Source of the DNA: Candidatus Altimarinota bacterium
GTDB taxonomy: Bacteria; Patescibacteriota; Gracilibacteria; BD1-5; UBA6164
Direction of reading: 5' to 3'
Assembly (NCBI GenBank): GCA_025210615.1
Contig: JAOARJ010000013.1
Coordinates: 1 to 40,000 of the forward strand
Length of the DNA: 40,000 bases
A program made the position numbers and the translations under genes. The notes beneath the pieces were generated by a model, which did no database searches, was not told the origin of the DNA, and was given only the letters and a program-made list of their open reading frames with translations. Shown one piece after another: positions 1 through 40,000 of the stretch; position 1 is the first letter of the stretch, and every line of letters starts with the position of its first letter.

Positions 1-14
1 ACGGTAGAGAGTTT

Positions 15-100
15 GGGTAACCACCCTGCTTGCTTAATTTTGACCGTTTATCAAAGTTTCAGCAAAGCAAGATTTGGGAGGTTACCCTTTTTGCTTTGCT
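15..100 (+). other. Structured RNA element: long imperfect hairpin plus T-run, with an alternative mutually exclusive helix. It could be a terminator, the 3' end of an RNA, or an attenuator cut by the window edge.
   Basis: 15-26 'gggtaaccaccc' pairs with 76-87 'gggaggttaccc' (1 mismatch). 29-35 'cttgctt' pairs with 65-71 'aagcaag'. A ttttt run follows at 88-92. Alternatively, 61-70 'agcaaagcaa' is the perfect complement of 91-100 'ttgctttgct'. Confidence 0.3.
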
Positions 101-155
101 TAGAAATTTTGATTTTGTTTTAGCTATTAATTTTTATTTATTAATAGTTATTTTT

Positions 156-326
156 ATGAAAAAAATTTTTAATAAATCTGCAATAAAATGAATATTGTTG
201 CTTATGTGATATAAAAATGAAGAGAAACTTTATAATATTTTGGTAGATGATTTTTATGATAATCAGCAAAAATTTATTGATTATCTTAATGATACTTTTG
301 AAAAAAATTGTCATTATTTTAGATAA
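156..326 (+). CDS. Small hypothetical protein (56 aa under code 25, two in-frame TGA)
   Basis: ATG at 156, TAA at 324-326. It is followed by a hairpin, 'ttgccttt' ... 'aaaggcaa', plus a T-run at about 349-395. I recognise no motif, and in AT-rich DNA this could be a chance ORF. Confidence 0.25.
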
Positions 327-520
327 AAAATTTTCTGTTAAAAACTAGTTGCCTTTTAGTAAAAAAAATATATACTGAAAGGCAATATTTTTTAAATATA
401 TGCTTATGACTAAATACCAAATTTTGATATCCTGCCACTAATTAATTTAGAGCTTGAATAAAGTAAAATAATAATAAAACAAGGAGATTTTTTTATTTTT
501 AAAATTTAACTAAATTAATT

Positions 521-1756
521 ATGCTAAAAAATAATGATCCAAAATTAGCTGATATGATAGCTAGAGAAAAAACTAGACAACTAGAAGAAGTAGAACTTAT
601 TGCTTCAGAAAATTATGTAACAGCTGATGTACTTGAAGCAAATGGAAGTATTTTGACGAATAAATATAGTGAATGATATCCATGAAAAAGATATTATGCT
701 GGTAATGAAATTATCGATGAAGTAGAAACTTTAGCAATAGAAAGAGCAAAGCAGCTATTTGATGCAGAATATGCTAATGTACAACCATTATCAGGAAGTC
801 CTGCTAACTTAGCTGTATATTTAGGATTATTAAAACCATGAGATACAGTATTAGGTCTTAGTCTTGACCAATGAGGGCATCTTACTCACGGACACCCATT
901 AAATTTTTCATGAATTTTATATGATATTGTTCCTTATACATTAGATAAGGAAACTGAATTAGTTGATATGGATGAAGTTGAAAAATTAGCACTAGAACAT
1001 AAACCTCAAATGATCTTAGCTTGATTTTCTGCATATTCAAGAAGTTTAGATTGGAAAAGATTTAGAGAAATCGCTGATAAAGTAGGAGCAATCTTATTTG
1101 CTGATATTGCTCATATAGCTGGGCTTGTAGCTGGTAAAGCTATAGAAAATCCAGTTCCATATTGTGATGTTGTTACTACAACTACTCATAAAACTCTAAG
1201 AGGGCCAAGATGAGCATTAATCCTAGCCAAAGAAAAATACGGAGCGCAACTAAATAGAGCAGTATTCCCATGAGTACAAGGTTGACCCCATGAACATATT
1301 ATCGCTGCTAAAGCTGTTGCCTTTTGAGAAGCTTTAAAACCAGAATTCACTGGTTACGCTCAAAAAGTTATTGATAATGCTAGAATACTTGCTAGCGAGC
1401 TTCAAAAATATGGATTTAGAATTTGTTCAGGTTGAACAGATAACCATTCTATGTTAATAGATGTATTTGGTAGTAAAGGATTAAGTTGAAAAGAAGCAGA
1501 AAATGCTCTTCAAGCTGTATGATTATCTACAAACAAAAATATGATTCCATACGATACCAGAAAACCTATGGATCCATCAGGGATAAGACTTTGAACTCCA
1601 GCTGCGACGACTAGAGGATTCTGAGAAGAAGAAATGAAATTTATAGCAAGAGTTTTTGCTGAAGCTATTGAAAATAGAGAAGATGAGACTAAGCTTAAAG
1701 AGTTAAGAGAAGAAGTAAGACAATTATGTAGAAAATTTCCAGTTTATAAAGATTAA
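521..1756 (+). CDS. glyA: Serine hydroxymethyltransferase (411 aa)
   Basis: The code-25 translation gives '[18 protein letters not shown]', '[16 protein letters not shown]' and 'FPGVQGGPHEH'. Several of these conserved Gly are TGA codons (for example 674-676 and 683-685). An 'aaggag' lies upstream at 481-486. Confidence 0.95.
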
Positions 1757-1768
1757 GAAATAAAAAAT

Positions 1769-1796
1769 AAGAGAGATTAATTTCTCTCTTTTTATT
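1769..1796 (+). terminator. Rho-independent terminator after glyA
   Basis: An 8-bp perfect stem, 'aagagaga' (1769-1776) with 'tctctctt' (1783-1790), followed by tttatt. Confidence 0.7.
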
Positions 1797-1821
1797 AGTT
1801 GTATTAAAGTAAAAATTAATT

Positions 1822-2544
1822 ATGAACTTAAAACAAATATTATTAAATGAAACAAAATTATTTTTTAAAAATAATAGTTGGGTATTTTTTATTTTTATAG
1901 TTGCCTTATCGCTTATTGTTTATTATAATACCTGAAATCTGTGGGATATTTTACTTATATTTGTGGCAAATGTTGTATGAGACACCTTGACTATGGTTAT
2001 GAATAGTTGTTATGCTGACAAAAAAGTTAGTGAAGGAAGTTTTCTTTTATTGCTTTCTACTCTTATTTTTACGACAATGTCTTTATATTCGTTTGTTTTT
2101 CAAGGACAAGTTCATTATTTATTGTCAGAATTAGCGTTTTTATTATGATGAATAAAAAGATTTTTAGAAGATACTAAATGAAAAAAAATTAATTATTTTT
2201 GACTTAAAAGTATTTTTATCTTGAATTTTATATCATTGATTATAGTTTGTTATATGGTATTTGTTGATCAAACATTATGATATAGCTCAATAATAATTTT
2301 TATGTGATGATTTTTTACTTCAGTTTTTTTAGTATTAGAAAATTTGAAAATAAAATACTATGGTTCAACTTTTTGACAATTTTTATTTGCTATATGAGCT
2401 TCTATTGCTATTTATCACTGATTATTAAATAAAAATATTATAGGTATGGATTTATCTTGTGCATTATTTTCTTTTACAGTTTTTATTTCTTTTTTGAAAG
2501 ATTGGAATAAATTTAAAGCAATGCCGTTAAAAATAGAAAAATAA
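1822..2544 (+). CDS. Polytopic integral membrane protein, function unknown (240 aa). A PnuC-like transporter is possible but unproven.
   Basis: I checked it codon by codon: open under code 25 from ATG 1822 to TAA 2542-2544. It has multiple hydrophobic segments (e.g. 'WVFFIFIVALSLIVYY', 'FLLLLSTLIFTTMSLYSFVF'). Confidence 0.7.
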
Positions 2545-2612
2545 TTAATTAAAAATTGTATTTTAAATCTTTTTTATTAAAATAAACTTGCTTAAAAAAT
2601 AGAAGAAAAATT

Positions 2613-3668
2613 ATGCAAGAAATATTTTGATTATTCGTTTTATCATTTTGTCTAACTTTTGGATTAATAGAAATATTCAAGAGAATTTTTAAGAAACTAA
2701 ATTTTATAGACAATCCAAAAAAATATTGATACAAAAGAGAACCTGTTCCTTATGGTATGGGAATTATTTTTATTATAAATCTATTAATTCTAGCTTTATT
2801 ATTTATAGAACCTAATGAAAAATTAGGGCTTATTTTATGATTTTGAAGTTTAGTTACTGCTGTGAGTTTTATTGATGATAGAGTAGAAGTTAGCGCAAAA
2901 ATTAGATTATTAATTCAAATTATCATTTGAGCAACAATCGCTATAAATTCAATAAAAATAGGCTATATTAGTAATATTTTTTGATGAATAATTAACCTAG
3001 AAACATATTTTATAGAAATTTTAAATCTAAAAATTTATTTAATTCCTCTGATTTTTACGATAGTATGGTATGTTCTTATTTTTAACGCGATGAATTGGAC
3101 AGATGGCGAAAGATGAATGACGCTTTGAGTTAGTTTTATTTCATATTTTGTCCTATTTATTCTCGCTTTTATGCTCTTTAATACTGATACTTATCAGTGA
3201 TGAATAGAGAATGCTGTTTTTATAATGAAATTGACATCAATTTTAATGTGAAGCGTATTAATATTCTGGTTTTATGAAGTCAAAGAAAAGCTGTTATTAT
3301 GAGATAGTTGAACAATGTTTTTAGGTTTTATGCTCGCAAGTCTTGCAATAATTTCTTGATGAAAAATAGCAACAGTTTTTGCTGTTTTTTGAATCTATTT
3401 AGTAGATGCTTTTTATGTAATAATAAATAGATTAATGCGTAAACAAAATCCTCTAAAATGAGATTTTACACATCTTCATCATAGATTACATAAATTATGA
3501 CTAACAAAATATCAAATTTTATCTATAGTTTATAGTTTAAGTTTAATTTTTTGAATTTCTGCTTTATTTTTAGATAAAACTTGAAAAATCATAGTATTTA
3601 TTATAATAGCTTTATTAGTTGTTTTTATGACGAAAATATTAGAAAAATTTAAAATTAATAAAAAATAA
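2613..3668 (+). CDS. Glycosyltransferase family 4, polyprenyl-phosphate HexNAc-1-phosphate transferase (WecA/TagO/MraY-like, 351 aa)
   Basis: Motifs 'FIDDRVEVSAK', 'NAMNWTDGERG', 'GDSGTMFLGF' and 'THLHHRL' in a multi-TM protein. Open under code 25. Confidence 0.85.
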
Positions 3669-3669
3669 A

Positions 3670-4611
3670 ATGAGAATAGCATTCTTTTGAACACCTCAGT
3701 TTTCTGCTGAAATATTAAAAAAACTTTTAAAAATAGATGATTTAGATATTGCTTTAGTTGTATCACAAACTGATAAACCAATTTGAAGAAAAAAAATTAT
3801 CATGCCTACTCCAGTAAAAGAAGTGGCACTAGACAATAATATAGAAGTTCTTCAACCTACAAAATTAGCTGGTAACACAGAGTTTTTTGATAAGCTTAAT
3901 AGTTTGGATTTAGATTTTATAGTAGTAGTAGCTTATTGAAAGATAGTGCCAACTTGAGTTCTAACAGCAAATAAATATGGACCAATAAATATTCACGGTT
4001 CTATATTGCCGAAATATCGTTGAGCTTCTCCTGTTCAAGAATGTCTACTTAAATGAGATAAAAAGACAGGTTTGACAATAATGTTTATGGATGAAAAAAT
4101 GGACGAATGAGATATACTAGCAATAAAAGAAGTAGACATAGACATAGTAGACACTCAAAAAGAAATCTTTGAAAAATTTGTTGAAATAGGACCGGATTTA
4201 TTAGTAGACACATTAAAAAAAGTGTCTACTTGAGAATTAAAATGACAAAAACAAAACTATGAAGAAGCTACTTATTGCAGTATGATAAAAAAACAAGATT
4301 GACAAATAGATTTTAATTTATCTTCTGAGGAAATTTATAATAAGTTAAGAGCTTATACTCCTTGGCCATGAATTTTTACGCAGTATAAATGAAAAAAATT
4401 TGCGATAGAAAAAGCATTTTTTTGTGAAAATCAGCCTGATAATGCTGAAGTTTGAGATGTTATAAAAACTGTTTCTTGAGAAATTTGAATAGTTTGCTGA
4501 AAATGAGTTTTGACTTTAAAGCAAGTTAAAGTAGAATGAAAAAAATCACAAGATATAAAATCTTTTTTAAACGGTCATAAAGACTTTTTAGATTATAATT
4601 TTAATAAATAA
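3670..4611 (+). CDS. fmt: Methionyl-tRNA formyltransferase (313 aa)
   Basis: 'MRIAFFGTPQFSA', 'VVVAYGKIVP', 'INIHGSILPKYRGASPVQ' and 'TGLTIMFMDEKMDEGDIL'. I checked it codon by codon under code 25. Confidence 0.9.
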
Positions 4612-4621
4612 AACTAAAAAT

Positions 4622-5383
4622 ATGTTCAATATCGCGCTTAATACATTTAGAGAAATTGTTAGAAATAAGTTTTTGTATTTAATACTATTTTTCTCGTTTA
4701 TTTTTATTCTTTTTTCTGTTTCATTGGGGAAATTATCACTATGAGAAGATTCAAAAATTATTATAGATTTTGGTCTTGCAATGATAGAATTTTTTGGATT
4801 AATCTGAGTATTATTTGTCTGAAGTCAGCTTTTATTTAACGAAGTAAATTGAAAAACAATTTTCCTAATATTATCAAAACCCATCAAAAGATATGAATTT
4901 ATTTTATGAAAATTTTTCTGATTTTCTCTTGTAATTTTATTGTTAGTTATATTTGAATCATTAGTATTCTCATCAGTATTATTATTTAAATCAGTAGCAC
5001 TTACTAAGTTGATTTGATTTTCACTAATCTTTATCTTATTAAAGCTAGAAGTGTTACTTGCATTAGTATTATTTTTCTCAACATTTATGTCGAATATTTT
5101 GACTATTTTAGTAACAGTTTTTATTTATTTTATATCACATTGATTTACAATAATTTTAGATTTAGCGACTAGAACAAGAAATGAATTTATTATAAATAGT
5201 GTAAAATGAGTAGACTTGTTATTTCCCCCATTTGAAGCGATGAATCTAAAAGATATGATAGGTTGAATAGTTTGAGTAACTAATACTTATTTATTAAGTA
5301 ATTTAGCTTATGCATTGTGATATTTAACGATAATTTTATTTTTTACTGTTATTTTATTTAACAGAAAAACTTTTGAGAGATAA
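4622..5383 (+). CDS. ABC-2-type permease-like membrane protein (253 aa), with no adjacent ATPase
   Basis: Open under code 25. About 6 hydrophobic helices, N-terminus 'MFNIALNTFREIVRNKFLYLILF', typical of ABC-2 exporter permeases. Confidence 0.65.
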
Positions 5384-5412
5384 AATAAAAAAATATTTTT
5401 TATAAAAAATTA

Positions 5413-6282
5413 ATGAAAAAAGATAAATTAATTAAAATTTTTATGGAAAAGGGCTTAAAAAATTCTCATATTGAGATGATTTTAAGTCATTTTTTATGAT
5501 TAGATAAAACAAGAGTTTTTTTATTAGAAGATATTCCAGAAGATAATATTAGAGACATAGAAAAAGTTTTAAATAGACTACTATCGTGAGAACCGATTGA
5601 ATATATAATTAATAAAGCAGATTTTTATGGTAGAGAATTTTATGTAGATAATAGAGTTTTGGTGCCGAGAAATGAAACAGAATTAATGGTCGAAAAAGTA
5701 TTAGAAAATATCAAAAAAAGTGAAAAAAAAAGAGAAAAATATGACTTTTTTATTGATTTTTGAACAGGTTCTTGCGCGATGCCGATAAGTATTTTTCTAA
5801 ATAATAATAAAAAAAATATAAATTATTTTGCGGTTGATATTTCAGACAAAGCCCTAGAGGTAGCAAAAAAGAATGCTGAAAATTATAAAGCTAATATAAA
5901 ATTAAAACAGTCTGATTTAGCAAATTATTTTTTGGAAAGTTTAGATGAGTTAAAGTGAGTAAAAAATGTTATTATAACAGCGAATTTACCATATATAAAG
6001 AATAGAGATTTTATAAATATGGATCAGGAGGTTATATTTTTTGAACCTAGTGTAGCTCTTTATTGATGAGAAGAAACTTGATTTGAATTATATGAGAAAT
6101 TAACGCAGCAGTTATTAGAATTAAAAGAGAAATTAAGTATAGAAAAAATAGTCGCTTTTTATGAAATTTGATTTGATCAATATGAGGTTTCGAAAGAATT
6201 TTTAGAAAAAAAAGGTTTAAAATTTGATTATTTTAAAGATTTTAATAATATTTACAGGACAATTAAAGTAGAATTTATTTAA
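5413..6282 (+). CDS. prmC: Release-factor glutamine N5-methyltransferase (PrmC/HemK, 289 aa)
   Basis: 'VLVPRNETE', SAM motif 'DFGTGSCAM', catalytic 'NLPY' (an NPPY variant) and 'EPSVALYGGEETGFELY'. Confidence 0.85.
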
Positions 6283-6300
6283 TAAATTTATATAATAATT

Positions 6301-6729
6301 ATGAATGAAACAATAAATAAATTTGGTTATCCGAAAACATTGCTGAAAGAATATAAGCATTGGGTTGTTTTATTAAGACCAAAACAAGCAACATTGTGAG
6401 CAATGATTTTGGCACACAAATGAAATGAAGAGAGATTGTCAGAAGTTAGTAAGGAGGCTTTTATTGAATATTGAGAAATTATTAAAGATATAGAAAAAAT
6501 CTTAAAAGAAACTTTTGATTATGATATAATGAATTATTTGATGCTGATGATGAAAGATAAACAAATTCATTATCATGTGATTCCGAGATATAGTAAGGTT
6601 GTTGATTTTGAATGAATAAAATGTAATGATGAATGATGGCCTAAAGCGCCAAATATGAAATACGATTTGTGATTTAGTGAAGAGCAGTTTAATAAACTAA
6701 AAAATATTTTAAAAAATAAATTTCAATAA
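6301..6729 (+). CDS. HIT-family nucleotide hydrolase/transferase-like protein (142 aa)
   Basis: 'HWVVLLRPKQ' and the histidine-triad-like 'IHYHVIPRY'. Open under code 25. Confidence 0.65.
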
Positions 6730-6731
6730 AA

Positions 6732-7376
6732 ATGAGTGTAGAAGAAATAGGAGATATTGAGGAGGTCGAGTCCTGAAGTCAGTGAGTTGAGGTATCTGAA
6801 AAAGATAGACAGAGGCAAGAAAAGGCGAAAAAGCAGTTTAAAAAACTTCAAAAAGATGAAAATAAAGCTAAAAAAACAGATTTACTTTTGGCTGATTTTT
6901 TGTCGCAAATTTTAAAGGATAGAAGATATGATTTTTTGTGGGATGATATTATTGATAATATAGATGAAGGCGTTCCATCGAATTTTATTTTATGAGTGTT
7001 ATCTCTTATTTATTTACCTATTTCAGATAAAATAAGAGAATTTACTTTGAAAGAAAAAATCGTTTTTGATTATTCTACTGAGGAGAGAATAAAATTTGAT
7101 GATAATAAACTAGACGATAAGATAAAACTTAGAATAAATCAAATGCTTGAAGATATTATTTGAGTAGTGACTTATGAACCATCTACTGTTTTAACCCAAA
7201 GACTGATTAAACAAATTAAACAAAAACAAGTAGTGAAATTTTTCCAAAAGACATTTTTATTCTTTTTTGATAACATAAATATTGACATTTCAGATAAAAA
7301 AGCACTAAGTTATTCTATGTTTATTCTTGATGAAATAAGGAAAACTTTAGAAAAAATTGAACTTGAAGAGATATAA
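6732..7376 (+). CDS. Hypothetical protein (214 aa), acidic/basic N-terminus
   Basis: ATG 6732. It joins in frame to the track ORF 7167-7376 through TGA codons. I recognise no motif. Confidence 0.65.
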
Positions 7377-7496
7377 AATTTGACTTTTTAGAGATATTAT
7401 ATAAAATTTGGCAGTCTATTCTTTAAAAATTTAATATTTTTAAAAATAATAGAAGAGAATTATAATAATAAAATTATTTTTTATAAAAATTATCAT

Positions 7497-9635
7497 ATGA
7501 GTAAAGACTATCCTTTAAATAAGGTAAGAAACATTGGTATCATCGCCCATATTGATGCGGGTAAGACTACTACTACAGAAAGAATTTTGTACTACACTGG
7601 TAGAACTCACAAAATTGGTGAAACACATGATGGTGAATCACAAATGGACTGGATGGAACAAGAAAAAGAAAGAGGTATTACTATTACTTCGGCGGCTACT
7701 ACTGCATTCTGGAAAGATGTTCAAATCAATATTATTGATACTCCAGGTCACGTGGATTTTACTATTGAAGTAGAAAGAGCGCTTAGAGTACTTGACGGTT
7801 GAGTTGCTGTGTTTGATGGTTCACAATGAGTAGAACCTCAATCTGAAACAGTATGGAAACAAGCTGATAGATATAATGTACCTAGAATTGCATTTGTAAA
7901 TAAAATGGATAAAACAGGTGCTGACTTTTTTATGACTTTAGAATCTATTAAAACTAGATTAGCTGGTAATAAAGTTGTTGCTATTCAAATGCCTATCGGG
8001 GCTGCTGAAGATCACGTATGAGTTATTGATTTAGTAACTATGAAAGCTTATCACTTTGAAGGAGATTCAGGTGAAAAAGTTACTGAAATTGAAATTCCTG
8101 CTGATTTAAAAGAAAAAGCAGACGCTTTAAGATTAGAAATGATTGAAAAAGTTGCTGAACAAGATGAAGCATTAATGGATAAATATTTCTCTGAATGAGA
8201 TTTAAGTGAAGAAGAAATCAAAAAAGGTTTAAGAATAGGTACTACAAATGATAGCTTATACCCAGTTACTTGTGGTTCAGCTCTTCAAAATGTATGAGTA
8301 CAACTTATGATTGATGCTGCTGTTGAATATTTACCTTCTCCAATTGATAGAGATAATGGTAACATTACAGTTATGGCTGAAGATGATTATGAAAAAACTG
8401 AAGAAATTAAAGTTGATGCTAATTCTCCATTAGCGGCTATTGCTTTTAAGGTTATGACTGATCCTTTCGTAGGTAGATTAACTTTTACTAGAGTATATGC
8501 TGGTACGCTAAAATCAGGTTCTTACGTTTATAATTCTATTTCTGGTAAAAAAGAAAGAGTTGGTAGGCTGCTTCAAATGCATGCTAACACTAGAGAAGAA
8601 ATTAGTGAAATTAAAGCTGGTCATATCTGAGCTGTAGTTGGTCTTAAAGATACTAAAACTGGTGAAACTTTATGTGATATGGACAAGAAAATTGTTCTTG
8701 AATCAATGGAATTCCCAGAACCAGTTATCGCGGTTGCTGTTGAACCAAAAACTAAAGCTGATCAAGAAAAAATGGGTATGGCATTAGCAAAACTTGCTGA
8801 AGAAGATCCATCATTCAAAGTTAAAACTGACGAAGAAACTGGACAAACTGTTATCTCAGGTATGGGTGAACTTCACTTAGATGTGCTTGTAGACAGAATG
8901 AAGAGAGAATTTAAAGTTGAATGTAATGTTGGTAACCCACAAGTTGCTTACAGAGAAACAATTAAAATTCCTGTTGCTGATGTTGAACATAAATATTCTA
9001 AACAAACTTGAGGTAGAGGTCAATATGGTCATGTTGTTATTACTTTTGAACCATACAAAGAAAGAGAAGAAGATGATGAACAAGATACTCCAAAACCATT
9101 ATTCAAATTTGTGAATAAAATTACTGGTTGAGTTATTCCTAAAGAATATATTCCTGGTGTTAAAAAAGGTTTAGAAGAATCTTATAAAAGAGGTTTCGTT
9201 GCTGGATACCCAATGGTAGATATTAAAGCTACTTTAACATTCGGTTCTTTCCATGAAGTTGATTCTTCTGAATTAGCCTTCAAGATTGCTGCTTCTAAAG
9301 CATTTAGAGACGCTTGTAAGAAAGCTCAAGCTATTATCTTAGAACCAATAATGAAAGTTGAGGTTAATACTCCTGAAGAGTATATGGGTGATATTTTATG
9401 ACAAATTAATTCTAAGAGAGGTAGAATTGAAGAAATGACAGATAGAGGACAAGCTAAAGTTATTACTGCTTTTGTTCCATTATCTGAAATGTTTGGTTAT
9501 ACTACTGAATTAAGATCAGCTTCTCAAGGTAGAGCAACTTCTTCTATGGAATTCGACCATTATGCTGAAGTTCCAGCTAATATTGCTACTGAAATCAGAG
9601 AAGAAAGAGGATTCACTTTAGAAGATGATGATTAA
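7497..9635 (+). CDS. fusA: Translation elongation factor G (712 aa)
   Basis: G1 '[12 protein letters not shown]', 'DTPGHVDF' and '[13 protein letters not shown]' (that Gly is TGA). Five track fragments share one frame. Confidence 0.97.
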
Positions 9636-9652
9636 TAAAAATTTTTCAAACT

Positions 9653-9685
9653 AAAAGAGTTAGATTTTCTAGCTCTTTTTTGATT
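9653..9685 (+). terminator. Rho-independent terminator after fusA
   Basis: An 11-bp stem, 'aaaagagttag' with 'ctagctctttt' (one G-U pair), then a T-run. Confidence 0.7.
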
Positions 9686-9739
9686 TTTCAAGATTATTAT
9701 GTTATTATTAGTTACATAATAATTATTAAGATAAATGAT

Positions 9740-10777
9740 ATGACTGAAATAAATAAATTTGATAGTATTAATAATATTTCTACGCAACCAGTAGACTCTC
9801 AAGATTCTCCAGAAGTACAAAAGACTAGGGAAATGGATTTGAATAATCCAGAAGATTTAAAAGAATTATGAATTCCAACTATTGAAGAGTTGCAAGAGAT
9901 AAAAGTTTCAACAGAAGTTTTTAATTCTTGGAAAGAAAAACCTATAAATCATTATGATTTAGAAAACCGGTGAGATATATCTTCACCAACAGCTAAATAT
10001 AAAGAAGAACATCCTAAACATCCTGTAAAACCAAGTAATGAACAAATGGTTAATGTTTCAGAATATTGAATTAGAGGAGAGGATTACTATTTTAAATTGG
10101 CAAATGCATCACTAGAGCAATTAATAGCAAAACACTGAAAAGAAAATTGAGAGGATTTCTATGAAAAAAATAAAATGTTTAGAGAATTAAAAGAGGAGAA
10201 ATTAATTAATCCTGATTGTCATTTAAGAAAATGAGTCGTAGCAAGATTAAAAGAGGTAAATAGAATTCTTAAAGCACATTGATATCAAATTATGGTAAAT
10301 AATTGATATAGAAATGTTTTCACTCAAACTGAGGCTAAAAGAACTTACGAAAATATTTATTGAACATATGAAGCTAAAAAGCATATTGCAAAACCTTGAA
10401 CATCTACACATCAAACGGGAGGTTCATTAGATGTTAAACTTCTTGATAAAGACGGAAATATAGTAAATTTAAAATTTGGTAAGGAAGGAACGAATACTTC
10501 GTTATATTGAGAAAACTTAGTAGATGAAAAATGATGGGAAAATTTAACTGACGAAGAAAAGGAAATTATACAAATGAGAAGAGTTTTATGTCATGTTATG
10601 AAATTAGCTTGATTTATCTGAAATCCTAAATATTTTTGGGATTATGGTTTTTGAGATTCATTAAGTACTTATATTTTAAGTCAAAGAATATCAAAAAAAA
10701 CATGAGAAAAAACTATTGTTCCTGCTATATATAAAATTATTACTAATATAGAAAATCAAAGCACTACTGAAAAGTAA
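9740..10777 (+). CDS. LAS-fold / peptidase M15 (VanX/DdpX-like D-Ala-D-Ala dipeptidase family) protein with an N-terminal extension (345 aa)
   Basis: 'GYRNVFTQ' and 'KPGTSTHQTGGSLDV' (SxHxxGxAxD-type Zn motif). The expected distal 'EWWH' position reads 'YFWDY'. Open under code 25. Confidence 0.65.
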
Positions 10778-10889
10778 TGCTTTTTTATTTTAAAAATTTT
10801 TAATTTAAATTCAGAAAATTATTTTAGTTTGCTTTTTTGTAAAAAAAAAGTATATTATGGGTGCTGAAAAAGCAAAATTGTAGTTTTTC

Positions 10890-10911
10890 ATGGTTAAATT
10901 ATTTTAACCAT
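10890..10911 (+). promoter_or_regulatory. Perfect 9-bp inverted repeat 14 nt upstream of the rny start (5'-UTR stem-loop or operator)
   Basis: 'atggttaaa' ttat 'tttaaccat'. Confidence 0.3.
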
Positions 10912-10924
10912 TAAATATTAATTT

Positions 10925-12445
10925 ATGAATGAAGTATTATTTTTGTTATGTGGACTATTAGCTTGAATAGCTGTATACCATTTGATAACAAAATATATTG
11001 ACTCAAAGACTAAACAAAATAGTCAAAAAGAAGCAGACCAAATCTTAAAAAATGCAAAAGTAGATAAAGAGAAAATTATAACTGAAGCCAAGTTGGAAAA
11101 AAATGAAATATTAAATAAGGCAGATAGTGAGAGAGATAAAATTCTAGAGAAAGCAAGACAAGCTGAACAAAGAATTATATCTAAAGAAGATAAATTAGAT
11201 TTGAAAGCAGAAGAGTTGACTAAAAAACAAGAATCTTTATTTAAAAAAGAAGAATCTTTAGAAAAAGAAAGAAATGTTTTGGCTGAAAAAACATGAGAAT
11301 TAGAAATTAAAATTTCTGAAATAGCTAAACTAACTGAAGAAGAAGCAAGAGGATTGTTCCTGAAACAAATGGAAGAAAAATATGAAAAAGATGCTATTTC
11401 TTTATTAGATAAGAGAAAATCTTATTATAAGGAAAAAGAGAAGGAAGTATCTAGAGAAATTTTGATTAAAGCTATGCAACAATATTCTTGTGATGTTACA
11501 ACTGAAACGACTTCTACAGTTATACCGCTTGAGAGTGATGATATAAAATGAAGACTTATCTGAAAAGAAGGTCGTAATATTATTACTTTTGAAAAAGCTA
11601 CGTGAGTTTCTCTTATTATAGACGATACTCCGGATACTGTGTTTATTTCTAGTTTTGATTTATATAGAAGATATGTAGCGAAAGTTTCTCTTGAAAAACT
11701 TTTAGAAGATAAGAGAATACAACCTGCTAGAATTGAAGAAATCGTTGAAAATACTAAAGGAGAGGCTGATATTTTACTAAAAAATATTGGTCAAAAGACT
11801 TTAGATGAACTTGATATAAAACCTCTTCCAGAAGAGATTGTTAAGCTTATCTGAAAACTTAGATTTAGAACTAGTTATGGACAAAATATTTTGCAACACT
11901 CTAGGGAAATGGCGTTTATTGCTGAAAGTATAGCCAAAGATTTGTGAGTAGATACATACGCTGTTAGAGTCTGAGCGTTACTGCATGATATTTGAAAAGC
12001 ATTAGACCATGATATTGAATGAAATCATCCAGAAATTTGAGCTAGAGTAGCGAGAAAATATGGAATTTCTGAAGATATAGTAGATATGATAGAAAACCAC
12101 CATGGAGAACCTACAATGATATCTTTAAACTCTGCTATTATACAAGTTGCTGACACAATTAGTAGTGTTAGACCTTGAGCAAGAAGGGAATCTATCGAAC
12201 TATATCTAAAGAGAATTAAAGAATTAGAAACGCTTGTACAAACTTTTTCTTGAGTAAATAATGCTTATGCAGTAAGTGCTTGAAGAGAAGTTAGAGTATT
12301 TGTTGATGCGGAAGTTATTTCTGATATCGAAGCTGTAAAAATGGCTAGAGATATTGCTGATAAAATACAAGAAAATGGAAGCTATCCTTGAGAAGTAAAA
12401 GTGAATTTAATTAGAGAAATTAGAGTTATAGAATACGCTAAATAA
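10925..12445 (+). CDS. rny: Ribonuclease Y (506 aa)
   Basis: N-terminal TM helix, a Lys/Glu coiled coil, KH '[28 protein letters not shown]', and HD region 'LRFRTSYGQNILQHSREMAFIAE'. Three track fragments share one frame. Confidence 0.9.
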
Positions 12446-12465
12446 TAAAATTTAATTAAAAAATT

Positions 12466-13023
12466 ATGTACTGAGCTACAGAACTAAAACCAGGTAGAAA
12501 AATTATTTTTGAAAATGCACCTTACGAAATCTTAAAATATGACCAACATGTGATGGGAAGATGAAGTAGTGTTATCAATGTAAAAATGAAAAACTTGCTT
12601 ACTGGAGCTATTGTTCCAAAATCTTTTTGAGATAGTGATAAATTTGAAGAAGCTGATGTTTTTAAATCAGCTTATGAATATTTATATGAAGATGGTGAAA
12701 ATTACTACTTCATGAATCAAAAAAATTATGAACAGGTATTCATAAATAGTGAAGCTGTTTGAGATGCTAAATTCTTCTTAGTAGAATGAGGAAAAGTTGT
12801 TTTACAAGAATATAACTGAAATCCAATAAATATTGAATTAGAACCAAGTGTGGAACTAGAAGTTATGGAAACTCCACCTTGAGAAAAATGAGATACAGCG
12901 ACAGGAGGAAAAAAACCAGCTACATTGTCTACTTGACTAGTTGTACAAGTTCCTTTATTTATAGGTATTTGAGATATAATTAAAGTAGACACAAGAGATA
13001 AATCATACTTATCTAGAGCATAA
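12466..13023 (+). CDS. efp: Elongation factor P (185 aa)
   Basis: 'LKPGRKIIFENAPYEILKYDQHVMGRGSSVINVKMKNLLTG' and 'ETPPGEKGDTATGGKKPATLSTG'. Confidence 0.93.
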
Positions 13024-13091
13024 TTTGTCTAGTATAGTCATCTAAATTTTAGATGGCTAAATCTAGATAATTATAATTTTAGTAAAAAAAT

Positions 13092-13880
13092 ATGATACCT
13101 TTTTTTGAAATATTCAATTGATGGCTTATTTATACCTTCGGATTAACATTAACATTATGTTTTTTCTTGTTTTTATGGCTGCTTAGAAAAGTGTCTGATA
13201 AATTTTGAATAAACTTTTCATTTTTTGTAAATAGAATCTTTTGGTTTTTCTTGTCTACATTTCTTTTTTCAAGGTTATTTTATATTATTTGAAGATGGGA
13301 AGATTTTAAATTTATAAATAATTTTTTAGAATTTTTTATAATGACAGATTATAATTTTTCTCTTATTTGAGGGATATTTGGTTTTCTGTTAGTGTTATTT
13401 TTGTCTACTCGTAGTTTTAAAATACAATCTTGAAAATATATAGACGCAACAGTTATTACATTTTTATTTGTAGCGATTTTCTGATTTATTTGAGCATTTT
13501 TAGGTGGACAAATTTATTGAACTGAAACGACATATTGAATAGAAGTTGTCTACAATCATAGTTTTAGTCCAGTGGTAAGTGGGATACCTGTTTTTCCTCT
13601 GGCTTTAGTCTATTCATGAGTTTGTTTTGTACTTTTTTCGCTTCTATATATGCTTAGTGACTTTGTAAAAGTAAGATGACTTTTGTGATATATAGGAATG
13701 ATTTTATTCTTTAGTGGTATTCTTATACTAGACAATTTTAATTGAAAAGCAGATTTATTTGTCCAAAAATATGCAATAAGTTTTAATCAAATTTGAGCGA
13801 TTTTCTTTATCTTGTTTGCATTTTTTAAATTATATATGATTTCAAAAGATTCAAGCAAACAAAATGATATTATTATCTAG
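13092..13880 (+). CDS. lgt: Prolipoprotein diacylglyceryl transferase (262 aa)
   Basis: Polytopic membrane protein with 'GGIFGFLL' and 'GAFLGGQIYG' (compare the Lgt 'GRxGNFxNxELxG' region). Confidence 0.75.
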
Positions 13881-13893
13881 TAGATTTTAAAAT

Positions 13894-15378
13894 ATGAATT
13901 TATCTCTTAATAGACAATTTTTATTTTGTCTACTATCTTTTTTAATATGAATATTTATTTTTAACATATTTTTTGATTTTTTTGTATCACTTTTTTTGAT
14001 AATATTTTGTCTAATTATTTTATTAAATTATAGTTTATTTTTATGAAAAACTTGATTTAATAAATTTATTTTTTTGTTATTTTTTAGTAGTATTTTTTGA
14101 ATAATTATCTGACAAATAAATTATAATAATATAAATTATAAACAGCTTAAATTAGAGAATATAACTAATAATTATTCTAGTGAAATTAGTTTAGAATTAC
14201 AGATAATAAACACATATAAAAAATATGAAAATTATACCAGCTATATTTGAAAAATAATTACTATAAATAATGAAAAAATTGATAATATAAATTTGCTTAT
14301 TAATTTTTCTCCAAAAGAAAATTTATACCAAAATGATAAAATTATTGTAGACACTAAAGTAGACAAAATTAATAATTTTGTGTCGACTTTTGATTATGAA
14401 AATTTTATGAAATCAAAAAATATTTATGGAAGTTTGAATATCTATTTTTTAGAAAAAGAAAAAATTATAAGATGAAAATCAGGATTTATTTACAAAACTA
14501 GACAAAAAATGTTAGATGCTATGTCTACTATATTTCCTGAACAAGAAGCTAATTTATTGTCTTGAATATTGATTTGAAGTAGACAAAATTTATCAAAAAA
14601 TTTACAAGAAAATTTTAATAATTCATGACTTACTCATATAATAGCAGTTAGTTGATATAATATTACAATAATTATTTTGTTTGTATGAATTTTTATTGTT
14701 TATTTGCCATATTTTTTAAGACCATTTATAGTAGCATTATTTATTATAATTTTTGTTTTATTGGTAGGTTTAGAGCCTCCTGTACTAAGGGCTGCAATAA
14801 TGTGATGAATGTGATTTTTTGTTCTTTTATCAGGAAGAGAAAATAATTCTATAACATTACTTATTTTATCTGCTGCTATTATAGCCTTATTCAACCCATT
14901 TATTTTAAATTTTGATATAAGTTTTTGGTTGAGTTTTTTGTCTGTTTTATGATTAACATTTATTTATCCTCTTATAGAAAATAAGTTTGAAAGATTGCCA
15001 AGATTTATCAGGGATAATTTTTCTCTTGCTATCTCTGCTTTTGTTTTTAATTTGCCAATATTAATTTATTTTTTTTGAGAAATTTCTATTATATTTATCA
15101 TAAGTAATCTATTTGTGTTATTTGCGATTCCTTTTGCAATGTTGTTTTGATTTATGGCTATAATATTAAGTTTTGTTAATATAATTTTATGAAAAATTAT
15201 ATGATTTATAGCTTATTTCTTTTTGCATTATATAATTTTAATGGTGAATTTTTTTGGAGAATTGCCATTTGCTAAAATAAATTTGGATTTTTGATTTCTT
15301 AATATTTATTTTTTAGTTTTATATTATTTAATTATCTGAATATTTTTATTAAATAAAAATAAAAAAACTGCTATTTAG
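13894..15378 (+). CDS. comEC: ComEC/Rec2-family DNA internalisation channel, short form without a C-terminal metallo-beta-lactamase domain (494 aa)
   Basis: 'NNSGLTHIIAVSGYNITII', 'PPVLRAAIMGG' and many TM helices. TAG stop at 15376-15378, inside the terminator stem. Confidence 0.8.
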
Positions 15379-15384
15379 CAGTTT
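15365..15384. terminator. Bidirectional terminator between the convergent comEC and the minus-strand locus
   Basis: A 9-bp perfect stem, 'aaactgcta' tt 'tagcagttt', with an A-run on the left and a T-rich stretch on the right. Confidence 0.65.
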
Positions 15385-15389
15385 CAATT

Positions 15390-16037
15390 TTATGCGCTCA
15401 TTATTGTTTCTGAATCATATGGCCAATCTTTTAATTTTCTCTCACCTTCTGCCGAGGCTACTTTTTGTTCATTATCTCATGTTTGAGATATTGTTTTTCT
15501 TTTCTTTTTTGAAGCTTCTTGTTCTTTGTTTTGTCTTTCATTTATTTGATTCATCAACTTTTTTAGACTTTCAGAAAATTCTTGAGCTTTTTTTCTTTCT
15601 TTTTCATGAGATTTATCAACAGCTTCTCAAGTTTCTTTTGATATTTTTCATTTTCATCAACCTATTCATTTAATAAATTTATTTATTTCTTTTACATTTT
15701 CGGCTATTTCTAGTATAGCTTGTTCTTTTCATTTTTCATCATTTAAATTAAGCCCATTTAATTCTTTAGCACGCTTTTCAATTAGAGTATTAAAAGCTGT
15801 TATTTCATTCTCACTTAATCATCTCTTTTCTAAATTTCATGCAATAGATTTTGCAGCATTGAGAAAAGTTTCTCAAGCACTACCTTTATTATAATTTTCT
15901 TTTATTGCATTCATTTCTTCTGTGTGGAAGTTTGGATCTTTTTCTTTTTTAGGAAAATCTGTTTCAAATGCATTTTTACTTGCTTCTTGTTCTTTTGTTA
16001 GTTCAGTATTATTATTTCCTGTTTCAAGATTTGACAT
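15390..16037 (-). CDS. Soluble Lys/Glu-rich coiled-coil protein (215 aa), last gene of the T4SS-like locus
   Basis: ATG at 16037-16035, TAA at 15392-15390. Open under code 25. No TM segment and no recognised motif. Confidence 0.65.
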
Positions 16038-16107
16038 AATTATATATTATAAAAAAAATAAACTTTGGTATATTCTATCATACTAAAGTTTATTTTGCAA
16101 ATTTTGA

Positions 16108-16554
16108 TTAATAATATACCCAAGGAGCGATTATACTAAGTATTGTTCCTGTTAATAAAAGTAAAATTAATCATAAAATTGTTTGTATAATTCTTCATTT
16201 TGCAGCTTCTTTTGCTCATGAGTCTACTCCAGAAGCAGAAATAGCTATTCAGTTTATAACGATGAATAATACTCAAGTTAGAGCTGCGATAAGTGTTCAA
16301 TATTTTATCATTTTATTTAATACTTCCATAACACTGTTAAATCATTTTTTTATTTCACATTGGTATAATGTAGGATTTTTTTTGGCTGTATCAGACCATT
16401 TTATAGCAGTACAATTCCCTCAAGGGACTTCTTCAGTTGTTTCAACTTTTAAAGTTATTTCTTTATCGGCAGCATAAGTATTATTAGCTGTTATAAGAAA
16501 TAATCACAAAATAATACAGGAAAATAGAATAATTAATTTAATTAAATTTTTCAT
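16108..16554 (-). CDS. TrbC/VirB2-like T4SS pilin (148 aa): signal peptide plus one two-TM hairpin
   Basis: 'MKNLIKLIILFSCIILGLFLITANNTYA' then 'LIAALTGVLFIVINGIAISASGVDSGAKEAAKGRIIQTILGLILLLLTG'. Confidence 0.7.
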
Positions 16555-16564
16555 AATTATAAAA

Positions 16565-17485
16565 TTAGAAATTAATATCAGATAAAATAGAAACACTAGA
16601 GATATAGATTAATATTCAAAGTACAGTGTAAAGAATAATATCTTTTCATTTCTGCATTTTTGAATCATCTCCTCAAGATAATAAATAATAGTATCATCAT
16701 AGAGTTATAAAGAAGAATGCGACAGGCGCTAAGAAATAAGCTCATACTTGCATTAATTGTTGATATAATTTTTCTCAAGCCATTAAATCATTTGCAAATA
16801 CTAAACTCTTGAATCATTCTATAAGTCCTACAAAGAATAATCAGAATAATCAGTAAGAGAATTTGAATTTTCATTCAGTAACATTTTCTTCTTTTCATCT
16901 TGAAGAAATAACTCTTCCTCAAGCTAAAATAAACATAAGTATAGCAGAGGCAAATATTAATACCTCCAAAAAAGTAATAACATTTTCTGAAACAACTGTT
17001 AGGAAATTATCTCATGCTAGTAAACTTATACTTGTTCAATCAGAAAATGTATCAGGATTTGAAGTTAAAGATTTATCTTTGTTATTAGTAACAAATACAT
17101 CTTTTAATAATTCAGGAATATTTATAAATAATAATCAAGTTAAAGCGTAGTATAATTGTTTCTTAGAAGAAGACAACTGTTCTTCATTTGTTCACATTGA
17201 TAATACCATCATAATTCAAGTATATACAAGAAAAATAACTAATACTCACTGTAAAGTCGTTTTTAAAATGGCAATAGCACTACCTCATAAAATGTTAGCA
17301 TTTTCTGTTAAGCTAGCATTATTTAATCCTTCTTTTAACATTGAAACATCTTTTACACTGTCAATTTTATTTAAGCTATCTATTCATACAACTCATTTTT
17401 CATTATTATCATCTCAAGCAGCCAAACAAATACTTCAATAAAAAGCAGTAATAATCGTGATAATGAAAAGTAATATTTTTTTCAT
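16565..17485 (-). CDS. Membrane protein with signal peptide and three pilin-like two-TM hairpin modules (306 aa)
   Basis: I checked every triplet of this frame: no TAA or TAG. Loops are 'SMGTNEEQLSSSKKQLYYALTGL', 'SSRGKEENVTEGKFKFSYGLFGL' and 'LSGGDDSKMQKGKDIILYTVLGI'. Confidence 0.75.
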
Positions 17486-17515
17486 AATTATAAAAATTAA
17501 TTATTATATTTTATT

Positions 17516-18595
17516 TTAAGTCGGTGGTTTTATAACAGGTCATACTTCGCTTGATAAGAAGAATACTGTTATTGTATAACTAGCCGATACTATAAACATT
17601 CAGATAAGGGCATATAGTAACCATTTTTTTCATTTTTCCATATTCTCTTCATTTCATCAAGAGGTTACCATTAATCCTCAAGCATAAATAATTATAATAG
17701 TTACTATTACTAACATAAAAGTATTTCCCCAGTTTATAATGTCAGTTACTATATCTACTCATTCTTTAAAATTAACTTTTCATCTACATCCTCATTCTTT
17801 ACCACAATTAATATCTCAATAAAGGCTTTTTATCATTGCTCAAGATACTTTTACCATAACATATCACATTATAGCGTAGATAACTCAGTCTTTTCATTTT
17901 TTTACTTTATCTTCTTGTCCACGGGCAGTTATTAGTCTGTAAGCTGAATATACCATCATTGCTACAAATCAGAATCAAGTTAGAAATAACATAAATTGAG
18001 CAATAGGATTTATTATGTTTATAAGTAGAACTTCTCATAATTGACCATCTACTTGACCAGCATTTTCTCATACTCAAGGTTTATAAAGATTTACAGCTAC
18101 ACTATAAGCGATTTGCATAACAATAAGTCAGACACTTGTCCATATAACAGTTTTTTTAACATTTTGAAACTCTTCTTCAGAATTTTGTGTGAAAACAAGT
18201 CTTAAAACCATTATAAGCAAATATATAGAAGAGATGATATATACAAGATTTTTCATATCTTTTGCCACGGTTATAAGAAAATTATAAATTCCTCAAGTTC
18301 CAGTAACTTCCTCTTGAACAGTATGAAAACCACTTTTCATCTTTTCAAGAGGCTTAATTTCTCTTTTTGTTCCTTGGGTATTATCTTGACGACCACTGTT
18401 ATCATCTTTTCAACTACCTCAAGTATTTCCAGAAGATTCTTTTCAGCCAGCAGAATTATCTGTTACTATAGTAGGAGAGTTTTCACTTTCATATCATTTA
18501 TATTTATTATCTCTTGTACTGATATCTCAAAAAGCACTTCATATAGACAAGCTAAATATAAAACAGAATGTAATTATTTTTATAAAATTTTTCAT
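17516..18595 (-). CDS. Membrane protein with signal peptide, a Gly/Ser/Asp-rich linker and three pilin-like two-TM hairpin modules (359 aa)
   Basis: Loops are 'FTQNSEEEFQNVKKTVIWTSVGL', 'TARGQEDKVKKGKDGVIYAIMGY' and 'TSGGNEENMEKGKKWLLYALIGM'. Confidence 0.7.
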
Positions 18596-18638
18596 AATTA
18601 TTTTTATTAGAAGAAAAGTATTAATTAATTTGTTATTT

Positions 18639-21368
18639 TTAATTTGTAATTCATAATCTAGCTTCTATTTCCATATCTACATATTTTCTCTTTCTACCAT
18701 ATTTTTTTCTTGAATATTCTTTTAAAATACCCGCTGCTTTTGTGTTCTTATAATTATTATCCCGGATAGTTTTTATATCAAATGGTCTACTCGAAGCATT
18801 ATTTATATTTAGTTTACAATAAGTTGTGAAATTTGCAATACCAATTATATCTTGTTGTGATAAAACTGGAGCATATTCTTTTTCTAAATACTCAGCATCT
18901 TCAGCTCAGACCTTGAAACTCATTATAGTACCAGCATTACCGAATACTGCATCTTTAATAGATGGTTTATCTCATTTTTGAGCTCAAGAAGCATTAATTT
19001 GAGCAATAAATTGGTGAGCCATTATAAGAGCTAAACGATATTTTCTGGCTTCTGATAATATTTCTCAGAAAGTTTCTGTTGCAAAATTTTGGAATTCATC
19101 TACATATAGATAGAAATCTTTTCTTTCATCTTCTGGAATATCAGCTCTACTCATCGCAGCCATATTCATTTTAGATACATAAATCAATCATAATAATTGC
19201 GCATTAAGTGCTCAAATTTTACCTTTAGAAAGATTTACTAATACAATTTTTTCATTATCCATAGCGTGTCTAATATTGAAAGCTGATTTAGGTTGTCCTA
19301 TAATATTACGAATAGTAGTATTAGTAATAAATGGGCCAAATTTTGAACTGAAATAAGGAATCATTTCTTGTTTTTCTCTATCTCAAGTATTAGCATACTC
19401 ATGGTCCCAAAAAGATTTTACTACAGGATTTTGTACTTTTGAAGTTTTATACTTCATAAAAGCATCATCAGTAAACAATCTAGGTACATCAATAAGTGTT
19501 CCTCACTCATCTAAATCTTCCATTAATGTCAAACAACCATTACGGAAATAATGTTGTATACGAGGACCAAAAATTTCATCACCAAATATTTTTATAAAGA
19601 TTTCAGTAGCGTCCATTGCGGCTCTATCCATTTCTCTTTTTCTGGCTTCTGACTCACTAGATATTACCTCAAGCATATTCAGCCCCATAGGTCTATCATC
19701 ATCAGCAGGGTCAAAGACAATTACATCTTTTGCTCTTTCTTTTGGAGTAAAAGCTAGAATATCTTCAACCAAATCACCATGCGGATCAATAACTCATAAA
19801 CCATGTCCAGCCCGTACATCTTGTCTAGCTAAATATCATACAAATACAGATTTTCAACCTCAAGATTTTCAGATAACATAATGGTGTCTACCCCTGTCTT
19901 TTTTATCAAAATAGATAGGAGTTTTTCTACTTCTATATTCATTCCATCACATTAAAACTCAATCTTCATAAGTTTTAAAACCTCAAAGTTCCATATGAAC
20001 TTTTTTCATATTTCAGTTTTTATCTTTTTTTTCTAAAATAATAGGTTTTTTAGGTTGTTTAAGATTATGCGGAGGAGCTAGTTTTTTATATTCTAACCAT
20101 TCAATAATAGGACTTCTATTATAGTTTATATCAGGAAAGTGATACATACTTGATAGCTCATCAATAGAAAAAATTGAAATATTTTGAAACATTCATAAAA
20201 GTCTATATTTATAAGCAAAATATCTAATAGGAGTAAAAATAAATGGCAAAGCATCTTCTATAAGTTGCGGATTATCAAGAGAATTATTATATTCGTCAGC
20301 ATAAATTGTAGCTGCTCAAATAATAGCATGAACTCATTCTTCAGCATTTCTTGAGCTTTTACTTGAACAAATTATTCTAATAGATGTTCTAAATGATAAT
20401 TGCCCAGCAGATTCTCACATTATTTTTTGCGCTTCTACTTCAGCTTGATTAAATATTTTATAAGAATCTCAAGAATTGGCTCAAGGAGCATTATTAGGGT
20501 CTTTTACCATACTATCTGGTCATTGAAAAATGGCTACAATAGGATTCCAAAAAATATCTAAAAATGGAATATTTCTTTTTTTACTATATTCTCATTTCGC
20601 TACTAATCAAGCAGCTCTTTTAGCTTTTTTAGCCCAAGAGCCTGGAGCAGGTTTTATAACAATTTGAAATACTGCTTTGTCATCTTTAGCAAGACCTCAA
20701 AATACATTTGTGAAATTATTTAATCAATCATCTTCCATATATTTATACGTTCTAATAGGGAAAACATCATCATTTTCTTTTCATAAAGAAGCAGCTCTTG
20801 TAGTATATCAATTTGGTTTTAATTTAAATTCTCCTTCTTCAACAAATTCAACTTCAGCATCATTATAAAGCGAAGTTATATGTTGTTGTACTAGATTAGC
20901 ATATTGCTCGTAAGTAGACACATAAAAATGAACTTTTCACATATCGTATACAAGTTCCATACTAACTTTCGCATGATTGAAAAGCAAATTCATAACTGTA
21001 TCATATAATCCCGCTTCAGAAAGTTTATTTACAGCTTTATAAAACATACTCATAATTCAGATTTTTTCTTTGAAGTCCTTTTTTGTTTCTCTTTCTTTGT
21101 CTAATTTTGAATCTGCTTTTGGCAATGTAATTTTCATATAAACTAATTTTTTTGCAGTCCACATTTCAAACATCAAACGCATTGTTTTAACAATCAAAAC
21201 AAGAAGTAAAATAGTTAAAACTATCCCTAAAATAATATAAAGCACATCTCAAATAACTCAATTTAAAATTCATCAAGAAGTTTGAGCAGTTTCAGTTGCA
21301 GCAGTTTGTTTTTCAATTGTTTTATTTGCGTCTAATAAACTAGACATAAATACATTATAAATTTGCAT
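18639..21368 (-). CDS. T4SS ATPase of the FtsK/HerA superfamily, VirD4/TraG/TraD-like coupling protein (909 aa; 902 aa if it starts at ATG 21347)
   Basis: N-terminal TM 'VLYIILGIVLTILLLVLIV'. Walker A 'HYVIGKSGGGKS' at 19848-19874, where three Gly are TGA. 'VIDPHGDL', Walker B 'FYLYVDEFQNF', and the TraG-D_C-like 'ARKYRLALIMAHQFIAQI'. Track fragments 19503-19772 and 21057-21245 are in frame. Confidence 0.88.
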
Positions 21369-21449
21369 AATTTTCTTTAATATTATTTTTATTTGTATAA
21401 GTCTATCATATTTTTTTAAAAAAGCCAATAATTTAGGTTTGACAAATTA

Positions 21450-21490
21450 AAAAAAACTAAAAAAATAAAGAAGTAATAGCAACTTCTTTA
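21450..21490 (-). terminator. Rho-independent terminator after the Kazal-domain gene
   Basis: A 9-bp stem, 21466-21474 with 21482-21490 ('taaagaagt' / 'acttcttta'), followed on the minus strand by a T-run. Confidence 0.65.
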
Positions 21491-21499
21491 TTAAAAATA

Positions 21500-22618
21500 T
21501 TAGTTATTTTCAAAATAAATTTTAGCATTTTTTAAATTAATTTCTTGTAATTCTTTTACTTTTTCTTGAAAAAATTTATTATTTTTAGATAATTTTTTTG
21601 CAAAATCAGCAGGGAAAATAAATCATAAATCTTCATCTTTAAAATTATTTCATCAATCAGGTTTTTTATATCAAATTATTTCATATTTATCATCAGTTAT
21701 CTTAGTTTGCATTAGGATAGGAATAATTGTTTGCACTCAAGTATGAATTCATCACTCCTTATCTTCATAATATTCTTCAGAAACAACTATTACATAATTA
21801 TCAGTAATTCAAGTGTCTTTATTTTCAGTTTTTCAAACTATATTAAAAGCAGTTATTCTAGCTCATCATAAAGCCCTTACTCAAATATTATCTTTAATAT
21901 AATTTATCCTTAGTAAATCAACTTTTTCTTTAGTGTTTTCAGTAATATATTTATTGTTACTTTCATCTTGATTTTCGTCCTTATTTTCTTCTGAAGAATC
22001 AGAATTTTTTTCTGTATTATTAGATGTTTTTTCTTCGTCATCTTCAGCCACTATAACAGTAGTATTCTTATTTTCTTCTTCCAATTTTTTAATTAATTCT
22101 TGTTCTTTTTTTATAAGCTCTTGTTTTCTTTTTTCTAGTTCAGCTTTTTCTTTTTCTTCTGCTTCTTTTTTAGAAATTAAATTATCTCTATATTTTATAA
22201 AAGCATTTGTTACATTTTTTATTTTTTCTTCTGTTATTCTCGCGTCTGGTTTAACTTCTTTGATTTGAGATAATAAATTATTTATAAATTTTATTTTTCT
22301 TTCATAATCAAATTTATAAGTAACAAAATAATTATCTAAAAATATTGTTATTCTAGCTTCATCTTCTGAAATATCTGATTTTTCTGTTAAATCTCAGCTA
22401 GGTTTATCTTCCCCAGAACAACTACCAAAATAATCAGTTTCTACTCAGGCTTCTTTCATATAACAAGAATTTTGATAAGTGATTCAATCTTTCCCGCAGA
22501 CAGGATAATAATTGTTTGTACATAAAGAAGCATTAGTATTATTTATGTTTAATACTCAAAATATTCCTGCTAAAATTAATAAAAAAATTTTATTTTTTAA
22601 TATATTTTTTATAGTCAT
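21500..22618 (-). CDS. Secreted protein with an N-terminal Kazal-type protease-inhibitor-like domain, a KE-rich coiled coil and an acidic low-complexity linker (372 aa)
   Basis: Signal-like 'IFLLILAGIFGVLNINNTNA', then 'LCTNNYYPVCGKDGITYQNSCYMKEAGVETDYFGSC' (the 'PVCG-DG-TY-N-C' Kazal core). Track ORF 21881-22084 is in frame. Confidence 0.78.
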
Positions 22619-22674
22619 GATTTTGTTTTATATTTTAAATTATTTAAGATATAATACTCAAAAATAATTTTTGT

Positions 22675-22700
22675 CAAAAAAAGACTAGAATTTCTAGCCT
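22675..22700 (-). terminator. Rho-independent terminator overlapping the stop of the 812-aa gene
   Basis: The minus strand reads 'aggctagaaattctagtcttttttt'. The TAG stop (22696-22694) lies in the stem. Confidence 0.65.
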
Positions 22701-25132
22701 AATTCTCCTCATACACTGAAAGTATTTGTCATGTCTGTAATATCTTTTCTGTTTTTTGATTCTTCTAGCCACTGCGCGATTATATTTTCATTTATCATTC
22801 AGTCTTCTCTTATTATTCAAGACTTTTGTCATTGTAATATAGTTTGTTCTTTTGTTTTGAATCTTCATTTAAAGAATCTAGTTAGTTGTCAAAAATCTTT
22901 TGAAATACTAATTTCCTCTTCCATATTTAGCATCATTAATATTATTCTTATAAGTTTTTTAGCTTCAGCAGGTTTTACTCAATCACTTAGATTAATATCA
23001 GTTTTTAGGTCTGTCATTGTTCAGATAGTACTCAAAAAAGGTATAAACGGAGATAATCTACATTCTTCAAAAATATCTACAAGGGCCAAGTAAGAAAGAG
23101 CATCAGCTTTAGATTTAAAAGTTTCAGTTTTTCAAGTAGATATAATATTTAATTTAATTTCTCAATTATCTAATTCTTTCCATTTCATTCAAAAATTATC
23201 AGTTTTATTTTTAGCGTCTTCTATTGTAAAGTTTTCTTCAGTAACAGTTTTTCAGTTGATAGTAAATTTTGTCATTCTTTCACCATCTCTTTTTTGACTT
23301 TCTTTTTTGCTTTTTTCTTCTTCTTTTTTTTGCTTTTCACTTTTGTTTTTATCTTCATCTTTTTTAGTGTATTTTATTTCATTTGTGTTTAAAGCTAGTT
23401 CTTGTAATGAATTTGATAAATTACTAAAGAAAGTATTTTCCTCTATTTTAGGCAATAGGGACTCTTTATCATCTAAAATTAATTTTATAATAATAGGAAG
23501 ACCTTTTTCTTGTAAATATAATTGACAATCATCAACTCATTCTTTCCAGTTTGTAAATAAATCAATAAATTTATTATAATCTCAAGGATTTTGAGGTCAT
23601 AAAACACTTTGTAATTTATTTAGAAAGTCGTCAGAATCTTTAGAATTTTCATATAACCAAATCATATAATCTCATAATTCCTCTCAATCAAAAATTGATA
23701 AAGACTTAGAATTCTTTATTTTATTTTCAAATCTTTCATAGTGTTCATCTGTACCTATAATAGCTTCTGCTTCATGTATTTTTTCTTTTACGAAGGAAAG
23801 CGATTTTTGTATAATAGGTGCTGAAACAATTTCATCTACTGCTTTATCAAGTAAATCTTTTGCTCATTCAGCAACATATTCAAGAGGATTTTTTGATTCT
23901 AATGCTTTATTTACAGATTCTTTTACAGAAGAAACAATTTCACTAACTTCTTCAGGAAGATTTTCTACAAACTCCACTGTATCTTCGGCTAGAGAACTAA
24001 CTCCATCAATACTATCAGTTATGAATTCTTGTATATTTTCTCAAGCATTAGATAAATTTGCTTCTAGATTTCCCATTGTTTCTGAGAAAGAAAACATTTC
24101 ATCTAATCTATCTAGAATAATTTCATTATCTGTTCTAGTGTCTGCTAAAATATTATTTTGTAGGGCAAATTCTTGCCAACGGCTTTCAGGAGAAGAACCA
24201 AAAGAATCAAAAAAACTAGAATTTTCTTGTTGCTCTTCTTGTTTTATGAAATCTAAAACTTTTTGTTCAGTATAATCTAAATTATCTTTTTTTTGCTTTA
24301 ATAAATAATCTAGGGCTTCATCTCAAGTTTTATTTTTAATTATATTTTTAAAATTTTTGAATATAGTATAATTAAAACGCCATGAATTTTCATCAGTTTT
24401 ATAGAATCTTTTATCCTTAAGAGCAGCGCTTATTTGAGAAATAAGAGAAGTTAATAAATGCCTTTTAGCAGGAGAGGATGTAAGTTTATTATAAATTTCT
24501 TGTTTTAAGGCTTTAGACTCTTCATCAAATAATTTATTAAGGTCATTAAATTCTTTATTGCCAGAAAATACTTCTAAATCTTCACGAGTAAGTCAGGTTT
24601 CTTGCAATTTTTTTAAATCTTGTATTTCTTGCCTTAGATAAAATAAATTTTCAGAAGTTTTTTCTTTTGATAATTTTAAAAAGTTATTATATGCTTTTTC
24701 TATTTCATCAAATTCTTTATATATTTTGTTTATTTGTTTGGAATTTCATTTGTAAGAGTCTAATAATTTAGAATAAATATTTATTGCAGAATTAAACTCT
24801 TCACCTGCTTCATTAAGTACTTTTTTTTCAGATAAAATTTTTAAATCTCTTATAGTAAACCATTTTTTTTGTAATTTTTTTAGATCTTGAAATTCTTGTT
24901 TTAGGTAAAACAGGTCATCAGGTGTTTTTTCTCTAGATAATACTTTTAAATTATCATATATTTCCTCTATTTCATCAAATTTTTTATATATTCTGTTTAG
25001 TTGTTCAGGTTTTCATTTATAAGCTTCTGTTAATTCAGAATATATGTCAACAGCAGAATTAAAAATATTATCAGCTTCTTGTTCAGGAGAAATATTTTCT
25101 AAAGATACATTTTTGTTTTCTATTACATTCAT
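22694..25132 (-). CDS. Large, predicted cytoplasmic, helical protein of unknown function (812 aa) with an N-terminal 2 x 89-aa tandem repeat
   Basis: ATG at 25132-25130. Open under code 25 to TAG. Track ORFs 25013-25195 and 23252-23455 are in frame. No signal peptide or TM segment seen. Confidence 0.72.
24540..25075 (-). repeat. In-frame tandem duplication, period 267 bp (89 aa), two diverged copies
   Basis: 'tatttcatca' recurs at 24701 and 24968. The protein copies are 'NIFNSAVDIYSELTEAYKGKPEQLNRIYKKFDEIEEIYDNLKVLSREKTPDDLFYLKQEFQDLKKLQ' and 'EEFNSAINIYSKLLDSYKGNSKQINKIYKEFDEIEKAYNNFLKLSKEKTSENLFYLRQEIQDLKKLQ'. Confidence 0.8.
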
Positions 25133-25298
25133 AATTTTATTTTTGTTTTTATATTTATTTTGCTCTATTATATCATTTATTTTTTTATATTGCAAATATT
25201 AGAAAGGTTGGCTAAAAACACGAAAAATAGCTTGTAAAATTATAAAAAATAGATATATTTATAAAAAGTAAATTTTTAGTAATTAAGAGGGATTTTTT

Positions 25299-28200
25299 AT
25301 GAGTTTTGTTCACTTGCATAATCATTCGCATTTTTCTATTTTAAAAGGCTTACCAAAGCCAAAGGATTATATAAAAAAGGCAAAAGAATTTTGAATGACT
25401 GCTGTTGCACTTACTGATTCGTGAAATCTTCATTGATGACACGAGTTTTATAAAGCGTGTAAAAGTGAATGAATAAAGCCTATTTTATGAATAGAAATCA
25501 ATGTTACAAATAGCCCAGTAAGTGAAAAAAATAAAGACAATTTACCTCATAAATTAGTACTACTTGCTAAAAATATTAAGTGATATAGAAATATTATAGA
25601 TTTAGTAACTTTATCAAATCTTGAGTGATTTTATTTTGAGCCAAGAGTTGATATAGAAATGATAAAAAAATATTCTAGTGATATTATTGCTTTATCTGGT
25701 CCTATTTCTTGAGATATTCCTTATCAAATTTTAGCTTGAAAAACTGACGAAGAAATCTTAGAAAGAATTAAATTCTATCAAGATATTTTTTGAGAAGAAA
25801 ATTTTTATTTAGAACTTCTTTATCACTCAGACATTCCAAAACAAGAATTAGTTACAAACAAACTTATAGAACTTCATAAAAAATATGACATTCCAGTAGT
25901 TGCTGCTAACGATTGTTTTTATATTGAAAAAGAAGATAAACAAACTCAAGATGTTATAATGTGTCTTAATACTGGTCATACAATGGATAATCCAGATAGA
26001 CCAACGCTTATAAATTGAGATTACTCATTTCTATCAGAAGAAGCTATGCAAATGCAGTTTTGACATGTGCCAAGCGCTTTAGAAAATACAAATAAAATAG
26101 CTGACCAAATAGATATAGAATTTGAAACTTGATGAATATTAATACCAAAATATGATCTTCCAGAACATCATCAAAAAATATATGAAAGAGCTTTAGAGTT
26201 AGAAAAAGATGAAAAATGATTAAAAAAATTAACTTCAGATGAATGGTATTTAAGATACCTTTGTTTTGCGTGATTAAATCATAGATATAATTATGATATT
26301 AGTGAAGAAGTTATTTTAGAATTTGTAAAAAAATTAGATAAACCAAGTCTTGATAAAGTTCTTCAAGAAACTTCGCCAGAAGAGCTAAAAGACTTATCAA
26401 TAACTTATTATACTGATAAGAAAAAAGAAATTTTAGCTTGACTAAGCGAAGATATTCAAGAAAAAGTAGAAAGGCTAGAATATGAGTTAGTAGTAGTACA
26501 TGAAATGTGATTCGACGGATACTTTTTGATAGTAGCGGATTATATTAATTGGGCGAGAGATAATGACATTCCTGTTTGACCTTGAAGATGATCAGCGGCT
26601 TGAGCATTACTTGCTTATTTATCATGAATAACTGATATTGATCCTCTTAAATATTCACTACTTTTTGAAAGATTTTTGAACCCAGCTAGAGTGTCAATGC
26701 CTGATATTGATACGGATTTTTCTGATGATGCTAGAGATAAAGTAATTGAATATTGTAGAAATAAATATTGAGCTGACCATGTGGCACAAATTTGTACATT
26801 TTGAACTTTCGCAGCCAGAGCTGCCGTAAAAGATGTATGAAGAGTTTTTGGTATAGAGTTTCAAGAAATGAATAAATTAGCCGCACTAATTCCAGAAAAA
26901 CCAGGTACAAAATTAGCAAAAGCTTTAGATGAAGCGCCAGAATTCCAAATGGCATATAGACAAAATCCAAAATATACAAAAATCATTGATAATGCCCTTA
27001 AGATAGAATGAAACGTAAGACAAATTTGAGTTCATGCTTGTGCGGTTATTATTGCTCCTGAAAAAATGACAAATTTTACTGCATTACAAAATCCACCAAA
27101 AGATAAAGAAGCTATAATTACTCAATATTCAGCTTATCCATTAGAAGATTTAGGATTATTAAAAATGGATTTCTTATGATTAAGAAACTTGACTATTATT
27201 AAAAGAGCTCAAAAAATAATTGAAAGAAGTAAATGAGAAAAAGTAGATGTATTAGATATAAATCTTGAAGACCCTAAAGTTTTTGAAATTTTTGCAAATG
27301 GTGATACGACTTGAGTTTTTCAGTTTGAATCTGATTGAATGAGAAAATATTTGAAAGACCTGTGACCAAATACTTTTGAAGACATTATTGTTATGGTATC
27401 GCTTTATCGTCCTGGTCCACTTCAATATATTCCAACTTATATTGATAGAAAACATTGAAGAGAAGAAGTTAAATTTGAGCATGAATCATTAGAAGAAATA
27501 TTAGCTCCAACTCAATGAATAGCCGTTTATCAAGAACAAATAATGCAAATGGTACAAGCTTTTGCAGGTTTTTCACTATGAGAAGCGGATATTCTAAGGA
27601 GAGCCATTTGAAAGAAAAAAATAGATGTATTAATGGAACAAAAAGCTAAATTTGTAAAAGAAGCTTGAAAACAAGGGCACTCAGAAAAACTAGCTTTACA
27701 TATTTTTGAAGATGTAATTGAGCCTTTTGCTGGATACTGATTTAATAAATCTCATGCCGCTTGTTATGCTTTTATTGCCTATCAAACAGCATTTTTAAAA
27801 GCTTATTATCCAACAGAATTTTTAGCTTCAGTAATGACAAGTGATGAGGAAAATATGGAAAGAATTGTTATGGAAGTATGAGAAGCAGAAAGTAAATGAA
27901 TAAGCGTGCTACCACCGAATGTAAATGAATCTTTAAAACATTTTACATATATTGATGATGATAATATCAGATTTTGATTAAAGGCTATAAAATGACTTTG
28001 AGATTGACCTATTGAATGAATTATTAAAGCTAGAGAAGAGGGGGGAAAATTTGTAACGCTAGAAGATTTTATAAAAAGAACTTGAAAAGATGTTATAAAT
28101 AAAAGGGTTCTAGAAGCGCTTATTAAATCTTGAGCAATAGATGATTTTTGAGAAAGATGACAAATGTGGCATAATATAGCTGAAATGACAAGATTTGTAA

Positions 28201-29366
28201 AAAATGAAGAGAAAAAAGAAGATTCAGCTCAAATTTGATTATTTGAACTAGCTGAAGATGAAGATTTTAGTGATAAATTAATTTTAGAAGAATGTAACCC
28301 TTTTACTTATGCAGAAAAATTAGATTGAGAACAAGAAATGATTTGATTTTGGGTATCAGGCCATCCTCTTGATTGATTAAAAGCTTATACAAAAAATCAA
28401 ACAAAAAAAGCAGATTTATTAGTGAAATCTTTTGAGGATTATGCTAAAGAGCAAGAGGAAGAAGAAAAGAAAAAACAAGAAGAAAAAGAGAAAAAGAAAA
28501 ATGCACAAATAACGCAGGCTTTAGAATGATGAGAAAATAAACCTCAAAATAATCAAAATAAATTTAAGAAAAAATGAAGAAAAGAACCAGAAAATGTTGT
28601 ACAAACGGCTTGATATATATTAGATGTTCGTAAATTTATGACGAAGAATTGAAAAAATATGCTAGTGGCTAGTTTTGAAAATTATTATTGAAGTTTTGAA
28701 ATAACTGTTTTTGATAGATTTTATGAAGCTTTGCAAGAAAAGATAAAACCTTGAAAATTTGTTTTACTAGAGGGAAGTTTGTCAGTAAATACGGAATATC
28801 TAAGAAAATCTATTCTGGTAAATGAGCCAGCAAAAGTCCAAACATTAAGTCTTGATTTTATAAGAAGTATAGCTAAAAAGAAGGGAGTTTTTGATGATAG
28901 TAAGTTTAATAAATTTTTGCAAAATAATGATGAAGAAATACAAAATAATTTAGAAAAAACTGACGAAAAAGTAGAAAATAATGAAGATTTAGAACAAAAA
29001 AACAGTGAAAATAATAAAAAAATAGATGAAAAAGTAGATAATTTTGATAAAAAAAGCGAAAAAAATAATGAAATTCCAGAAGAAATTATACAAGAAGTAG
29101 AAAAAATCGAAGAAGAAAAAAATGATAATAGTGCATGTGAAATATTTGAAGAAGAAATTTTGAAAGAATTTATAATTCCAGTTCCAAATACAGCTCATAA
29201 ATTAGATTTAGTTGAGATGAAAAAATATTTGCAAGAATTAGAGCCTTGAGAAACAGAAATATTTATAGATATCAGGTGAAATAAATTATCAACAAAAATA
29301 AAAATAAAAAATTATAATGAAATAAAAGATTGGGCAGAAAAAAAATGGTCTATAATAATAAATTAA
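25299..29366 (+). CDS. dnaE: DNA polymerase III alpha subunit (1355 aa) with a KE-rich insertion and a low-complexity C-terminal tail
   Basis: PHP '[15 protein letters not shown]', '[25 protein letters not shown]', '[19 protein letters not shown]' and '[13 protein letters not shown]'. An SD-like 'aagaggga' lies 8 nt upstream of the ATG. I checked it codon by codon. Confidence 0.95.
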
Positions 29367-29437
29367 ACAAAAACAAAACCTTGAATAACTCAGTATTATG
29401 TGTTATACTTTAAAAAATATAAATATATAAAAATAAT

Positions 29438-32400
29438 ATGCAATTCAAATTTACAAAATTTATAACTGATGATAGGTATAATAAAACTCAAAAAATTATT
29501 TCATTTGCTGTAATTTCAGCGATGTTATTTATGATGTCAGTTAGAGTTCCACTTGAGAAATATTTGATTGAAACTTCATATGCTAGTGATGATACTTTTT
29601 ATAAAGTTGTTTCTATTTTGGTAAATGAAGATATTTATCCTCAAATAGGCGATAAAGTAAAGAGATATGCTAAAGATATTTCTGGGGCTATGGAAAATAC
29701 TAAGACTGTTATTGTTCCTATTCCTAGTGATGCGAAAAGTGAAAAAATAGCTTCTATAAATGAAAAATTTTATTTTGAATGATTACCTGATAAGAGTTTT
29801 AAATCATCTCTTGTATGAACTGTTTTGGTTTGAGATATAAAATTGCCAGTTGTTTATTTGAATTGAAATAGTGAAAAAACAGTTTTACCTTACGCTGATT
29901 TTAAAGATAAATGATTTATTTTTAATAATACTGCTTGAAAATATATTTATAATGCGAGTAATCTTTGAGATATAAAACCTGAAGTTTGGCATTGAATTAT
30001 TTCTCCAAATTCTTGAAGCAGTGAAACAAATATTCAGCAAATAAAAGATTTTTTTGATAAAGATCATGATTTTTATACCTTTAATTGAAATTTTGAAGCG
30101 GCAGATTTAAAATCAAATGAGCCGTATGTATTTTATTTTGATTCCTTAAGAGAACAAGAATCAATAATTTATGAAAAATATAAGTGATACGAAGCTCGTC
30201 AGAAAAATTTAGAAGACCTAATGTATAGGAGATATACTTGAGAACTAGCTGAAAAATTAAAAGAAATTTATAGTGCGACAAGTGAGCAAGAGATAAAAGA
30301 TTTACTTGAAAAATTATCTTGAAAAGAAGTTACAAAAGATGTTGTACAAATGCCGAATACGGATTTTCTTTGAGATGTGAATGCTAGATATATGATAAGC
30401 TCTATGATAAAGCAATATCCTGAAATTTTTAACGATAGCGGGATTTGAGAAATGAGAAATAATGTGGCGAATGCTTGAAGATATAATGCTAGTTTAAAAC
30501 ATATAAATGTAGATTTTGTTTTATCTTTTGTATGAAAACTTGATAAATTGTCTGAAGTTATTTTAAAAGAAGTAGCGACAGATTTGGAAGCGGAAGTGGA
30601 TAAAGCTGTAAAAAATAGTTTGTCTAAAAAAATAGAAATTCCTACAAAAATAAAAAAAGAGATTATTTCTTATAAAATGGTAGGTTCTTGATGAGGAGCT
30701 CCGTGAGCTCCAGTTGTAGCGACGCCTGAAGAAGTAGCGAAAGAAACAAATATTTACACAAATATTTTATATTGAAAGAAAGCTGAAACAATAGAGGAAA
30801 CAAAAGAATGTACTATTTATAGAGGTTCTATGGAAAACTCTGGAAAATTAGTAGAAGCAAATAGATGATATAATGTTCAATTAATTCAAGATGATATTGA
30901 GTTATTGAAAAAAGAAAGTGCTGAAAGATGTTTGAAAGATCCTCCTGAAATAAATGCGCGGTTTGGTTGAACAACCCCTATTAATATAGACCAAGAAAGT
31001 TTTTCTTCTTGAGATATAAAATTAAAAGTGTATGATGTTAAATCTTCTTTGTTGCCTTTATTTTCAATAGAAGGTTCAAAACAAAGCAAAGAAAGCGCTA
31101 AAGTTCCATCTCCAAAAAATTGTTTAGAAAATAATTTCTTATGGACTTATGAAGCCAAAACTGAAAAAGATTGACCAGGGAAACCTCCTAGGAATGTGCC
31201 TTTAAATCAGGATTTTTCAGAGGCTGAAAATTGGGATTGTACTTTTCCTTATACGCCTAAATGACCAGCAGAATATCAAAGTGCTACATACGAATCTGTT
31301 CTAGCAAAGGCAGAATGACAATGTGATATTGAAGTAAAATTAGACTGAGTAACTATAGTTGCTTTAAATCCTTGTTCTATTCCTATTTGATGAATTTGAG
31401 AAGTTACAACAAGGGAAATTGAATATTATGATTTTAAATCAATAAATTCTGAAATGGAGCATAAATCTCCAACAGATGAGGAATTAAAAGCGCAAATTAG
31501 TAACATTGTTTCGCCAGATTTACCAGTTGATAAAGATAGGTATATCGATTTTATTGGCGCGGGAGGTTATCAAAAAATAAAATATCCTTATCCATTTAGA
31601 ATTTGAGTTGGTAAAGATGAATTACTAACAATGAAAAATATTGAAAAAGCTGTTAAAGCAGAATTAGCTGGAGCTTCGGCTTGAGCTTGAGTTGATTTAC
31701 TTAATTTTGTTAGAAATAAAGCGAATAATACTTTCAAAACTTGAACAACTACAAAAGATATTTCATATTATGATACATTTTTATTCGCTGTTTATTGGAA
31801 TAATTTAAAATCTGCAACAGCAAAATATAATTATGTTTTCAGAAGATACTTAAACGATGTAGTTATAAATGATGACAAGTGATGAAGAAATGGAGAAGAG
31901 CTTAGTCTCGCTAATTCTATTATAGATGAGAATTCGCAGGTTGAGAAAAAAGTTCCTTATCCTGGGATAAAAAGATTTTATGAGTCTGCTCATTTAAGCG
32001 CGCCTTGAACAGCTGATAAGATGTTTATAAGTGTTGACCCTGAGGTGAAATGAGTTTCTCCTATTTGAGATATTGAAGCGGCTAATTCTGGTTTAGATAA
32101 TCAAATGGCATCAGCTGCCGCTTGACAAGATGACTCTGGATGAGGTAGTACGAAATGTAGTCCTCCTGAATGAGTACCTATTCGGGAATGGCTTCCTGCT
32201 GTTTTTTGTCGGTTGGCGGAAGTAATGGATACGGCTTGAGCGATTATGGAAAGTGATTGTTGTGGTCCTTCTGTTTTTTGAGAAGACACAGAAGATTTAT
32301 GATTTGATGAAGCAGAAAAAATTGCTAAGTATGACCAAACATTATGATGAAGAATTCCTGAAGGAACTTGCTGACAAGATGCTAATGATAATTGAATAAA

Positions 32401-35400
32401 AGATTGCATTGAAAAGTCAGATGAAATTTATATAGCTTGAGATGAAACTGGATTATATAACTCAGTTATTGAATATAAAGTTGCTAATAAATTTAAATGA
32501 GTTAGTAATGTAAATGATAACAAGACAAGTATTTCTCTTGAAATTCAAAAAATAGAAGTATCGAAAGATGAAACAAAACCATTGTCAGATACAAATAAAA
32601 AACTTGTTTATAAAAAATGAGATGATGAGAAAATTATTTCTACTTATGTGACTTTACCAAAGCCTTTAGTTGTAAAAGATTGAAGAACTAAAATAAATCT
32701 TATTACTCAAAATAGTGAAGCTTATGTTTATTTAAAAGCAAAAGCTACTTTATACGCGGATGCTTGAAAAGCTGATGTAATAAATTATTCAGATGAAAAG
32801 AGATTAGCTATTTCTTGAACAAAATTAAGATTATATTCTCAAAAAATATCTAGTATAGAATGATTAGTTTTATCGAGTACTTCTGATAAAGCTTTAGTTT
32901 CTGATAAGAAAAATTTATTCTTATATGATAAAAATGAATACAGAGTTAATGATAATAGAGATGCTATAAATGCTTTTTCATTAGCTGAGGATAAATTATT
33001 AATTTGAATTTCAAATATAAAAGACACTTGAGGAGAAATAAGTGTAAATTATCCAATTAAATTAAATATTTTAGATAAAAATGATGAAAAAGTAAACGAA
33101 AGAGATATTATAATTAAAGATGGACAAATTGATACTCCTGTGTCATTAGGTTCTATTTCTAAGGCTGGAAATTATAAAATTCAAATAGAAGATAATAGAT
33201 GATTTACTGAAGTTAAAGATATAACTTTTGCTCCTGATAAAGTGGACCATATTACGACAGTTTCAGCGACAAGTGTTATAGAAGCTGGTTGAGTAGAGAT
33301 TTCGGATATTGTAGAACTTCGTGATAAATATAATAATATAGCGGCGGGGACATTATATGATTTAGAGCTTGAAATTGTTTGAGATTCTATAACTTTTGGT
33401 GATAATACAAAAACTAAAAAAATTAGTCTTATAGAATGACTAAAAGCGTTAGATATAAAATCTACTAATATTTCATGAACTTCAAAAATTATTTATAAAA
33501 TAAAATGAACAGAGGAAAATTGATTTGATATAACTGAATCTTGAAAAGATATTAGAGTTGAAAAAGAAATAAAAGTTGTAGAGCATATTGATTATGAAAT
33601 AGAATTTCCTGATGATATGGAAGTATGAAACAATACTTATAGTTATAAAGTGAAGATAAATACGGCTGATGATTTTAATAGTGTTTGATTTACTTATTTA
33701 GATAAGATTTATTGAACAGCGCCTGAAGCATTTAGAATAGAAAATTCTGTTTGAGAAGGAACTTTTACGACTACAAATATAGCGAAAGAAGATGTTGTTA
33801 TTCAATTTAAGGTTGCTTGAATTAAAAAAATTATAGAAAAAAGAATAACAATAAAACCTCTTAAGCCTTTGAAACTAGATTTTGTTTTAGAAAAATCTAG
33901 ATTAAGTGCTGATTTAGAAGATAAAACTAAAGTTTATGTAACGCTTAGAGATGTATTTTGAAATGCAGTATTTACAGATAATAGAACACAAGTAGTTTTA
34001 TCTATTTATCCTGATTATCAAAGTATTTTAAAGACAGATGTAGAAAGAAAAGTTGTTACTAATTGAAAAGCTCAATTTGAATTAAAATCTACAAATATTC
34101 CGTGACTAGCTTTCTTTAGATTATCAACTTCATCTAATAATCTTTCTTTTAATTCTTATGAATATAAATGAAAAGATTGAGAAACTAAGACGATTTTATG
34201 AGTTTGAGAAAATGCTTGACATATAAAGAGTGGGTATTTTTGGACTGCTGACAAAATAATGGCAGGGAATTATAATTCTTTATATTCAACCCTTATTTGA
34301 GCGAATTATTGAGATATAAGTCAACAAGATTATTTAGCGTCTTGAATAATTTTTGATAAGGATAATAAATGACTTGCTGTTACGACTCTTTTAAATAATC
34401 CAAGAGATTATCCAGAAGTATTTTCTGTTTCTCCTTATTGAAATTTAGAAGTGTCTGACACTCCTGATTTAACTCAAAACATTGAGAAAGATTTATATTA
34501 TGGAGAAGGGCAAATAACAAAGATAAATTTATTTAATTCTGGATTAAATAAATATGTTTGAGAAGTTGTTTATAATTTTGATCATGCGACTTTAAAAGAA
34601 TGTAATATATTAGACGAAGAGAATTGTTATAATTTAACAGACAAAGACAAAAAAGATTATATTTATTATAAATGATTTAATAATCATAAGTTTGTTCGTG
34701 ATGGAGATAAAATAGTGCTTAGAAATTTTGTTGATGCTGATATTGTTTCTATAAATTGAAATTGACAAATTTTTGATGTAGCGAAATATTATACTATAGC
34801 GATTTCAGGAGAAAATGATAGCGAAAATTTAATGCTAGATGTTTTAGATAAATCTTGAACTGTTCTTTGAAAAATAGTTTTTTCTAATTACTGAAGCATA
34901 AAATTATCAAGACAAAAAGAATATATTAGAACGAAATGAGAAGTTATAATTTATCTTGATTCTACTGATTATGGAGCTATCAAAAAATATTATTGAGTTG
35001 ATAACGAAGATAAAACTTGATTAGCTGTTCGGTATAATGATGCATTTGGTTCTGATAATTCTACAAATAGTTTTGCAAAATTATATTTGAATTGACATGA
35101 AGATATAGAAAATGATTGAACAGGCTGGAAAGATGAAAATAAAATAATGCTAGCTTACGCAAATGGGCAATCTGTTTGAGAGGCGACAAAAAATTATGCT
35201 AGTTTTTCTATGGTGAATATTTGAGATCCTGTTGTAAGTTTATCTAGATTTAAAGCTGATTCTATAACAAGAGTTAAAGGAAAAAGTACTAGCACAAGAT
35301 CTTTTGACTCAACAATTTGAAAACTACTGGAAGATAATATAGATATTATTTCTTATGATAGTTTTGATTATAATCATGATAATTATGAGGATATTGTTAT

Positions 35401-38400
35401 ATTTTTGAATTCTTGATTTATAAAATTATTTGAAAATAATAAATGAGAATATATTGATAGATGAAATATTGCGAATTTAGAAGATGTGTCTAAAAATTCA
35501 AAATATTGAGTATGAGATTTTGCTGATGATTGATTCTGAGAAATAGTATTTTTCAATAAAAATTTTGAATTAAATATACTAAACAATGATAAAAAAGATT
35601 TTGTAAGAGTTAGTTTAAAAGATGATTTAATTTTAAATTGAAGATTGACAGATTTTAAAATCTTTGATATGGATAACGATTGAAAAGATGATATCGTTAC
35701 TCTAGACGATGCTTGAGAAATAAATATTTTTTATAGTAAAAGTACTCAAGATAAGCCGATTTTTGTGAAAAAATTTATAGTTGATTGAATGTGAGTTTCT
35801 ATAAATAGACAAGAAACAAATACTTGAATGGCTGTATATTTTGATTGATTAAAACAGTTAGAAGATGTGAAAAATATCTCAAGTGATAGTATGGATGAAG
35901 CAACAAGAGAAATAAAAGAATCTGTTTCTGGGATTGTAAACGAAGTAAATGCAGGACTTGAAAATACGACAACAGCGACAGCTCAAGTTTGAAAAACATG
36001 AGTAGATAGGTCGACTTTTGAGAAGATGATTTTCTATAAATTTAATTTTACTCCAGATAGTAAAAAACCTGAGGTAGATGAGAATTTAACTAAACATGAA
36101 CAAGAGAAACAAAATGTAGTGAAAGTTATAAGTGATATGGATTGAATTACGGAGGAAACAGCGAAAGCGTATGATAAATCTTTTGCTTTGATAGAACAGT
36201 GAGCTTGAAGCGGTTCTGTGGTTAGTTATGCTTGAGAAACAAATAATTTATCTATGACTACTTTTGTTAGATGAGAATATGTTGATTTTCAAGGGATAAA
36301 AATAACAAAATTTTCTGAGGATAATAATAAATCGCCTTTACAAACTGATGATATAGTGAAAACGACTATAAAAGTCAAAAATAATAATGCTAGAGATATA
36401 GAAGATTTTATTTTACTGGAAGATATTCCTAAATATTTAAAGAAAACTGCTGATTTCAAAGTATTAGTAAATTGACAAAATTATAAGCTAGAGAAAGCTC
36501 CAGAACCATCAAGAGGTTTTGATTTTATGATTCAGTTATGAACAGTTAAAAGATGAGAAGAAATAATTATTACATATGAAACAAAAGCTAAAATCTTTGA
36601 ATCATACCAATTAAAAGTTTGATTATTTGAAGATTGAGAAACGGGAGATGATTTATATTGAGATATTTTATGTAATAAAGTAAATAGAAGCTGTTGAGAA
36701 TCTCAAGATATGTTGAAATCAATATGAGCAAGAGCTTATGAAAGATGATATTCAGATTTATCTTGTCCAGCTCAGTCAAATATAATTTCAATGTACAAAA
36801 CAGATAAGGATTGAAATAATACTCCTGATTTTGTCGACGCACAAATAAAAGCAGCAGAAAAATTACAAGAAACAGGAAAAATGGAGGATTATGAACAAGT
36901 AAAAACTGATTACAATAAAGATAAAAATCAAAATAAAATACCAGACTTTATAGATGAAGTATTTAAATTTTGAAAGACTACTGATATTGAAGAATTTAAT
37001 GTTGACATTGATTTGAATGAAATACCTGATTTTGTAGATGAATTAATTACTGCCTGAAAAGTATCACTAAATACTTATGATAAAGATGCTAACGGTAATA
37101 ATGCTTCTGATTTTATTGACGCTTTAGTAAATAATTCTGATATAGAAAAATTACAAGAAGATAAAAATAAAAATGGAACTTCTGACTTTATAGATGCATT
37201 GATAAAAGCATGAAAAGCCAAACTTACCGAGGAGCAAGAAGCAGGTTATATAGAATCGCATTTAGAAGAATTGAAATGAGATTTAGACTGAAATTGAGAT
37301 CCGTCAGATGATTGAGATTTTTCAGTATGACAAAAAATTTCAGATTGAGATAAAACAGATATTCAATCAAATATTATCAATAATAACTTTAGATTAGAAA
37401 AAAATATTTTAAATAATAAAGATAAAATTTTATCTTATAATTCTGATAATAAATCTAATAAAAATAGTTCAAGTGATATATTTAATTTATTTAGTGTATC
37501 AAAAGTAAATGCTTTAGATTTAGATTATAATGAAGATAAAGATAATAATAATGTACCTGATTTTATTGATAATATTATAGCCTATTGAGCTAAATATAAG
37601 AGAATAAAAGAATTTAATACTGATGCTAATAATAATGAAATTCCTGATTTCATTGATGATTTAATTAATGCTGGAGAATTATTAATTGAAGATTATAAAA
37701 ATGATAGTGATAATAATTGAGTATCTGATTTCTTAGATAAGTTAACAAAACTAACTTCTGATGTCATTACAGATTTCTGAAAAGATGAAAATAATAATAA
37801 CATTTCTGATTTTACTGATTGATTAATATCTGTTTGACAAGCATATTTTACTGAGGATCAAGTTCTTGATTTTTTAGAAACAAATATTTGAGACGCAGCG
37901 CAAGACATAAAGGATAACTGATCTGATTGAAAAAAAGATCAAAAATATGATAATGTGGTAGAAGAAATTTGAGACAAGGCTAAAGATGAGGCAGAAAAAC
38001 TACAAGAAGATAGTGATGATATAAGAGATGACCTACAAGACTCGGTTGATGAAGCTGAGAATGTTCGTTTTGAAGCAGACTGAATGACGTGAACTATTGA
38101 ATTTGGTTTATCAGAGATAACAGATGAAGTTTCTGACGCGATAGATAGTTTGATAGATTGATTTGGTTGTTGATTTGGTTGAGAATGCTTTTCCCCTCCT
38201 ATAAATCGGGCTCCTCTGGCTCCTTGAAATGATATATCATTTTTATGAAAGCCTATTATTGATGGTCTTCATCCTTTTGAGTGACTTCCTATCTTTGCTT
38301 GGCCCACTATGCGTAAACCTTATGTTTGGCCACCTAGTTCTTTGTGAGCAGGTTGACGGTTTCCTCCAAATGGGATATGAAGTTCTATATTTAGATTGTT

Positions 38401-40000
38401 TGTTACTCCTACTTTAACTTGAACATTCTGAATAGCTGTTTGTGGTTGATTTAACTTTATAAATGGTCGGATACCACCTCCATGAGTATCTCCGATTGTT
38501 CCATGATGAAACTGTATTGTTATTGCAGGTCTTTGAAATATGTGTTCAGATGATGAAGAGGACAATAATGAATGAGTAGATGAAACAATTTGATCTCCCG
38601 ATTCAAGTTGTAGTTCTTATTCTATATTTAATTCATGAAGTTGTTCACCTAGTATAGATCCATCTAAAATGGTTTTACCACATGATTTAGTGAAAAATAT
38701 TTTTGATACAGATGCGAGTGATAAAGGCAATGTGGATTATGATTTTTATGAAGATTTTGCAAAAAATATTTGAACAGATGGATATTTTACTTGAGAAGAT
38801 TTATTCAGTTGATTAACAACTGGATGATGAGAATGAATGGATGTTTGAATTTGATTTAATAGTGAAGAATGATGATTTAGTATAACTATTCCTGATGAAA
38901 TAAAAAATTTGAGAATAGGTTCTTTCCCAGCGTTTTTTATGATGCGGTTTGAAAAACAAATGGAAGAAATAATTAATAAGGTTATGGATTTTCCAAAACT
39001 TATAATTATTTTACCTGATACAGAGTGAGTTTGGGATACTATAAAAGATGCTTATAATTGGGAAAATTTTAAAAATAGAGTATGAGAAAAAGAGAAAAAA
39101 TGAAATGCACAAATTAAAGATTTAAAGAAAAAATTAGCAGAAATAGATTGAAAAATATCTAAATTAGAAGCGAAATTATGAAAGAAAAAATCTAGTTCAA
39201 ATTCTTCAAATAAAAAAGTAAATAATAAAAAAACAGGTGAAAATTGAGAAGAATGATTTGAATTACCATACGAAGATTCAAGAGAAAATTTATCTGAATC
39301 AACTTCAGGTTTATTTGAAGATATATGAAATTTCTTTGATGGAAATGATGACGCTAGAAAAATGGATGCTGATAAAAATTATGATCCAGATGCTGAAGCA
39401 GCTACTAGAGAATTAATAGTAAAATTAAGACAAGAAAGAGATAAAATAGAAACAGAAATTTTCATGAGAGAAGCGGAGTTTGAATGAGTTAAAGTTGGTA
39501 CAATAAAAGCTGCTTATGAAGTTTTAACAAAATTACCTCTTTTGAATATAGAAGATGAAACGATTGATGTAATTTTACCTTGGATTTCTCCAGCTATGTT
39601 AGAAGAGATGATTATTAGATGGAAATTAACAATTTGACAACGGAAAAATGAAATAGAAGATAAAAAGAGAAAATATACTCTTTGAGCTTATTGATGTGAT
39701 GGATTAAAGAAAAAAAGCGAAATAGAAGCTTGTTCTTGAAAAATAAATGTATGAATAGACTTAATCACAAATGTAGAAGATTTAATAGAATCAGTAGATA
39801 AAAATATTGAAATTTTAGAATCATATACTGAAATTCCGGAGAAAATATATGATTATATGAAGAAAAAAGAAGTTCGGTTAGAGCAAATTTTGTGTAATGT
39901 GAAGACTATTTCTGAAATGCTTTGAGGTTTTATTAAGAGAAACTGAAAGATATTTAAAAAATGGGTAGAGTTGTATATTTTAATAAAATGAATTTTAAAA
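29438..40000 (+). CDS. Giant membrane-anchored surface protein, 5' partial at the window end (at least 3521 codons, no stop reached)
   Basis: I parsed the frame-2 triplets continuously from ATG 29438 to 40000 and found no TAA or TAG. I re-verified the frame at 32096, 38228 and 39998. N-terminal anchor 'IISFAVISAMLFMMSV'. TGA occurs on average every 20-30 codons, with no standard-code ORF of 60 aa or more in this frame beyond the first segment (29438-29782). Confidence 0.85.
36800..37830 (+). repeat. Array of about 9 degenerate in-frame Asp/Asn-rich repeats (thrombospondin type 3-like, putative Ca-binding) inside the giant ORF
   Basis: 'DKDGNNTPDFVDAQI', 'DKNQNKIPDFIDEVF', 'DLNEIPDFVDELI', 'DANGNNASDFIDALV', 'DKNKNGTSDFIDALI', 'DKDNNNVPDFIDNII', 'DANNNEIPDFIDDLI', 'DSDNNGVSDFLDKL' and 'DENNNNISDFTDGLI'. 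Confidence 0.75.

Follow-up and report, generated by a model that had tools for sequence, protein, structure and literature searches.

The locus between positions 15390 and 21368 of the 40-kb stretch of DNA analysed here (the window) raises the question of whether one VirD4-type ATPase and a set of pilin-like proteins could form a minimal T4SS-like machine on their own, as the sequence-only reading had proposed, or whether they are part of a larger apparatus. Read with genetic code 25, the minus strand carries five genes in one direction with gaps of 43, 30, 10 and 70 bp in the order from the ATPase gene to the 215-aa gene, which confirmed the layout of five same-strand genes and 10–70 bp gaps described at the outset (Table 1). 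Open reading frames of at least 100 aa totalled 914 aa with the standard code and 14,328 aa with code 25. The ATPase gene contains 37 in-frame TGA codons, and some of them correspond to glycines that are invariant in code-11 homologues, among them G500, G503 and G505 of the Walker A motif, which shows directly that UGA is read as glycine.

Table 1. Genes and candidate expression signals of the locus, with positions in the window
Feature	Position	Strand	Remarks
ATPase gene	18639..21368	-	909 aa; identical to NCBI MCT4617441.1
359-aa pilin-module gene	17516..18595	-	Pfam T4SS_pilin, TM scan, module HMM
306-aa pilin-module gene	16565..17485	-	Pfam T4SS_pilin, custom module HMM
148-aa single pilin gene	16108..16554	-	Pfam T4SS_pilin, TM scan
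215-aa Lys/Glu-rich soluble protein gene	15390..16037	-	Membership of the unit doubtful or peripheral
Promoter-like extended -10 element TATGATAGACT	21400..21410	-	31 nt 5' of the ATPase start codon
AT-rich hairpin, then T8	16046..16093	-	-8.7 kcal/mol; 3' of the 148-aa gene; ViennaRNA fold and motif search
Second promoter-like copy TATGATAGAAT	16072-16082	-	Overlapped by the AT-rich hairpin; 34 nt 5' of the 215-aa gene
Predicted bidirectional hairpin terminator	15364..15385	.	Separates the 215-aa gene from the convergent ComEC gene; two-strand terminator scan; -9.7 kcal/mol
Hairpin with T-run	21455..21499	-	-9.7 kcal/mol; ends the upstream Kazal-domain gene; ViennaRNA fold

Judged from its sequence, the ATPase is a single-pass membrane-anchored protein of the VirD4/TrwB type, neither VirB4 nor FtsK, with intact catalytic motifs. 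One N-terminal TM helix (~residues 38–65) precedes an extra, cytoplasmic DUF8128 alpha/beta domain (~73–440; roughly 370 aa), which had been missed in the sequence-only reading and is annotated (PF26449) in every ATPase homologue in precomputed domain data. The motor that follows is a VirD4/TrwB-type nucleotide-binding domain with Walker A GKSGGGKS (500–507) and Walker B YLYVDEFQNF (753–762), interrupted by an all-alpha insertion (~573–704) and accompanied by conserved basic/acidic C-terminal helices; K506, D757 and E758 were invariant in the family comparison. Pfam gave matches to T4SS-DNA_transf (PF02534, 1.9e-10, above cut-off), DUF87 and TrwB_AAD_bind, a profile search of the PDB led to TrwB and DotL, and the AF2 model (pLDDT 84) could be superimposed on TrwB by Foldseek with a TM-score of 0.64–0.67 and an rmsd of about 4.8 Å. 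The proposed VirD4-type identity was upheld, and the scores against the NCBIfam TraD/VirD4 models were far under their cut-offs. An FtsK/SpoIIIE translocase had been named as a finding that would overturn the minimal T4SS reading, and FtsK was absent from the Pfam matches, the PDB profile hits and the best 50 Foldseek hits.

The 359-, 306- and 148-aa proteins all scored over the Pfam cut-off for T4SS_pilin (PF18895), in agreement with their first description as pilin-module membrane proteins. The 359-aa protein has a signal peptide, an exposed low-complexity region of ~85 aa and three VirB2-like TM hairpin modules (6 TM), which were recovered as three stretches by Pfam (1.5e-16) and as three domains by a module alignment and HMM (1e-16 to 5e-19); positional orthologues were found at 8 related loci. 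The 306-aa protein, with a signal peptide and likewise 6 TM, matched T4SS_pilin in two stretches (4.9e-14) and a custom module HMM in three domains (2e-16 to 4e-14), so that the two hairpin modules of the earlier reading became three, and it too has positional orthologues in related loci. A TM scan of the 148-aa protein showed a signal peptide, an exposed segment with two cysteines and a single TM hairpin; its Pfam match was 4e-6, and there was a weak match under cut-off (8e-4) to the Mycoplasma ICE pilin-like Mbov_0395 family in NCBIfam. The inter-TM loop S-x-G-D/N-E-E...K-x-K was conserved in 7/7 hairpins of the three proteins. None of the membrane proteins matched a Pfam VirB6/TrbL family at E<=0.1, which argued against the two larger ones being ordinary VirB6/TrbL. 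On these signatures, the three are Sec-exported proteins of the VirB2 fold, comprising two covalent hairpin triples and one single pilin.

The 11-mer TATGATAGA[AC]T was present in just two copies when both strands of the 40-kb window were searched, and both were located in this locus, 31–34 nt 5' of a start codon, which would suit a promoter role. The hairpin at 21455..21499 is a putative terminator that may insulate the ATPase operon from the Kazal-domain gene, and the segment at 16046..16093 could serve as a terminator plus promoter. The 215-aa gene has its own promoter-like element and is probably transcribed separately. Its product is 31% Lys+Glu and showed no TM segment in a TM scan and no family match in Pfam or NCBIfam; a 38%-identical counterpart was found only in the closest relative (L083), and no counterpart lies beside the cassette in any other related locus. 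The adjacency of ComEC was also kept no further than this closest relative, and comEC is not needed for growth of S. epibionticum (PMC12857230). The 215-aa gene and the neighbouring ComEC would both owe their position to accidents of local gene order and would not belong to the machine. The five-gene operon first proposed had to be reduced to four, because conservation across the clade extends to four genes only and the fifth has a promoter-like element of its own.

The conserved order is ATPase, a triple-module protein of ~310–360 aa, a triple-module protein of ~300 aa and a single pilin of ~75–155 aa. It was complete in the window and at L001, L002, L003, L021, L083, L086 and L087, L004 had the two triple-module genes only, and L007, with 73% ATPase identity, had no pilin genes downstream. 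Counting the window and L004, and with L007 as the exception, the cassette was conserved in 9/10 informative clade loci, and each cassette-bearing locus sits in a different housekeeping neighbourhood. The ATPase and the three pilin-like genes are a conserved four-gene chromosomal operon of a subclade of UGA-recoded Gracilibacteria, and the operon is probably vertically inherited. At L041, a triple-module pilin gene directly adjoins a distant ATPase paralogue (35% identity), which is an independent recurrence of the pairing.

A decayed integrated conjugative element, of which only the coupling protein and the pilins were left, would be compatible with the conjugation-system origin of the component families and with the relatives that the C-terminal half of the ATPase has on plasmids and viral contigs. 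However, all four genes are intact, purifying selection on the ATPase is stronger than on DnaE, and different species have retained the cassette in differing neighbourhoods. In the window there was no relaxase, integrase, repeat or tRNA-type boundary, and the locus is flanked by housekeeping genes, which argues that it is not a mobile element. The conservation pattern of cassette and ATPase effectively refuted this explanation, which is highly improbable.

The sequence-only reading had seen no further T4SS genes, relaxase or integrase in the 40-kb window, and this was borne out. Among the window ORFs that were not obviously housekeeping, Pfam gave no VirB4, VirB6, VirB8-11, relaxase, transglycosylase or integrase, and a phmmer search with Gracilibacteria VirB4 against all six-frame window ORFs found no VirB4-like ORF; VirB4, VirB3, TrsD, VirB6 and VirB8 were absent within the window. 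In no clade member did a VirB4 gene lie within 10 kb of the cassette, and the window's contig was not among the 120 VirB4 matches listed. An autonomous minimal machine, in which the DUF8128-coupling-type ATPase alone extracts and polymerises VirB2-like proteins or drives translocation without VirB4 or VirB6, would be consistent with a tight, conserved four-gene operon that has no other T4SS genes within 10–19 kb, and VirB6 is undetectable in Gracilibacteria (PMC12102498). DUF8128 could then stand in for functions of the VirB4 N-domain, and full-length alignments of the ATPase with VirB4 by hhalign and Foldseek were collinear, though weak, but hhalign detected no homology between DUF8128 and the VirB4 N-domain (probability 0.1%). 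Furthermore, a VirB4 search gave 7,971 matches, showing the protein to be abundant and highly conserved in Gracilibacteria, and about 70 other CPR loci had the ATPase without adjoining pilin genes. In a sister Gracilibacteria clade, the ATPase forms an operon with a SpoIIE phosphatase and a bona fide VirB4 in 7/7 loci (L005, L006, L008, L084, L085, L102 and L103). The sister-clade ATPase is 59–64% identical to that of the window and has the same domain architecture, and matches of at least 59% identity occurred once per assembly, which argues for orthology rather than paralogy. A minimal machine with a single T4CP is thus quite unlikely.

Coupling proteins are DNA-dependent motors, kin of FtsK and HerA. 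The ATPase could also be a housekeeping nucleic-acid translocase, either a segregation motor in the role of FtsK or an uptake motor, with a regulatory or accidental adjacency to the pilins. Pairwise identity between genomes was 73–75% for the ATPase, above DnaE (61%), Lgt (58%) and ComEC (43%), and HerA and DndH were among its Foldseek matches. The gene repeatedly lies beside DnaX, in many classes and in many non-Gracilibacteria CPR with no nearby T4SS gene; in the window and at L002 it is close to DnaE. The family, defined by a DUF8128 N-domain and a coupling-protein motor, forms about 19,000 clusters when grouped at 50% identity, and it is near-universal in Patescibacteria (PMC12102498). Specificity for code-25 CPR applied to the gene order, which is confined to a code-25 subclade, but not to the ATPase, which occurs in essentially all Patescibacteria classes. 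Coupling proteins were found in 2,918 of 3,035 genomes compared with 2,417 for VirB4 (PMC12102498), and together with the DnaX-adjoining loci this makes a VirB4-independent core function possible. In contrast, the missing FtsK match and the VirD4/TrwB-typical all-alpha insertion speak against a housekeeping translocase, and chance adjacency is hard to credit when the ATPase gene is linked to VirB4 in one clade and, in two independent arrangements, to VirB2-like genes. We regard this alternative as unlikely. The pilin-module proteins were 35–51% identical between genomes in which the ATPase was 73–75% identical, which fits a conserved motor with fast-evolving, surface-exposed parts.

The locus is probably a lineage-specific, relaxase-less module of the known Patescibacteria T4SS, derived from monoderm conjugation machinery and repurposed, and not a new minimal machine. 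Because the sister-clade orthologue shares an operon with VirB4, the ATPase most likely works with a VirB4 here too, encoded elsewhere. The ATPase hexamer would sit at the cytoplasmic face, and the S-x-G-D/N-E-E...K-x-K loop, by analogy with VirB2 topology, would also be on the cytoplasmic side. The pilin-fold proteins may make up the membrane-embedded base of a VirB2-type filament or conduit, its extracellular tube, or both. Assembly would use a VirB4 ATPase encoded at another site in the genome, in line with the dispersed T4SS genes of other Gracilibacteria, and the apparatus would function in contact-dependent exchange with a host cell rather than in conjugation.

With VirD4, TrwB, TraD and Cag-beta, the ATPase shares a P-loop domain with an all-alpha insert and an N-terminal membrane anchor, but it has one TM helix instead of two, ~370 extra residues (DUF8128) between anchor and motor, no relaxase or relaxosome partner, and ~15% identity to TrwB. 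The pilins resemble VirB2/TrbC and the Mbov_0395 family in their signal peptide, two-helix TM hairpin and charged inter-helix loop, and 148 aa is a typical size; unlike VirB2/TrbC, the 306- and 359-aa proteins chain three hairpins, the host is a monoderm, and pilus polymerisation is only putative. The triple-module proteins are polytopic and encoded beside pilin genes, like VirB6/TrbL (at least 5 TM), but their six TM helices are three pilin-module repeats, so the likeness is a functional speculation. Helicobacter pylori ComB is also a reduced T4SS-derived set of an ATPase and VirB2-like or polytopic membrane proteins; it acts in uptake, and the ComEC adjacency in the window recalls such DNA-import systems. 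However, ComB is driven by the VirB4-type ComB4, whereas the ATPase here is a coupling protein. The archaeal Ced/Ted systems, also reduced, T4SS-derived and importing DNA, have the VirB4-type CedB rather than a coupling protein as driver.

The closest system is the Patescibacteria T4SS, with a VirB4 clade nested in MPF-FATA and known from Ca. Southlakia epibionticum ML1 and Nanosynbacter TM7x (PMC12102498, PMC12857230). The view that the locus matches no described architecture could not be maintained, as chromosomal, relaxase-less T4SSs with VirB2-like arrays and VirD4-like coupling proteins have been described in Patescibacteria (PMC12102498, PMC12857230). A 2025 survey found them to be VirB4-centred, with dispersed coupling proteins, and was based on virB4 neighbourhoods rather than coupling-protein neighbourhoods (PMC12102498). 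Like these systems, the locus is chromosomal and relaxase-less and combines a VirD4-like coupling protein with an array of several sequence-divergent PF18895 pilin genes. Linkage between coupling protein and virB4 is absent from the window and unusual in those systems: virB4 is close to just 148 of 5,713 coupling proteins, and the components are particularly scattered in Gracilibacteria (PMC12102498, PMC12857230). The T4SS genes and pilin array of S. epibionticum are essential (PMC12857230, PMC11665869), and a T4CP homologue was dispensable in this species (PMC12102498, citing Wang 2023). In model T4SSs, pilus assembly needs no coupling protein, and the coupling protein suppresses piliation (PMC13463995), so that canonical logic leaves a coupling protein at the head of a pilin operon unexplained. 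The locus differs from the Patescibacteria T4SS in exactly this arrangement and in the absence of the other T4SS genes from the 40-kb window, and two of its three pilin genes are triple-hairpin fusions, not small genes of their own; the ATPase–pilin operon, these fusions and the DUF8128 domain appear to be undescribed.

The genes of this stretch, which has a G+C content of 26.6%, are readable in genetic code 25: ORFs of at least 100 aa in the window summed to 14,328 aa with translation table 25 compared to 914 aa with table 11. The ATPase gene at the head of the locus contained 37 in-frame TGA codons, and those at conserved positions, including Walker A residues G500, G503 and G505, aligned with glycines that are invariant or nearly invariant in code-11 homologues; UGA was therefore read as glycine and not as tryptophan. 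Some database proteins from code-25 organisms probably carry the wrong residue at UGA. With the JGI translations of locus L083, the closest relative, BLASTP gave 85% identity for the ATPase and 47% for the 359-aa protein, compared to 88% and 56% with our own code-25 translations of the same DNA, and one aligned ATPase homologue had tryptophan at invariant glycine positions. The window's ATPase was identical to MCT4617441.1, from a Gracilibacteria MAG on a 204,724-bp contig. The window consists of ordinary chromosomal DNA that carries the housekeeping genes glyA, fmt, fusA, rny, efp, lgt, comEC and dnaE. It was without Shine-Dalgarno motifs, and AATT stood directly before the ATG in 12 of 23 genes, including all five genes of the locus.

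Positions of the features discussed, in the window and in homologous loci of other genomes (L-numbers)
Sequence	Feature	Position	Strand	Remark
Window	ATPase gene	18639-21368	-	909 aa
Window	Triple-hairpin gene	17516-18595	-	359 aa
Window	Triple-hairpin gene	16565-17485	-	306 aa
Window	Single-pilin gene	16108-16554	-	148 aa, ATG start at 16554
Window	Single-pilin gene, longest ORF	16108-16596	-	162 aa, GTG start at 16596
Window	Lys/Glu-rich soluble protein gene	15390-16037	-	215 aa
Window	Promoter-like element	21400-21410	-	upstream of the ATPase gene
Window	Promoter-like element	16072-16082	-	upstream of the 215-aa gene
Window	8-nt regions upstream of start codons (examples)	21369-21376, 18596-18603, 17486-17493, 16555-16562, 16038-16045	-	
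Window	Kazal-domain protein gene	21500-22618	-	372 aa
Window	Acidic repeat protein gene	22694-25132	-	812 aa
Window	Giant ORF, running beyond the window end	29438-40000	+	at least 3,521 aa
L021	Three additional single-module pilin genes	14915-16076	-	119, 128 and 133 aa
L038	ATPase, ~200-aa protein, DnaX order (example)	12522-14666		
L041	Triple-module pilin gene	851-1855		334 aa
L041	Distant ATPase paralogue	1871-4291		~810 aa
L083	JGI records with probably affected translations			P0002, P0124
L084	PP2C/SpoIIE-type phosphatase (example)	8777-9988		

The ATPase is a VirD4-type coupling protein (T4CP) with an extra uncharacterised domain, DUF8128 (PF26449), an assignment on which Pfam, a PDB profile search, an AF2 model, Foldseek and a comparison of DUF8128 with the VirB4 N-domain agreed. 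Residues 491-831 matched T4SS-DNA_transf (PF02534) with an E-value of 1.9e-10 and 40.6 bits against a cut-off of 20.1; TrwB_AAD_bind scored 20.7 against a cut-off of 20.5, DUF87 was above its cut-off and TraG-D_C slightly below. Walker A and Walker B were intact, and K506, D757 and E758 were invariant across 33 diverse homologues. When a profile of these homologues was searched against the PDB, good E-values were obtained for T4CPs only (TrwB, 1e-6; DotL, 4e-5), and neither VirB4 nor FtsK was recovered. An AF2 model built on the diverse 33-sequence alignment reached a pLDDT of 84 and a pTM of 0.76, and an alternative built on 39 close homologues, with a pLDDT of 48, was discarded. The model showed one N-terminal membrane helix (residues 35-72; 31-71 by hydropathy), an alpha/beta domain at ~73-440 corresponding to DUF8128, and a P-loop domain with an all-alpha insertion (573-704) between Walker A and Walker B. 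By Foldseek, the C-terminal half superposed on TrwB with a TM score (target) of 0.64-0.67 and an rmsd of 4.7-5.0 Å over ~430 columns, and the TM score to Cag-beta was 0.53. In a typical T4CP the transmembrane anchor directly precedes the motor, whereas here the 370-aa DUF8128 lies between them, which is atypical. Pfam scans of the window revealed no relaxase as a partner for the ATPase, and a literature search on DUF8128 returned no paper mentioning the domain.

A VirB4/TraC/CagE identity of the ATPase was ruled out. The protein had no Pfam match to CagE_TrbE_VirB, AAA_10 or P-loop_TraG, while a true Gracilibacteria VirB4 run as a control matched P-loop_TraG at 3.5e-25 and AAA_10 at 1e-10. DUF8128 had no detectable relation to the N-domain of the Gracilibacteria VirB4 (hhalign probability 0.1%), and the Foldseek superposition on R388 VirB4 (TrwK) was full-length but poor, with a TM score of 0.24-0.31 and an rmsd of ~16 Å. 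An FtsK/SpoIIIE translocase was also ruled out by the single transmembrane helix, by the lack of a match to FtsK_SpoIIIE (PF01580) at E<=0.1 and by the absence of FtsK from the PDB profile search and the top 50 Foldseek matches. A defence-system origin was rejected when PADLOC gave only weak P-loop matches (mad8, HerA), and so was a phage origin, as searches outside the CPR among cultured phages, plasmids and IMG/VR contigs recovered relatives of the C-terminal motor half only. Residues 103-901 did give a full-length match (E=6.4e-76) to phrog_5156, a PHROGs family of uncharacterised function; this family may stem from CPR prophages or from misassigned contigs.

All three membrane proteins encoded next to the ATPase begin with a signal peptide and matched T4SS_pilin (PF18895; Pfam cut-off 26.6 bits), with 27.2 bits for the 148-aa, 52.6 for the 306-aa and 60.7 for the 359-aa protein. 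A canonical VirB2/TrbC pilin is a precursor of ~100-150 aa with a signal peptide and one two-helix hairpin. The 148-aa protein, with one hairpin, fits this description, but the 306- and 359-aa proteins depart from it in having three hairpins each. The seven hairpins of the three proteins could all be aligned, with pairwise identities of 19-26%, and across 72 modules of related loci the most conserved elements were the loop between the helices, S-x-G-D/N-E-E...K-x-K, and one glycine of the second helix. The two larger proteins had no Pfam match to VirB6/TrbL at E<=0.1, and since three pilin modules account for their transmembrane helices, they were not assigned to that family. They may serve as subunits of the pilus, as a nucleus or base from which it polymerises, or in place of VirB6. 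As orthologues that keep their position across related loci, they are candidates for the VirB6-like platform that is missing from Gracilibacteria. The sequence-only reading had named a coupling-protein-type ATPase, two multi-pilin proteins and a single pilin, as opposed to an FtsK/SpoIIIE translocase and ordinary VirB6/TrbL proteins, and Pfam, the PDB profile, the AF2 model, Foldseek and the module alignment together showed this identification of the parts to be accurate. Read as its longest ORF, the single-pilin gene would run 32 bp into the end of the 306-aa gene; with the ATG start, which was adopted, the signal peptide is normal and the gap is 10 bp. At locus L021, three more single-module pilin genes lie on the opposite strand directly after the homologous genes, so this locus has seven pilin-family genes in a row.

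The five genes of the locus are co-directional on the minus strand, separated by gaps of 43, 30, 10 and 70 bp, and had been described as one operon. Their shared direction stands, but the operon itself appears to be shorter. Only two copies of an 11-nt element resembling an extended -10, TATGATAGA[AC]T, were present in the 40 kb; one precedes the ATPase start by 31 nt and the other precedes the 215-aa gene by 34 nt. After the 148-aa gene, a hairpin followed by T8 was predicted, and predicted hairpin terminators end the upstream Kazal-domain gene and the 215-aa gene. Taken together with synteny, the predicted promoter elements and terminators point to a four-gene operon, with the fifth gene transcribed separately. 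The product of this fifth gene is a soluble, Lys/Glu-rich protein with no family match in Pfam or NCBIfam.

The order of the four-gene cassette (ATPase, triple-module, triple-module, single pilin) was the same in the window and in loci L001, L002, L003, L021, L083, L086 and L087. Locus L004 had the two triple-module genes only and L007 had none, so that, counting the window, the cassette was kept in nine of the ten loci of the code-25 subclade to which the window belongs (ATPase identity of at least 69%). Its neighbours were housekeeping genes that varied from locus to locus. Pfam scans of the window's ORFs revealed no relaxase or integrase/recombinase, and the window showed no element boundaries; with the cassette in differing housekeeping surroundings among related species, an integrative conjugative or mobilisable element was ruled out. 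Compared to L002, identity was 73% for the ATPase, 61% for DnaE and 36-48% for the pilin-module proteins; compared to L086, the values were 75% for the ATPase, 58% for Lgt, 43% for ComEC and 35-51% for the pilin-module proteins. Judged by these identities, the ATPase is strongly constrained and the pilin-module proteins are not. In L083, with an ATPase 88% identical to the window's, a Kazal gene, a convergent ComEC gene and a counterpart of the 215-aa protein with 38% identity were also kept, and in no other locus. ComEC lies 5 kb off in L086, behind MutL, L19 and an amidase, and the adjacency was absent elsewhere; a functional link to ComEC was therefore dropped.

The regions flanking the locus also held further genes of note. 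Directly upstream of the ATPase lies a gene for a secreted protein that carries a Kazal-type serine-protease-inhibitor domain (5.8e-8) at its N-terminus and a charged region after it, and its counterpart at the same position in L083 was 63% identical. Kazal domains are unusual in bacteria. The next gene encodes an acidic protein with two copies of a ~110-aa repeat (…IYSELTEAYKGKPEQLNRIYKKFDEIEEIYDNLKVLSREKT…) at its N-terminus; it had no family match, and its sole counterpart in L083 was partial and 33% identical. The giant ORF at the window end has 197 in-frame UGA codons, an N-terminal hydrophobic segment and zero Pfam matches, and giant ORFs were also found near the cassette in L087 (4,341 aa) and L086 (>1,193 aa).

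Clustered at 50% identity, the ATPase family counted 19,389 clusters at E<=1e-3 and 4,972 clusters at the stricter E<=1e-30; many of these are proteins of 800-860 aa that matched in both halves. Full-length homologues were found in Gracilibacteria, Peregrinibacteria, Uhr-, Magasanik-, Doudna-, Berkel-, Staskawicz-, Portnoy-, Levy- and Buchananbacteria, Saccharibacteria and Paceibacterota. In a sister clade of Gracilibacteria, the ATPase was 59-64% identical with the same architecture and occurred once per assembly. There it headed an operon in which a SpoIIE-type phosphatase and then VirB4 (640-690 aa, recognised by its P-loop_TraG and AAA_10 signatures) followed in all seven loci examined. 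The phosphatase, a membrane-anchored PP2C/SpoIIE-type protein of ~400 aa, always lay between the DUF8128 ATPase and VirB4 (L005, L006, L084, L085, L102 and L103), a position that hints at phospho-regulation of the T4SS ATPases. The four VirB4 contexts inspected all belonged to the sister clade; no VirB4 was found in the 40-kb window, and none of the best 120 VirB4 homologues lay on the window's 204,724-bp contig.

In another code-25 genome (L041), a distant paralogue of the ATPase (35% identity) is preceded, 15 bp away, by a triple-module pilin gene; by gene order this is an independent ATPase-pilin linkage. Pilin genes were essentially absent near the ATPases of code-11 CPR: a custom HMM found pilin-module ORFs in two of 71 loci (L033 and L057), and when ten hairpin-like neighbours located up to 5 kb away were run against Pfam, only the one in L033 was T4SS_pilin. 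A different order, with a conserved ~200-aa protein and then DnaX after the ATPase, was found in many code-11 CPR (L038, L040, L043, L044, L048, L049, L055 and L057). The ~200-aa protein has the motif EGVFDGQ-M-G-DG--Y-VP-NYASKSKLVEGD-LKL and belongs to no Pfam family. DnaE is close to the ATPase in the window and in L002, so the link to replication genes recurs.

The proposal made from the sequence alone, of an undescribed minimal architecture with a T4CP as its sole motor, is not the best reading, as an orthologue of the ATPase is tied to VirB4 in the sister clade. Since the linkage partner of this one orthologue is VirB4 in the sister clade but VirB2-like genes in the window's clade, the simplest interpretation is that the ATPase, VirB4 and the VirB2-like proteins would form one apparatus whose gene distribution differs between lineages. 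This matches a 2025 survey of Patescibacteria T4SSs (PMC12102498), in the supplement of which the window's assembly does not appear. We infer that VirB4 is present in the window's organism. The genomic linkage of the DUF8128 ATPase to both VirB4 and VirB2-like genes suggests that it probably belongs to the core of the machine and is not a stray relic of conjugation.

Given its near-universality, its extreme conservation and its frequent proximity to DnaX or DnaE, the ATPase could have a core role that is independent of VirB4 and possibly concerned with nucleic-acid handling. A bolder and rather improbable version would make the DUF8128 ATPase a near-universal import motor of Patescibacteria, which, possibly independently of VirB4, would take up the host's RNA or DNA, or other macromolecules, by way of a VirB2-type tube and a pilin-derived channel. 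In Gracilibacteria, where VirB6 is undetectable, the role of membrane platform or channel would then fall to the two conserved triple-hairpin proteins, whose six TM helices would have arisen by triplication of a pilin module. If this were true, a T4CP and a pilin-derived channel would form a functional core that is absent from every characterised T4SS. Tubular structures in another patescibacterium were proposed in a 2026 preprint to be T4SS pili, and such T4SS-like tubes to penetrate the host during RNA parasitism, with uptake of host RNA through them suggested (bioRxiv 10.64898/2026.06.21.733656). According to reviews, the T4SS and its pilin array are essential in S. epibionticum, the function of the system being unknown (PMC12857230, PMC11665869). 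Effector delivery and uptake of host material have been proposed as roles of the essential Patescibacteria T4SS. Three leads emerge from the analysis, namely the DUF8128 ATPase family, which is among the most conserved proteins of the Patescibacteria genomes studied, the triple-hairpin proteins and a possible phosphatase regulator.

The single apparatus of ATPase, VirB4 and VirB2-like proteins can be set beside what is known of such systems. The 2025 survey found VirB4 in 2,417 of 3,035 Patescibacteria genomes, as a clade of its own within MPF-FATA, together with 441 VirB2-like arrays, 5,713 T4CP homologues in 2,918 genomes, with only 148 near virB4, and rare relaxases (109 in the 3,035 genomes); in Gracilibacteria the T4SS components were dispersed and VirB6 was undetectable (PMC12102498). 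Pilus assembly in model systems proceeds without the coupling protein and is even suppressed by it (PMC13463995), so a T4CP at the head of a pilin operon is unexplained. As far as we found, three things are undescribed: a T4CP-pilin operon, a conserved 3+3+1 order of modules with covalent triple hairpins, and DUF8128 as a pan-CPR feature conserved beyond a replicative polymerase. The kind of system is known: the window's locus resembles Patescibacteria-type T4SSs in its three adjacent, divergent PF18895 genes, in having no relaxase or integrase and in its housekeeping context. Current views are not overturned, and the locus refines a system described in 2023-2025.

What the first reader, a model, noticed from the sequence alone, without database searches (positions are those of the whole stretch)
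16108..18595. Seven copies of a pilin hairpin module spread over three adjacent genes (1 + 3 + 3), including triple-pilin fusion proteins
All three proteins start with a cleavable-looking signal peptide. Each then contains TM-loop-TM units with the same loop signature, roughly [ST]-x-G-x-[DE]-[DE]-x(3,5)-[KG]-K-x(3)-[ILV]-x-[YW]-[AT]-[ILV]-x-G. Examples are 'TARGQEDKVKKGKDGVIYAIMGY', 'TSGGNEENMEKGKKWLLYALIGM', 'LSGGDDSKMQKGKDIILYTVLGI' and 'SASGVDSGAKEAAKGRIIQTILGL'. This is the topology and loop chemistry of TrbC/VirB2-type pilins. Covalent triplication would fix subunit stoichiometry, or it could build a channel or base rather than a filament. I do not know of such triple fusions being characterised.
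Basis: partly seen in the sequence, partly recalled or inferred. Interest (0 to 1): 0.75.

Follow-up and report, generated by a model that had tools for sequence, protein, structure and literature searches.

The report
Fused triple VirB2-like pilin proteins
Three adjacent genes in an uncultured Gracilibacteria genome encode seven copies of a conjugative-pilus-type (VirB2-like) membrane hairpin, six of them fused three-per-protein, in a fixed 3+3+1 order conserved across the class beside a VirD4-like ATPase; this fused form of a recently recognised and poorly understood secretion component was not described in the papers I could search.

Summary
The window uses genetic code 25 (TGA=Gly). Under that code, 16108-18595 (minus strand) holds three complete genes of 359, 306 and 148 aa. 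Each has an N-terminal signal-peptide-like segment followed by 3, 3 and 1 helix-loop-helix hairpins. All three proteins pass Pfam's cut-off for PF18895 (T4SS_pilin). Six of seven modules hit it individually, and the seventh is joined by profile-profile comparison (z = 10-21 over column shuffles). Multi-module relatives in other CPR lineages also pass the classical TrbC/VirB2 family cut-off. The cassette VirD4-like ATPase, pilin x3, pilin x3, pilin x1 recurs in about 20 of 29 related loci. In 140 modules from 20 loci, every module's best match elsewhere is the module at the same position, so these are seven ancient, position-locked module types. Fused pilins are widespread: 147 of the top 150 library hits carry 3-8 modules. 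Separate-gene VirB2-like pilin arrays in Patescibacteria are already published, and NCBI names the 359-aa protein 'pilin'. I found no paper describing covalent fusions. This is a new variant of a known kind. Whether the proteins build a pilus or stay in the membrane as a channel or platform is unresolved: structure models were poor and fold searches uninformative.

The parts
17516..18595 (-). Gene A (g359, 359 aa, code 25): signal-peptide-like N-terminus, a ~78-aa low-complexity extracytoplasmic extension, then three T4SS_pilin hairpins (A1-A3). NCBI names it 'pilin'.
   Evidence: (P0001, 100% identity).
18071..18313 (-). Module A1 (g359 residues 95-175), divergent
   Evidence: PF18895 23.9 bits, E = 4.4e-5, just below the cut-off. 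hhalign 87-92% to A2, A3 and B3; z = 8.9-10.6.
17810..18058 (-). Module A2 (g359 residues 180-262)
   Evidence: PF18895 31.0 bits.
17519..17782 (-). Module A3 (g359 residues 272-359)
   Evidence: PF18895 31.6 bits; weak TrbC/VirB2 PF04956 hit, E = 0.023.
16565..17485 (-). Gene B (g306, 306 aa): signal-peptide-like N-terminus plus three hairpins (B1-B3). NCBI names it 'hypothetical protein N4A38_04475'.
   Evidence: (P0008, 100% identity).
17081..17323 (-). Module B1 (g306 residues 55-135), most divergent; class-wide 'FINIP' motif in helix 2
   Evidence: No direct Pfam hit. hhalign 94.6% to B2 and 95.7% to A3, z = 10-21. Motif.
16778..17038 (-). Module B2 (g306 residues 150-236)
   Evidence: PF18895 29.0 bits.
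16568..16777 (-). Module B3 (g306 residues 237-306)
   Evidence: PF18895 27.5 bits.
16108..16554 (-). Gene C (g148, 148 aa): signal-peptide-like N-terminus, a Cys-pair-containing extension, and one hairpin (C1, residues 66-148 = window 16111-16359)
   Evidence: PF18895 27.2-29.8 bits. Weak NCBIfam NF045849 'Mbov_0395 pilin-like conjugal transfer protein', E = 8e-4.
18639..21368 (-). g909: VirD4/TraD-like coupling-protein-type ATPase with one N-terminal TM helix, a ~430-aa N-terminal domain (DUF8128 in orthologs) and Walker A 'GKSGGGKS'. It lies 43 bp upstream of gene A.
   Evidence: PF02534 E = 1.9e-10, plus PF10412, PF12696 and DUF87. NCBIfam TraD / CD1115 VirD4-like. Orthologs carry PF26449 + PF02534. 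Directly upstream of the pilin genes in 15 loci.
21500..22618 (-). g372: secreted protein with an N-terminal Kazal domain. Same strand, upstream of the ATPase. Conserved only in the close relative L002.
   Evidence: Kazal_1 E = 5.8e-8; L002 synteny.
15390..16037 (-). g215: Lys/Glu-rich protein with no family hit, 70 bp downstream of gene C; possibly the last gene of the transcription unit.
   Evidence: terminator after it.
15364..15385 (.). Bidirectional terminator-like hairpin closing the minus-strand unit and the convergent ComEC gene
22682..22700 (-). Terminator-like hairpin after g812. No terminator-like site lies between here and 15385 on the minus strand.

Best explanation
These are covalently concatenated VirB2-superfamily pilin-domain proteins (Pfam T4SS_pilin). 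They are the Gracilibacteria form of the VirB2-like 'pilin arrays' already reported in Patescibacteria, with array members fused into two three-hairpin polypeptides plus one single-hairpin protein. Shown: the domain identity; the 3+3+1 architecture; its conservation as seven position-locked module types; and its tight linkage (43, 30 and 10 bp gaps) downstream of a VirD4-like ATPase that carries an N-terminal DUF8128 domain in orthologs. Inferred: each protein is Sec-exported and its signal peptide is cleaved. Each hairpin then inserts with its termini outside and its charged turn (xGxEE...KxK) in the cytoplasm. Because every module has two helices, all modules share the VirB2 orientation and the linkers lie outside; one linker has an invariant Cys pair. 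Most likely the seven hairpins then assemble, powered by the adjacent ATPase and/or the genome's VirB4 system, into one defined hetero-oligomeric, envelope-spanning structure (a short pilus or conduit) used in the host-dependent lifestyle. The covalent links would fix the neighbour order and the 3:3:1 ratio of diverged subunits. Identity and architecture are near certain. The assembly product and its function are inference.
For: Code 25 and gene models. PF18895 above the gathering score for all three proteins and for 5 of 7 single modules. All seven modules are related in register, z = 6-21 over shuffles. Multi-module relatives pass both PF18895 and TrbC/VirB2 PF04956 (40.9-54.9 bits against a 27.9 cut-off). 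The cassette ATPase, x3, x3, x1 occurs in about 20 of 29 related loci, including the complete chromosome CP042461.1, and flanking genes differ between loci. Position-locked orthology is 20/20 at each of the seven positions, with within-position scores of 209-257 against 38-91 between positions. Each position has its own motifs. K+R density is higher around hairpin turns than in linkers, and C264/C270 in linker 2-3 of gene A are invariant. AF2 gives three hairpins of 31-39-residue helices per protein. No terminator-like site lies within the unit. Fused pilins sit inside classic pilin arrays (L030) and near a DUF8128-VirD4-like ATPase in Peregrinibacteria (L031). Published context: VirB2-like pilin arrays in 383 Patescibacteria assemblies, and an essential six-pilin array in S. 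epibionticum (PMC12102498, PMC12857230).
Against: According to the 2025 review, no pilus has yet been demonstrated for any Patescibacterium. 'Pilin' is therefore a homology-based name. In canonical T4SSs pilus biogenesis needs VirB4 (and VirB11) and not VirD4 (established knowledge), yet the conserved neighbour here is VirD4-like and no VirB4 lies in the 40-kb window. Extracting a six-helix polypeptide from the membrane into a filament has no precedent. The first modules (A1, B1) are strongly diverged, which suggests specialised non-filament roles. AF2 models were poor (pLDDT 47 and 60). Foldseek against PDB gave nothing significant (best E = 0.27), and profile searches of PDB found no pilin. 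A subset of loci lacks the adjacent ATPase and gene A (L013-L017).
Confidence: 0.55

Rival explanations
1. The three-hairpin proteins are membrane-resident parts of the translocon: a channel or assembly platform that functionally replaces VirB6 and/or VirB3. It would be built from pilin-like hairpins and would dock the VirD4-like ATPase. Only the single-hairpin protein C, if any, would polymerise.
For: Six TM helices remain after signal-peptide cleavage. VirB6 homologues are reported absent in Gracilibacteria (PMC12102498). The conserved partner is a coupling-protein-type ATPase, which docks on the inner-membrane channel in canonical systems. Position-locked, non-interchangeable modules and a fixed 3+3+1 count suit a defined complex better than a homopolymer. 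Diverged A1 and B1 modules carry unique motifs.
Against: There is no sequence similarity to VirB6/TrbL or VirB3/PrgI families at E <= 1 or to solved VirB6 chains. Fused pilins of up to 8 modules also occur inside ordinary pilin arrays in other CPR lineages. Helices of 31-39 residues are longer than simple TM spans and are pilin-like.
Confidence: 0.28
2. The modules are a variable surface repertoire, for antigenic variation or host range, as proposed for tandem VirB2 paralogs in Bartonella/Anaplasma and suggested for Patescibacteria arrays. On this view the fusion is incidental.
For: Modules share only 13-24% identity with one another. Gene A has a variable low-complexity N-terminal extension. 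This idea is proposed for pilin arrays in PMC12102498.
Against: Every module has a strict positional ortholog in all 20 loci, at 50-66% mean identity within a position. That is purifying selection on seven fixed types, the opposite of a diversifying repertoire. Copy number is constant.
Confidence: 0.08
3. The feature is not real: either fused ORFs created by reading TGA as sense, or unrelated TM hairpins that resemble one another only through hydrophobic composition.
For: Under table 11 the region shows only short ORFs. TM segments can inflate profile scores.
Against: TGA = Gly is proven by housekeeping genes. TGA falls at conserved Gly positions of the motif. There are no TAA/TAG stops or internal signal peptides. 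Standard-code relatives with 7 modules are intact ORFs. Column-shuffle controls give z = 6-21. Pfam gathering thresholds are passed.
Confidence: 0.02

Closest known systems
VirB2-like pilin arrays of Patescibacteria T4SS (Ca. Southlakia epibionticum ML1, Ca. Nanosynbacter lyticus TM7x; Quinonero-Coronel et al. 2025, PMC12102498; reviewed in PMC12857230)
   Same: Same Pfam family (PF18895). Clustered, highly divergent paralogs (~25% identity). Sec-type signal peptides. Chromosomal location in an ultrasmall host-dependent bacterium. Belongs to a T4SS of MPF-FATA ancestry.
   Different: The published arrays are 2-11 separate small genes, often near virB4. Here six of seven hairpins are covalently fused three per polypeptide. 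The count and order (3+3+1) are fixed across the class. The conserved neighbour is a VirD4-like ATPase, not VirB4. The survey's table lists one row per protein, so fusions would be counted as a single VirB2.
Conjugative pilins TrbC/VirB2/TraA (Pfam PF04956; F, RP4 and Ti systems)
   Same: Signal peptide followed by a ~70-aa two-helix hydrophobic hairpin with a short charged turn. Multi-module relatives pass the PF04956 gathering score.
   Different: Classical pilins are single hairpins, some N-acetylated or head-to-tail cyclised, from diderm systems with VirB4, VirB6 and VirB5. The window proteins reach only E = 0.023 on PF04956. No structural match was obtained.
Mbov_0395 / MMCAP2_0565 pilin-like conjugal transfer protein of Mycoplasma ICEs (NCBIfam NF045849)
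   Same: A small VirB2-like hairpin protein in a wall-less or monoderm MPF-FATA-type system. Weak hits from g148 (E = 8e-4) and g359 module 3 (E = 0.017).
   Different: Scores are far below the family cut-off (19 against 40 bits). That family is single-module and ICE-borne.
VirB6/TrbL polytopic inner-membrane platform
   Same: Polytopic (>= 5 TM) T4SS membrane protein that recruits pilin and contacts the ATPases. Reported missing in Gracilibacteria, so the role is vacant.
   Different: No detectable sequence similarity. VirB6 is not built of repeated pilin hairpins.
Archaeal Ced/Ted DNA-import pilins (CedA1/TedC; from my own knowledge of Beltran et al. 2023, not re-read here)
   Same: VirB2-like pilins used by a monoderm-type T4SS relative for import instead of export. 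This is a plausible functional parallel for nutrient or DNA uptake in CPR.
   Different: Single-hairpin proteins. Not compared here by any tool.

Membership tests
Pfam PF18895 T4SS_pilin | Whole-protein score at or above the gathering threshold (26.6 bits) | tested here: met
   27.2, 52.6 and 60.7 bits for g148, g306 and g359. Five of seven isolated modules are above the cut-off, one scores 23.9 bits and one has no hit.
Pfam PF18895 T4SS_pilin | ~70-aa helix-turn-helix hairpin of two hydrophobic helices preceded by a signal peptide | tested here: met
   Hydropathy and AF2 secondary structure. The signal peptide was judged by inspection only.
TrbC/VirB2 pilin (PF04956) | Score at or above the gathering threshold (27.9 bits) | tested here: not met
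   Best window hit is 15.4 bits, E = 0.023 (module A3). Multi-module relatives P0026, P0027, P0031 and P0033 do pass at 40.9-54.9 bits, so superfamily membership is supported but not membership of this family model.
TrbC/VirB2 pilin (PF04956) | Fold matches solved VirB2/TraA pilin structures | tested here: inconclusive
TrbC/VirB2 pilin (PF04956) | Polymerises into an extracellular conjugative pilus | not testable with these tools
   Needs microscopy or biochemistry. The 2025 review describes this only as a possibility for Patescibacteria (PMC12857230).
Canonical T4SS gene cluster | Pilin gene clustered with virB4 and other mating-pair-formation genes | tested here: not met
   No VirB4, VirB3, VirB6 or VirB8 family hit among the window ORFs I scanned. 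Housekeeping genes and the giant ORF were not scanned. Only a VirD4-like ATPase is adjacent.
Patescibacteria VirB2-like pilin array | Two or more adjacent PF18895/PF04956 genes with low mutual identity | tested here: met
   Three adjacent genes. Modules are 13-24% identical, against the published average of 25%.
Patescibacteria VirB2-like pilin array | Members are separate single-domain genes | tested here: not met
   Two of the three genes carry three domains each.
VirB6/TrbL | Sequence similarity to PF04610 or to solved VirB6 homologues | tested here: not met
   No hit at E <= 1. The A4 profile against PDB found nothing relevant.
VirD4/T4CP (for g909) | Matches T4SS-DNA_transf / TrwB_AAD_bind / TraG-D_C with a Walker A motif and an N-terminal membrane anchor | tested here: met
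   PF02534 40.6 bits (cut-off 20.1) and PF10412 20.7 bits (cut-off 20.5). One predicted TM helix at residues ~36-60. NCBIfam subfamily cut-offs are not reached, so it is a divergent member.

The most novel reading that the evidence does not exclude
The seven position-locked hairpins (3+3+1), together with the DUF8128-VirD4-like ATPase, form a self-contained, VirB4-independent machine. It would be a defined hetero-oligomeric membrane pore or stub built from concatenated pilin folds. In Gracilibacteria it would take over the missing VirB6 role. More broadly, it would show how polytopic T4SS channel proteins can evolve by concatenating pilin hairpins.
Probability: 0.2. Interest if true: 0.85.

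Novelty: new variant of a known kind. Interest (0 to 1): 0.6.

Why it matters
[quoted passage not shown] They are essential for epibiotic growth in the one system tested, and their function is unknown. Covalently fused pilins with a fixed order and ratio constrain the possible models. Any pilus model must accommodate 6- to 16-helix protomers whose linkers lie on the outside. Alternatively the 'pilins' are really channel-building blocks. The strict 3+3+1 conservation and the operon link to a VirD4-like rather than a VirB4 ATPase give concrete, testable predictions. They also supply natural 'tethered-subunit' constructs for structural work. In practical terms, surveys that count VirB2 hits per protein under-count pilin modules.

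Tried and rejected
1. Table-11 ORF calling: rejected because the genome uses code 25.
2. AF2 on both three-module proteins: pLDDT 47 and 60, so only the secondary structure is usable.
3. Foldseek against PDB: no hit below E = 0.27; the top hits are 14-3-3 proteins, designed helical repeats and alpha-pore toxins, which I treat as noise.
5. PDB sequence-profile searches with the module alignment and the g306 family: only designed coiled coils and SEC16, which are spurious.
6. g909 against PDB by phmmer: nothing.
8. The promoter scan was uninformative (59 found against 51 expected).
9. Considered and rejected: read-through artefact; lipoprotein (no conserved lipobox Cys); VirB3/PrgI identity (no hits); antigenic-variation array (contradicted by positional orthology).
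10. Literature searches for fused or multi-domain VirB2, for PF18895 and for DUF8128 found no description of fusions.
Full report
**Genetic code and gene models.** Standard bacterial translation gives only short, overlapping ORFs in 14-21 kb, and the window is ~25% G+C. Allowing TGA as a sense codon raises the length of ORFs of at least 100 aa from 9.8 kb to 55.5 kb. TGA falls at universally conserved glycines in SHMT ('KYSExYPxKRYY') and EF-G ('[12 protein letters not shown]'). The genome therefore uses code 25 (TGA = Gly), the Gracilibacteria/Absconditabacteria code. A database match later confirmed the source as a Candidatus Gracilibacteria MAG (P0001 and P0008, 100% identity, on a 204.7-kb contig). 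Under code 25 the finding's coordinates correspond exactly to three minus-strand genes. I call them A (17516-18595, 359 aa), B (16565-17485, 306 aa) and C (16108-16554, 148 aa). They are separated by 30 and 10 bp and preceded, 43 bp upstream, by a 909-aa gene (18639-21368).

**The observation.** Each protein begins with a basic, then hydrophobic, then small-residue segment that looks like a Sec signal peptide. I judged this by inspection only. Hydropathy then shows 6, 6 and 2 hydrophobic helices. AlphaFold2 secondary structure gives three helix-turn-helix hairpins in A (102-135/140-170, 185-223/228-259, 277-311/316-347) and three in B (59-96/101-131, 158-194/199-230, 236-269/274-305).

- Pfam PF18895 (T4SS_pilin) matches all three proteins above its gathering score.
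- Scanned as isolated pieces, five modules exceed the cut-off, A1 falls just short (23.9 against 26.6 bits, E = 4e-5), and B1 gives no hit.
- Using per-module alignments built from orthologs, hhalign places B1 in register with B2 (94.6%) and A3 (95.7%), and A1 with A2, A3 and B3 (87-92%).
- Forty column-shuffled controls per pair give z = 6-21, so TM composition does not explain the scores.
- The seven modules align with an invariant Lys and a near-invariant acidic pair at the start of helix 2.

The 1+3+3 count and the loop signature are therefore real.

**What the family is.** PF18895 is the profile, together with PF04956 (TrbC/VirB2), used in the 2025 survey of Patescibacteria T4SSs to define 'VirB2-like pilins'. 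[quoted passage not shown] It also reported that VirB6 homologues are absent in Gracilibacteria, and that most VirD4-like T4CP genes are not near virB4 (PMC12102498). A 2025 review notes that the six-pilin array of Ca. Southlakia epibionticum is essential and that a pilus is so far only a possibility (PMC12857230). The window proteins reach only E = 0.023 on PF04956. Multi-module relatives (P0026, P0027, P0031, P0033) pass the gathering thresholds of both families, which ties the group firmly to the VirB2 superfamily. C also hits, weakly, the Mycoplasma ICE 'pilin-like conjugal transfer protein' model.

**Are the fusions real and conserved?** A and B each have full-length homologs with the same three-module layout: 7 proteins for A (including the window's own) and 19 for B. 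A scan of species-representative genomes found 27 loci, nearly all Gracilibacteria. I called ORFs under code 25, counted modules with an HMM of the module alignment, and located the ATPase by phmmer. This shows the cassette ATPase (~930-985 aa), pilin x3 (~310-360 aa), pilin x3 (~297-307 aa), pilin x1 (~127-158 aa) in about 20 of 29 related loci. The loci include the complete chromosome CP042461.1, and the flanking genes differ between loci.

Among 140 modules from the 20 complete cassettes, the best match in another genome was always the module at the same position (20/20 for each of A1, A2, A3, B1, B2, B3 and C1). Mean within-position scores were 209-257, against 38-91 between positions. Each position also has private conserved motifs, such as 'FINIP' in B1. 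The fusion and the order of modules are therefore ancient and under purifying selection. This argues against a variable or antigenic repertoire.

**How widespread are fused pilins?** A profile of the module searched against 1.84 billion cluster representatives found 54,206 proteins at E <= 1e-3 and 231 at E <= 1e-30. Of the best 150, 147 have at least 3 matched stretches and about 34 have 4-8. The list is biased towards multi-module proteins because scores add up, and towards the families used to build the profile. The top entries are from standard-code organisms. They have short linkers without internal Met or signal-peptide segments. Pfam independently counts 5-8 domains in them. Two were checked at DNA level and translate to the query as called. 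They include proteins from Ca. Andersenbacteria and Ca. Peregrinibacteria. In L030 a 7-module protein lies inside an array of eight pilin genes. In L031 a 7-module protein lies 3.7 kb from a DUF8128 + VirD4-like ATPase, with peptidoglycan-binding and DPBB proteins between them.

**The neighbourhood.**
- g909 matches T4SS-DNA_transf (VirD4/TraG), TrwB_AAD_bind, TraG-D_C and DUF87, and NCBIfam TraD / CD1115 VirD4-like models below their cut-offs. Its orthologs carry PF26449 (DUF8128) N-terminally. My searches found no paper that mentions DUF8128.
- Upstream on the same strand are a Kazal-domain secreted protein and an 812-aa coiled-coil protein, conserved only in the close relative L002.
- No VirB4, VirB3, VirB6 or VirB8 domain was detected in the window ORFs I scanned.
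- Terminator-like hairpins on the minus strand occur only after g812 and after g215, which is consistent with one unit from g372 to g215.
- A ComEC gene converges on this unit.

**Mechanism.**
- *Shown:* the domain identity, the architecture, its conservation, and the linkage to the ATPase.
- *Inferred topology:* after signal-peptide cleavage the N-terminus is outside. Each two-helix module returns the chain to the outside, so all turns are cytoplasmic and all linkers external, the orientation of membrane-stored VirB2. Supporting this, K+R density is higher around the turns (0.15-0.19) than in the linkers (0.06-0.13). An invariant Cys pair sits in the A2-A3 linker, and a Cys pair sits in the N-terminal extension of C.
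- *Inferred function:* the seven hairpins assemble into one defined hetero-oligomeric envelope structure. The covalent links would fix the order and ratio of the subunits.

I favour a pilus or conduit subunit role (0.55) because of the homology, the long pilin-like helices, and the fused proteins found inside ordinary arrays. A membrane-resident channel or platform that fills the vacant VirB6 role is a serious rival (0.28), for three reasons. First, the partner ATPase is VirD4-like, whereas canonical pilus biogenesis uses VirB4 and VirB11 and not VirD4 (established knowledge). Second, extracting a six-helix protomer from the membrane is unprecedented. Third, A1 and B1 are specialised.

**Structure tests.** Both AF2 models were weak (pLDDT 46.9 and 60.2; pTM 0.31 and 0.41). 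Foldseek against PDB found nothing significant, and PDB profile searches returned only spurious coiled-coil designs. Two further libraries were unavailable. Positive structural confirmation is still missing.

**Novelty.** The kind is known: VirB2-like pilins of Patescibacteria T4SS. NCBI already labels A as 'pilin', although B is 'hypothetical'. I found no description of covalent multi-pilin proteins, of the class-wide 3+3+1 arrangement, or of the operon link to a DUF8128-VirD4-like ATPase. The published survey tabulates one row per protein, so fusions would be counted as a single VirB2. I rate this a new variant of a known kind, with interest 0.6.

Noticed in passing
window 1-40000: The whole window is recoded: TGA = Gly (code 25), G+C ~25%. 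Many database homologs were translated with TGA = Trp (W where this genome has G), which could mislead alignments and structure prediction.
   Followed up: yes
window 13894-15378 (+): A ComEC-type competence channel (DUF4131 + Competence domains, no beta-lactamase domain) converges on the pilin unit and shares a bidirectional terminator-like hairpin (15364-15385) with g215. Lgt lies just upstream (13092-13880). A DUF4131 gene also lies within ~7 kb of the cassette in L001.
   Followed up: partly
L013 2702-3772; L014 5740-6810; L015 5509-6579; L017 5860-6924: In a subset of loci the cassette is reduced to pilin x3 then pilin x1. The gene directly upstream is then a ~356-aa T2SSE-family (PilT/VirB11-like) ATPase (PF00437, E = 8e-50) instead of the VirD4-like ATPase.
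   Followed up: partly
L022 14191-14619; L023 13690-14118; L024 7252-7683; L027 12557-12985; L029 12433-12867 (all minus strand): An extra single-module pilin gene (~142-144 aa) lies about 4-6 kb downstream of the cassette on the opposite strand in several genomes. No counterpart was found in the window.
   Followed up: no
window 29438-40000 (+), runs off the end: A giant ORF of more than 3,520 aa with an N-terminal hydrophobic segment and many repeats of an acidic 'N-N-x-x-P/S-D-F-I-D' motif (possibly calcium-binding, dockerin- or thrombospondin-like). L001 also has a 4,320-aa neighbour with faint FG-GAP hits.
   Followed up: no
window 22694-25132 (-): g812 has no family hit. Its N-terminus contains two ~90-aa tandem repeats (residues ~20-95 and ~110-185, e.g. 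'NIFNSAVDIYSELTEAYKGKPEQLNRIYKKFDEIEEIY' and 'EEFNSAINIYSKLLDSYKGNSKQINKIYKEFDEIEKAY'). An 875-aa gene with no recorded Pfam hit occupies the same position in L002; its sequence was not compared.
   Followed up: no
window 21500-22618 (-); L002 6070-7122: A secreted protein with an N-terminal Kazal-type protease-inhibitor domain sits directly upstream of the VirD4-like ATPase, here and in L002. Kazal domains are unusual in bacteria.
   Followed up: no
window 18639-21368 (-), residues ~60-480; L001 5965-8916; L031 3691-6288: The N-terminal ~430 aa of the VirD4-like ATPase correspond to DUF8128 (PF26449) in orthologs. My searches found no paper that mentions this domain. It travels with multi-module pilins in both Gracilibacteria and Peregrinibacteria.
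   Followed up: partly
L030 9005-14262: An array of eight pilin genes in another CPR lineage (standard code): 212, 125, 606 (7 modules), 106, 135, 106, 106 and 106 aa. No T4SS ATPase lies within 10 kb.
   Followed up: partly

What the first reader, a model, noticed from the sequence alone, without database searches (positions are those of the whole stretch)
21500..22618. Secreted Kazal-type protease-inhibitor-like protein immediately upstream of the T4SS-like operon
After a signal-like N-terminus, the protein has 'LCTNNYYPVCGKDGITYQNSCYMKEAGVETDYFGSC' (about 22415-22531). This reproduces the Kazal core 'C...PVCG.DG.TY.N.C......C', but with four rather than six cysteines. Kazal domains are mainly eukaryotic and are sporadic in bacteria. 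Here the domain is fused to a KE-rich coiled coil, an acidic Asn/Glu/Asp linker and a C-terminal globular domain, and the gene has its own terminator. For an obligate episymbiont or predator, a secreted serine-protease inhibitor next to a surface machine suggests protection of the apparatus from host proteases, or manipulation of host proteases.
Basis: partly seen in the sequence, partly recalled or inferred. Interest (0 to 1): 0.65.

Follow-up and report, generated by a model that had tools for sequence, protein, structure and literature searches.

The report
Secreted four-cysteine Kazal inhibitor, Gracilibacteria
An uncultured Gracilibacteria genome, which reads TGA as glycine, encodes an exported protein whose tip is a genuine two-disulfide Kazal protease-inhibitor domain; such domains are common in this bacterial class, and no conserved link to the neighbouring secretion-system genes was found outside a small group of close relatives.

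Summary
With TGA read as Gly (table 25), 21500..22618 on the minus strand is one 372-aa gene. It has one N-terminal hydrophobic signal-like segment and exactly four cysteines, all in residues 33-67.

This segment scores above Pfam's curated cut-offs for Kazal_1 and Kazal_2. It aligns without gaps to the solved two-disulfide Kazal GmSPI-2, a subtilisin/proteinase K inhibitor. An AlphaFold model superposes on that structure (TM 0.87, rmsd 1.3 A). The canonical reactive loop is intact. P1 is Asn35, invariant in all four known orthologues but the most variable position among the prokaryotic Kazal domains sampled.

Behind the head lie a helical stalk, a disordered acidic linker and a confidently folded C-terminal alpha+beta (NTF2/cystatin-like) domain from an unannotated family.

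Kazal domains are common here, in about 30% of genomes of the class. The gene has its own promoter-like site and terminator. It lies next to the VirD4-like ATPase/pilin operon only in a small clade, whereas that ATPase is present in all 60 relatives searched.

Most likely it is a secreted standard-mechanism serine-protease inhibitor of unknown target. It is a new member of a known kind in a new domain combination, and of modest interest.

The parts
21500..22618 (-). Whole gene: 372-aa exported Kazal-head protein (P0001), read with TGA=Gly; 16 TGA codons
   Evidence: orthologues P0002-P0004
22529..22618 (-). Signal-peptide-like N-terminus (residues 1-30). It has a Lys-rich n-region, the h-region IFLLILAGIFGVL and the c-region NINNTNA. 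The predicted cut is A30|S31, with small residues at -3 and -1 in all four orthologues. There is no lipobox (Leu at -1 before Cys33).
   Evidence: This is a heuristic reading; no dedicated signal-peptide predictor was available.
22412..22528 (-). Kazal domain (residues 31-69), non-classical two-disulfide type. Predicted disulfides are C33-C52 and C41-C67. The loop-bracing Asn is N50.
22505..22522 (-). Reactive-site loop, P3-P3' = C33 T34 N35 N36 Y37 Y38. The P1 Asn35 codon is 22514-22516. The predicted scissile bond is N35-N36.
   Evidence: Alignment to GmSPI-2 (P1 Thr7) and ovomucoid domain 3. P1 Asn is invariant in four orthologues. P1 is the most variable column among the prokaryotic Kazal domains sampled.
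22070..22366 (-). Helical region (residues 85-183): helices 85-100 and 105-119, plus a long K/E-rich helix 130-183 (stalk or coiled coil). The first part (about 85-157) is shared with other Kazal proteins of the family.
21947..22069 (-). Disordered acidic Asn/Glu/Asp/Ser linker (residues 184-224), net charge about -8, variable in length among orthologues
21503..21946 (-). C-terminal globular domain (residues 225-372): a short strand, a helix, a four-stranded antiparallel sheet and C-terminal helices. The fold is NTF2/cystatin-like. It belongs to an unannotated family otherwise found as lipoproteins or exported proteins of about 175 aa.
21449..21492 (-). Intrinsic-terminator-like hairpin (AAUAAAGAAGU...ACUUCUUUAUU) plus U-run, directly after the stop codon
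   Evidence: a counterpart in the same position in L014
22632..22661 (-). Promoter-like site (TTGAGT-18-TAAAAT, 9 of 12) upstream of the ATG. The orthologue locus L014 has a better one (TTGACA-18-TATAGT, 11 of 12).
   Evidence: consensus matches only; their number in the region equals the chance expectation
22673..22700 (-). Terminator of the upstream 833-aa gene (8-bp stem plus T-run), which separates it from the Kazal gene

Best explanation
The gene encodes an exported, modular protein. Its N-terminal head is a functional standard-mechanism (Laskowski) serine-protease inhibitor of the Kazal family, in the non-classical two-disulfide subgroup typified by Galleria GmSPI-2 and horseshoe-crab CrSPI-1 domain 1.

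After signal-peptide cleavage at about A30|S31, the rigid loop C33-T34-N35-N36-Y37-Y38 would dock substrate-like into the active site of a serine protease. The loop is held by disulfides C33-C52 and C41-C67 and by the side chain of Asn50. P1 is Asn35.

The helical stalk, acidic linker and C-terminal alpha+beta domain most likely space the head from the cell envelope and retain it there. This is inferred only from the fact that homologues of the C-terminal domain are extracytoplasmic lipoproteins.

The target is unknown. By analogy with the closest characterised relatives, which have polar P1 residues and two disulfides, I think a subtilisin-like or other broad-S1 secreted protease from the host or the surrounding community is most likely. 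The organism's own two exported trypsin-fold proteases are the main alternative.

The gene is an independent transcription unit. Its position beside the VirD4-like ATPase/pilin operon is a clade-specific neighbourhood, not demonstrated coupling.

Shown: domain identity, cysteine framework, fold, loop conservation, architecture and distribution. Inferred: secretion, inhibition, target and tethering.
For: - Family and framework: Pfam Kazal_1 and Kazal_2 both score above their curated cut-offs. A gapless 38-residue alignment to GmSPI-2 (E 3.7e-9) matches all four Cys. GmSPI-2 has disulfides C5-C24 and C13-C39, P1 Thr7 and seven residues between the first two Cys, and it inhibits subtilisin and proteinase K (PMC4169406). 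The two-disulfide CrSPI-1 domain 1 binds subtilisin canonically, with a polar P1 (PMC3082530).
- Fold: AlphaFold gives pLDDT 77-94 over the Kazal domain. Foldseek finds 4hgu at TM 0.87, rmsd 1.3 A and 54% identity, and LDTI 1an1 at TM 0.84.
- Loop and scaffold: residues shared with ovomucoid domain 3 are P3 Cys, P2 Thr, P2' Tyr, Pro-x-Cys-Gly, Asp, Thr-Tyr and Asn-x-Cys. Among 30 distinct prokaryotic four-Cys domains the scaffold columns are invariant, while P1 is the most variable (3.3 bits). This is the classic signature of Kazal inhibitors.
- Orthologues: within the four orthologues (32-62% identity to the window's protein) P1 Asn is invariant.
- Export: there are only four Cys in the protein and only one hydrophobic segment.
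- Independence: a promoter-like site and terminators flank the gene.
- Distribution.
Against: - No biochemical data exist for any prokaryotic Kazal protein that I could find.
- I found no characterised Kazal with P1 Asn, so specificity cannot be read off.
- Kazal-fold modules also occur in non-inhibitory proteins such as agrin, follistatin and RECK (hits).
- Signal-peptide cleavage was judged by rule of thumb only. An uncleaved signal anchor is possible.
- Three of four orthologues lie directly upstream of the T4SS-type ATPase, so some functional link cannot be excluded.
Confidence: 0.6

Rival explanations
1. One reading: a T4SS accessory. The inhibitor is functionally coupled to the adjacent VirD4-like ATPase/VirB2-like pilin machine. 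It would shield the pilus or apparatus from host proteases, or act on host proteases at the contact site.
For: The gene lies immediately upstream of the ATPase and on the same strand in the window, in the 57%-identical orthologue (L014/L015) and in the distant orthologue P0004, whose downstream gene is 71% identical to the ATPase. An unchecked scan note reports a four-Cys Kazal fused to a type IV pilin in another CPR genome (e1-4450297).
Against: - The ATPase orthologue is present in 61 of 61 genomes searched, but none of the 60 relatives has a full-length orthologue of this protein.
- Kazal genes of relatives, where both positions were listed, lie on other contigs or about 128 kb away (G017).
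- Six other genera have unrelated genes upstream of the ATPase.
- Orthologue P0003 sits between an RRM gene and a decarboxylase gene, not next to the ATPase.
- A terminator-like hairpin separates the gene from the operon.
- LysS neighbours both the ATPase in other genera and the Kazal gene in P0003 and P0004. This fits an insertion into a pre-existing LysS-ATPase neighbourhood that was then inherited.
Confidence: 0.12
2. Self-control: the Kazal head regulates the bacterium's own exported trypsin-fold proteases, or protects the cell surface from them. The target would be endogenous, not foreign.
For: The genome encodes two exported Trypsin_2 proteases: a 676-aa protein with a signal peptide at G000:C6:180780-182807 and a 276-aa protein with an N-terminal anchor on contig C4. 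In a genome of the same family (G009), a secreted protein homologous to residues 3-157 of this protein (pairwise E 8e-9) lies between two secreted S1 proteases on the same strand (L065).
Against: - In this genome the nearer protease gene is about 160 kb away. Inhibitors of a cell's own proteases are usually encoded beside them (general knowledge: staphostatins, AprI/Inh).
- The Kazal-like segment of the G009 protein has an insertion and extra Cys, and does not reach Pfam significance.
- Across 60 relatives the two gene families do not co-occur more than chance: 8 genomes have both, against about 6.9 expected.
Confidence: 0.2
3. A non-inhibitory module: the Kazal fold serves as a small disulfide-stabilised binding or capping domain (as in agrin, follistatin or SPARC), and the protein is an adhesin or structural envelope protein.
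For: Kazal-like modules occur in non-inhibitory proteins (agrin, follistatin and RECK hits). They are attached to many unrelated C-terminal partners in this class. No activity data exist.
Against: The full canonical loop and its bracing Asn are retained. P1 is hypervariable against an invariant scaffold, which is typical of active inhibitors. The closest solved relative at 54% identity is a potent inhibitor.
Confidence: 0.1

Closest known systems
[quoted passage not shown]
   Same: - Four-Cys framework (C-x7-C-x10-C-x14-C), with a gapless alignment and 54% identity over 39 columns.
- Same predicted disulfide pairs and same loop length.
- Polar P1.
- The model superposes at TM 0.87 and rmsd 1.3 A.
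   Different: GmSPI-2 is a free 36-residue insect silk peptide with P1 Thr. Here the domain heads a 342-residue mature bacterial protein and has P1 Asn. Inhibition has not been tested.
CrSPI-1 domain 1 (PDB 3pis, 3qtl), horseshoe-crab non-classical group I Kazal in complex with subtilisin
   Same: A two-disulfide Kazal domain whose loop binds subtilisin in the canonical manner, with P3 Cys and P2' Tyr.
   Different: It has P1 His and a different C-terminal segment, is part of a two-headed inhibitor, and is eukaryotic.
Turkey ovomucoid third domain / PSTI (classical Kazal, Pfam PF00050, MEROPS I1)
   Same: The reactive-site loop and scaffold residues: C-T-x-x-Y-x-P-x-C-G-x-D-x-x-T-Y-x-N-x-C.
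   Different: Classical members have six Cys. The first and fifth (the I-V disulfide) are absent here.
Other Kazal-headed secreted proteins of Gracilibacteria, Saccharibacteria and DPANN archaea (unnamed; loci L003-L013, L027-L036)
   Same: A signal or anchor followed by a four-Cys Kazal of consensus C-T-x-E-Y-x-P-V-C-G-x-D-G-K-T-Y-x-N-x-C...G-x-C.
   Different: They carry different C-terminal partners. Most have P1' Glu and a P1 other than Asn. The combination of stalk, acidic linker and NTF2/cystatin-like domain is found in only four proteins.
VirB8-like proteins (TraE of pKM101, PDB 5i97/5wip)
   Same: The C-terminal domain gives weak Foldseek matches to the NTF2-like VirB8 fold. The architecture of an N-terminal hydrophobic segment, a helical region and an alpha+beta domain beside T4SS genes is reminiscent of VirB8-like proteins. 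VirB8 homologues are reported as nearly undetectable in Patescibacteria (PMC12102498).
   Different: - The matches are weak (probability 0.25-0.44, TM about 0.3) and rank below generic NTF2-like proteins.
- The topology is one helix before the sheet and three after it.
- Homologues of the domain lie in housekeeping contexts, not in T4SS loci.
- The protein is absent from all 60 relatives, each of which has the ATPase gene.

Membership tests
Kazal-type serine protease inhibitor domain (Pfam PF00050/PF07648; MEROPS I1) | Profile-HMM score above the curated gathering threshold | tested here: met
   Kazal_1 scores 33.1 bits (cut-off 21, E 5.8e-8). Kazal_2 scores 25.9 bits (cut-off 22.8). Orthologues P0003 and P0004 also pass.
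Kazal-type serine protease inhibitor domain (Pfam PF00050/PF07648; MEROPS I1) | Classical six-cysteine framework (I-V, II-IV, III-VI) | tested here: not met
   Only four Cys are present in the whole protein. Cys I and V are absent.
Non-classical two-disulfide Kazal subgroup (GmSPI-2, CrSPI-1 D1) | Four Cys spaced C-x7-C-x10-C-x(about 14)-C, pairing 1-3 and 2-4 (equivalent to II-IV and III-VI) | tested here: met
   A gapless alignment matches all four Cys to GmSPI-2 C5, C13, C24 and C39. The pairing is inferred by homology.
Kazal-type serine protease inhibitor domain (Pfam PF00050/PF07648; MEROPS I1) | Fold: beta-hairpin, central alpha-helix and a third strand | tested here: met
   The AlphaFold model has strands 40-42 and 61-64 and helix 51-56, with pLDDT 77-94. 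Foldseek gives 4hgu at TM 0.87 and 1an1 at TM 0.84, both with probability 1.00.
Kazal-type serine protease inhibitor domain (Pfam PF00050/PF07648; MEROPS I1) | Canonical reactive-site loop (P3 Cys, P2 usually Thr, exposed P1, P2' Tyr) braced by a conserved Asn two residues before the helix Cys | tested here: met
   The loop is C33-T34-N35-N36-Y37-Y38, and N50-x-C52 is present. These residues are invariant or conserved in the orthologues and the family.
Kazal-type serine protease inhibitor domain (Pfam PF00050/PF07648; MEROPS I1) | Tight, substrate-like inhibition of a serine protease | not testable with these tools
   This needs protein expression and enzyme assays.
Kazal-type serine protease inhibitor domain (Pfam PF00050/PF07648; MEROPS I1) | Extracytoplasmic location (needed for disulfides) | tested here: inconclusive
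   An n-h-c signal-like N-terminus with small residues at -3 and -1 is present in four orthologues. No dedicated predictor and no experimental data were available.
VirB8-like T4SS component | NTF2-like periplasmic domain clearly similar to VirB8, TraM or PrgL structures | tested here: inconclusive
   Only TraE of pKM101 matches, at probability 0.25-0.44 and TM about 0.3. Generic NTF2-like proteins rank higher. No Gram-positive VirB8-like structure is in the top 50.
VirB8-like T4SS component | Conserved together with the T4SS genes across the lineage | tested here: not met
   The ATPase is in 61 of 61 genomes searched, while none of the 60 relatives has a full-length orthologue of this protein. 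Homologues of the C-terminal domain are not in T4SS contexts.
Cystatin (MEROPS I25) | QxVxG hairpin motif and sequence or structure matches to true cystatins | tested here: not met
   No Pfam or PDB sequence hit was found. No true cystatin is among the top 50 Foldseek hits. No QxVxG motif occurs in residues 225-372 (sequence).

The most novel reading that the evidence does not exclude
The protein could be a two-part T4SS-associated surface component specific to a small Gracilibacteria clade. Its C-terminal NTF2/cystatin-like domain would stand in for the VirB8-type scaffold that has not been found in most Patescibacteria. The stalk would hold a Kazal head with an unprecedented, conserved P1 Asn at the host-contact site, where it would block a specific host serine protease. 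That would make it the first inhibitor-bearing structural part of a type IV secretion machine.
Probability: 0.05. Interest if true: 0.75.

Novelty: new member of a known kind. Interest (0 to 1): 0.35.

Why it matters
To my knowledge, Kazal inhibitors have been studied almost only in animals, oomycetes and apicomplexans. In the held library I found no paper that characterises a Kazal protein from bacteria or archaea.

Four-cysteine Kazal heads on exported proteins occur in about 30% of genomes sampled from this class, and also in Saccharibacteria and DPANN archaea. That suggests protease inhibition at the cell surface may be a common trait of ultra-small episymbionts that live attached to other cells.

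This protein is a compact test case. It has a single Kazal head and a strictly conserved, unusual P1 Asn, and its closest solved relative is a known subtilisin inhibitor, so a simple expression-and-assay experiment would settle its function. The C-terminal domain also marks an unannotated family of envelope proteins found in several phyla.

The finding does not reveal a new mechanism, and the suggested tie to the secretion system is not supported.

Tried and rejected
- Whole-protein word-index search: it found only one homologue, probably because the K/E-rich low-complexity words took most of the 8000 scored candidates.
- Word-index search restricted to residues 26-72: it found only the query itself. 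The reason is probably that database proteins of this lineage were translated with TGA as Trp or stop, and a short region shares few exact words. One search was wasted.
- First AlphaFold run with a 2-row alignment: poor (mean pLDDT 51, Kazal part below 50). It was superseded by the composite 48-row alignment.
It was rerun with the four-orthologue alignment.
- Naming the C-terminal domain: Pfam on 27 members, NCBIfam, a profile against PDB sequences and BFVD Foldseek all gave nothing meaningful.
- Lipoprotein reading: rejected. Residue -1 before Cys33 is Leu, and Cys33 is needed as the P3 half-cystine.
- The genome's own S8 subtilase as target: rejected. The 811-aa protein has no signal peptide and sits beside an AAA ATPase.
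- VirB8 and cystatin readings of the C-terminal domain: considered and judged unlikely (see the membership tests).
- Genome-level co-occurrence of Kazal genes with the S1 protease family: none beyond chance.
- Plus-strand ORFs inside the gene (for example 21933..22307): these are Ser/Phe-rich mirror images of the K/E-rich coding strand and are not genes.
- Literature on P1-Asn Kazal inhibitors or characterised prokaryotic Kazal proteins: none found.
Full report
**1. What is in the sequence**

The window is AT-rich (about 22-32% G+C). Under the standard bacterial code the region breaks into short ORFs. With NCBI table 25 (TGA = Gly) it resolves into long genes. Positions 21500..22618 on the minus strand form one 372-aa ORF (P0001) with 16 in-frame TGA codons.

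Two of its glycines are TGA codons. G45 lies on the nearly invariant Gly of the PVCGxDGxTY motif, which standard-code organisms encode with GGN. The domain consensus therefore independently supports the recoding.

The protein has exactly four cysteines (33, 41, 52, 67) and a single hydrophobic stretch (residues 9-25). Earlier scan notes place the genome in uncultured Gracilibacteria. The titles of related loci agree.

**2. Is it a Kazal domain?**

Yes, on four lines of evidence.
- Pfam Kazal_1 scores 33.1 bits (cut-off 21; E 5.8e-8) and Kazal_2 scores 25.9 bits (cut-off 22.8).
[quoted passage not shown] The E-value is 3.7e-9, residues 30-67 align to 2-39 without a gap, and all four Cys are matched.
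- The GmSPI-2 structure paper (PMC4169406) describes a four-cysteine Kazal. Its disulfides are C5-C24 and C13-C39, there are seven residues between the first two Cys, and P1 is Thr7. It is strongly active against subtilisin and proteinase K. By this alignment the window's protein should form C33-C52 and C41-C67, with P1 = Asn35 and P1' = Asn36.
- Residues shared with ovomucoid domain 3 (alignment) include P3 Cys, P2 Thr, P2' Tyr, Pro-x-Cys-Gly, Asp, Thr-Tyr and Asn-x-Cys. In the CrSPI-1-subtilisin structure paper (PMC3082530) the corresponding Asn braces the loop by hydrogen bonds to the P2 and P1' carbonyls.

A first AlphaFold run with two sequences was poor. A second run used a composite alignment of 48 rows: four orthologues, 21 Kazal domains from fetched loci and 23 C-terminal homologues. 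It gave mean pLDDT 83.5, with 77-94 over the Kazal domain. Foldseek against the PDB put 4hgu first (TM 0.87 normalised to the target, rmsd 1.3 A, 39 columns, 54% identity). LDTI (1an1, TM 0.84) and CrSPI-1 D1 (3pis) followed.

**3. Signs of a working inhibitor**

I collected 30 distinct four-Cys prokaryotic Kazal domains from the fetched loci. The scaffold columns (Cys, Pro-Val-Cys, Thr-Tyr, Asn) are invariant, and P1 is the most variable column at 3.3 bits. This is the hypervariable-contact-residue pattern long known for Kazal inhibitors. One caveat applies: the loci were partly fetched with patterns derived from this protein, which inflates Asn at P1.

Within the orthologous group the picture reverses. 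P0001, P0002, P0003 and P0004, retranslated with table 25, are 32-62% identical to P0001, and Asn35 is invariant in all four. That fits a fixed, specific target.

I found no characterised Kazal with P1 Asn. Two-disulfide Kazal domains with polar P1 residues (Thr, His, Glu) are subtilisin inhibitors, so a subtilisin-like or broad-S1 target is my best guess. It is only an analogy.

**4. The rest of the protein**

The model shows these parts:
- helices 85-100 and 105-119, and a long K/E-rich helix 130-183 (pLDDT above 83);
- a disordered acidic linker, 184-224 (pLDDT below 50, net charge about -8), whose length varies among orthologues;
- a confident C-terminal domain, 225-372 (pLDDT about 95), built from a short strand, a helix, four long antiparallel strands and three C-terminal helices.

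An exhaustive HMMER search of 1.84 billion representative proteins with this domain found 26 proteins. Three share the full Kazal architecture. The rest are mostly 170-200-aa proteins with lipobox or signal-like N-termini. They have no Pfam, NCBIfam or PDB sequence match, and the one that carries a name is 'hypothetical protein' from an Anaerolineales MAG.

Foldseek places the domain among NTF2/cystatin-like alpha+beta rolls: scytalone dehydratase, the CaMKII hub, the ARC6 intermembrane domain and SnoaL-like proteins. It also gives weak matches to the VirB8 homologue TraE (probability 0.25-0.44). All these matches have TM about 0.3 and E > 0.02. The homologues sit next to a class A PBP, next to spoIIP and lepA, or among metabolic genes, and never in T4SS loci. 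I read the domain as an uncharacterised envelope-associated module, possibly the part that retains the protein at the cell surface. That last point is inference.

**5. Relation to the T4SS-like operon**

The downstream genes are as described: a 929-aa VirD4/TraG-type ATPase and three PF18895 pilin-module proteins (scan notes e1-2632157 and e1-2632158).

Evidence against coupling:
- The ATPase orthologue is present in all 61 genomes searched, the window's own plus 60 relatives. None of those relatives has a full-length orthologue of the Kazal protein. Sixteen of the 60 match only its N-terminal part.
- Wherever a position was listed for both genes, the match lies on a different contig from the orthologous ATPase gene, or about 128 kb away in G017.
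- In six other genera of the family the genes upstream of the ATPase are Era, LysS, a response regulator and others.

Evidence for some link comes from the four known orthologues. The 57%-identical one has the same order: 875-aa protein, Kazal, ATPase, pilins. P0004 lies between LysS and an ATPase gene 71% identical to the window's. P0003 lies between an RRM-protein gene and a decarboxylase gene, with LysS nearby and no ATPase. LysS is also the ATPase's neighbour in several genera that lack the Kazal gene. The simplest history is therefore one insertion into a LysS-ATPase neighbourhood, inherited and later rearranged.

The gene also looks monocistronic.
- An intrinsic terminator ends the upstream 833-aa gene.
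- A promoter-like site precedes the ATG (9 of 12 here; 11 of 12 in L014).
- A hairpin plus U-run follows the stop codon (z = -4.2 here). A similar one follows the stop in L014.

**6. How common are Kazal domains here?**

Kazal_1 matches above the curated cut-off occur in 90 of 301 genomes sampled from the class. They occur in 25 of 401 sampled from the phylum and in none of 14 control genomes. The window's genome has only this one.

In relatives the same four-Cys head (consensus C-T-x-E-Y-x-P-V-C-G-x-D-G-K-T-Y-x-N-x-C...G-x-C) is attached to several different C-terminal partners, singly or in tandem. A pattern scan of species-representative genomes found close relatives of the domain in Gracilibacteria, Saccharibacteria, Micrarchaeota, Woesearchaeota, Saprospiraceae and other Bacteroidota, Myxococcales and Fibrobacteres.

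The scan's own notebook holds 868 notes mentioning Kazal, in at least 555 genomes. These are unchecked AI notes, but they agree that the module is frequent in prokaryotic surface proteins.

In the paper library no article combines Kazal with Gracilibacteria. Only two combine it with Patescibacteria; the one listed mentions each term once. The theme is therefore common in genomes but essentially undescribed.

**7. Possible targets**

The genome's single S8 subtilase (811 aa) has no signal peptide and is followed by an AAA ATPase, so it is not a plausible extracellular target.

Two exported trypsin-fold proteases exist, a 676-aa secreted protein and a 276-aa anchored one. In G009, of the same family, a secreted protein homologous to residues 3-157 of P0001 (E 8e-9) lies between two secreted S1 proteases. 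This is a lead for a self-protease/inhibitor pairing. However, its Kazal-like part is altered and falls below Pfam significance. In the window's genome the 676-aa protease gene lies on the same contig but about 160 kb away. The two gene families do not co-occur beyond chance (8 genomes with both, against about 6.9 expected). I therefore rank a foreign (host or community) protease first and the organism's own proteases second.

**8. Verdict**

The Kazal assignment is supported. The T4SS-related function is not supported beyond clade-specific adjacency.

The protein is a new member of the known two-disulfide Kazal subgroup, in a new bacterial architecture: Kazal head, helical stalk, acidic linker and an unannotated alpha+beta domain. 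Interest is modest. The case is a clean, testable example of a widespread but unstudied trait of episymbiotic prokaryotes, but it reveals no new mechanism.

Noticed in passing
L065 (G009:C28:10500-19500), ORFs 1795-3504, 3615-4694, 4811-6046, 6159-7907, all + strand: A relative of the same family has a four-gene cluster of exported proteins. In order they are an S1 (Trypsin_2) protease of 569 aa, a 359-aa protein, a 411-aa protein and a second S1 protease of 582 aa. By eye, the 359-aa protein resembles the C-terminal part of the two proteases. The 411-aa protein has an N-terminal half homologous to residues 3-157 of the Kazal protein, with a Kazal-like segment carrying an insertion and extra Cys. 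This may be a protease/inhibitor gene cluster.
   Followed up: partly
L026 (G000:C3, ORFs 664-3099 and 3129-3842 of the locus): The genome's only S8 subtilisin-like peptidase is an 811-aa protein without a signal peptide. An AAA-type ATPase gene follows it directly. The pairing looks like a cytoplasmic (defence-type?) module and not a secreted protease.
   Followed up: no
L003, L006, L007, L008, L010, L012 (genomes G057, G039, G045, G041, G049, G037): A recurrent family in the order has this layout: membrane anchor or signal, low-complexity linker, four-Cys Kazal, linker, and a conserved C-terminal domain of about 100 aa. That domain carries the motif Y-x-N-x-x-x-G-Y-x-F-x-x-P-x-x-x-Y-x-x-G-x-G-x-x-D-G-A-x-H and is unrelated to the C-terminal domain studied here. 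I did not check it against the domain libraries.
   Followed up: no
L054:1968-2090 (archaeon MAG) compared with PDB 4hgu: The insect silk inhibitor GmSPI-2 is an oddity among animal Kazals. It resembles prokaryotic four-Cys Kazal domains very closely: 54% identity to this protein and, by eye, about 60% to an archaeal domain (CPYEWKPVCGVDGKTYQNSCKAKTVGVGIDHDGEC). This raises the question of horizontal transfer in one direction or the other. The domain is too short for a reliable tree.
   Followed up: no
window 21503-21946 (-); proteins P0005-P0027: The C-terminal domain defines an unannotated family (consensus FGGxxFCAY..LG...Y.W..CQEYY...G.L..GTG..LPVAL....Y.V..H..PRDG..Y..D...IFP). Its members are lipoproteins or exported proteins of about 175 aa in several phyla. 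One lies between spoIIP and lepA in a Firmicutes-like contig, and one lies beside a class A PBP.
   Followed up: partly
window 22694-25195 (-); L023:2414-4999: The upstream 833-aa protein has no Pfam or NCBIfam match. An 861-aa protein near the P0003 orthologue shows only weak similarity to it (pairwise E 0.005 over about 85 residues). An 875-aa protein occupies the same position in L014. It may be a fast-evolving companion gene.
   Followed up: partly
window about 21440-21460 (-) and L014 about 11105-11120 (+): A shared motif, TTGTCAAAC(C), lies just after the terminator U-run and upstream of the ATPase gene in both the window and the orthologous locus. It could be the -35 region of the ATPase/pilin operon promoter.
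   Followed up: no
L004 (G014:C19), 364-aa ORF on the minus strand of the locus: A secreted protein combines an N-terminal Cys-rich module (by eye DUF333-like), two Kazal-like domains (one with extra Cys) and a C-terminal domain of about 180 aa. I did not check it against Pfam.
   Followed up: no

Follow-up and report, generated by a model that had tools for sequence, protein, structure and literature searches.

A single recoded gene for a giant, probably surface-located protein in a Gracilibacteria-type bacterium

The frame that opens at ATG 29438 and runs past the end of the window (the whole 40,000-nucleotide stretch of DNA under analysis) is a genuine and intact single gene of a Gracilibacteria-type bacterium. 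It probably encodes a large, extended protein of the cell surface that contacts other cells or the envelope; by its alignments, the product is a member of a conserved but uncharacterised Gracilibacteria family. Taken as a whole, the explanation that we favor, with somewhat better than even confidence, is a conserved, Sec-exported surface contact protein written in code 25. The parts of this reading carry different weights: a surface location is predicted with good confidence, and a role in host or prey contact, argued by analogy, is an even call.

Members of the Gracilibacteria and related groups, with genomes of ~1 Mb, live as episymbionts or predators of other bacteria, and the episymbiotic or predatory lineage that the earlier note had supposed is indeed the one found (Gracilibacteria, code 25). 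At 14.5 kb, the giant gene occupies more than 1% of such a ~1 Mb genome; this large share, together with group-wide conservation and fast evolution, marks the gene out as an obvious contact-apparatus candidate.

Integrity and decoding of the giant gene

Between the ATG and the window end, 3,521 codons include no TAA, no TAG, 197 TGA and 14 TGG, and the nearest upstream in-frame TAA is at 29420. Because TAA and TAG together account for at least ~4.4% of codons in the window's other frames, a stop-free run of this length has a chance probability of ~1e-69 or less, which bears out the earlier description of a single open frame with more than a hundred in-frame TGA codons. The same DNA is found on a longer contig (JGI 3300045483 Ga0495722_104723, 188 kb; L027), which matches the window without a mismatch across the 10,563-nt overlap and supplies the stop codon that the earlier note had proposed to reach by extension: a TAG closes the gene after 4,817 codons (14,454 nt, with 251 TGA and 17 TGG), 3,891 nt beyond the window end, and is directly followed by a terminator-like GC-rich hairpin and T-run. 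The gene is 27% GC, and the most frequent residues of its product are K (9.6%), D (9.1%), I (8.7%), E (7.8%), G (7.7%), N (7.2%) and S (7.1%). The features within the window are as follows, with the promoter candidate being a consensus match only, in AT-rich DNA that has 7 such sites in the region versus 3.7 expected.

29381..29409, + strand: candidate sigma-70-like promoter (TTGAAT, 17-nt spacer, TG-TATACT), 28 nt 5' of the ATG
29438..40000, + strand: giant gene, first 3,521 of 4,817 codons, from frame analysis and end-to-end ortholog alignment
29495..29551, + strand: N-terminal hydrophobic segment (aa 20-38), from the Kyte-Doolittle peak and homolog alignment
29600..30757, + strand: predicted N-terminal alpha/beta module with helical extension (~aa 55-440), from alignment and AF2 models of homologs
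32435..34237, + strand: predicted Ig-like beta-sandwich array (~aa 1000-1600), from an AF2 model of a homolog, with boundaries by alignment transfer
35285..35767, + strand: putative FG-GAP/VCBS repeat region (~aa 1950-2110, e.g. 'DMDNDGKDD'), from Pfam matches of orthologs
36245..36637, + strand: putative DUF11-like beta-sandwich (~aa 2270-2400), from weak ortholog matches and alignment transfer
36803..37822, + strand: thrombospondin-type-3 (TSP3)-like acidic repeats, nine in two blocks, by motif count
38129..38569, + strand: near-uncharged Gly/Pro/Cys-rich block (aa 2898-3044), from charge density and family alignment
39035..39697, + strand: Lys/Glu-rich segment with a low-complexity insert (~aa 3200-3420; K 14%, E 13%), by composition
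39866..40000, + strand: beginning of the family's best-conserved module (aa 3477 to ~3760, mostly past the window), by column conservation

The contrary reading, in which one ORF is mimicked by a set of genes, by a pseudogene or by a chimeric assembly, has next to no probability and is effectively refuted; in its favor is the fact that standard-code gene calls in public databases cut the frame into many small genes. Not one TAA or TAG occurs in 4,817 codons of 27% GC DNA, colinear single ORFs are present in at least 15 other genomes at 25-35% identity, and the ends are clean, with a signal sequence behind the start and a hairpin behind the stop. The independent assemblies against which the earlier note's concern about a chimera could be checked are identical (0 mismatches in L027) or nearly so (1 difference in 11,360 positions in L028, an assembly from another sample). 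Since the stop has been found, the assemblies agree and there are 15 complete single-ORF orthologs, both 'several genes' and 'assembly chimera' are excluded.

In-frame TGA is present in every gene of the window, and in this genome it encodes glycine, not tryptophan (translation table 25). Conserved motifs of SHMT and EF-G place glycine at TGA, and in a non-circular test the ortholog residues with standard codons that lie opposite the giant gene's TGA are glycine in 49% of cases and essentially never tryptophan; opposite its TGG codons, 52% of ortholog residues are tryptophan. The usage is extreme, with TGA making up 73% of the glycine codons in the window part of the gene. All 15 complete orthologs also carry in-frame TGA (2-224 each), and a distant family member, P0143, uses the standard code. 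The earlier claim that the gene is invisible under the standard code is confirmed by the JGI gene calls, which split it into more than 20 fragments of 30-181 aa. Because annotation with the standard code shreds the gene in this way, and most public copies are mistranslated with tryptophan at every UGA, the family is easily missed and is harder for standard profile models and for proteomics.

Family and domain architecture

Over its whole length, the giant protein can be aligned with single ORFs (4,000-4,640 aa) of more than 30 Gracilibacteria genomes and metagenome contigs. BLASTP alignments with orthologs span aa 14-4815 at 27-33% identity, the 15 complete single-ORF orthologs in GTDB genomes (4,115-4,566 aa) are all colinear with it, and of the 570 proteins that an exhaustive profile search returned, more than 30 are full length. 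The family is already known in the databases, where it is labelled by NCBI as 'hypothetical' or 'VCBS repeat-containing', and the giant protein is a further member with a lineage-specific acidic expansion. With MDD2487531.1 (4,224 aa) and MCD5380636.1 (partial, 4,004 aa), the colinearity extends from about residue 14 to the C-terminus, and the N-terminal signal, domain order, a GCGFGGG...PGGNC(I/V)V block and the C-terminal modules are common to the family. At 4,817 aa versus 4,000-4,640 aa in other members, this is the longest representative found, because of an acidic insert of ~420 aa that carries nine TSP3-like repeats.

The giant protein is only 33% identical to its closest relative, compared with 65% for DnaE and 74% for the T4SS ATPase, and the gene evolves about twice as fast as its neighbours, a pattern typical of exposed surface proteins. 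In the comparison with orthologs that the earlier note had suggested, conservation is spread fairly evenly along the protein, with no hypervariable tip.

The domain assignments given here are transferred from orthologs, and Pfam searches of the giant protein itself (E<=0.1) matched no domain. The beta-type modules previously proposed for the body of the protein are supported by predicted Ig-like domains and putative FG-GAP repeats; domain annotation, as the earlier note had recommended, yields Ig-like, FG-GAP and DUF11-like parts, but over half of the protein is without a match in Pfam, NCBIfam or PDB. Within the predicted Ig-like array, residues 965-1160 of the homolog P0008 are modelled as two tandem beta-sandwiches that match Fab Ig domains (AF2, Foldseek E 7e-5). 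Membership of the invasin/intimin Ig-like Pfam families was rejected, as Invasin_D3 and Big_1 score below threshold in orthologs (16-25 bits versus cut-offs of 33-35), with the Ig-like fold itself being backed by AF2 and Foldseek. The FG-GAP assignment (PF13517/PF01839) corresponds to the motif DMDNDGKDD in the giant protein and, at the aligned position, to FG-GAP_3 matches above the Pfam cut-off in orthologs (L001, 2.6e-6; L016, 5.6e-13; L007, 9.4e-10), and the region is 52-55% identical to the closest ortholog. The DUF11-like assignment follows from ortholog matches to DUF11, DUF7507 and DUF7927 that are weak and sub-threshold.

The acidic insert (aa ~2480-2900; D 16%, N 11%), which is missing from the closest relative, houses repeats of the form 'D.(D/N).N(G/N)..(D/S)F(I/V)D', with six strict and nine relaxed matches at aa 2456-2795. 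Nine repeats here compare with 0-2 in the 15 orthologs; they give no Pfam match in the giant protein, and no tandem repeat was found at the DNA level in this region. From the motif, the repeats may bind calcium. The Lys/Glu-rich segment, which is variable and gapped relative to orthologs, is probably a coiled coil, as its composition suggests.

Three further modules are conserved across the family and have no known relative. The N-terminal alpha/beta module, with the invariant motifs LVGTVL.G..P.P, PY.DF, E.WH..I.P, HDFY and N.GRY, is modelled at a pLDDT of ~85-95 in the homologs P0008 and P0009, has no Pfam, NCBIfam or PDB sequence match and finds no Foldseek match in the PDB at E<=1e-3, the best being a flavodoxin-like lumazine synthase (E 6e-3). 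The Gly/Pro/Cys-rich block (GFGCGFGGxC...N(W/R)APLAPG...FRLFVTPTLTG...SPxVPGGNC(I/V)V) is poorer in charged residues than any other part of the protein (10 D/E/K/R per 120 aa versus a mean of 34, sd 6.6). Invariant family columns fall within it, its identity with the closest ortholog is 58%, and its profile has no PDB match. Its family core, at aa 2908-3030 here, retains the invariant S, P, G, N, C, V and C and follows the pattern GCGFGGxC...NWAPLAPG...FRLFVTPT(L/I)TG...SPxxPGGNC(I/V)V with a single deviation, N-R-A for N-W-A. The most conserved module, Pro-rich and hydrophobic (motifs WVELY.LIK.ILK.W, CxxCKNER, FPKWPDIILDLHN, an LP-rich stretch and PF.PEWRAGDQIA), shows a column conservation of 0.7 across 16 orthologs and 64-68% identity to the closest ortholog, versus 33% overall, and has no Pfam, NCBIfam or PDB match.

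Export signal and genetic neighbourhood

The strongest hydrophobic stretch of the protein, IISFAVISAMLFMMSV at aa 20-35, is the sole Kyte-Doolittle peak of at least 1.6, both here and in most orthologs, in line with the single N-terminal anchor or signal that had been proposed. It is followed by '...ETSYA/SDD', and the alignment of homologs retains both the h-region and a '(T/S)xA' site. The segment may therefore be a Sec signal peptide or a signal anchor and, because the conserved Ala-x-Ala-like site follows, it is possibly cleaved. The description of an anchored surface protein holds only in part: one N-terminal hydrophobic segment is present, but anchoring is in doubt, as the segment may be cleaved and the C-terminus (...FKVEDNYVINK) has neither an LPXTG motif nor a transmembrane anchor. 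More broadly, no beta-barrel, LPXTG, RTX or T1SS signal was found in the protein. A sortase-anchored protein was rejected for lack of a C-terminal LPXTG with hydrophobic segment and basic tail, the lone internal LPDTG lying at aa 4705, 112 residues before the end and without a hydrophobic tail; an RTX/BAP-type T1SS adhesin was likewise rejected, as there is no C-terminal array of GGxGxD nonapeptides and GGEGMD at aa 3130 is an isolated chance match.

Housekeeping genes flank the giant gene, with dnaE upstream and bipA, rpsR, ssb and rpsF downstream. The T4SS-like locus that the earlier note placed next door is real (16108-21446, - strand; three T4SS_pilin proteins and a VirD4/T4CP-like ATPase), but it lies at least 4 kb upstream on the opposite strand, with dnaE between, and the proximity recurs in some relatives without being conserved. 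A survey with a crude pilin HMM placed pilin or ATPase genes no more than 10 kb from the giant gene in four lineages (this one, L018/L030, L032 and L033), in a different arrangement each time; L029 had none over the same distance, nor did ~20 other loci, whose flanks were shorter.

Judged by these arrangements, a link of the giant protein to the nearby T4SS is improbable, whether as a mating-pair or host-contact adhesin resembling PrgB, the adhesin of Gram-positive conjugation, or as part of a 'straw' to the host, a role put forward for the giant SPEARE proteins of Nanohaloarchaeota. The recurrence in four lineages speaks for such a partnership, as do the giant surface proteins of DPANN archaea, which carry or adjoin VirB4/TraG ATPases (PMC10266531), and a survey of Patescibacteria T4SS that found no PrgB-like adhesin, leaving that role vacant (PMC12102498). 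However, the T4SS genes are never adjacent to or co-oriented with the giant gene, the housekeeping genes between them differ by lineage (dnaE and aspS; bipA and rps genes; radical-SAM genes), the loci without T4SS genes count against it, and these genomes carry pilin genes in multiple, scattered copies (PMC12102498). With no ATPase domain and no PrgB homology in the protein, a T4SS-associated adhesin or component was rejected as a candidate identity.

Proposed role and alternatives

If the protein is a surface contact protein, it would be exported through Sec by its N-terminal signal or anchor, the tandem Ig-like domains would act as a stalk, and the FG-GAP/VCBS repeats, the DUF11-like domain and the acidic repeats, expanded in this lineage, would serve as calcium-dependent binding elements, with the family-specific function being carried by the N-terminal alpha/beta, uncharged Gly/Pro/Cys and Pro-rich hydrophobic modules, each of unmatched fold. 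The more specific role of host-attachment adhesin, suggested in the earlier note, is plausible from generic adhesion-type domains, fast divergence and analogy.

The closest analogies are with other giant proteins of ultra-small bacteria and archaea. Vampirococcus lugosii, a predatory CPR bacterium, encodes giant membrane proteins of 1,392-4,163 aa with listed DUF11, integrin and other domains, for which host recognition and attachment have been proposed (PMC8080830). The giant protein resembles these in its related code-25 lineage, tiny genome, similar size and predicted membrane or surface location, with VAMP_16_20 (4,163 aa, 'hypothetical') being comparable in size and description. The SPEARE proteins of Nanohaloarchaeota, surface proteins of 6,000-9,400 aa (PMC10266531), have no sequence relationship to it but share an origin in an ultra-small episymbiont, a Sec signal, Ig-like domains, putative beta-propellers, nearby type-IV-secretion ATPases and a proposed host-contact role. 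They differ in possessing their own VirB4/TraG-like ATPase domain, TM helices and a directly adjoining second ATPase, whereas the giant protein has no ATPase domain and one hydrophobic segment, and its T4SS genes are at least 4 kb away on the other strand. With integrin-alpha-like FG-GAP/VCBS proteins and invasin/intimin adhesins it shares a signal sequence followed by putative FG-GAP_3 repeats and predicted Ig-like domains in tandem; these parts make up less than a quarter of the protein, and Big_1 and Invasin_D3 stay below thresholds.

Several observations weigh against an adhesin: length and domain order are unusually constant for the family (4.0-4.8 kaa, colinear at 25-35% identity), the evenly spread conservation fits a structural or machine-like role equally well, the neighbourhood is one of housekeeping genes, and the only anchor is a possibly cleaved N-terminal segment. 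The first three of these lend themselves to a structural envelope protein needed by every Gracilibacteria cell, whether as the scaffold of an S-layer-like or fibrous coat or for the stacking of cells, rather than a host-specific adhesin, as do the fibrous surface proposed to be formed by the Vampirococcus giant proteins (PMC8080830) and an SLH-domain protein encoded ~5 kb downstream of the family member in the distant lineage L033. This alternative is possible, if unlikely; no SLH or other wall-binding domain is detected in the protein, which diverges fast relative to its neighbours and has a lineage-specific repeat expansion that would suit adaptation to an external partner. The structural and host-contact roles are not mutually exclusive.

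Very unlikely is a secreted enzyme or toxin carrier, in which either the conserved N-terminal alpha/beta module, bearing an invariant His and Cys, or the C-terminal modules would degrade or perforate the prey envelope and the Ig and FG-GAP domains would only be spacers. Invariant residues of the N-terminal module include 'E.WH' and the cysteine of 'QC.I.RG', in a layout that may recall clan-CD/gingipain-like domains, and the uncharged Gly/Pro/Cys block and amphipathic hydrophobic helices might engage membranes. A link to cell-wall degradation has also been drawn for giant genes of predatory bacteria (bioRxiv 10.1101/2023.11.21.568195). However, profile searches of Pfam, NCBIfam and PDB yield no enzyme family, Foldseek on a confident model returns no peptidase (best match flavodoxin-like, E 6e-3), and the C-terminus lacks the polymorphism of toxin-delivery proteins, being conserved. 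Peptidase C25 (gingipain-like, clan CD) was rejected on the same lines, having no Pfam or PDB profile match and no peptidase in the Foldseek top 50 (model pLDDT 76).

A bolder form of the favored contact protein, and an improbable one, is a conserved host-contact device, as opposed to a passive adhesin, in which the Ig/FG-GAP stalk would position the three modules to insert into or open the prey envelope as a feeding junction, possibly with the T4SS-like pili whose genes recur nearby; if true, attack on or uptake from another cell would have a protein of a new kind. The same three modules, conserved and without known relative, are concrete targets for structural work and, in those few relatives that can be cultivated, for genetics.

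The complete gene

The window has a GC content of 26.6%, and from the ATG at 29438 (plus strand) to its end a single frame runs through 3,521 codons with 0 TAA, 0 TAG, 197 TGA and 14 TGG, which bears out the stop-free frame described in the earlier note; the nearest in-frame TAA before this ATG lies at 29420. Because TAA and TAG together account for at least ~4.4% of codons in the other frames of the window, the probability of such an open run by chance is ~1e-69 or less. A 40-mer from the window end had no exact match among metagenome contigs, but exact lookup of 101 aa of EF-G, as translated with the standard code, led to the source contig (Ga0495722_104723 of JGI metagenome 3300045483; 188,322 bp), which matches the window at 99.99% identity across 17.8 kb. 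The part of this contig that surrounds and extends past the window end (L027), retrieved with a 41-aa fragment from the giant gene, shows 0 mismatches in an overlap of 10,563 nt. Extension of the contig as far as a stop codon, as had been proposed, takes the gene to a TAG (followed by TAA) after 4,817 codons (14,454 nt, with 251 TGA and 17 TGG), and a GC-rich hairpin and a T-run are found directly 3' of this stop. A second assembly (L028, a contig from sample 3300045488) differs at 1 of 11,360 positions, and the gene contains no DNA tandem repeats of note. The giant ORF is a single intact gene; for practical purposes it can be neither a misassembly nor a pseudogene nor a set of separate genes. 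Its reported invisibility under the standard code is likewise real, since the JGI gene calls break it up into over 20 pieces, each of 30-181 aa; the sequence-level claims on the gene are correct and are now complete.

Genetic code and protein family

In-frame TGA is observed in every plausible gene of the window, including at universally conserved glycines in SHMT and EF-G (e.g. YSE-G-YP-G-KRYY). An assessment of the code that is independent of the chosen translation was obtained from an alignment with 15 orthologs, in which only ortholog residues from standard codons were counted: the residues opposite TGA in the giant gene are Gly (49%), Ser (10%) and Ala (8%), with Trp outside the top six, and those opposite TGG are Trp in 52% of cases. 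Together, the conserved glycines and the ortholog counts indicate that UGA is read as Gly (translation table 25), the code of Gracilibacteria and Absconditabacteria. Within the window, most glycines of the giant gene are encoded by TGA (197 TGA versus 73 GGN).

The whole window (1-40000, all genes) requires translation table 25, and the JGI annotation of the source contig is mixed in this respect: some calls stop at TGA, leaving EF-G, for example, in at least 6 pieces, and others read through it, such as that of a 351-aa glycosyltransferase-4-family/MraY-like protein with 21 in-frame TGA. A tRNA scan of the window and adjoining loci found no UGA-reading tRNA-Gly. The ortholog from the human oral Ca. 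Gracilibacteria bacterium GN02-873 (L016, 2864-15229) has only 2 in-frame TGA in 4,121 codons, and its low-GC relatives have 224-251, so that UGA-Gly usage in this gene varies ~100-fold across the group, rising as GC content drops.

A search with aa 2877-3521 returned seven fragments, one of which is an NCBI Gracilibacteria protein that extends past the window end; another belongs to a contig of 152 kb (GC 47.6%) that carries one uninterrupted frame of 4,132 aa, free of TAA and TAG and with 13 in-frame TGA, which is colinear with the giant protein. A scan of GTDB (one genome per species), using a back-translated pattern in which Gly is GGN, gave 22 loci, all from Gracilibacteria, 'Peribacteria' or unclassified Patescibacteria MAGs. 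The ORF is complete in 15 of these 22 (4,115-4,566 aa), always with in-frame TGA, and all are colinear with the giant protein. This count is a lower bound, because both Gly codons at the pattern site are TGA (TGA-TGA) in the giant gene, so that the scan will have missed low-GC relatives. Among 1.84 billion representatives, searched exhaustively with a profile, 570 proteins matched at E<=1e-3, more than 30 of them full-length (4,000-4,640 aa). In most of these, UGA has been rendered as Trp (W 6-7%, G ~1%), a mis-annotation under code 4; the names that they carry at NCBI are 'hypothetical protein' and 'VCBS repeat-containing protein'. These alignments place the giant gene in an existing, conserved Gracilibacteria family that is unnamed and uncharacterised. 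The family reaches beyond the code-25 lineages, since a distant member (P0143, 3,587 aa) uses the standard code and has no in-frame TGA. Its gene (L033: GCA_039809385.1, JBDHUY010000003.1, 10001-20764) is followed by those for several unannotated proteins, an SLH-domain protein and a WxL-type protein.

Architecture of the giant protein

Structural statements on the giant protein are transferred by alignment from AF2 models made for two homologs (P0008 and P0009).

Features of the giant protein (gene on the plus strand from 29438)
aa 20-38: hydrophobic segment, the only strong one, then a conserved (T/S)xA-type site
aa ~55-440: strongly conserved alpha/beta module with a helical extension (pLDDT 85-95 in the AF2 models of two homologs)
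aa ~620-800: small alpha+beta subdomain (homolog AF2 model)
aa ~900-990: Cys-rich linker
aa ~1000-1600: Ig-like beta-sandwiches (homolog model matches Fab domains, E 7e-5; Invasin_D3 and Big_1 weak in orthologs)
aa ~1950-2110: FG-GAP/VCBS repeats (over the Pfam cut-off in three orthologs)
aa ~2270-2400: weak DUF11-like domain (orthologs)
aa ~2480-2900: acidic insert of nine thrombospondin-type-3-like repeats, unique to the lineage (0-2 repeats in orthologs)
aa 2898-3044 (window 38129-38569): conserved Gly/Pro/Cys block of ~145 residues, lowest charge of the protein
aa ~3200-3420: Lys/Glu-rich segment
aa 3477-~3760, mostly past the window end: most conserved module of the family (64-68% identity to the nearest relative)
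aa ~3760-4100: Lys/Glu/Ser-rich region
aa 4100-4817: beta-rich region with further DxDxDG motifs

The single N-terminal hydrophobic segment of the earlier note is confirmed, with the stretch quoted there at aa 20-35; it may act either as a signal peptide or as a signal anchor, and the N-terminus is predicted to be exported. The protein contains Ig-like and FG-GAP parts, and its acidic repeat expansion is lineage-specific. The Gly/Pro/Cys block, which has conserved Cys, very acidic sequence on its flanks and no known relative, carries 10 charged residues per 120, as compared with a mean of 34 (sd 6.6). In the most conserved module, hydrophobic helices of amphipathic character occur together with a CxxC motif, the sequences FPKWPDIILDLHN and PEWRAGDQIA, and a stretch rich in LP. 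A membrane-spanning role was considered for three hydrophobic helices around aa 3510-3680 and rejected as unsupported, since they are borderline (KD ~1.6-1.9), interrupted by several charges and inconsistently called across orthologs. A Pfam search of the giant protein itself gave no match, an NCBIfam search of the orthologs nothing meaningful, and the family profiles no match in the PDB.

Genomic neighbourhood and possible role

The T4SS-like block of the window (15390-25198, minus strand) encodes three T4SS_pilin proteins, a VirD4/T4CP-like ATPase, a Kazal-domain protein and an 812-aa coiled-coil protein, and is followed by dnaE (plus strand) and then the giant gene. In the closest relative (L018/L030) the order dnaE-giant-bipA-rpsR-ssb-rpsF is kept, with the ATPase ortholog 7 kb upstream of the giant gene, behind aspS, and pilins ~5 kb downstream; pilins also lie 7 kb downstream of a family member at L032 and 3 kb upstream at L033. 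The giant protein might on this basis be a T4SS partner. However, these genomes carry pilin genes in multiple copies (PMC12102498), and clustered ortholog flanks hold only housekeeping genes, with tsaB, a PH-domain membrane protein and trxB common downstream in several other lineages. Proximity to T4SS genes is a loose recurrence and not a conserved linkage, because no such gene is found within 10 kb in L029, or at ~20 other loci for which shorter flanks were covered. The adjacency argument of the earlier note is accordingly weak: the block does lie upstream in the window, but the linkage is not conserved. The giant SPEARE proteins of Nanohaloarchaeota, a functional analogue, are tied to T4SS ATPases (PMC10266531); unlike them, the giant protein has no ATPase domain.

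An enzyme or a membrane-active effector is a further alternative. A resemblance of the N-terminal module to gingipain-type domains was considered; a gingipain/C25 identity is unsupported by the profile search of the PDB and by Foldseek, which with the confident N-terminal homolog model returned nothing at E<=1e-3. Membrane activity of the Gly/Pro/Cys block is a speculation. The protein might also serve as an envelope scaffold. Members of the family vary very little in length or domain order, and in place of the hypervariable segments for which ortholog comparison had been proposed, conservation is spread over the whole chain, which is unlike the usual variable repeat adhesin. At the same time, the giant protein is only 33% identical to that of the closest relative (versus 65% for DnaE and 74% for the T4SS ATPase), a pattern that would be expected of an exposed protein. 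Giant surface proteins are expected in these lineages, and the authors of a study on the related predator Vampirococcus proposed a role in host/prey contact for its giant membrane proteins, one of which is a 4,163-aa hypothetical protein (PMC8080830). We infer that the giant protein is probably located on the cell surface and may act in contact with host or prey cells, and the adhesin reading is a reasonable hypothesis. A conserved protein of ~4,000-4,800 aa with three modules of unknown fold offers a good entry point into host engagement by these bacteria.

Within the T4SS-like block, the T4SS_pilin (PF18895) proteins are 148, 306 and 359 aa long, and two of the three contain 2-3 pilin domains apiece; the ATPase (909 aa) is 74% identical to a 'DUF8128' protein of the closest relative, and the Kazal-type protease-inhibitor-domain protein (372 aa) is secreted. 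Neither a relaxase nor VirB4 was recognised in the window. The coiled-coil protein (22694-25198, minus strand) begins with an internal duplication of ~75 aa (aa ~20-95 and 110-185) with the motif '...NSA(V/I)(D/N)IYS(E/K)L...YKG...IYK(K/E)FDEIE...LFYL(K/R)QE(F/I)QDLKKLQ'. Downstream of the giant gene, the source contig encodes a KilA-N protein, bipA, rpsR, ssb and rpsF. The KilA-N domain gene and several small ORFs (L027 14792-15451) lie between the giant gene and bipA and are absent from the same place in L030, a difference that points to a small mobile or phage-derived insertion. Directly after fusA lies a VanY/M15-type D-Ala-D-Ala peptidase homolog (9581-10777) with a long low-complexity N-terminal extension. 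GC skew in the window flips sign with gene orientation (at 15000-16000 and ~25000), with positive values along plus-strand genes and negative values along the T4SS block on the minus strand; it tracks the direction of transcription and marks no replication origin.

Follow-up and report, generated by a model that had tools for sequence, protein, structure and literature searches.

What a GC-rich segment is doing inside a very long and otherwise AT-rich reading frame is the question raised by a 40,000-nucleotide stretch of DNA from Candidatus Altimarinota bacterium (GCA_025210615.1, JAOARJ010000013.1:1-40000), which was analysed as a whole and is referred to here as the window. A preliminary description of the window had placed a Gly/Pro/Cys/Trp-rich module at 38160-38660 and had offered membrane insertion, a fusion loop or processing as possible roles. 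The Gracilibacteria are uncultured, genome-reduced bacteria that are thought to live on other cells. The class has been discussed in the literature (PMC11452946), as have the giant membrane proteins of Vampirococcus (PMC8080830). Here, we report that the module is real and native, that it lies in a 4,817-residue surface protein of Gracilibacteria and that it belongs to the conserved core (aa 2900-3750) of this class-wide, single-copy giant. We further weigh what the module may do, given its position, its invariant residues and its predicted fold.

Layout of the giant protein

Read with TGA as glycine, the giant ORF occupies 29438-40000 of the window on the plus strand, as do all features below unless stated otherwise, and continues outside it to a 3' end at genome position 43891; the gene takes up about 1% of the genome. 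A hydrophobic N-terminal signal or anchor lies at aa 20-38, with a 19-residue Kyte-Doolittle value of at least 1.6 in 91% of orthologues. Upstream of the module is a segment of variable length, in which N-x-P-D-[FY]-[IL]-D repeats occur in the query and in two fragments examined. An amphipathic, acidic helix that runs into the module (aa 2894-2909, ITDEVSDAIDSLIDGF, 38117-38164) is predicted by both AlphaFold runs, at model residues 2-17 or 2-18 and with low confidence. The Gly/Pro/Cys-rich core of the module extends from GFGCGFGG to C3036 (aa 2908-3036, 38159-38545) and is followed by an acidic tail, SDDEEDNNEG (38546-38575), whose family consensus, K-x-D-G-S-x-G-D, looks like a calcium-binding loop.

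After this DGSxGD-type loop come a variable linker and then a highly conserved, largely helical region with predicted helices of 45-72 residues. The linker (aa 3047-3150, 38576-38887) is poorly conserved, at 0.33-0.48, and is predicted to be disordered (pLDDT <50). Conserved block B (aa 3151-3200, 38888-39037, majority frequency 0.66) has the consensus RVxAFPDFxMDWVxRQxEEIxNKLTxLPTLxIILPDF. Block C (aa 3451-3750, majority frequency 0.69-0.71) starts at 39788, passes the window end at 40000 and runs on to about 40687; a CxxCxNER motif and a PxLP-rich stretch lie in it, as do the last of the long predicted helices and two helices of borderline hydrophobicity, and its AlphaFold pLDDT reaches 92. 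Conserved operon partners of the giant were rejected, as no flanking gene family was present at more than 14 of 80 loci, and the dnaE and T4SS-like genes of the window showed no synteny with the giant at the other loci in this set.

Composition of the GC-rich segment

The module DNA (38,159-38,575) has a GC content of 37-40% against a window mean of 26.6% (z of about 2.6-2.8), with peaks of 0.42, 0.39 and 0.378 in 150-, 300- and 450-nt windows (mean 0.266), values that just 0.4-0.7% of windows attain. The elevation reported in the preliminary description is borne out, but calling it sharp was somewhat overstated, as the climb starts near 37,900. The window has another, stronger GC island, with a GC content of 0.40-0.48, elsewhere in the giant ORF at 31,785-32,452, and the module comes second. 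Paralogy between the module and the further Cys-rich GC island at aa 890-995 was rejected at an hhalign probability of 0.6%.

The rise falls on codon position 2: GC2 is 0.528 in the module versus 0.311 elsewhere, and GC3 is 0.16 versus 0.13. Glycine is encoded by TGA in 17 of the 25 module codons (68%), versus 73% elsewhere, and the proline codons are CCT or CCA (17 of 19 end in A or T). Since both GC3 and the use of TGA for glycine are native, the GC rise reflects amino-acid constraint and not foreign DNA, which had been named beforehand as a result that would count against the module. The code-25 translation of 38160-38660 given earlier was reproduced identically. Compared with the rest of the protein, aa 2908-3051 are rich in Gly (17.4% versus 6.8%), Pro (13.2% versus 3.1%), Cys (3.5% versus 0.6%) and Phe (8.3% versus 4.4%) and poor in Lys (1.4% versus 9.3%). 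Enrichment in Gly, Pro and Cys thus stands, whereas that in Trp was overstated, the query module having only two (W2955 and W2964). The GC bump is how a lineage-specific domain of about 130-140 residues (aa 2908-3046) shows in the nucleotide sequence.

Readings in which the island is something other than a protein domain (inserted foreign DNA, a chimeric assembly, an antisense gene overlapping the ORF or an RNA embedded in it) have next to no probability in our view. They draw on the locally raised GC and on alternative frames that are open on both strands, and the stop-free shadow ORFs of the preliminary description are indeed present: one of 70 codons in another frame of the plus strand (38205-38417) and one of 98 codons on the minus strand (38320-38616), with the open length of the latter ranging from 67 to 179 codons among orthologues. 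Scarce TAA and TAG in Pro/Gly-rich DNA account for the plus-strand ORF. In 71 orthologues, the open lengths of the alternative frames are highly variable and track composition; we read the shadow ORFs as a by-product of composition and reject an overlapping antisense gene. Foreign DNA or an assembly artefact was rejected, to the extent that sequence can decide, on GC3, codon usage, the 17 in-frame TGA glycine codons and the constant position of the segment in more than 150 orthologous giants. An embedded RNA was rejected as well, as an Rfam search of the module region gave no family match at E values up to 1.

Conservation and distribution

Among 52 code-25-translated orthologues, the module is the second most conserved block of the giant, its core having a majority-residue frequency of 0.60-0.68 versus 0.38 for the whole protein. 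The poor conservation that would have told against the module was therefore not observed; it nevertheless does not rank first in conservation within the protein, a point that had been put forward for checking, since aa 3476-3725 exceed it, both within the order and, by far, across the class. Outside the order, the module diverges much faster than aa 3476-3725, and block C gives class-wide E-values of 1e-50 to 1e-115.

There is one copy of the module per protein, and it was found only in giants of the class Gracilibacteria, of 3,200-5,200 aa, and fragments of them. A word-indexed search gave 89 matches, all in proteins of 2,735-5,200 aa, and the 150 matches listed in an HMM search of 1.84 billion representatives are all single-copy giants or fragments, with the module mostly about 55-65% of the way along the giants. 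The four apparent stand-alone module proteins examined (252-678 aa) proved to be contig-end fragments of giants, and the remaining short matches covered only parts of the profile. None of 376 genomes of non-Gracilibacteria Patescibacteria contained the module. It was located at 80 genome loci, including those in the complete genomes HOT-871 and 28_42_T64, and its own genome yielded a single match.

The giant itself occurs in about two-thirds of the sampled genomes of the class, both with and without UGA=Gly recoding, and its core region in all 15 sampled genomes of the order. BLAST coverage was 0.9-1.0 over most of the 4,817 residues in 88 homologues, and 53 sequences entered the full-length alignment. 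Collinear full-length similarity, conserved block order and one copy per genome identify these proteins as a single orthologous group. About five-sixths of the database sequences of the family appear to have been translated with TGA as Trp, so that the conserved glycines of the module are hidden in databases.

Motifs, cysteines and predicted fold

Three motifs dominate the module. Motif 1 (aa 2911-2930, CGFGGECFSPPINRAPLAPG, 38168-38227), conserved in 72 orthologues, carries a short Cys-x5/6-Cys loop and has the family consensus CGFGGGSC-x3-P-L-N-W-A-P-L-A-P-G, of which C, G, C, P, N, A, P, L and G show no variation in 72/72 sequences; it is still present in the standard-code lineages, where two core motifs survive. 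Motif 2 (aa 2985-3004, FRLFVTPTLTGTFGIAVCGG, 38390-38449) is the most hydrophobic stretch of the module and is predicted to form a β-hairpin; its R, P, T, T, G and C are invariant, and it is the best-kept piece of the module in distant orthologues. Motif 3 (aa 3019-3031, PIVPGGNCIVIAG, 38492-38530) comprises a third long strand and an Asn-Cys pair in which Cys is invariant and Asn is kept in at least 90% of sequences. In total, about 25 module columns are invariant across the 72 orthologues, and this number, together with the increase in GC2 at a nearly unchanged GC3, upholds the strong amino-acid constraint proposed earlier. No His, Asp, Glu, Ser or Lys is invariant or nearly so in the module of these orthologues. 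The roughly 25 invariant residues do include an Arg, an Asn and three Thr, a pattern that tells against a purely structural junction and suggests a more specific activity or contact.

Five cysteines (C2911, C2917, C3002, C3026 and C3036) are present in 72/72 orthologues, and counting C3069 in the linker (38642-38644; 70/72) brings the number of conserved cysteines to six. Additional cysteines, in an insertion, mostly come in pairs, one pair co-occurring perfectly (phi 1.0), and the totals including C3069 are 6, 8 or 10 in most orthologues. The query has seven cysteines in aa 2900-3080, owing to an extra C3058, so at least one must be unpaired or paired elsewhere. The genome encodes a DsbA-like Thioredoxin_4 protein; VKOR and DsbB were considered as disulfide machinery that could reoxidise it, and neither was found. 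With its conserved signal or anchor, six conserved cysteines and extras that mostly come in pairs, the region has the general features of a disulfide-rich extracellular domain, and this pattern suggests that the module is probably a conserved small domain braced by disulfides.

Two AlphaFold predictions were made. The first, of the module alone, used an alignment of 40 sequences, among them TGA=Trp mistranslations, and was unusable (mean pLDDT 46); the second covered aa 2893-3760 with a clean 72-sequence alignment. In the latter, the module forms a small four-stranded sheet with Pro/Gly loops (core pLDDT 57-78), and essentially the same four strands were placed by both runs. The strands of motif 2 (aa 2985-2991 and 2997-3003) reach a pLDDT of about 77 and that of motif 3 (aa 3026-3031) about 78; the CGFGGxC loop stays below 40, the pTM is 0.38 and the overall confidence is moderate.

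In agreement with the preliminary description, no known family could be matched to the module. Pfam-A and NCBIfam searches of the whole giant returned only weak matches outside the module (Invasin_D3 and FG-GAP_3) and nothing in the module region, and Pfam searches with 40 module sequences one by one gave no match at E values up to 10. The best hit of hmmsearch against the PDB (E = 0.27, antibody chains) was treated as chance. Foldseek with the 868-residue model, itself of moderate confidence, found unrelated helical proteins at best (E = 0.56 in the PDB and 0.033 in BFVD), and the module-only model (mean pLDDT 46) returned noise (best E = 3.4). The module has no detectable relatives outside the Gracilibacteria giant protein family.

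Possible roles of the module

The reading that we favour, and that we hold to be somewhat better than evenly probable, is that of a lineage-specific extracellular domain, braced by disulfides, that forms a junction or docking surface in the conserved core of the giant. The protein would first be exported in a Sec-dependent manner, and the domain would then fold outside the cytoplasm into a small four-stranded β-sheet, with rigid Pro/Gly loops around it and about three disulfides as braces. The result would be a compact, protease-resistant junction or docking surface that links the conserved helical core with a variable, adhesin-like stalk, the exposed aromatic/Gly loops (CGFGGxC and NWAPLAPG) being a possible site of contact with a partner protein or with part of the envelope. 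Such a domain would be neither a transmembrane segment, nor an enzyme with a classical catalytic set, nor foreign DNA. We infer the junction or docking function from position and chemistry. The interface-prone loops fit a contact with a membrane equally well.

A membrane-contact element, in which the CGFGGxC and NWAPLAPG loops and the FRLFVTPTLTGGxGxAxCFG hairpin dip into the bilayer of a host or of the cell itself, is an unlikely alternative; by analogy, it might act like viral internal fusion loops or the hydrophobic tips of pore-forming toxins, together with the core of long helices downstream. The segment aa 2909-2927 (CGFGGxC...NWAPL) ranks second in the protein among Wimley-White interfacial 19-mers, behind only the N-terminal anchor, and three of the top eight lie within the module; nevertheless, the value of -3.6 kcal/mol is modest in absolute terms and interfacial scales also favour buried cores. 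The protein is otherwise highly charged, yet these hydrophobic residues hardly vary, and the 45-72-residue helices and two borderline-hydrophobic helices downstream would suit such a role. Furthermore, the two cultured Absconditabacteria are contact-dependent predators for which giant surface proteins have been proposed to mediate attachment (PMC8080830; PMC11452946). However, a canonical transmembrane helix, taken as at least 19 residues with a mean Kyte-Doolittle value of about 1.6 or more and conserved as hydrophobic, was rejected for the module: no window of the query exceeds 1.5, the family-averaged maximum is 1.23, and the best 19-residue value has a median of 1.46, although 15% of orthologues do reach 1.6. 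In the AlphaFold model, the hydrophobic stretch forms an ordinary β-hairpin within the sheet, and Foldseek retrieved no fusion protein or pore-former from the PDB or BFVD. The membrane-insertion or fusion-loop role put forward earlier thus finds no support, and a membrane-contact role in general is neither supported nor excluded.

The module could instead bind the cell's own wall or S-layer and hold the centre of the giant while two more variable arms project outwards, which we regard as rather improbable. The strong conservation of the central aa 2900-3750 relative to the more variable adhesin-like flanks is what conserved contacts with self would produce, the invariant Arg, Asn and Thr could bind glycan or phosphate, and the PxLP/PPPP-rich stretch of block C resembles the wall-spanning regions of Gram-positive surface proteins. 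Yet LysM, SLH, SPOR, PG_binding and other wall-binding families gave no match even at E = 10, and the protein already has an N-terminal anchor. Self-processing, in which autocatalytic cleavage at Asp-Pro or Asn-Cys would release or activate the distal part as modelled on FrpC or Hint/BIL, appears very improbable. In Hint, intein and BIL domains, the nucleophile is an N-terminal Cys or Ser, a TxxH block is present and the C-terminal His-Asn precedes a Cys, Ser or Thr; FrpC-type modules have a conserved scissile Asp-Pro bond within a calcium-dependent module. The Gracilibacteria module is like them in its size, its place in a large secreted protein, its N-terminal Cys and its Asn-Cys: the 'GGNC' Cys is invariant, the 'NDPT' Asp-Pro is found in at least 90% of orthologues, and C2911 to N3025-C3026 spans 115 residues, near the size of a mini-intein. 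The absence of any conserved His, however, leaves neither a TxxH block nor a His-Asn junction, and no Asp, Glu, Ser or Lys is invariant or nearly so either. The query reads N-D-I-S (Asp-Ile) where the family has N-D-P-T, so the scissile bond of an FrpC-type module is missing in it. Hint, intein and peptidase families had no match at E values up to 10, the Hint HMM included, and a Hint fold was absent from the Foldseek results; processing, also proposed earlier, is accordingly disfavoured in its Asp-Pro or intein form.

Relation to known systems and significance

The giant is orthologous to Gracilibacteria proteins recorded at NCBI as 'VCBS/FG-GAP repeat-containing', with which it shares length class and block order as well as the FG-GAP and invasin-like Ig domains that precede the module. 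Their annotation is based on the FG-GAP/VCBS repeat only, and neither the module nor the aa 2900-3750 core is described in the NCBI records or in the two studies cited above (PMC11452946; PMC8080830). The genome WB 25_16, which bears an orthologue (locus L034), is reported to produce a VCBS-repeat protein, with expression seen at the protein level (PMC11452946), and this is probably the orthologue of the giant.

As with the compact retention or junction modules of LapA-type and ice-binding RTX adhesins, a small conserved non-repeat domain is placed where a long variable calcium-binding repeat region meets the functional ends, in a surface protein of several thousand residues. Those adhesins are Gram-negative T1SS substrates whose modules have known folds, and they are not known to contain cysteines; the Gracilibacteria giant, in contrast, is Cys-rich, has a Sec-type N-terminus and shows no detectable homology to them. 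Class II viral fusion proteins and fusexins have a three-domain β-sandwich ectodomain in which domain II carries the fusion loop at its tip. The module is like viral class II/III fusion proteins and fusexins in its short, near-invariant Gly/aromatic loops held by cysteines and in belonging to a large exported protein whose bearer attacks other cells; the module is also highly interface-prone. It is unlike them in that no sequence or fold similarity was found (PDB and BFVD, with a moderate-confidence model) and no three-domain β architecture was seen, and membrane activity of the module is hypothetical.

A bolder proposal, which we consider improbable, is that the Cys-framed Gly/aromatic loops are the membrane-engaging tip of a previously unrecognized cell-contact device formed by the aa 2900-3750 core. 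Besides the β-module, such a device would comprise the long and the amphipathic helices and the stretch rich in Pro. If this were true, most Gracilibacteria would carry a device that might breach or fuse with the envelopes of the cells they live on; if the function is merely structural, the module is a routine new domain family. The boundaries, invariant residues and cysteine pattern provide a usable domain definition and a family marker, and the module of about 140 residues is tractable for expression and for work on its disulfides, its structure and its binding to membranes or partners. The giant is among the largest investments of the Gracilibacteria, and the module belongs to its conserved and hitherto unannotated central core.

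Composition of the module and its gene

In the query genome (1.25 Mb, 26% GC, 16 contigs), the giant surface protein is encoded on the plus strand by a single ORF (29438-43891) that extends beyond the end of the window (C6:1-40000) and, when read with table 25 (TGA=Gly), yields 4,817 aa and includes 251 TGA codons in frame. The translation given for 38160-38660 in the preliminary description matches the code-25 translation exactly. No neighbouring gene is conserved among the loci; thus, the giant gene stands alone. DnaE (25299-29366) lies between it and a T4SS-like cluster on the minus strand (15390-25195), which comprises two T4SS_pilin-domain proteins, a 928-aa VirD4/TraG-like coupling ATPase, a Kazal-domain protein and an 832-aa protein without a family match. 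Synteny of the cluster genes and DnaE with the giant gene was not found in other genomes.

The DNA of the Gly/Pro/Cys-rich module (aa 2908-3046; window approximately 38,159-38,575) reaches GC peaks of 0.42, 0.39 and 0.378 in 150-, 300- and 450-nt windows, respectively, compared with a window mean of 0.266 (z = 2.6-2.8); such values occur in just 0.4-0.7% of windows. The base-composition shift described previously is therefore real, although it is not unique: GC is highest in the window, at 0.40-0.48, in an island of the same ORF at 31785-32452 (aa ~783-1005). This island is also Cys-rich and carries a conserved GVPIxxWLPAxFC motif; a relationship to the module was considered and rejected (hhalign probability 0.6%).

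The composition of aa 2908-3051 differs sharply from that of the remainder of the giant: Gly amounts to 17.4% versus 6.8%, Pro to 13.2% versus 3.1%, Cys to 3.5% versus 0.6% and Lys to 1.4% versus 9.3%. Enrichment in Gly, Pro and Cys thus stands as first described, but that in Trp is marginal, with two residues in the module. GC at the second codon position is 0.528 in the module versus 0.311 elsewhere, compared with 0.424 versus 0.376 at the first and 0.16 versus 0.13 at the third. Glycine is encoded by TGA in 17 of 25 cases and proline by CCT or CCA in 17 of 19, as in the remainder of the gene. Since the rise is carried by codon positions 1 and 2, while GC3 and codon choice are native, the GC bump is an effect of amino-acid composition in native DNA.

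Conservation and cysteines

Of the family's database sequences (P0003-P0233), approximately five in six contain 2-8% Trp and correspondingly little Gly. We take TGA to have been read as Trp rather than Gly in these sequences, and the genome loci were therefore retranslated with code 25 for the alignments. We suspect that this mistranslation, in which the conserved glycines of the module appear as tryptophan, degraded our first structure prediction.

In the full-length alignment of 53 sequences, the majority-residue frequency averages 0.38 and rises to 0.60-0.68 in the module (aa 2901-3050), 0.66 in block B (aa 3151-3200; window 38888-39037) and 0.69-0.71 in block C (aa 3476-3725). A check of whether the module is the most conserved part of the giant placed it second, behind block C. 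In class-wide matches, blocks B and C reach E values of 1e-50 to 1e-115 and the module just 1e-8 to 1e-16. Two module motifs are kept at class distance, namely C-x(2-5)-G-x-C-x3-P-x-N-[WY]-A-x-L-x-P-G and R-[LF]-[FY]-x-[ST]-P-T-[LI]-T-G-x-x-G-x-A-x-C-x-G. With aa 2893 numbered as 1 in the 72-sequence alignment, the invariant residues of the module are C19, G20, C25, P29, N31, A33, P34, L35, G38, G45, P59, P69, P73, G80, G81, R94, P99, T100, T102, G106, C110, P127, G132, C134 and C144; His, Asp, Glu, Ser and Lys are not among them. These 25 residues, together with the GC2-borne rise and the native codons, bear out the proposal that amino-acid constraint underlies the composition shift.

Six cysteines are conserved: C2911, C2917, C3002, C3026 and C3036 occur in 72/72 orthologues and C3069 in 70/72. 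Between query residues 2960 and 2969 (alignment A2), most orthologues carry an insertion with one or two extra Cys pairs (for example CG-SPCC ... PGP-CG), and one such pair co-occurs perfectly. Most orthologues contain 5, 7 or 9 cysteines within aa 2905-3045, or 6, 8 or 10 with C3069. A minority of sequences, the query among them, lack the insertion; the query also has one additional cysteine, C3058. Cysteines gained and lost in pairs in an exported protein argue for disulfides, which the conserved module cysteines would form. The query genome contains a DsbA-like Thioredoxin_4 gene (G000 C12:13994-14416, locus L092; E 6e-18, above cut-off); homologues of DsbB and VKOR were not detected in it.

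Predicted structure and surroundings

AlphaFold prediction of the module alone from the contaminated alignment gave a mean pLDDT of 46. Using the clean 72-sequence alignment for aa 2893-3760, the mean pLDDT was 63 (pTM 0.38). The module core in this model (pLDDT 57-78) has predicted strands at aa 2953-2955, 2985-2991, 2997-3003 and 3026-3031, nearly reproducing those of the first run, and the CGFGGxC loop falls below pLDDT 40. Residues 3035-3160 are predicted to be disordered, followed by long helices of 45-72 residues (pLDDT mostly 70-92), after which come a beta-hairpin, an irregular Pro-rich stretch and more helices. Foldseek searches against the PDB and BFVD returned nothing significant for either model, and PDB profile searches with the module gave chance matches only, in agreement with the earlier view that it is not assignable to a known family.

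The position of the module is fixed between a variable-length segment upstream and the conserved helical core downstream. In the query and in two fragments inspected, P0104 and P0108, the upstream segment contains N-x-P-D-[FY]-[IL]-D repeats; the fragments have shorter runs of N-x-P-D-Y-[IL]-D immediately before the module. The query array of N-x-P-D-F-[IV]-D (window ~37090-37990; aa 2550-2850) is in its extent largely confined to the query (orthologue coverage 0-10%). Downstream, a disordered, variable linker separates the module from block B, the consensus of which is RVxAFPDFxMDWVxRQxEEIxNKLTxLPTLxIILPDF. The block C region (aa 3451-3750; window 39788-40000, continuing to approximately C6:40687) is the most conserved and is recognisable class-wide. 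Besides the invariant motifs CxxCxNER, FPKWPDII and PEWRAGDQ, it includes a stretch rich in PxLP/PPPP, two helices of borderline hydrophobicity and the last of the long predicted helices (pLDDT mostly 70-92). Family and fold searches gave no match for it.

Distribution of the giant

A word-indexed search with aa 2880-3100 retrieved 89 proteins, every one of 2,735-5,200 aa; the few that bear a name are annotated in Candidatus Gracilibacteria as 'VCBS-' or 'FG-GAP-repeat-containing' proteins. When 1.84 billion cluster representatives were searched exhaustively with the profile, at least 150 matches were obtained; among the 150 listed, all are single-copy giants, with the module mostly ~55-65% along, or short pieces. 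Four short matches that were inspected are contig-end fragments continuing into the next conserved block. Against 401 Patescibacteria genomes, matches to the module profile were confined to Gracilibacteria (0/376 others). Scanning one genome per species confirmed 89 relatives, from which 80 loci were kept, including those of the complete genomes HOT-871 (CP017714) and 28_42_T64 (CP042461).

With the longer core profile, the giant was detected in 101/151 class genomes and 82/114 genera, including 15/15 sampled genomes of the query's order. Among the carriers are also a second TGA-recoded lineage and many standard-code lineages, the latter with uninterrupted ORFs of 3,000-7,874 aa. Owing to this occurrence under both codes, the protein probably predates the code change. 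Approximately one-third of class genomes, among them all those listed for families f2, f9 and f162, lack the giant or carry no detectable copy, and it was probably lost or diverged past detection in some clades.

Discussion

Our analysis shows the module to be a native domain under strong constraint, present once per protein and restricted to this family, in which six cysteines are conserved; relatives outside the family were not detected. On balance, we lean towards regarding it as an extracellular, small beta-domain that would be braced by disulfides and may act as a rigid joint or a surface for contacts within the conserved core; the description stands on much firmer ground than the function.

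Its hydrophobic stretches had suggested insertion into a membrane. The sole family-wide TM-helix-like stretch is the N-terminal segment (Kyte-Doolittle of at least 1.6 in 91% of orthologues); no canonical TM helix was found in the module across orthologues, where the best window per orthologue has a median score of 1.46, 15% of orthologues attain 1.6, and averaging over the family gives a maximum of 1.23. Ranked by the Wimley-White interfacial scale, aa 2909-2927 form the second best 19-mer in the whole giant and three of the top eight windows lie inside the module, which would fit a peripheral membrane-contact role. The value of -3.6 kcal/mol is nevertheless modest, and similar scores occur in buried cores. 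We consider a membrane-contact element unlikely, and a wall or S-layer anchoring domain somewhat less likely still. Self-processing is very improbable, since neither a His nor an acidic residue is conserved in the module and the query has Asp-Ile where the family has Asp-Pro. That the GC island is not a protein feature is scarcely conceivable, although the shadow ORFs noted at the module do exist: the open length of alternative frames varies widely among orthologues and an Rfam search of the region matched no family.

Databases already list the giant family, under a generic name for repeat proteins. From the orthologue-bearing genome WB 25_16 (locus L034), a VCBS-repeat protein has been reported in a metaproteome (PMC11452946), and giant surface proteins of the related Vampirococcus have been discussed (PMC8080830). 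The literature examined, including these two papers, contains no description of the module and conserved core. We rate the module as an orphan cysteine-rich extracellular domain of a giant bacterial surface protein.
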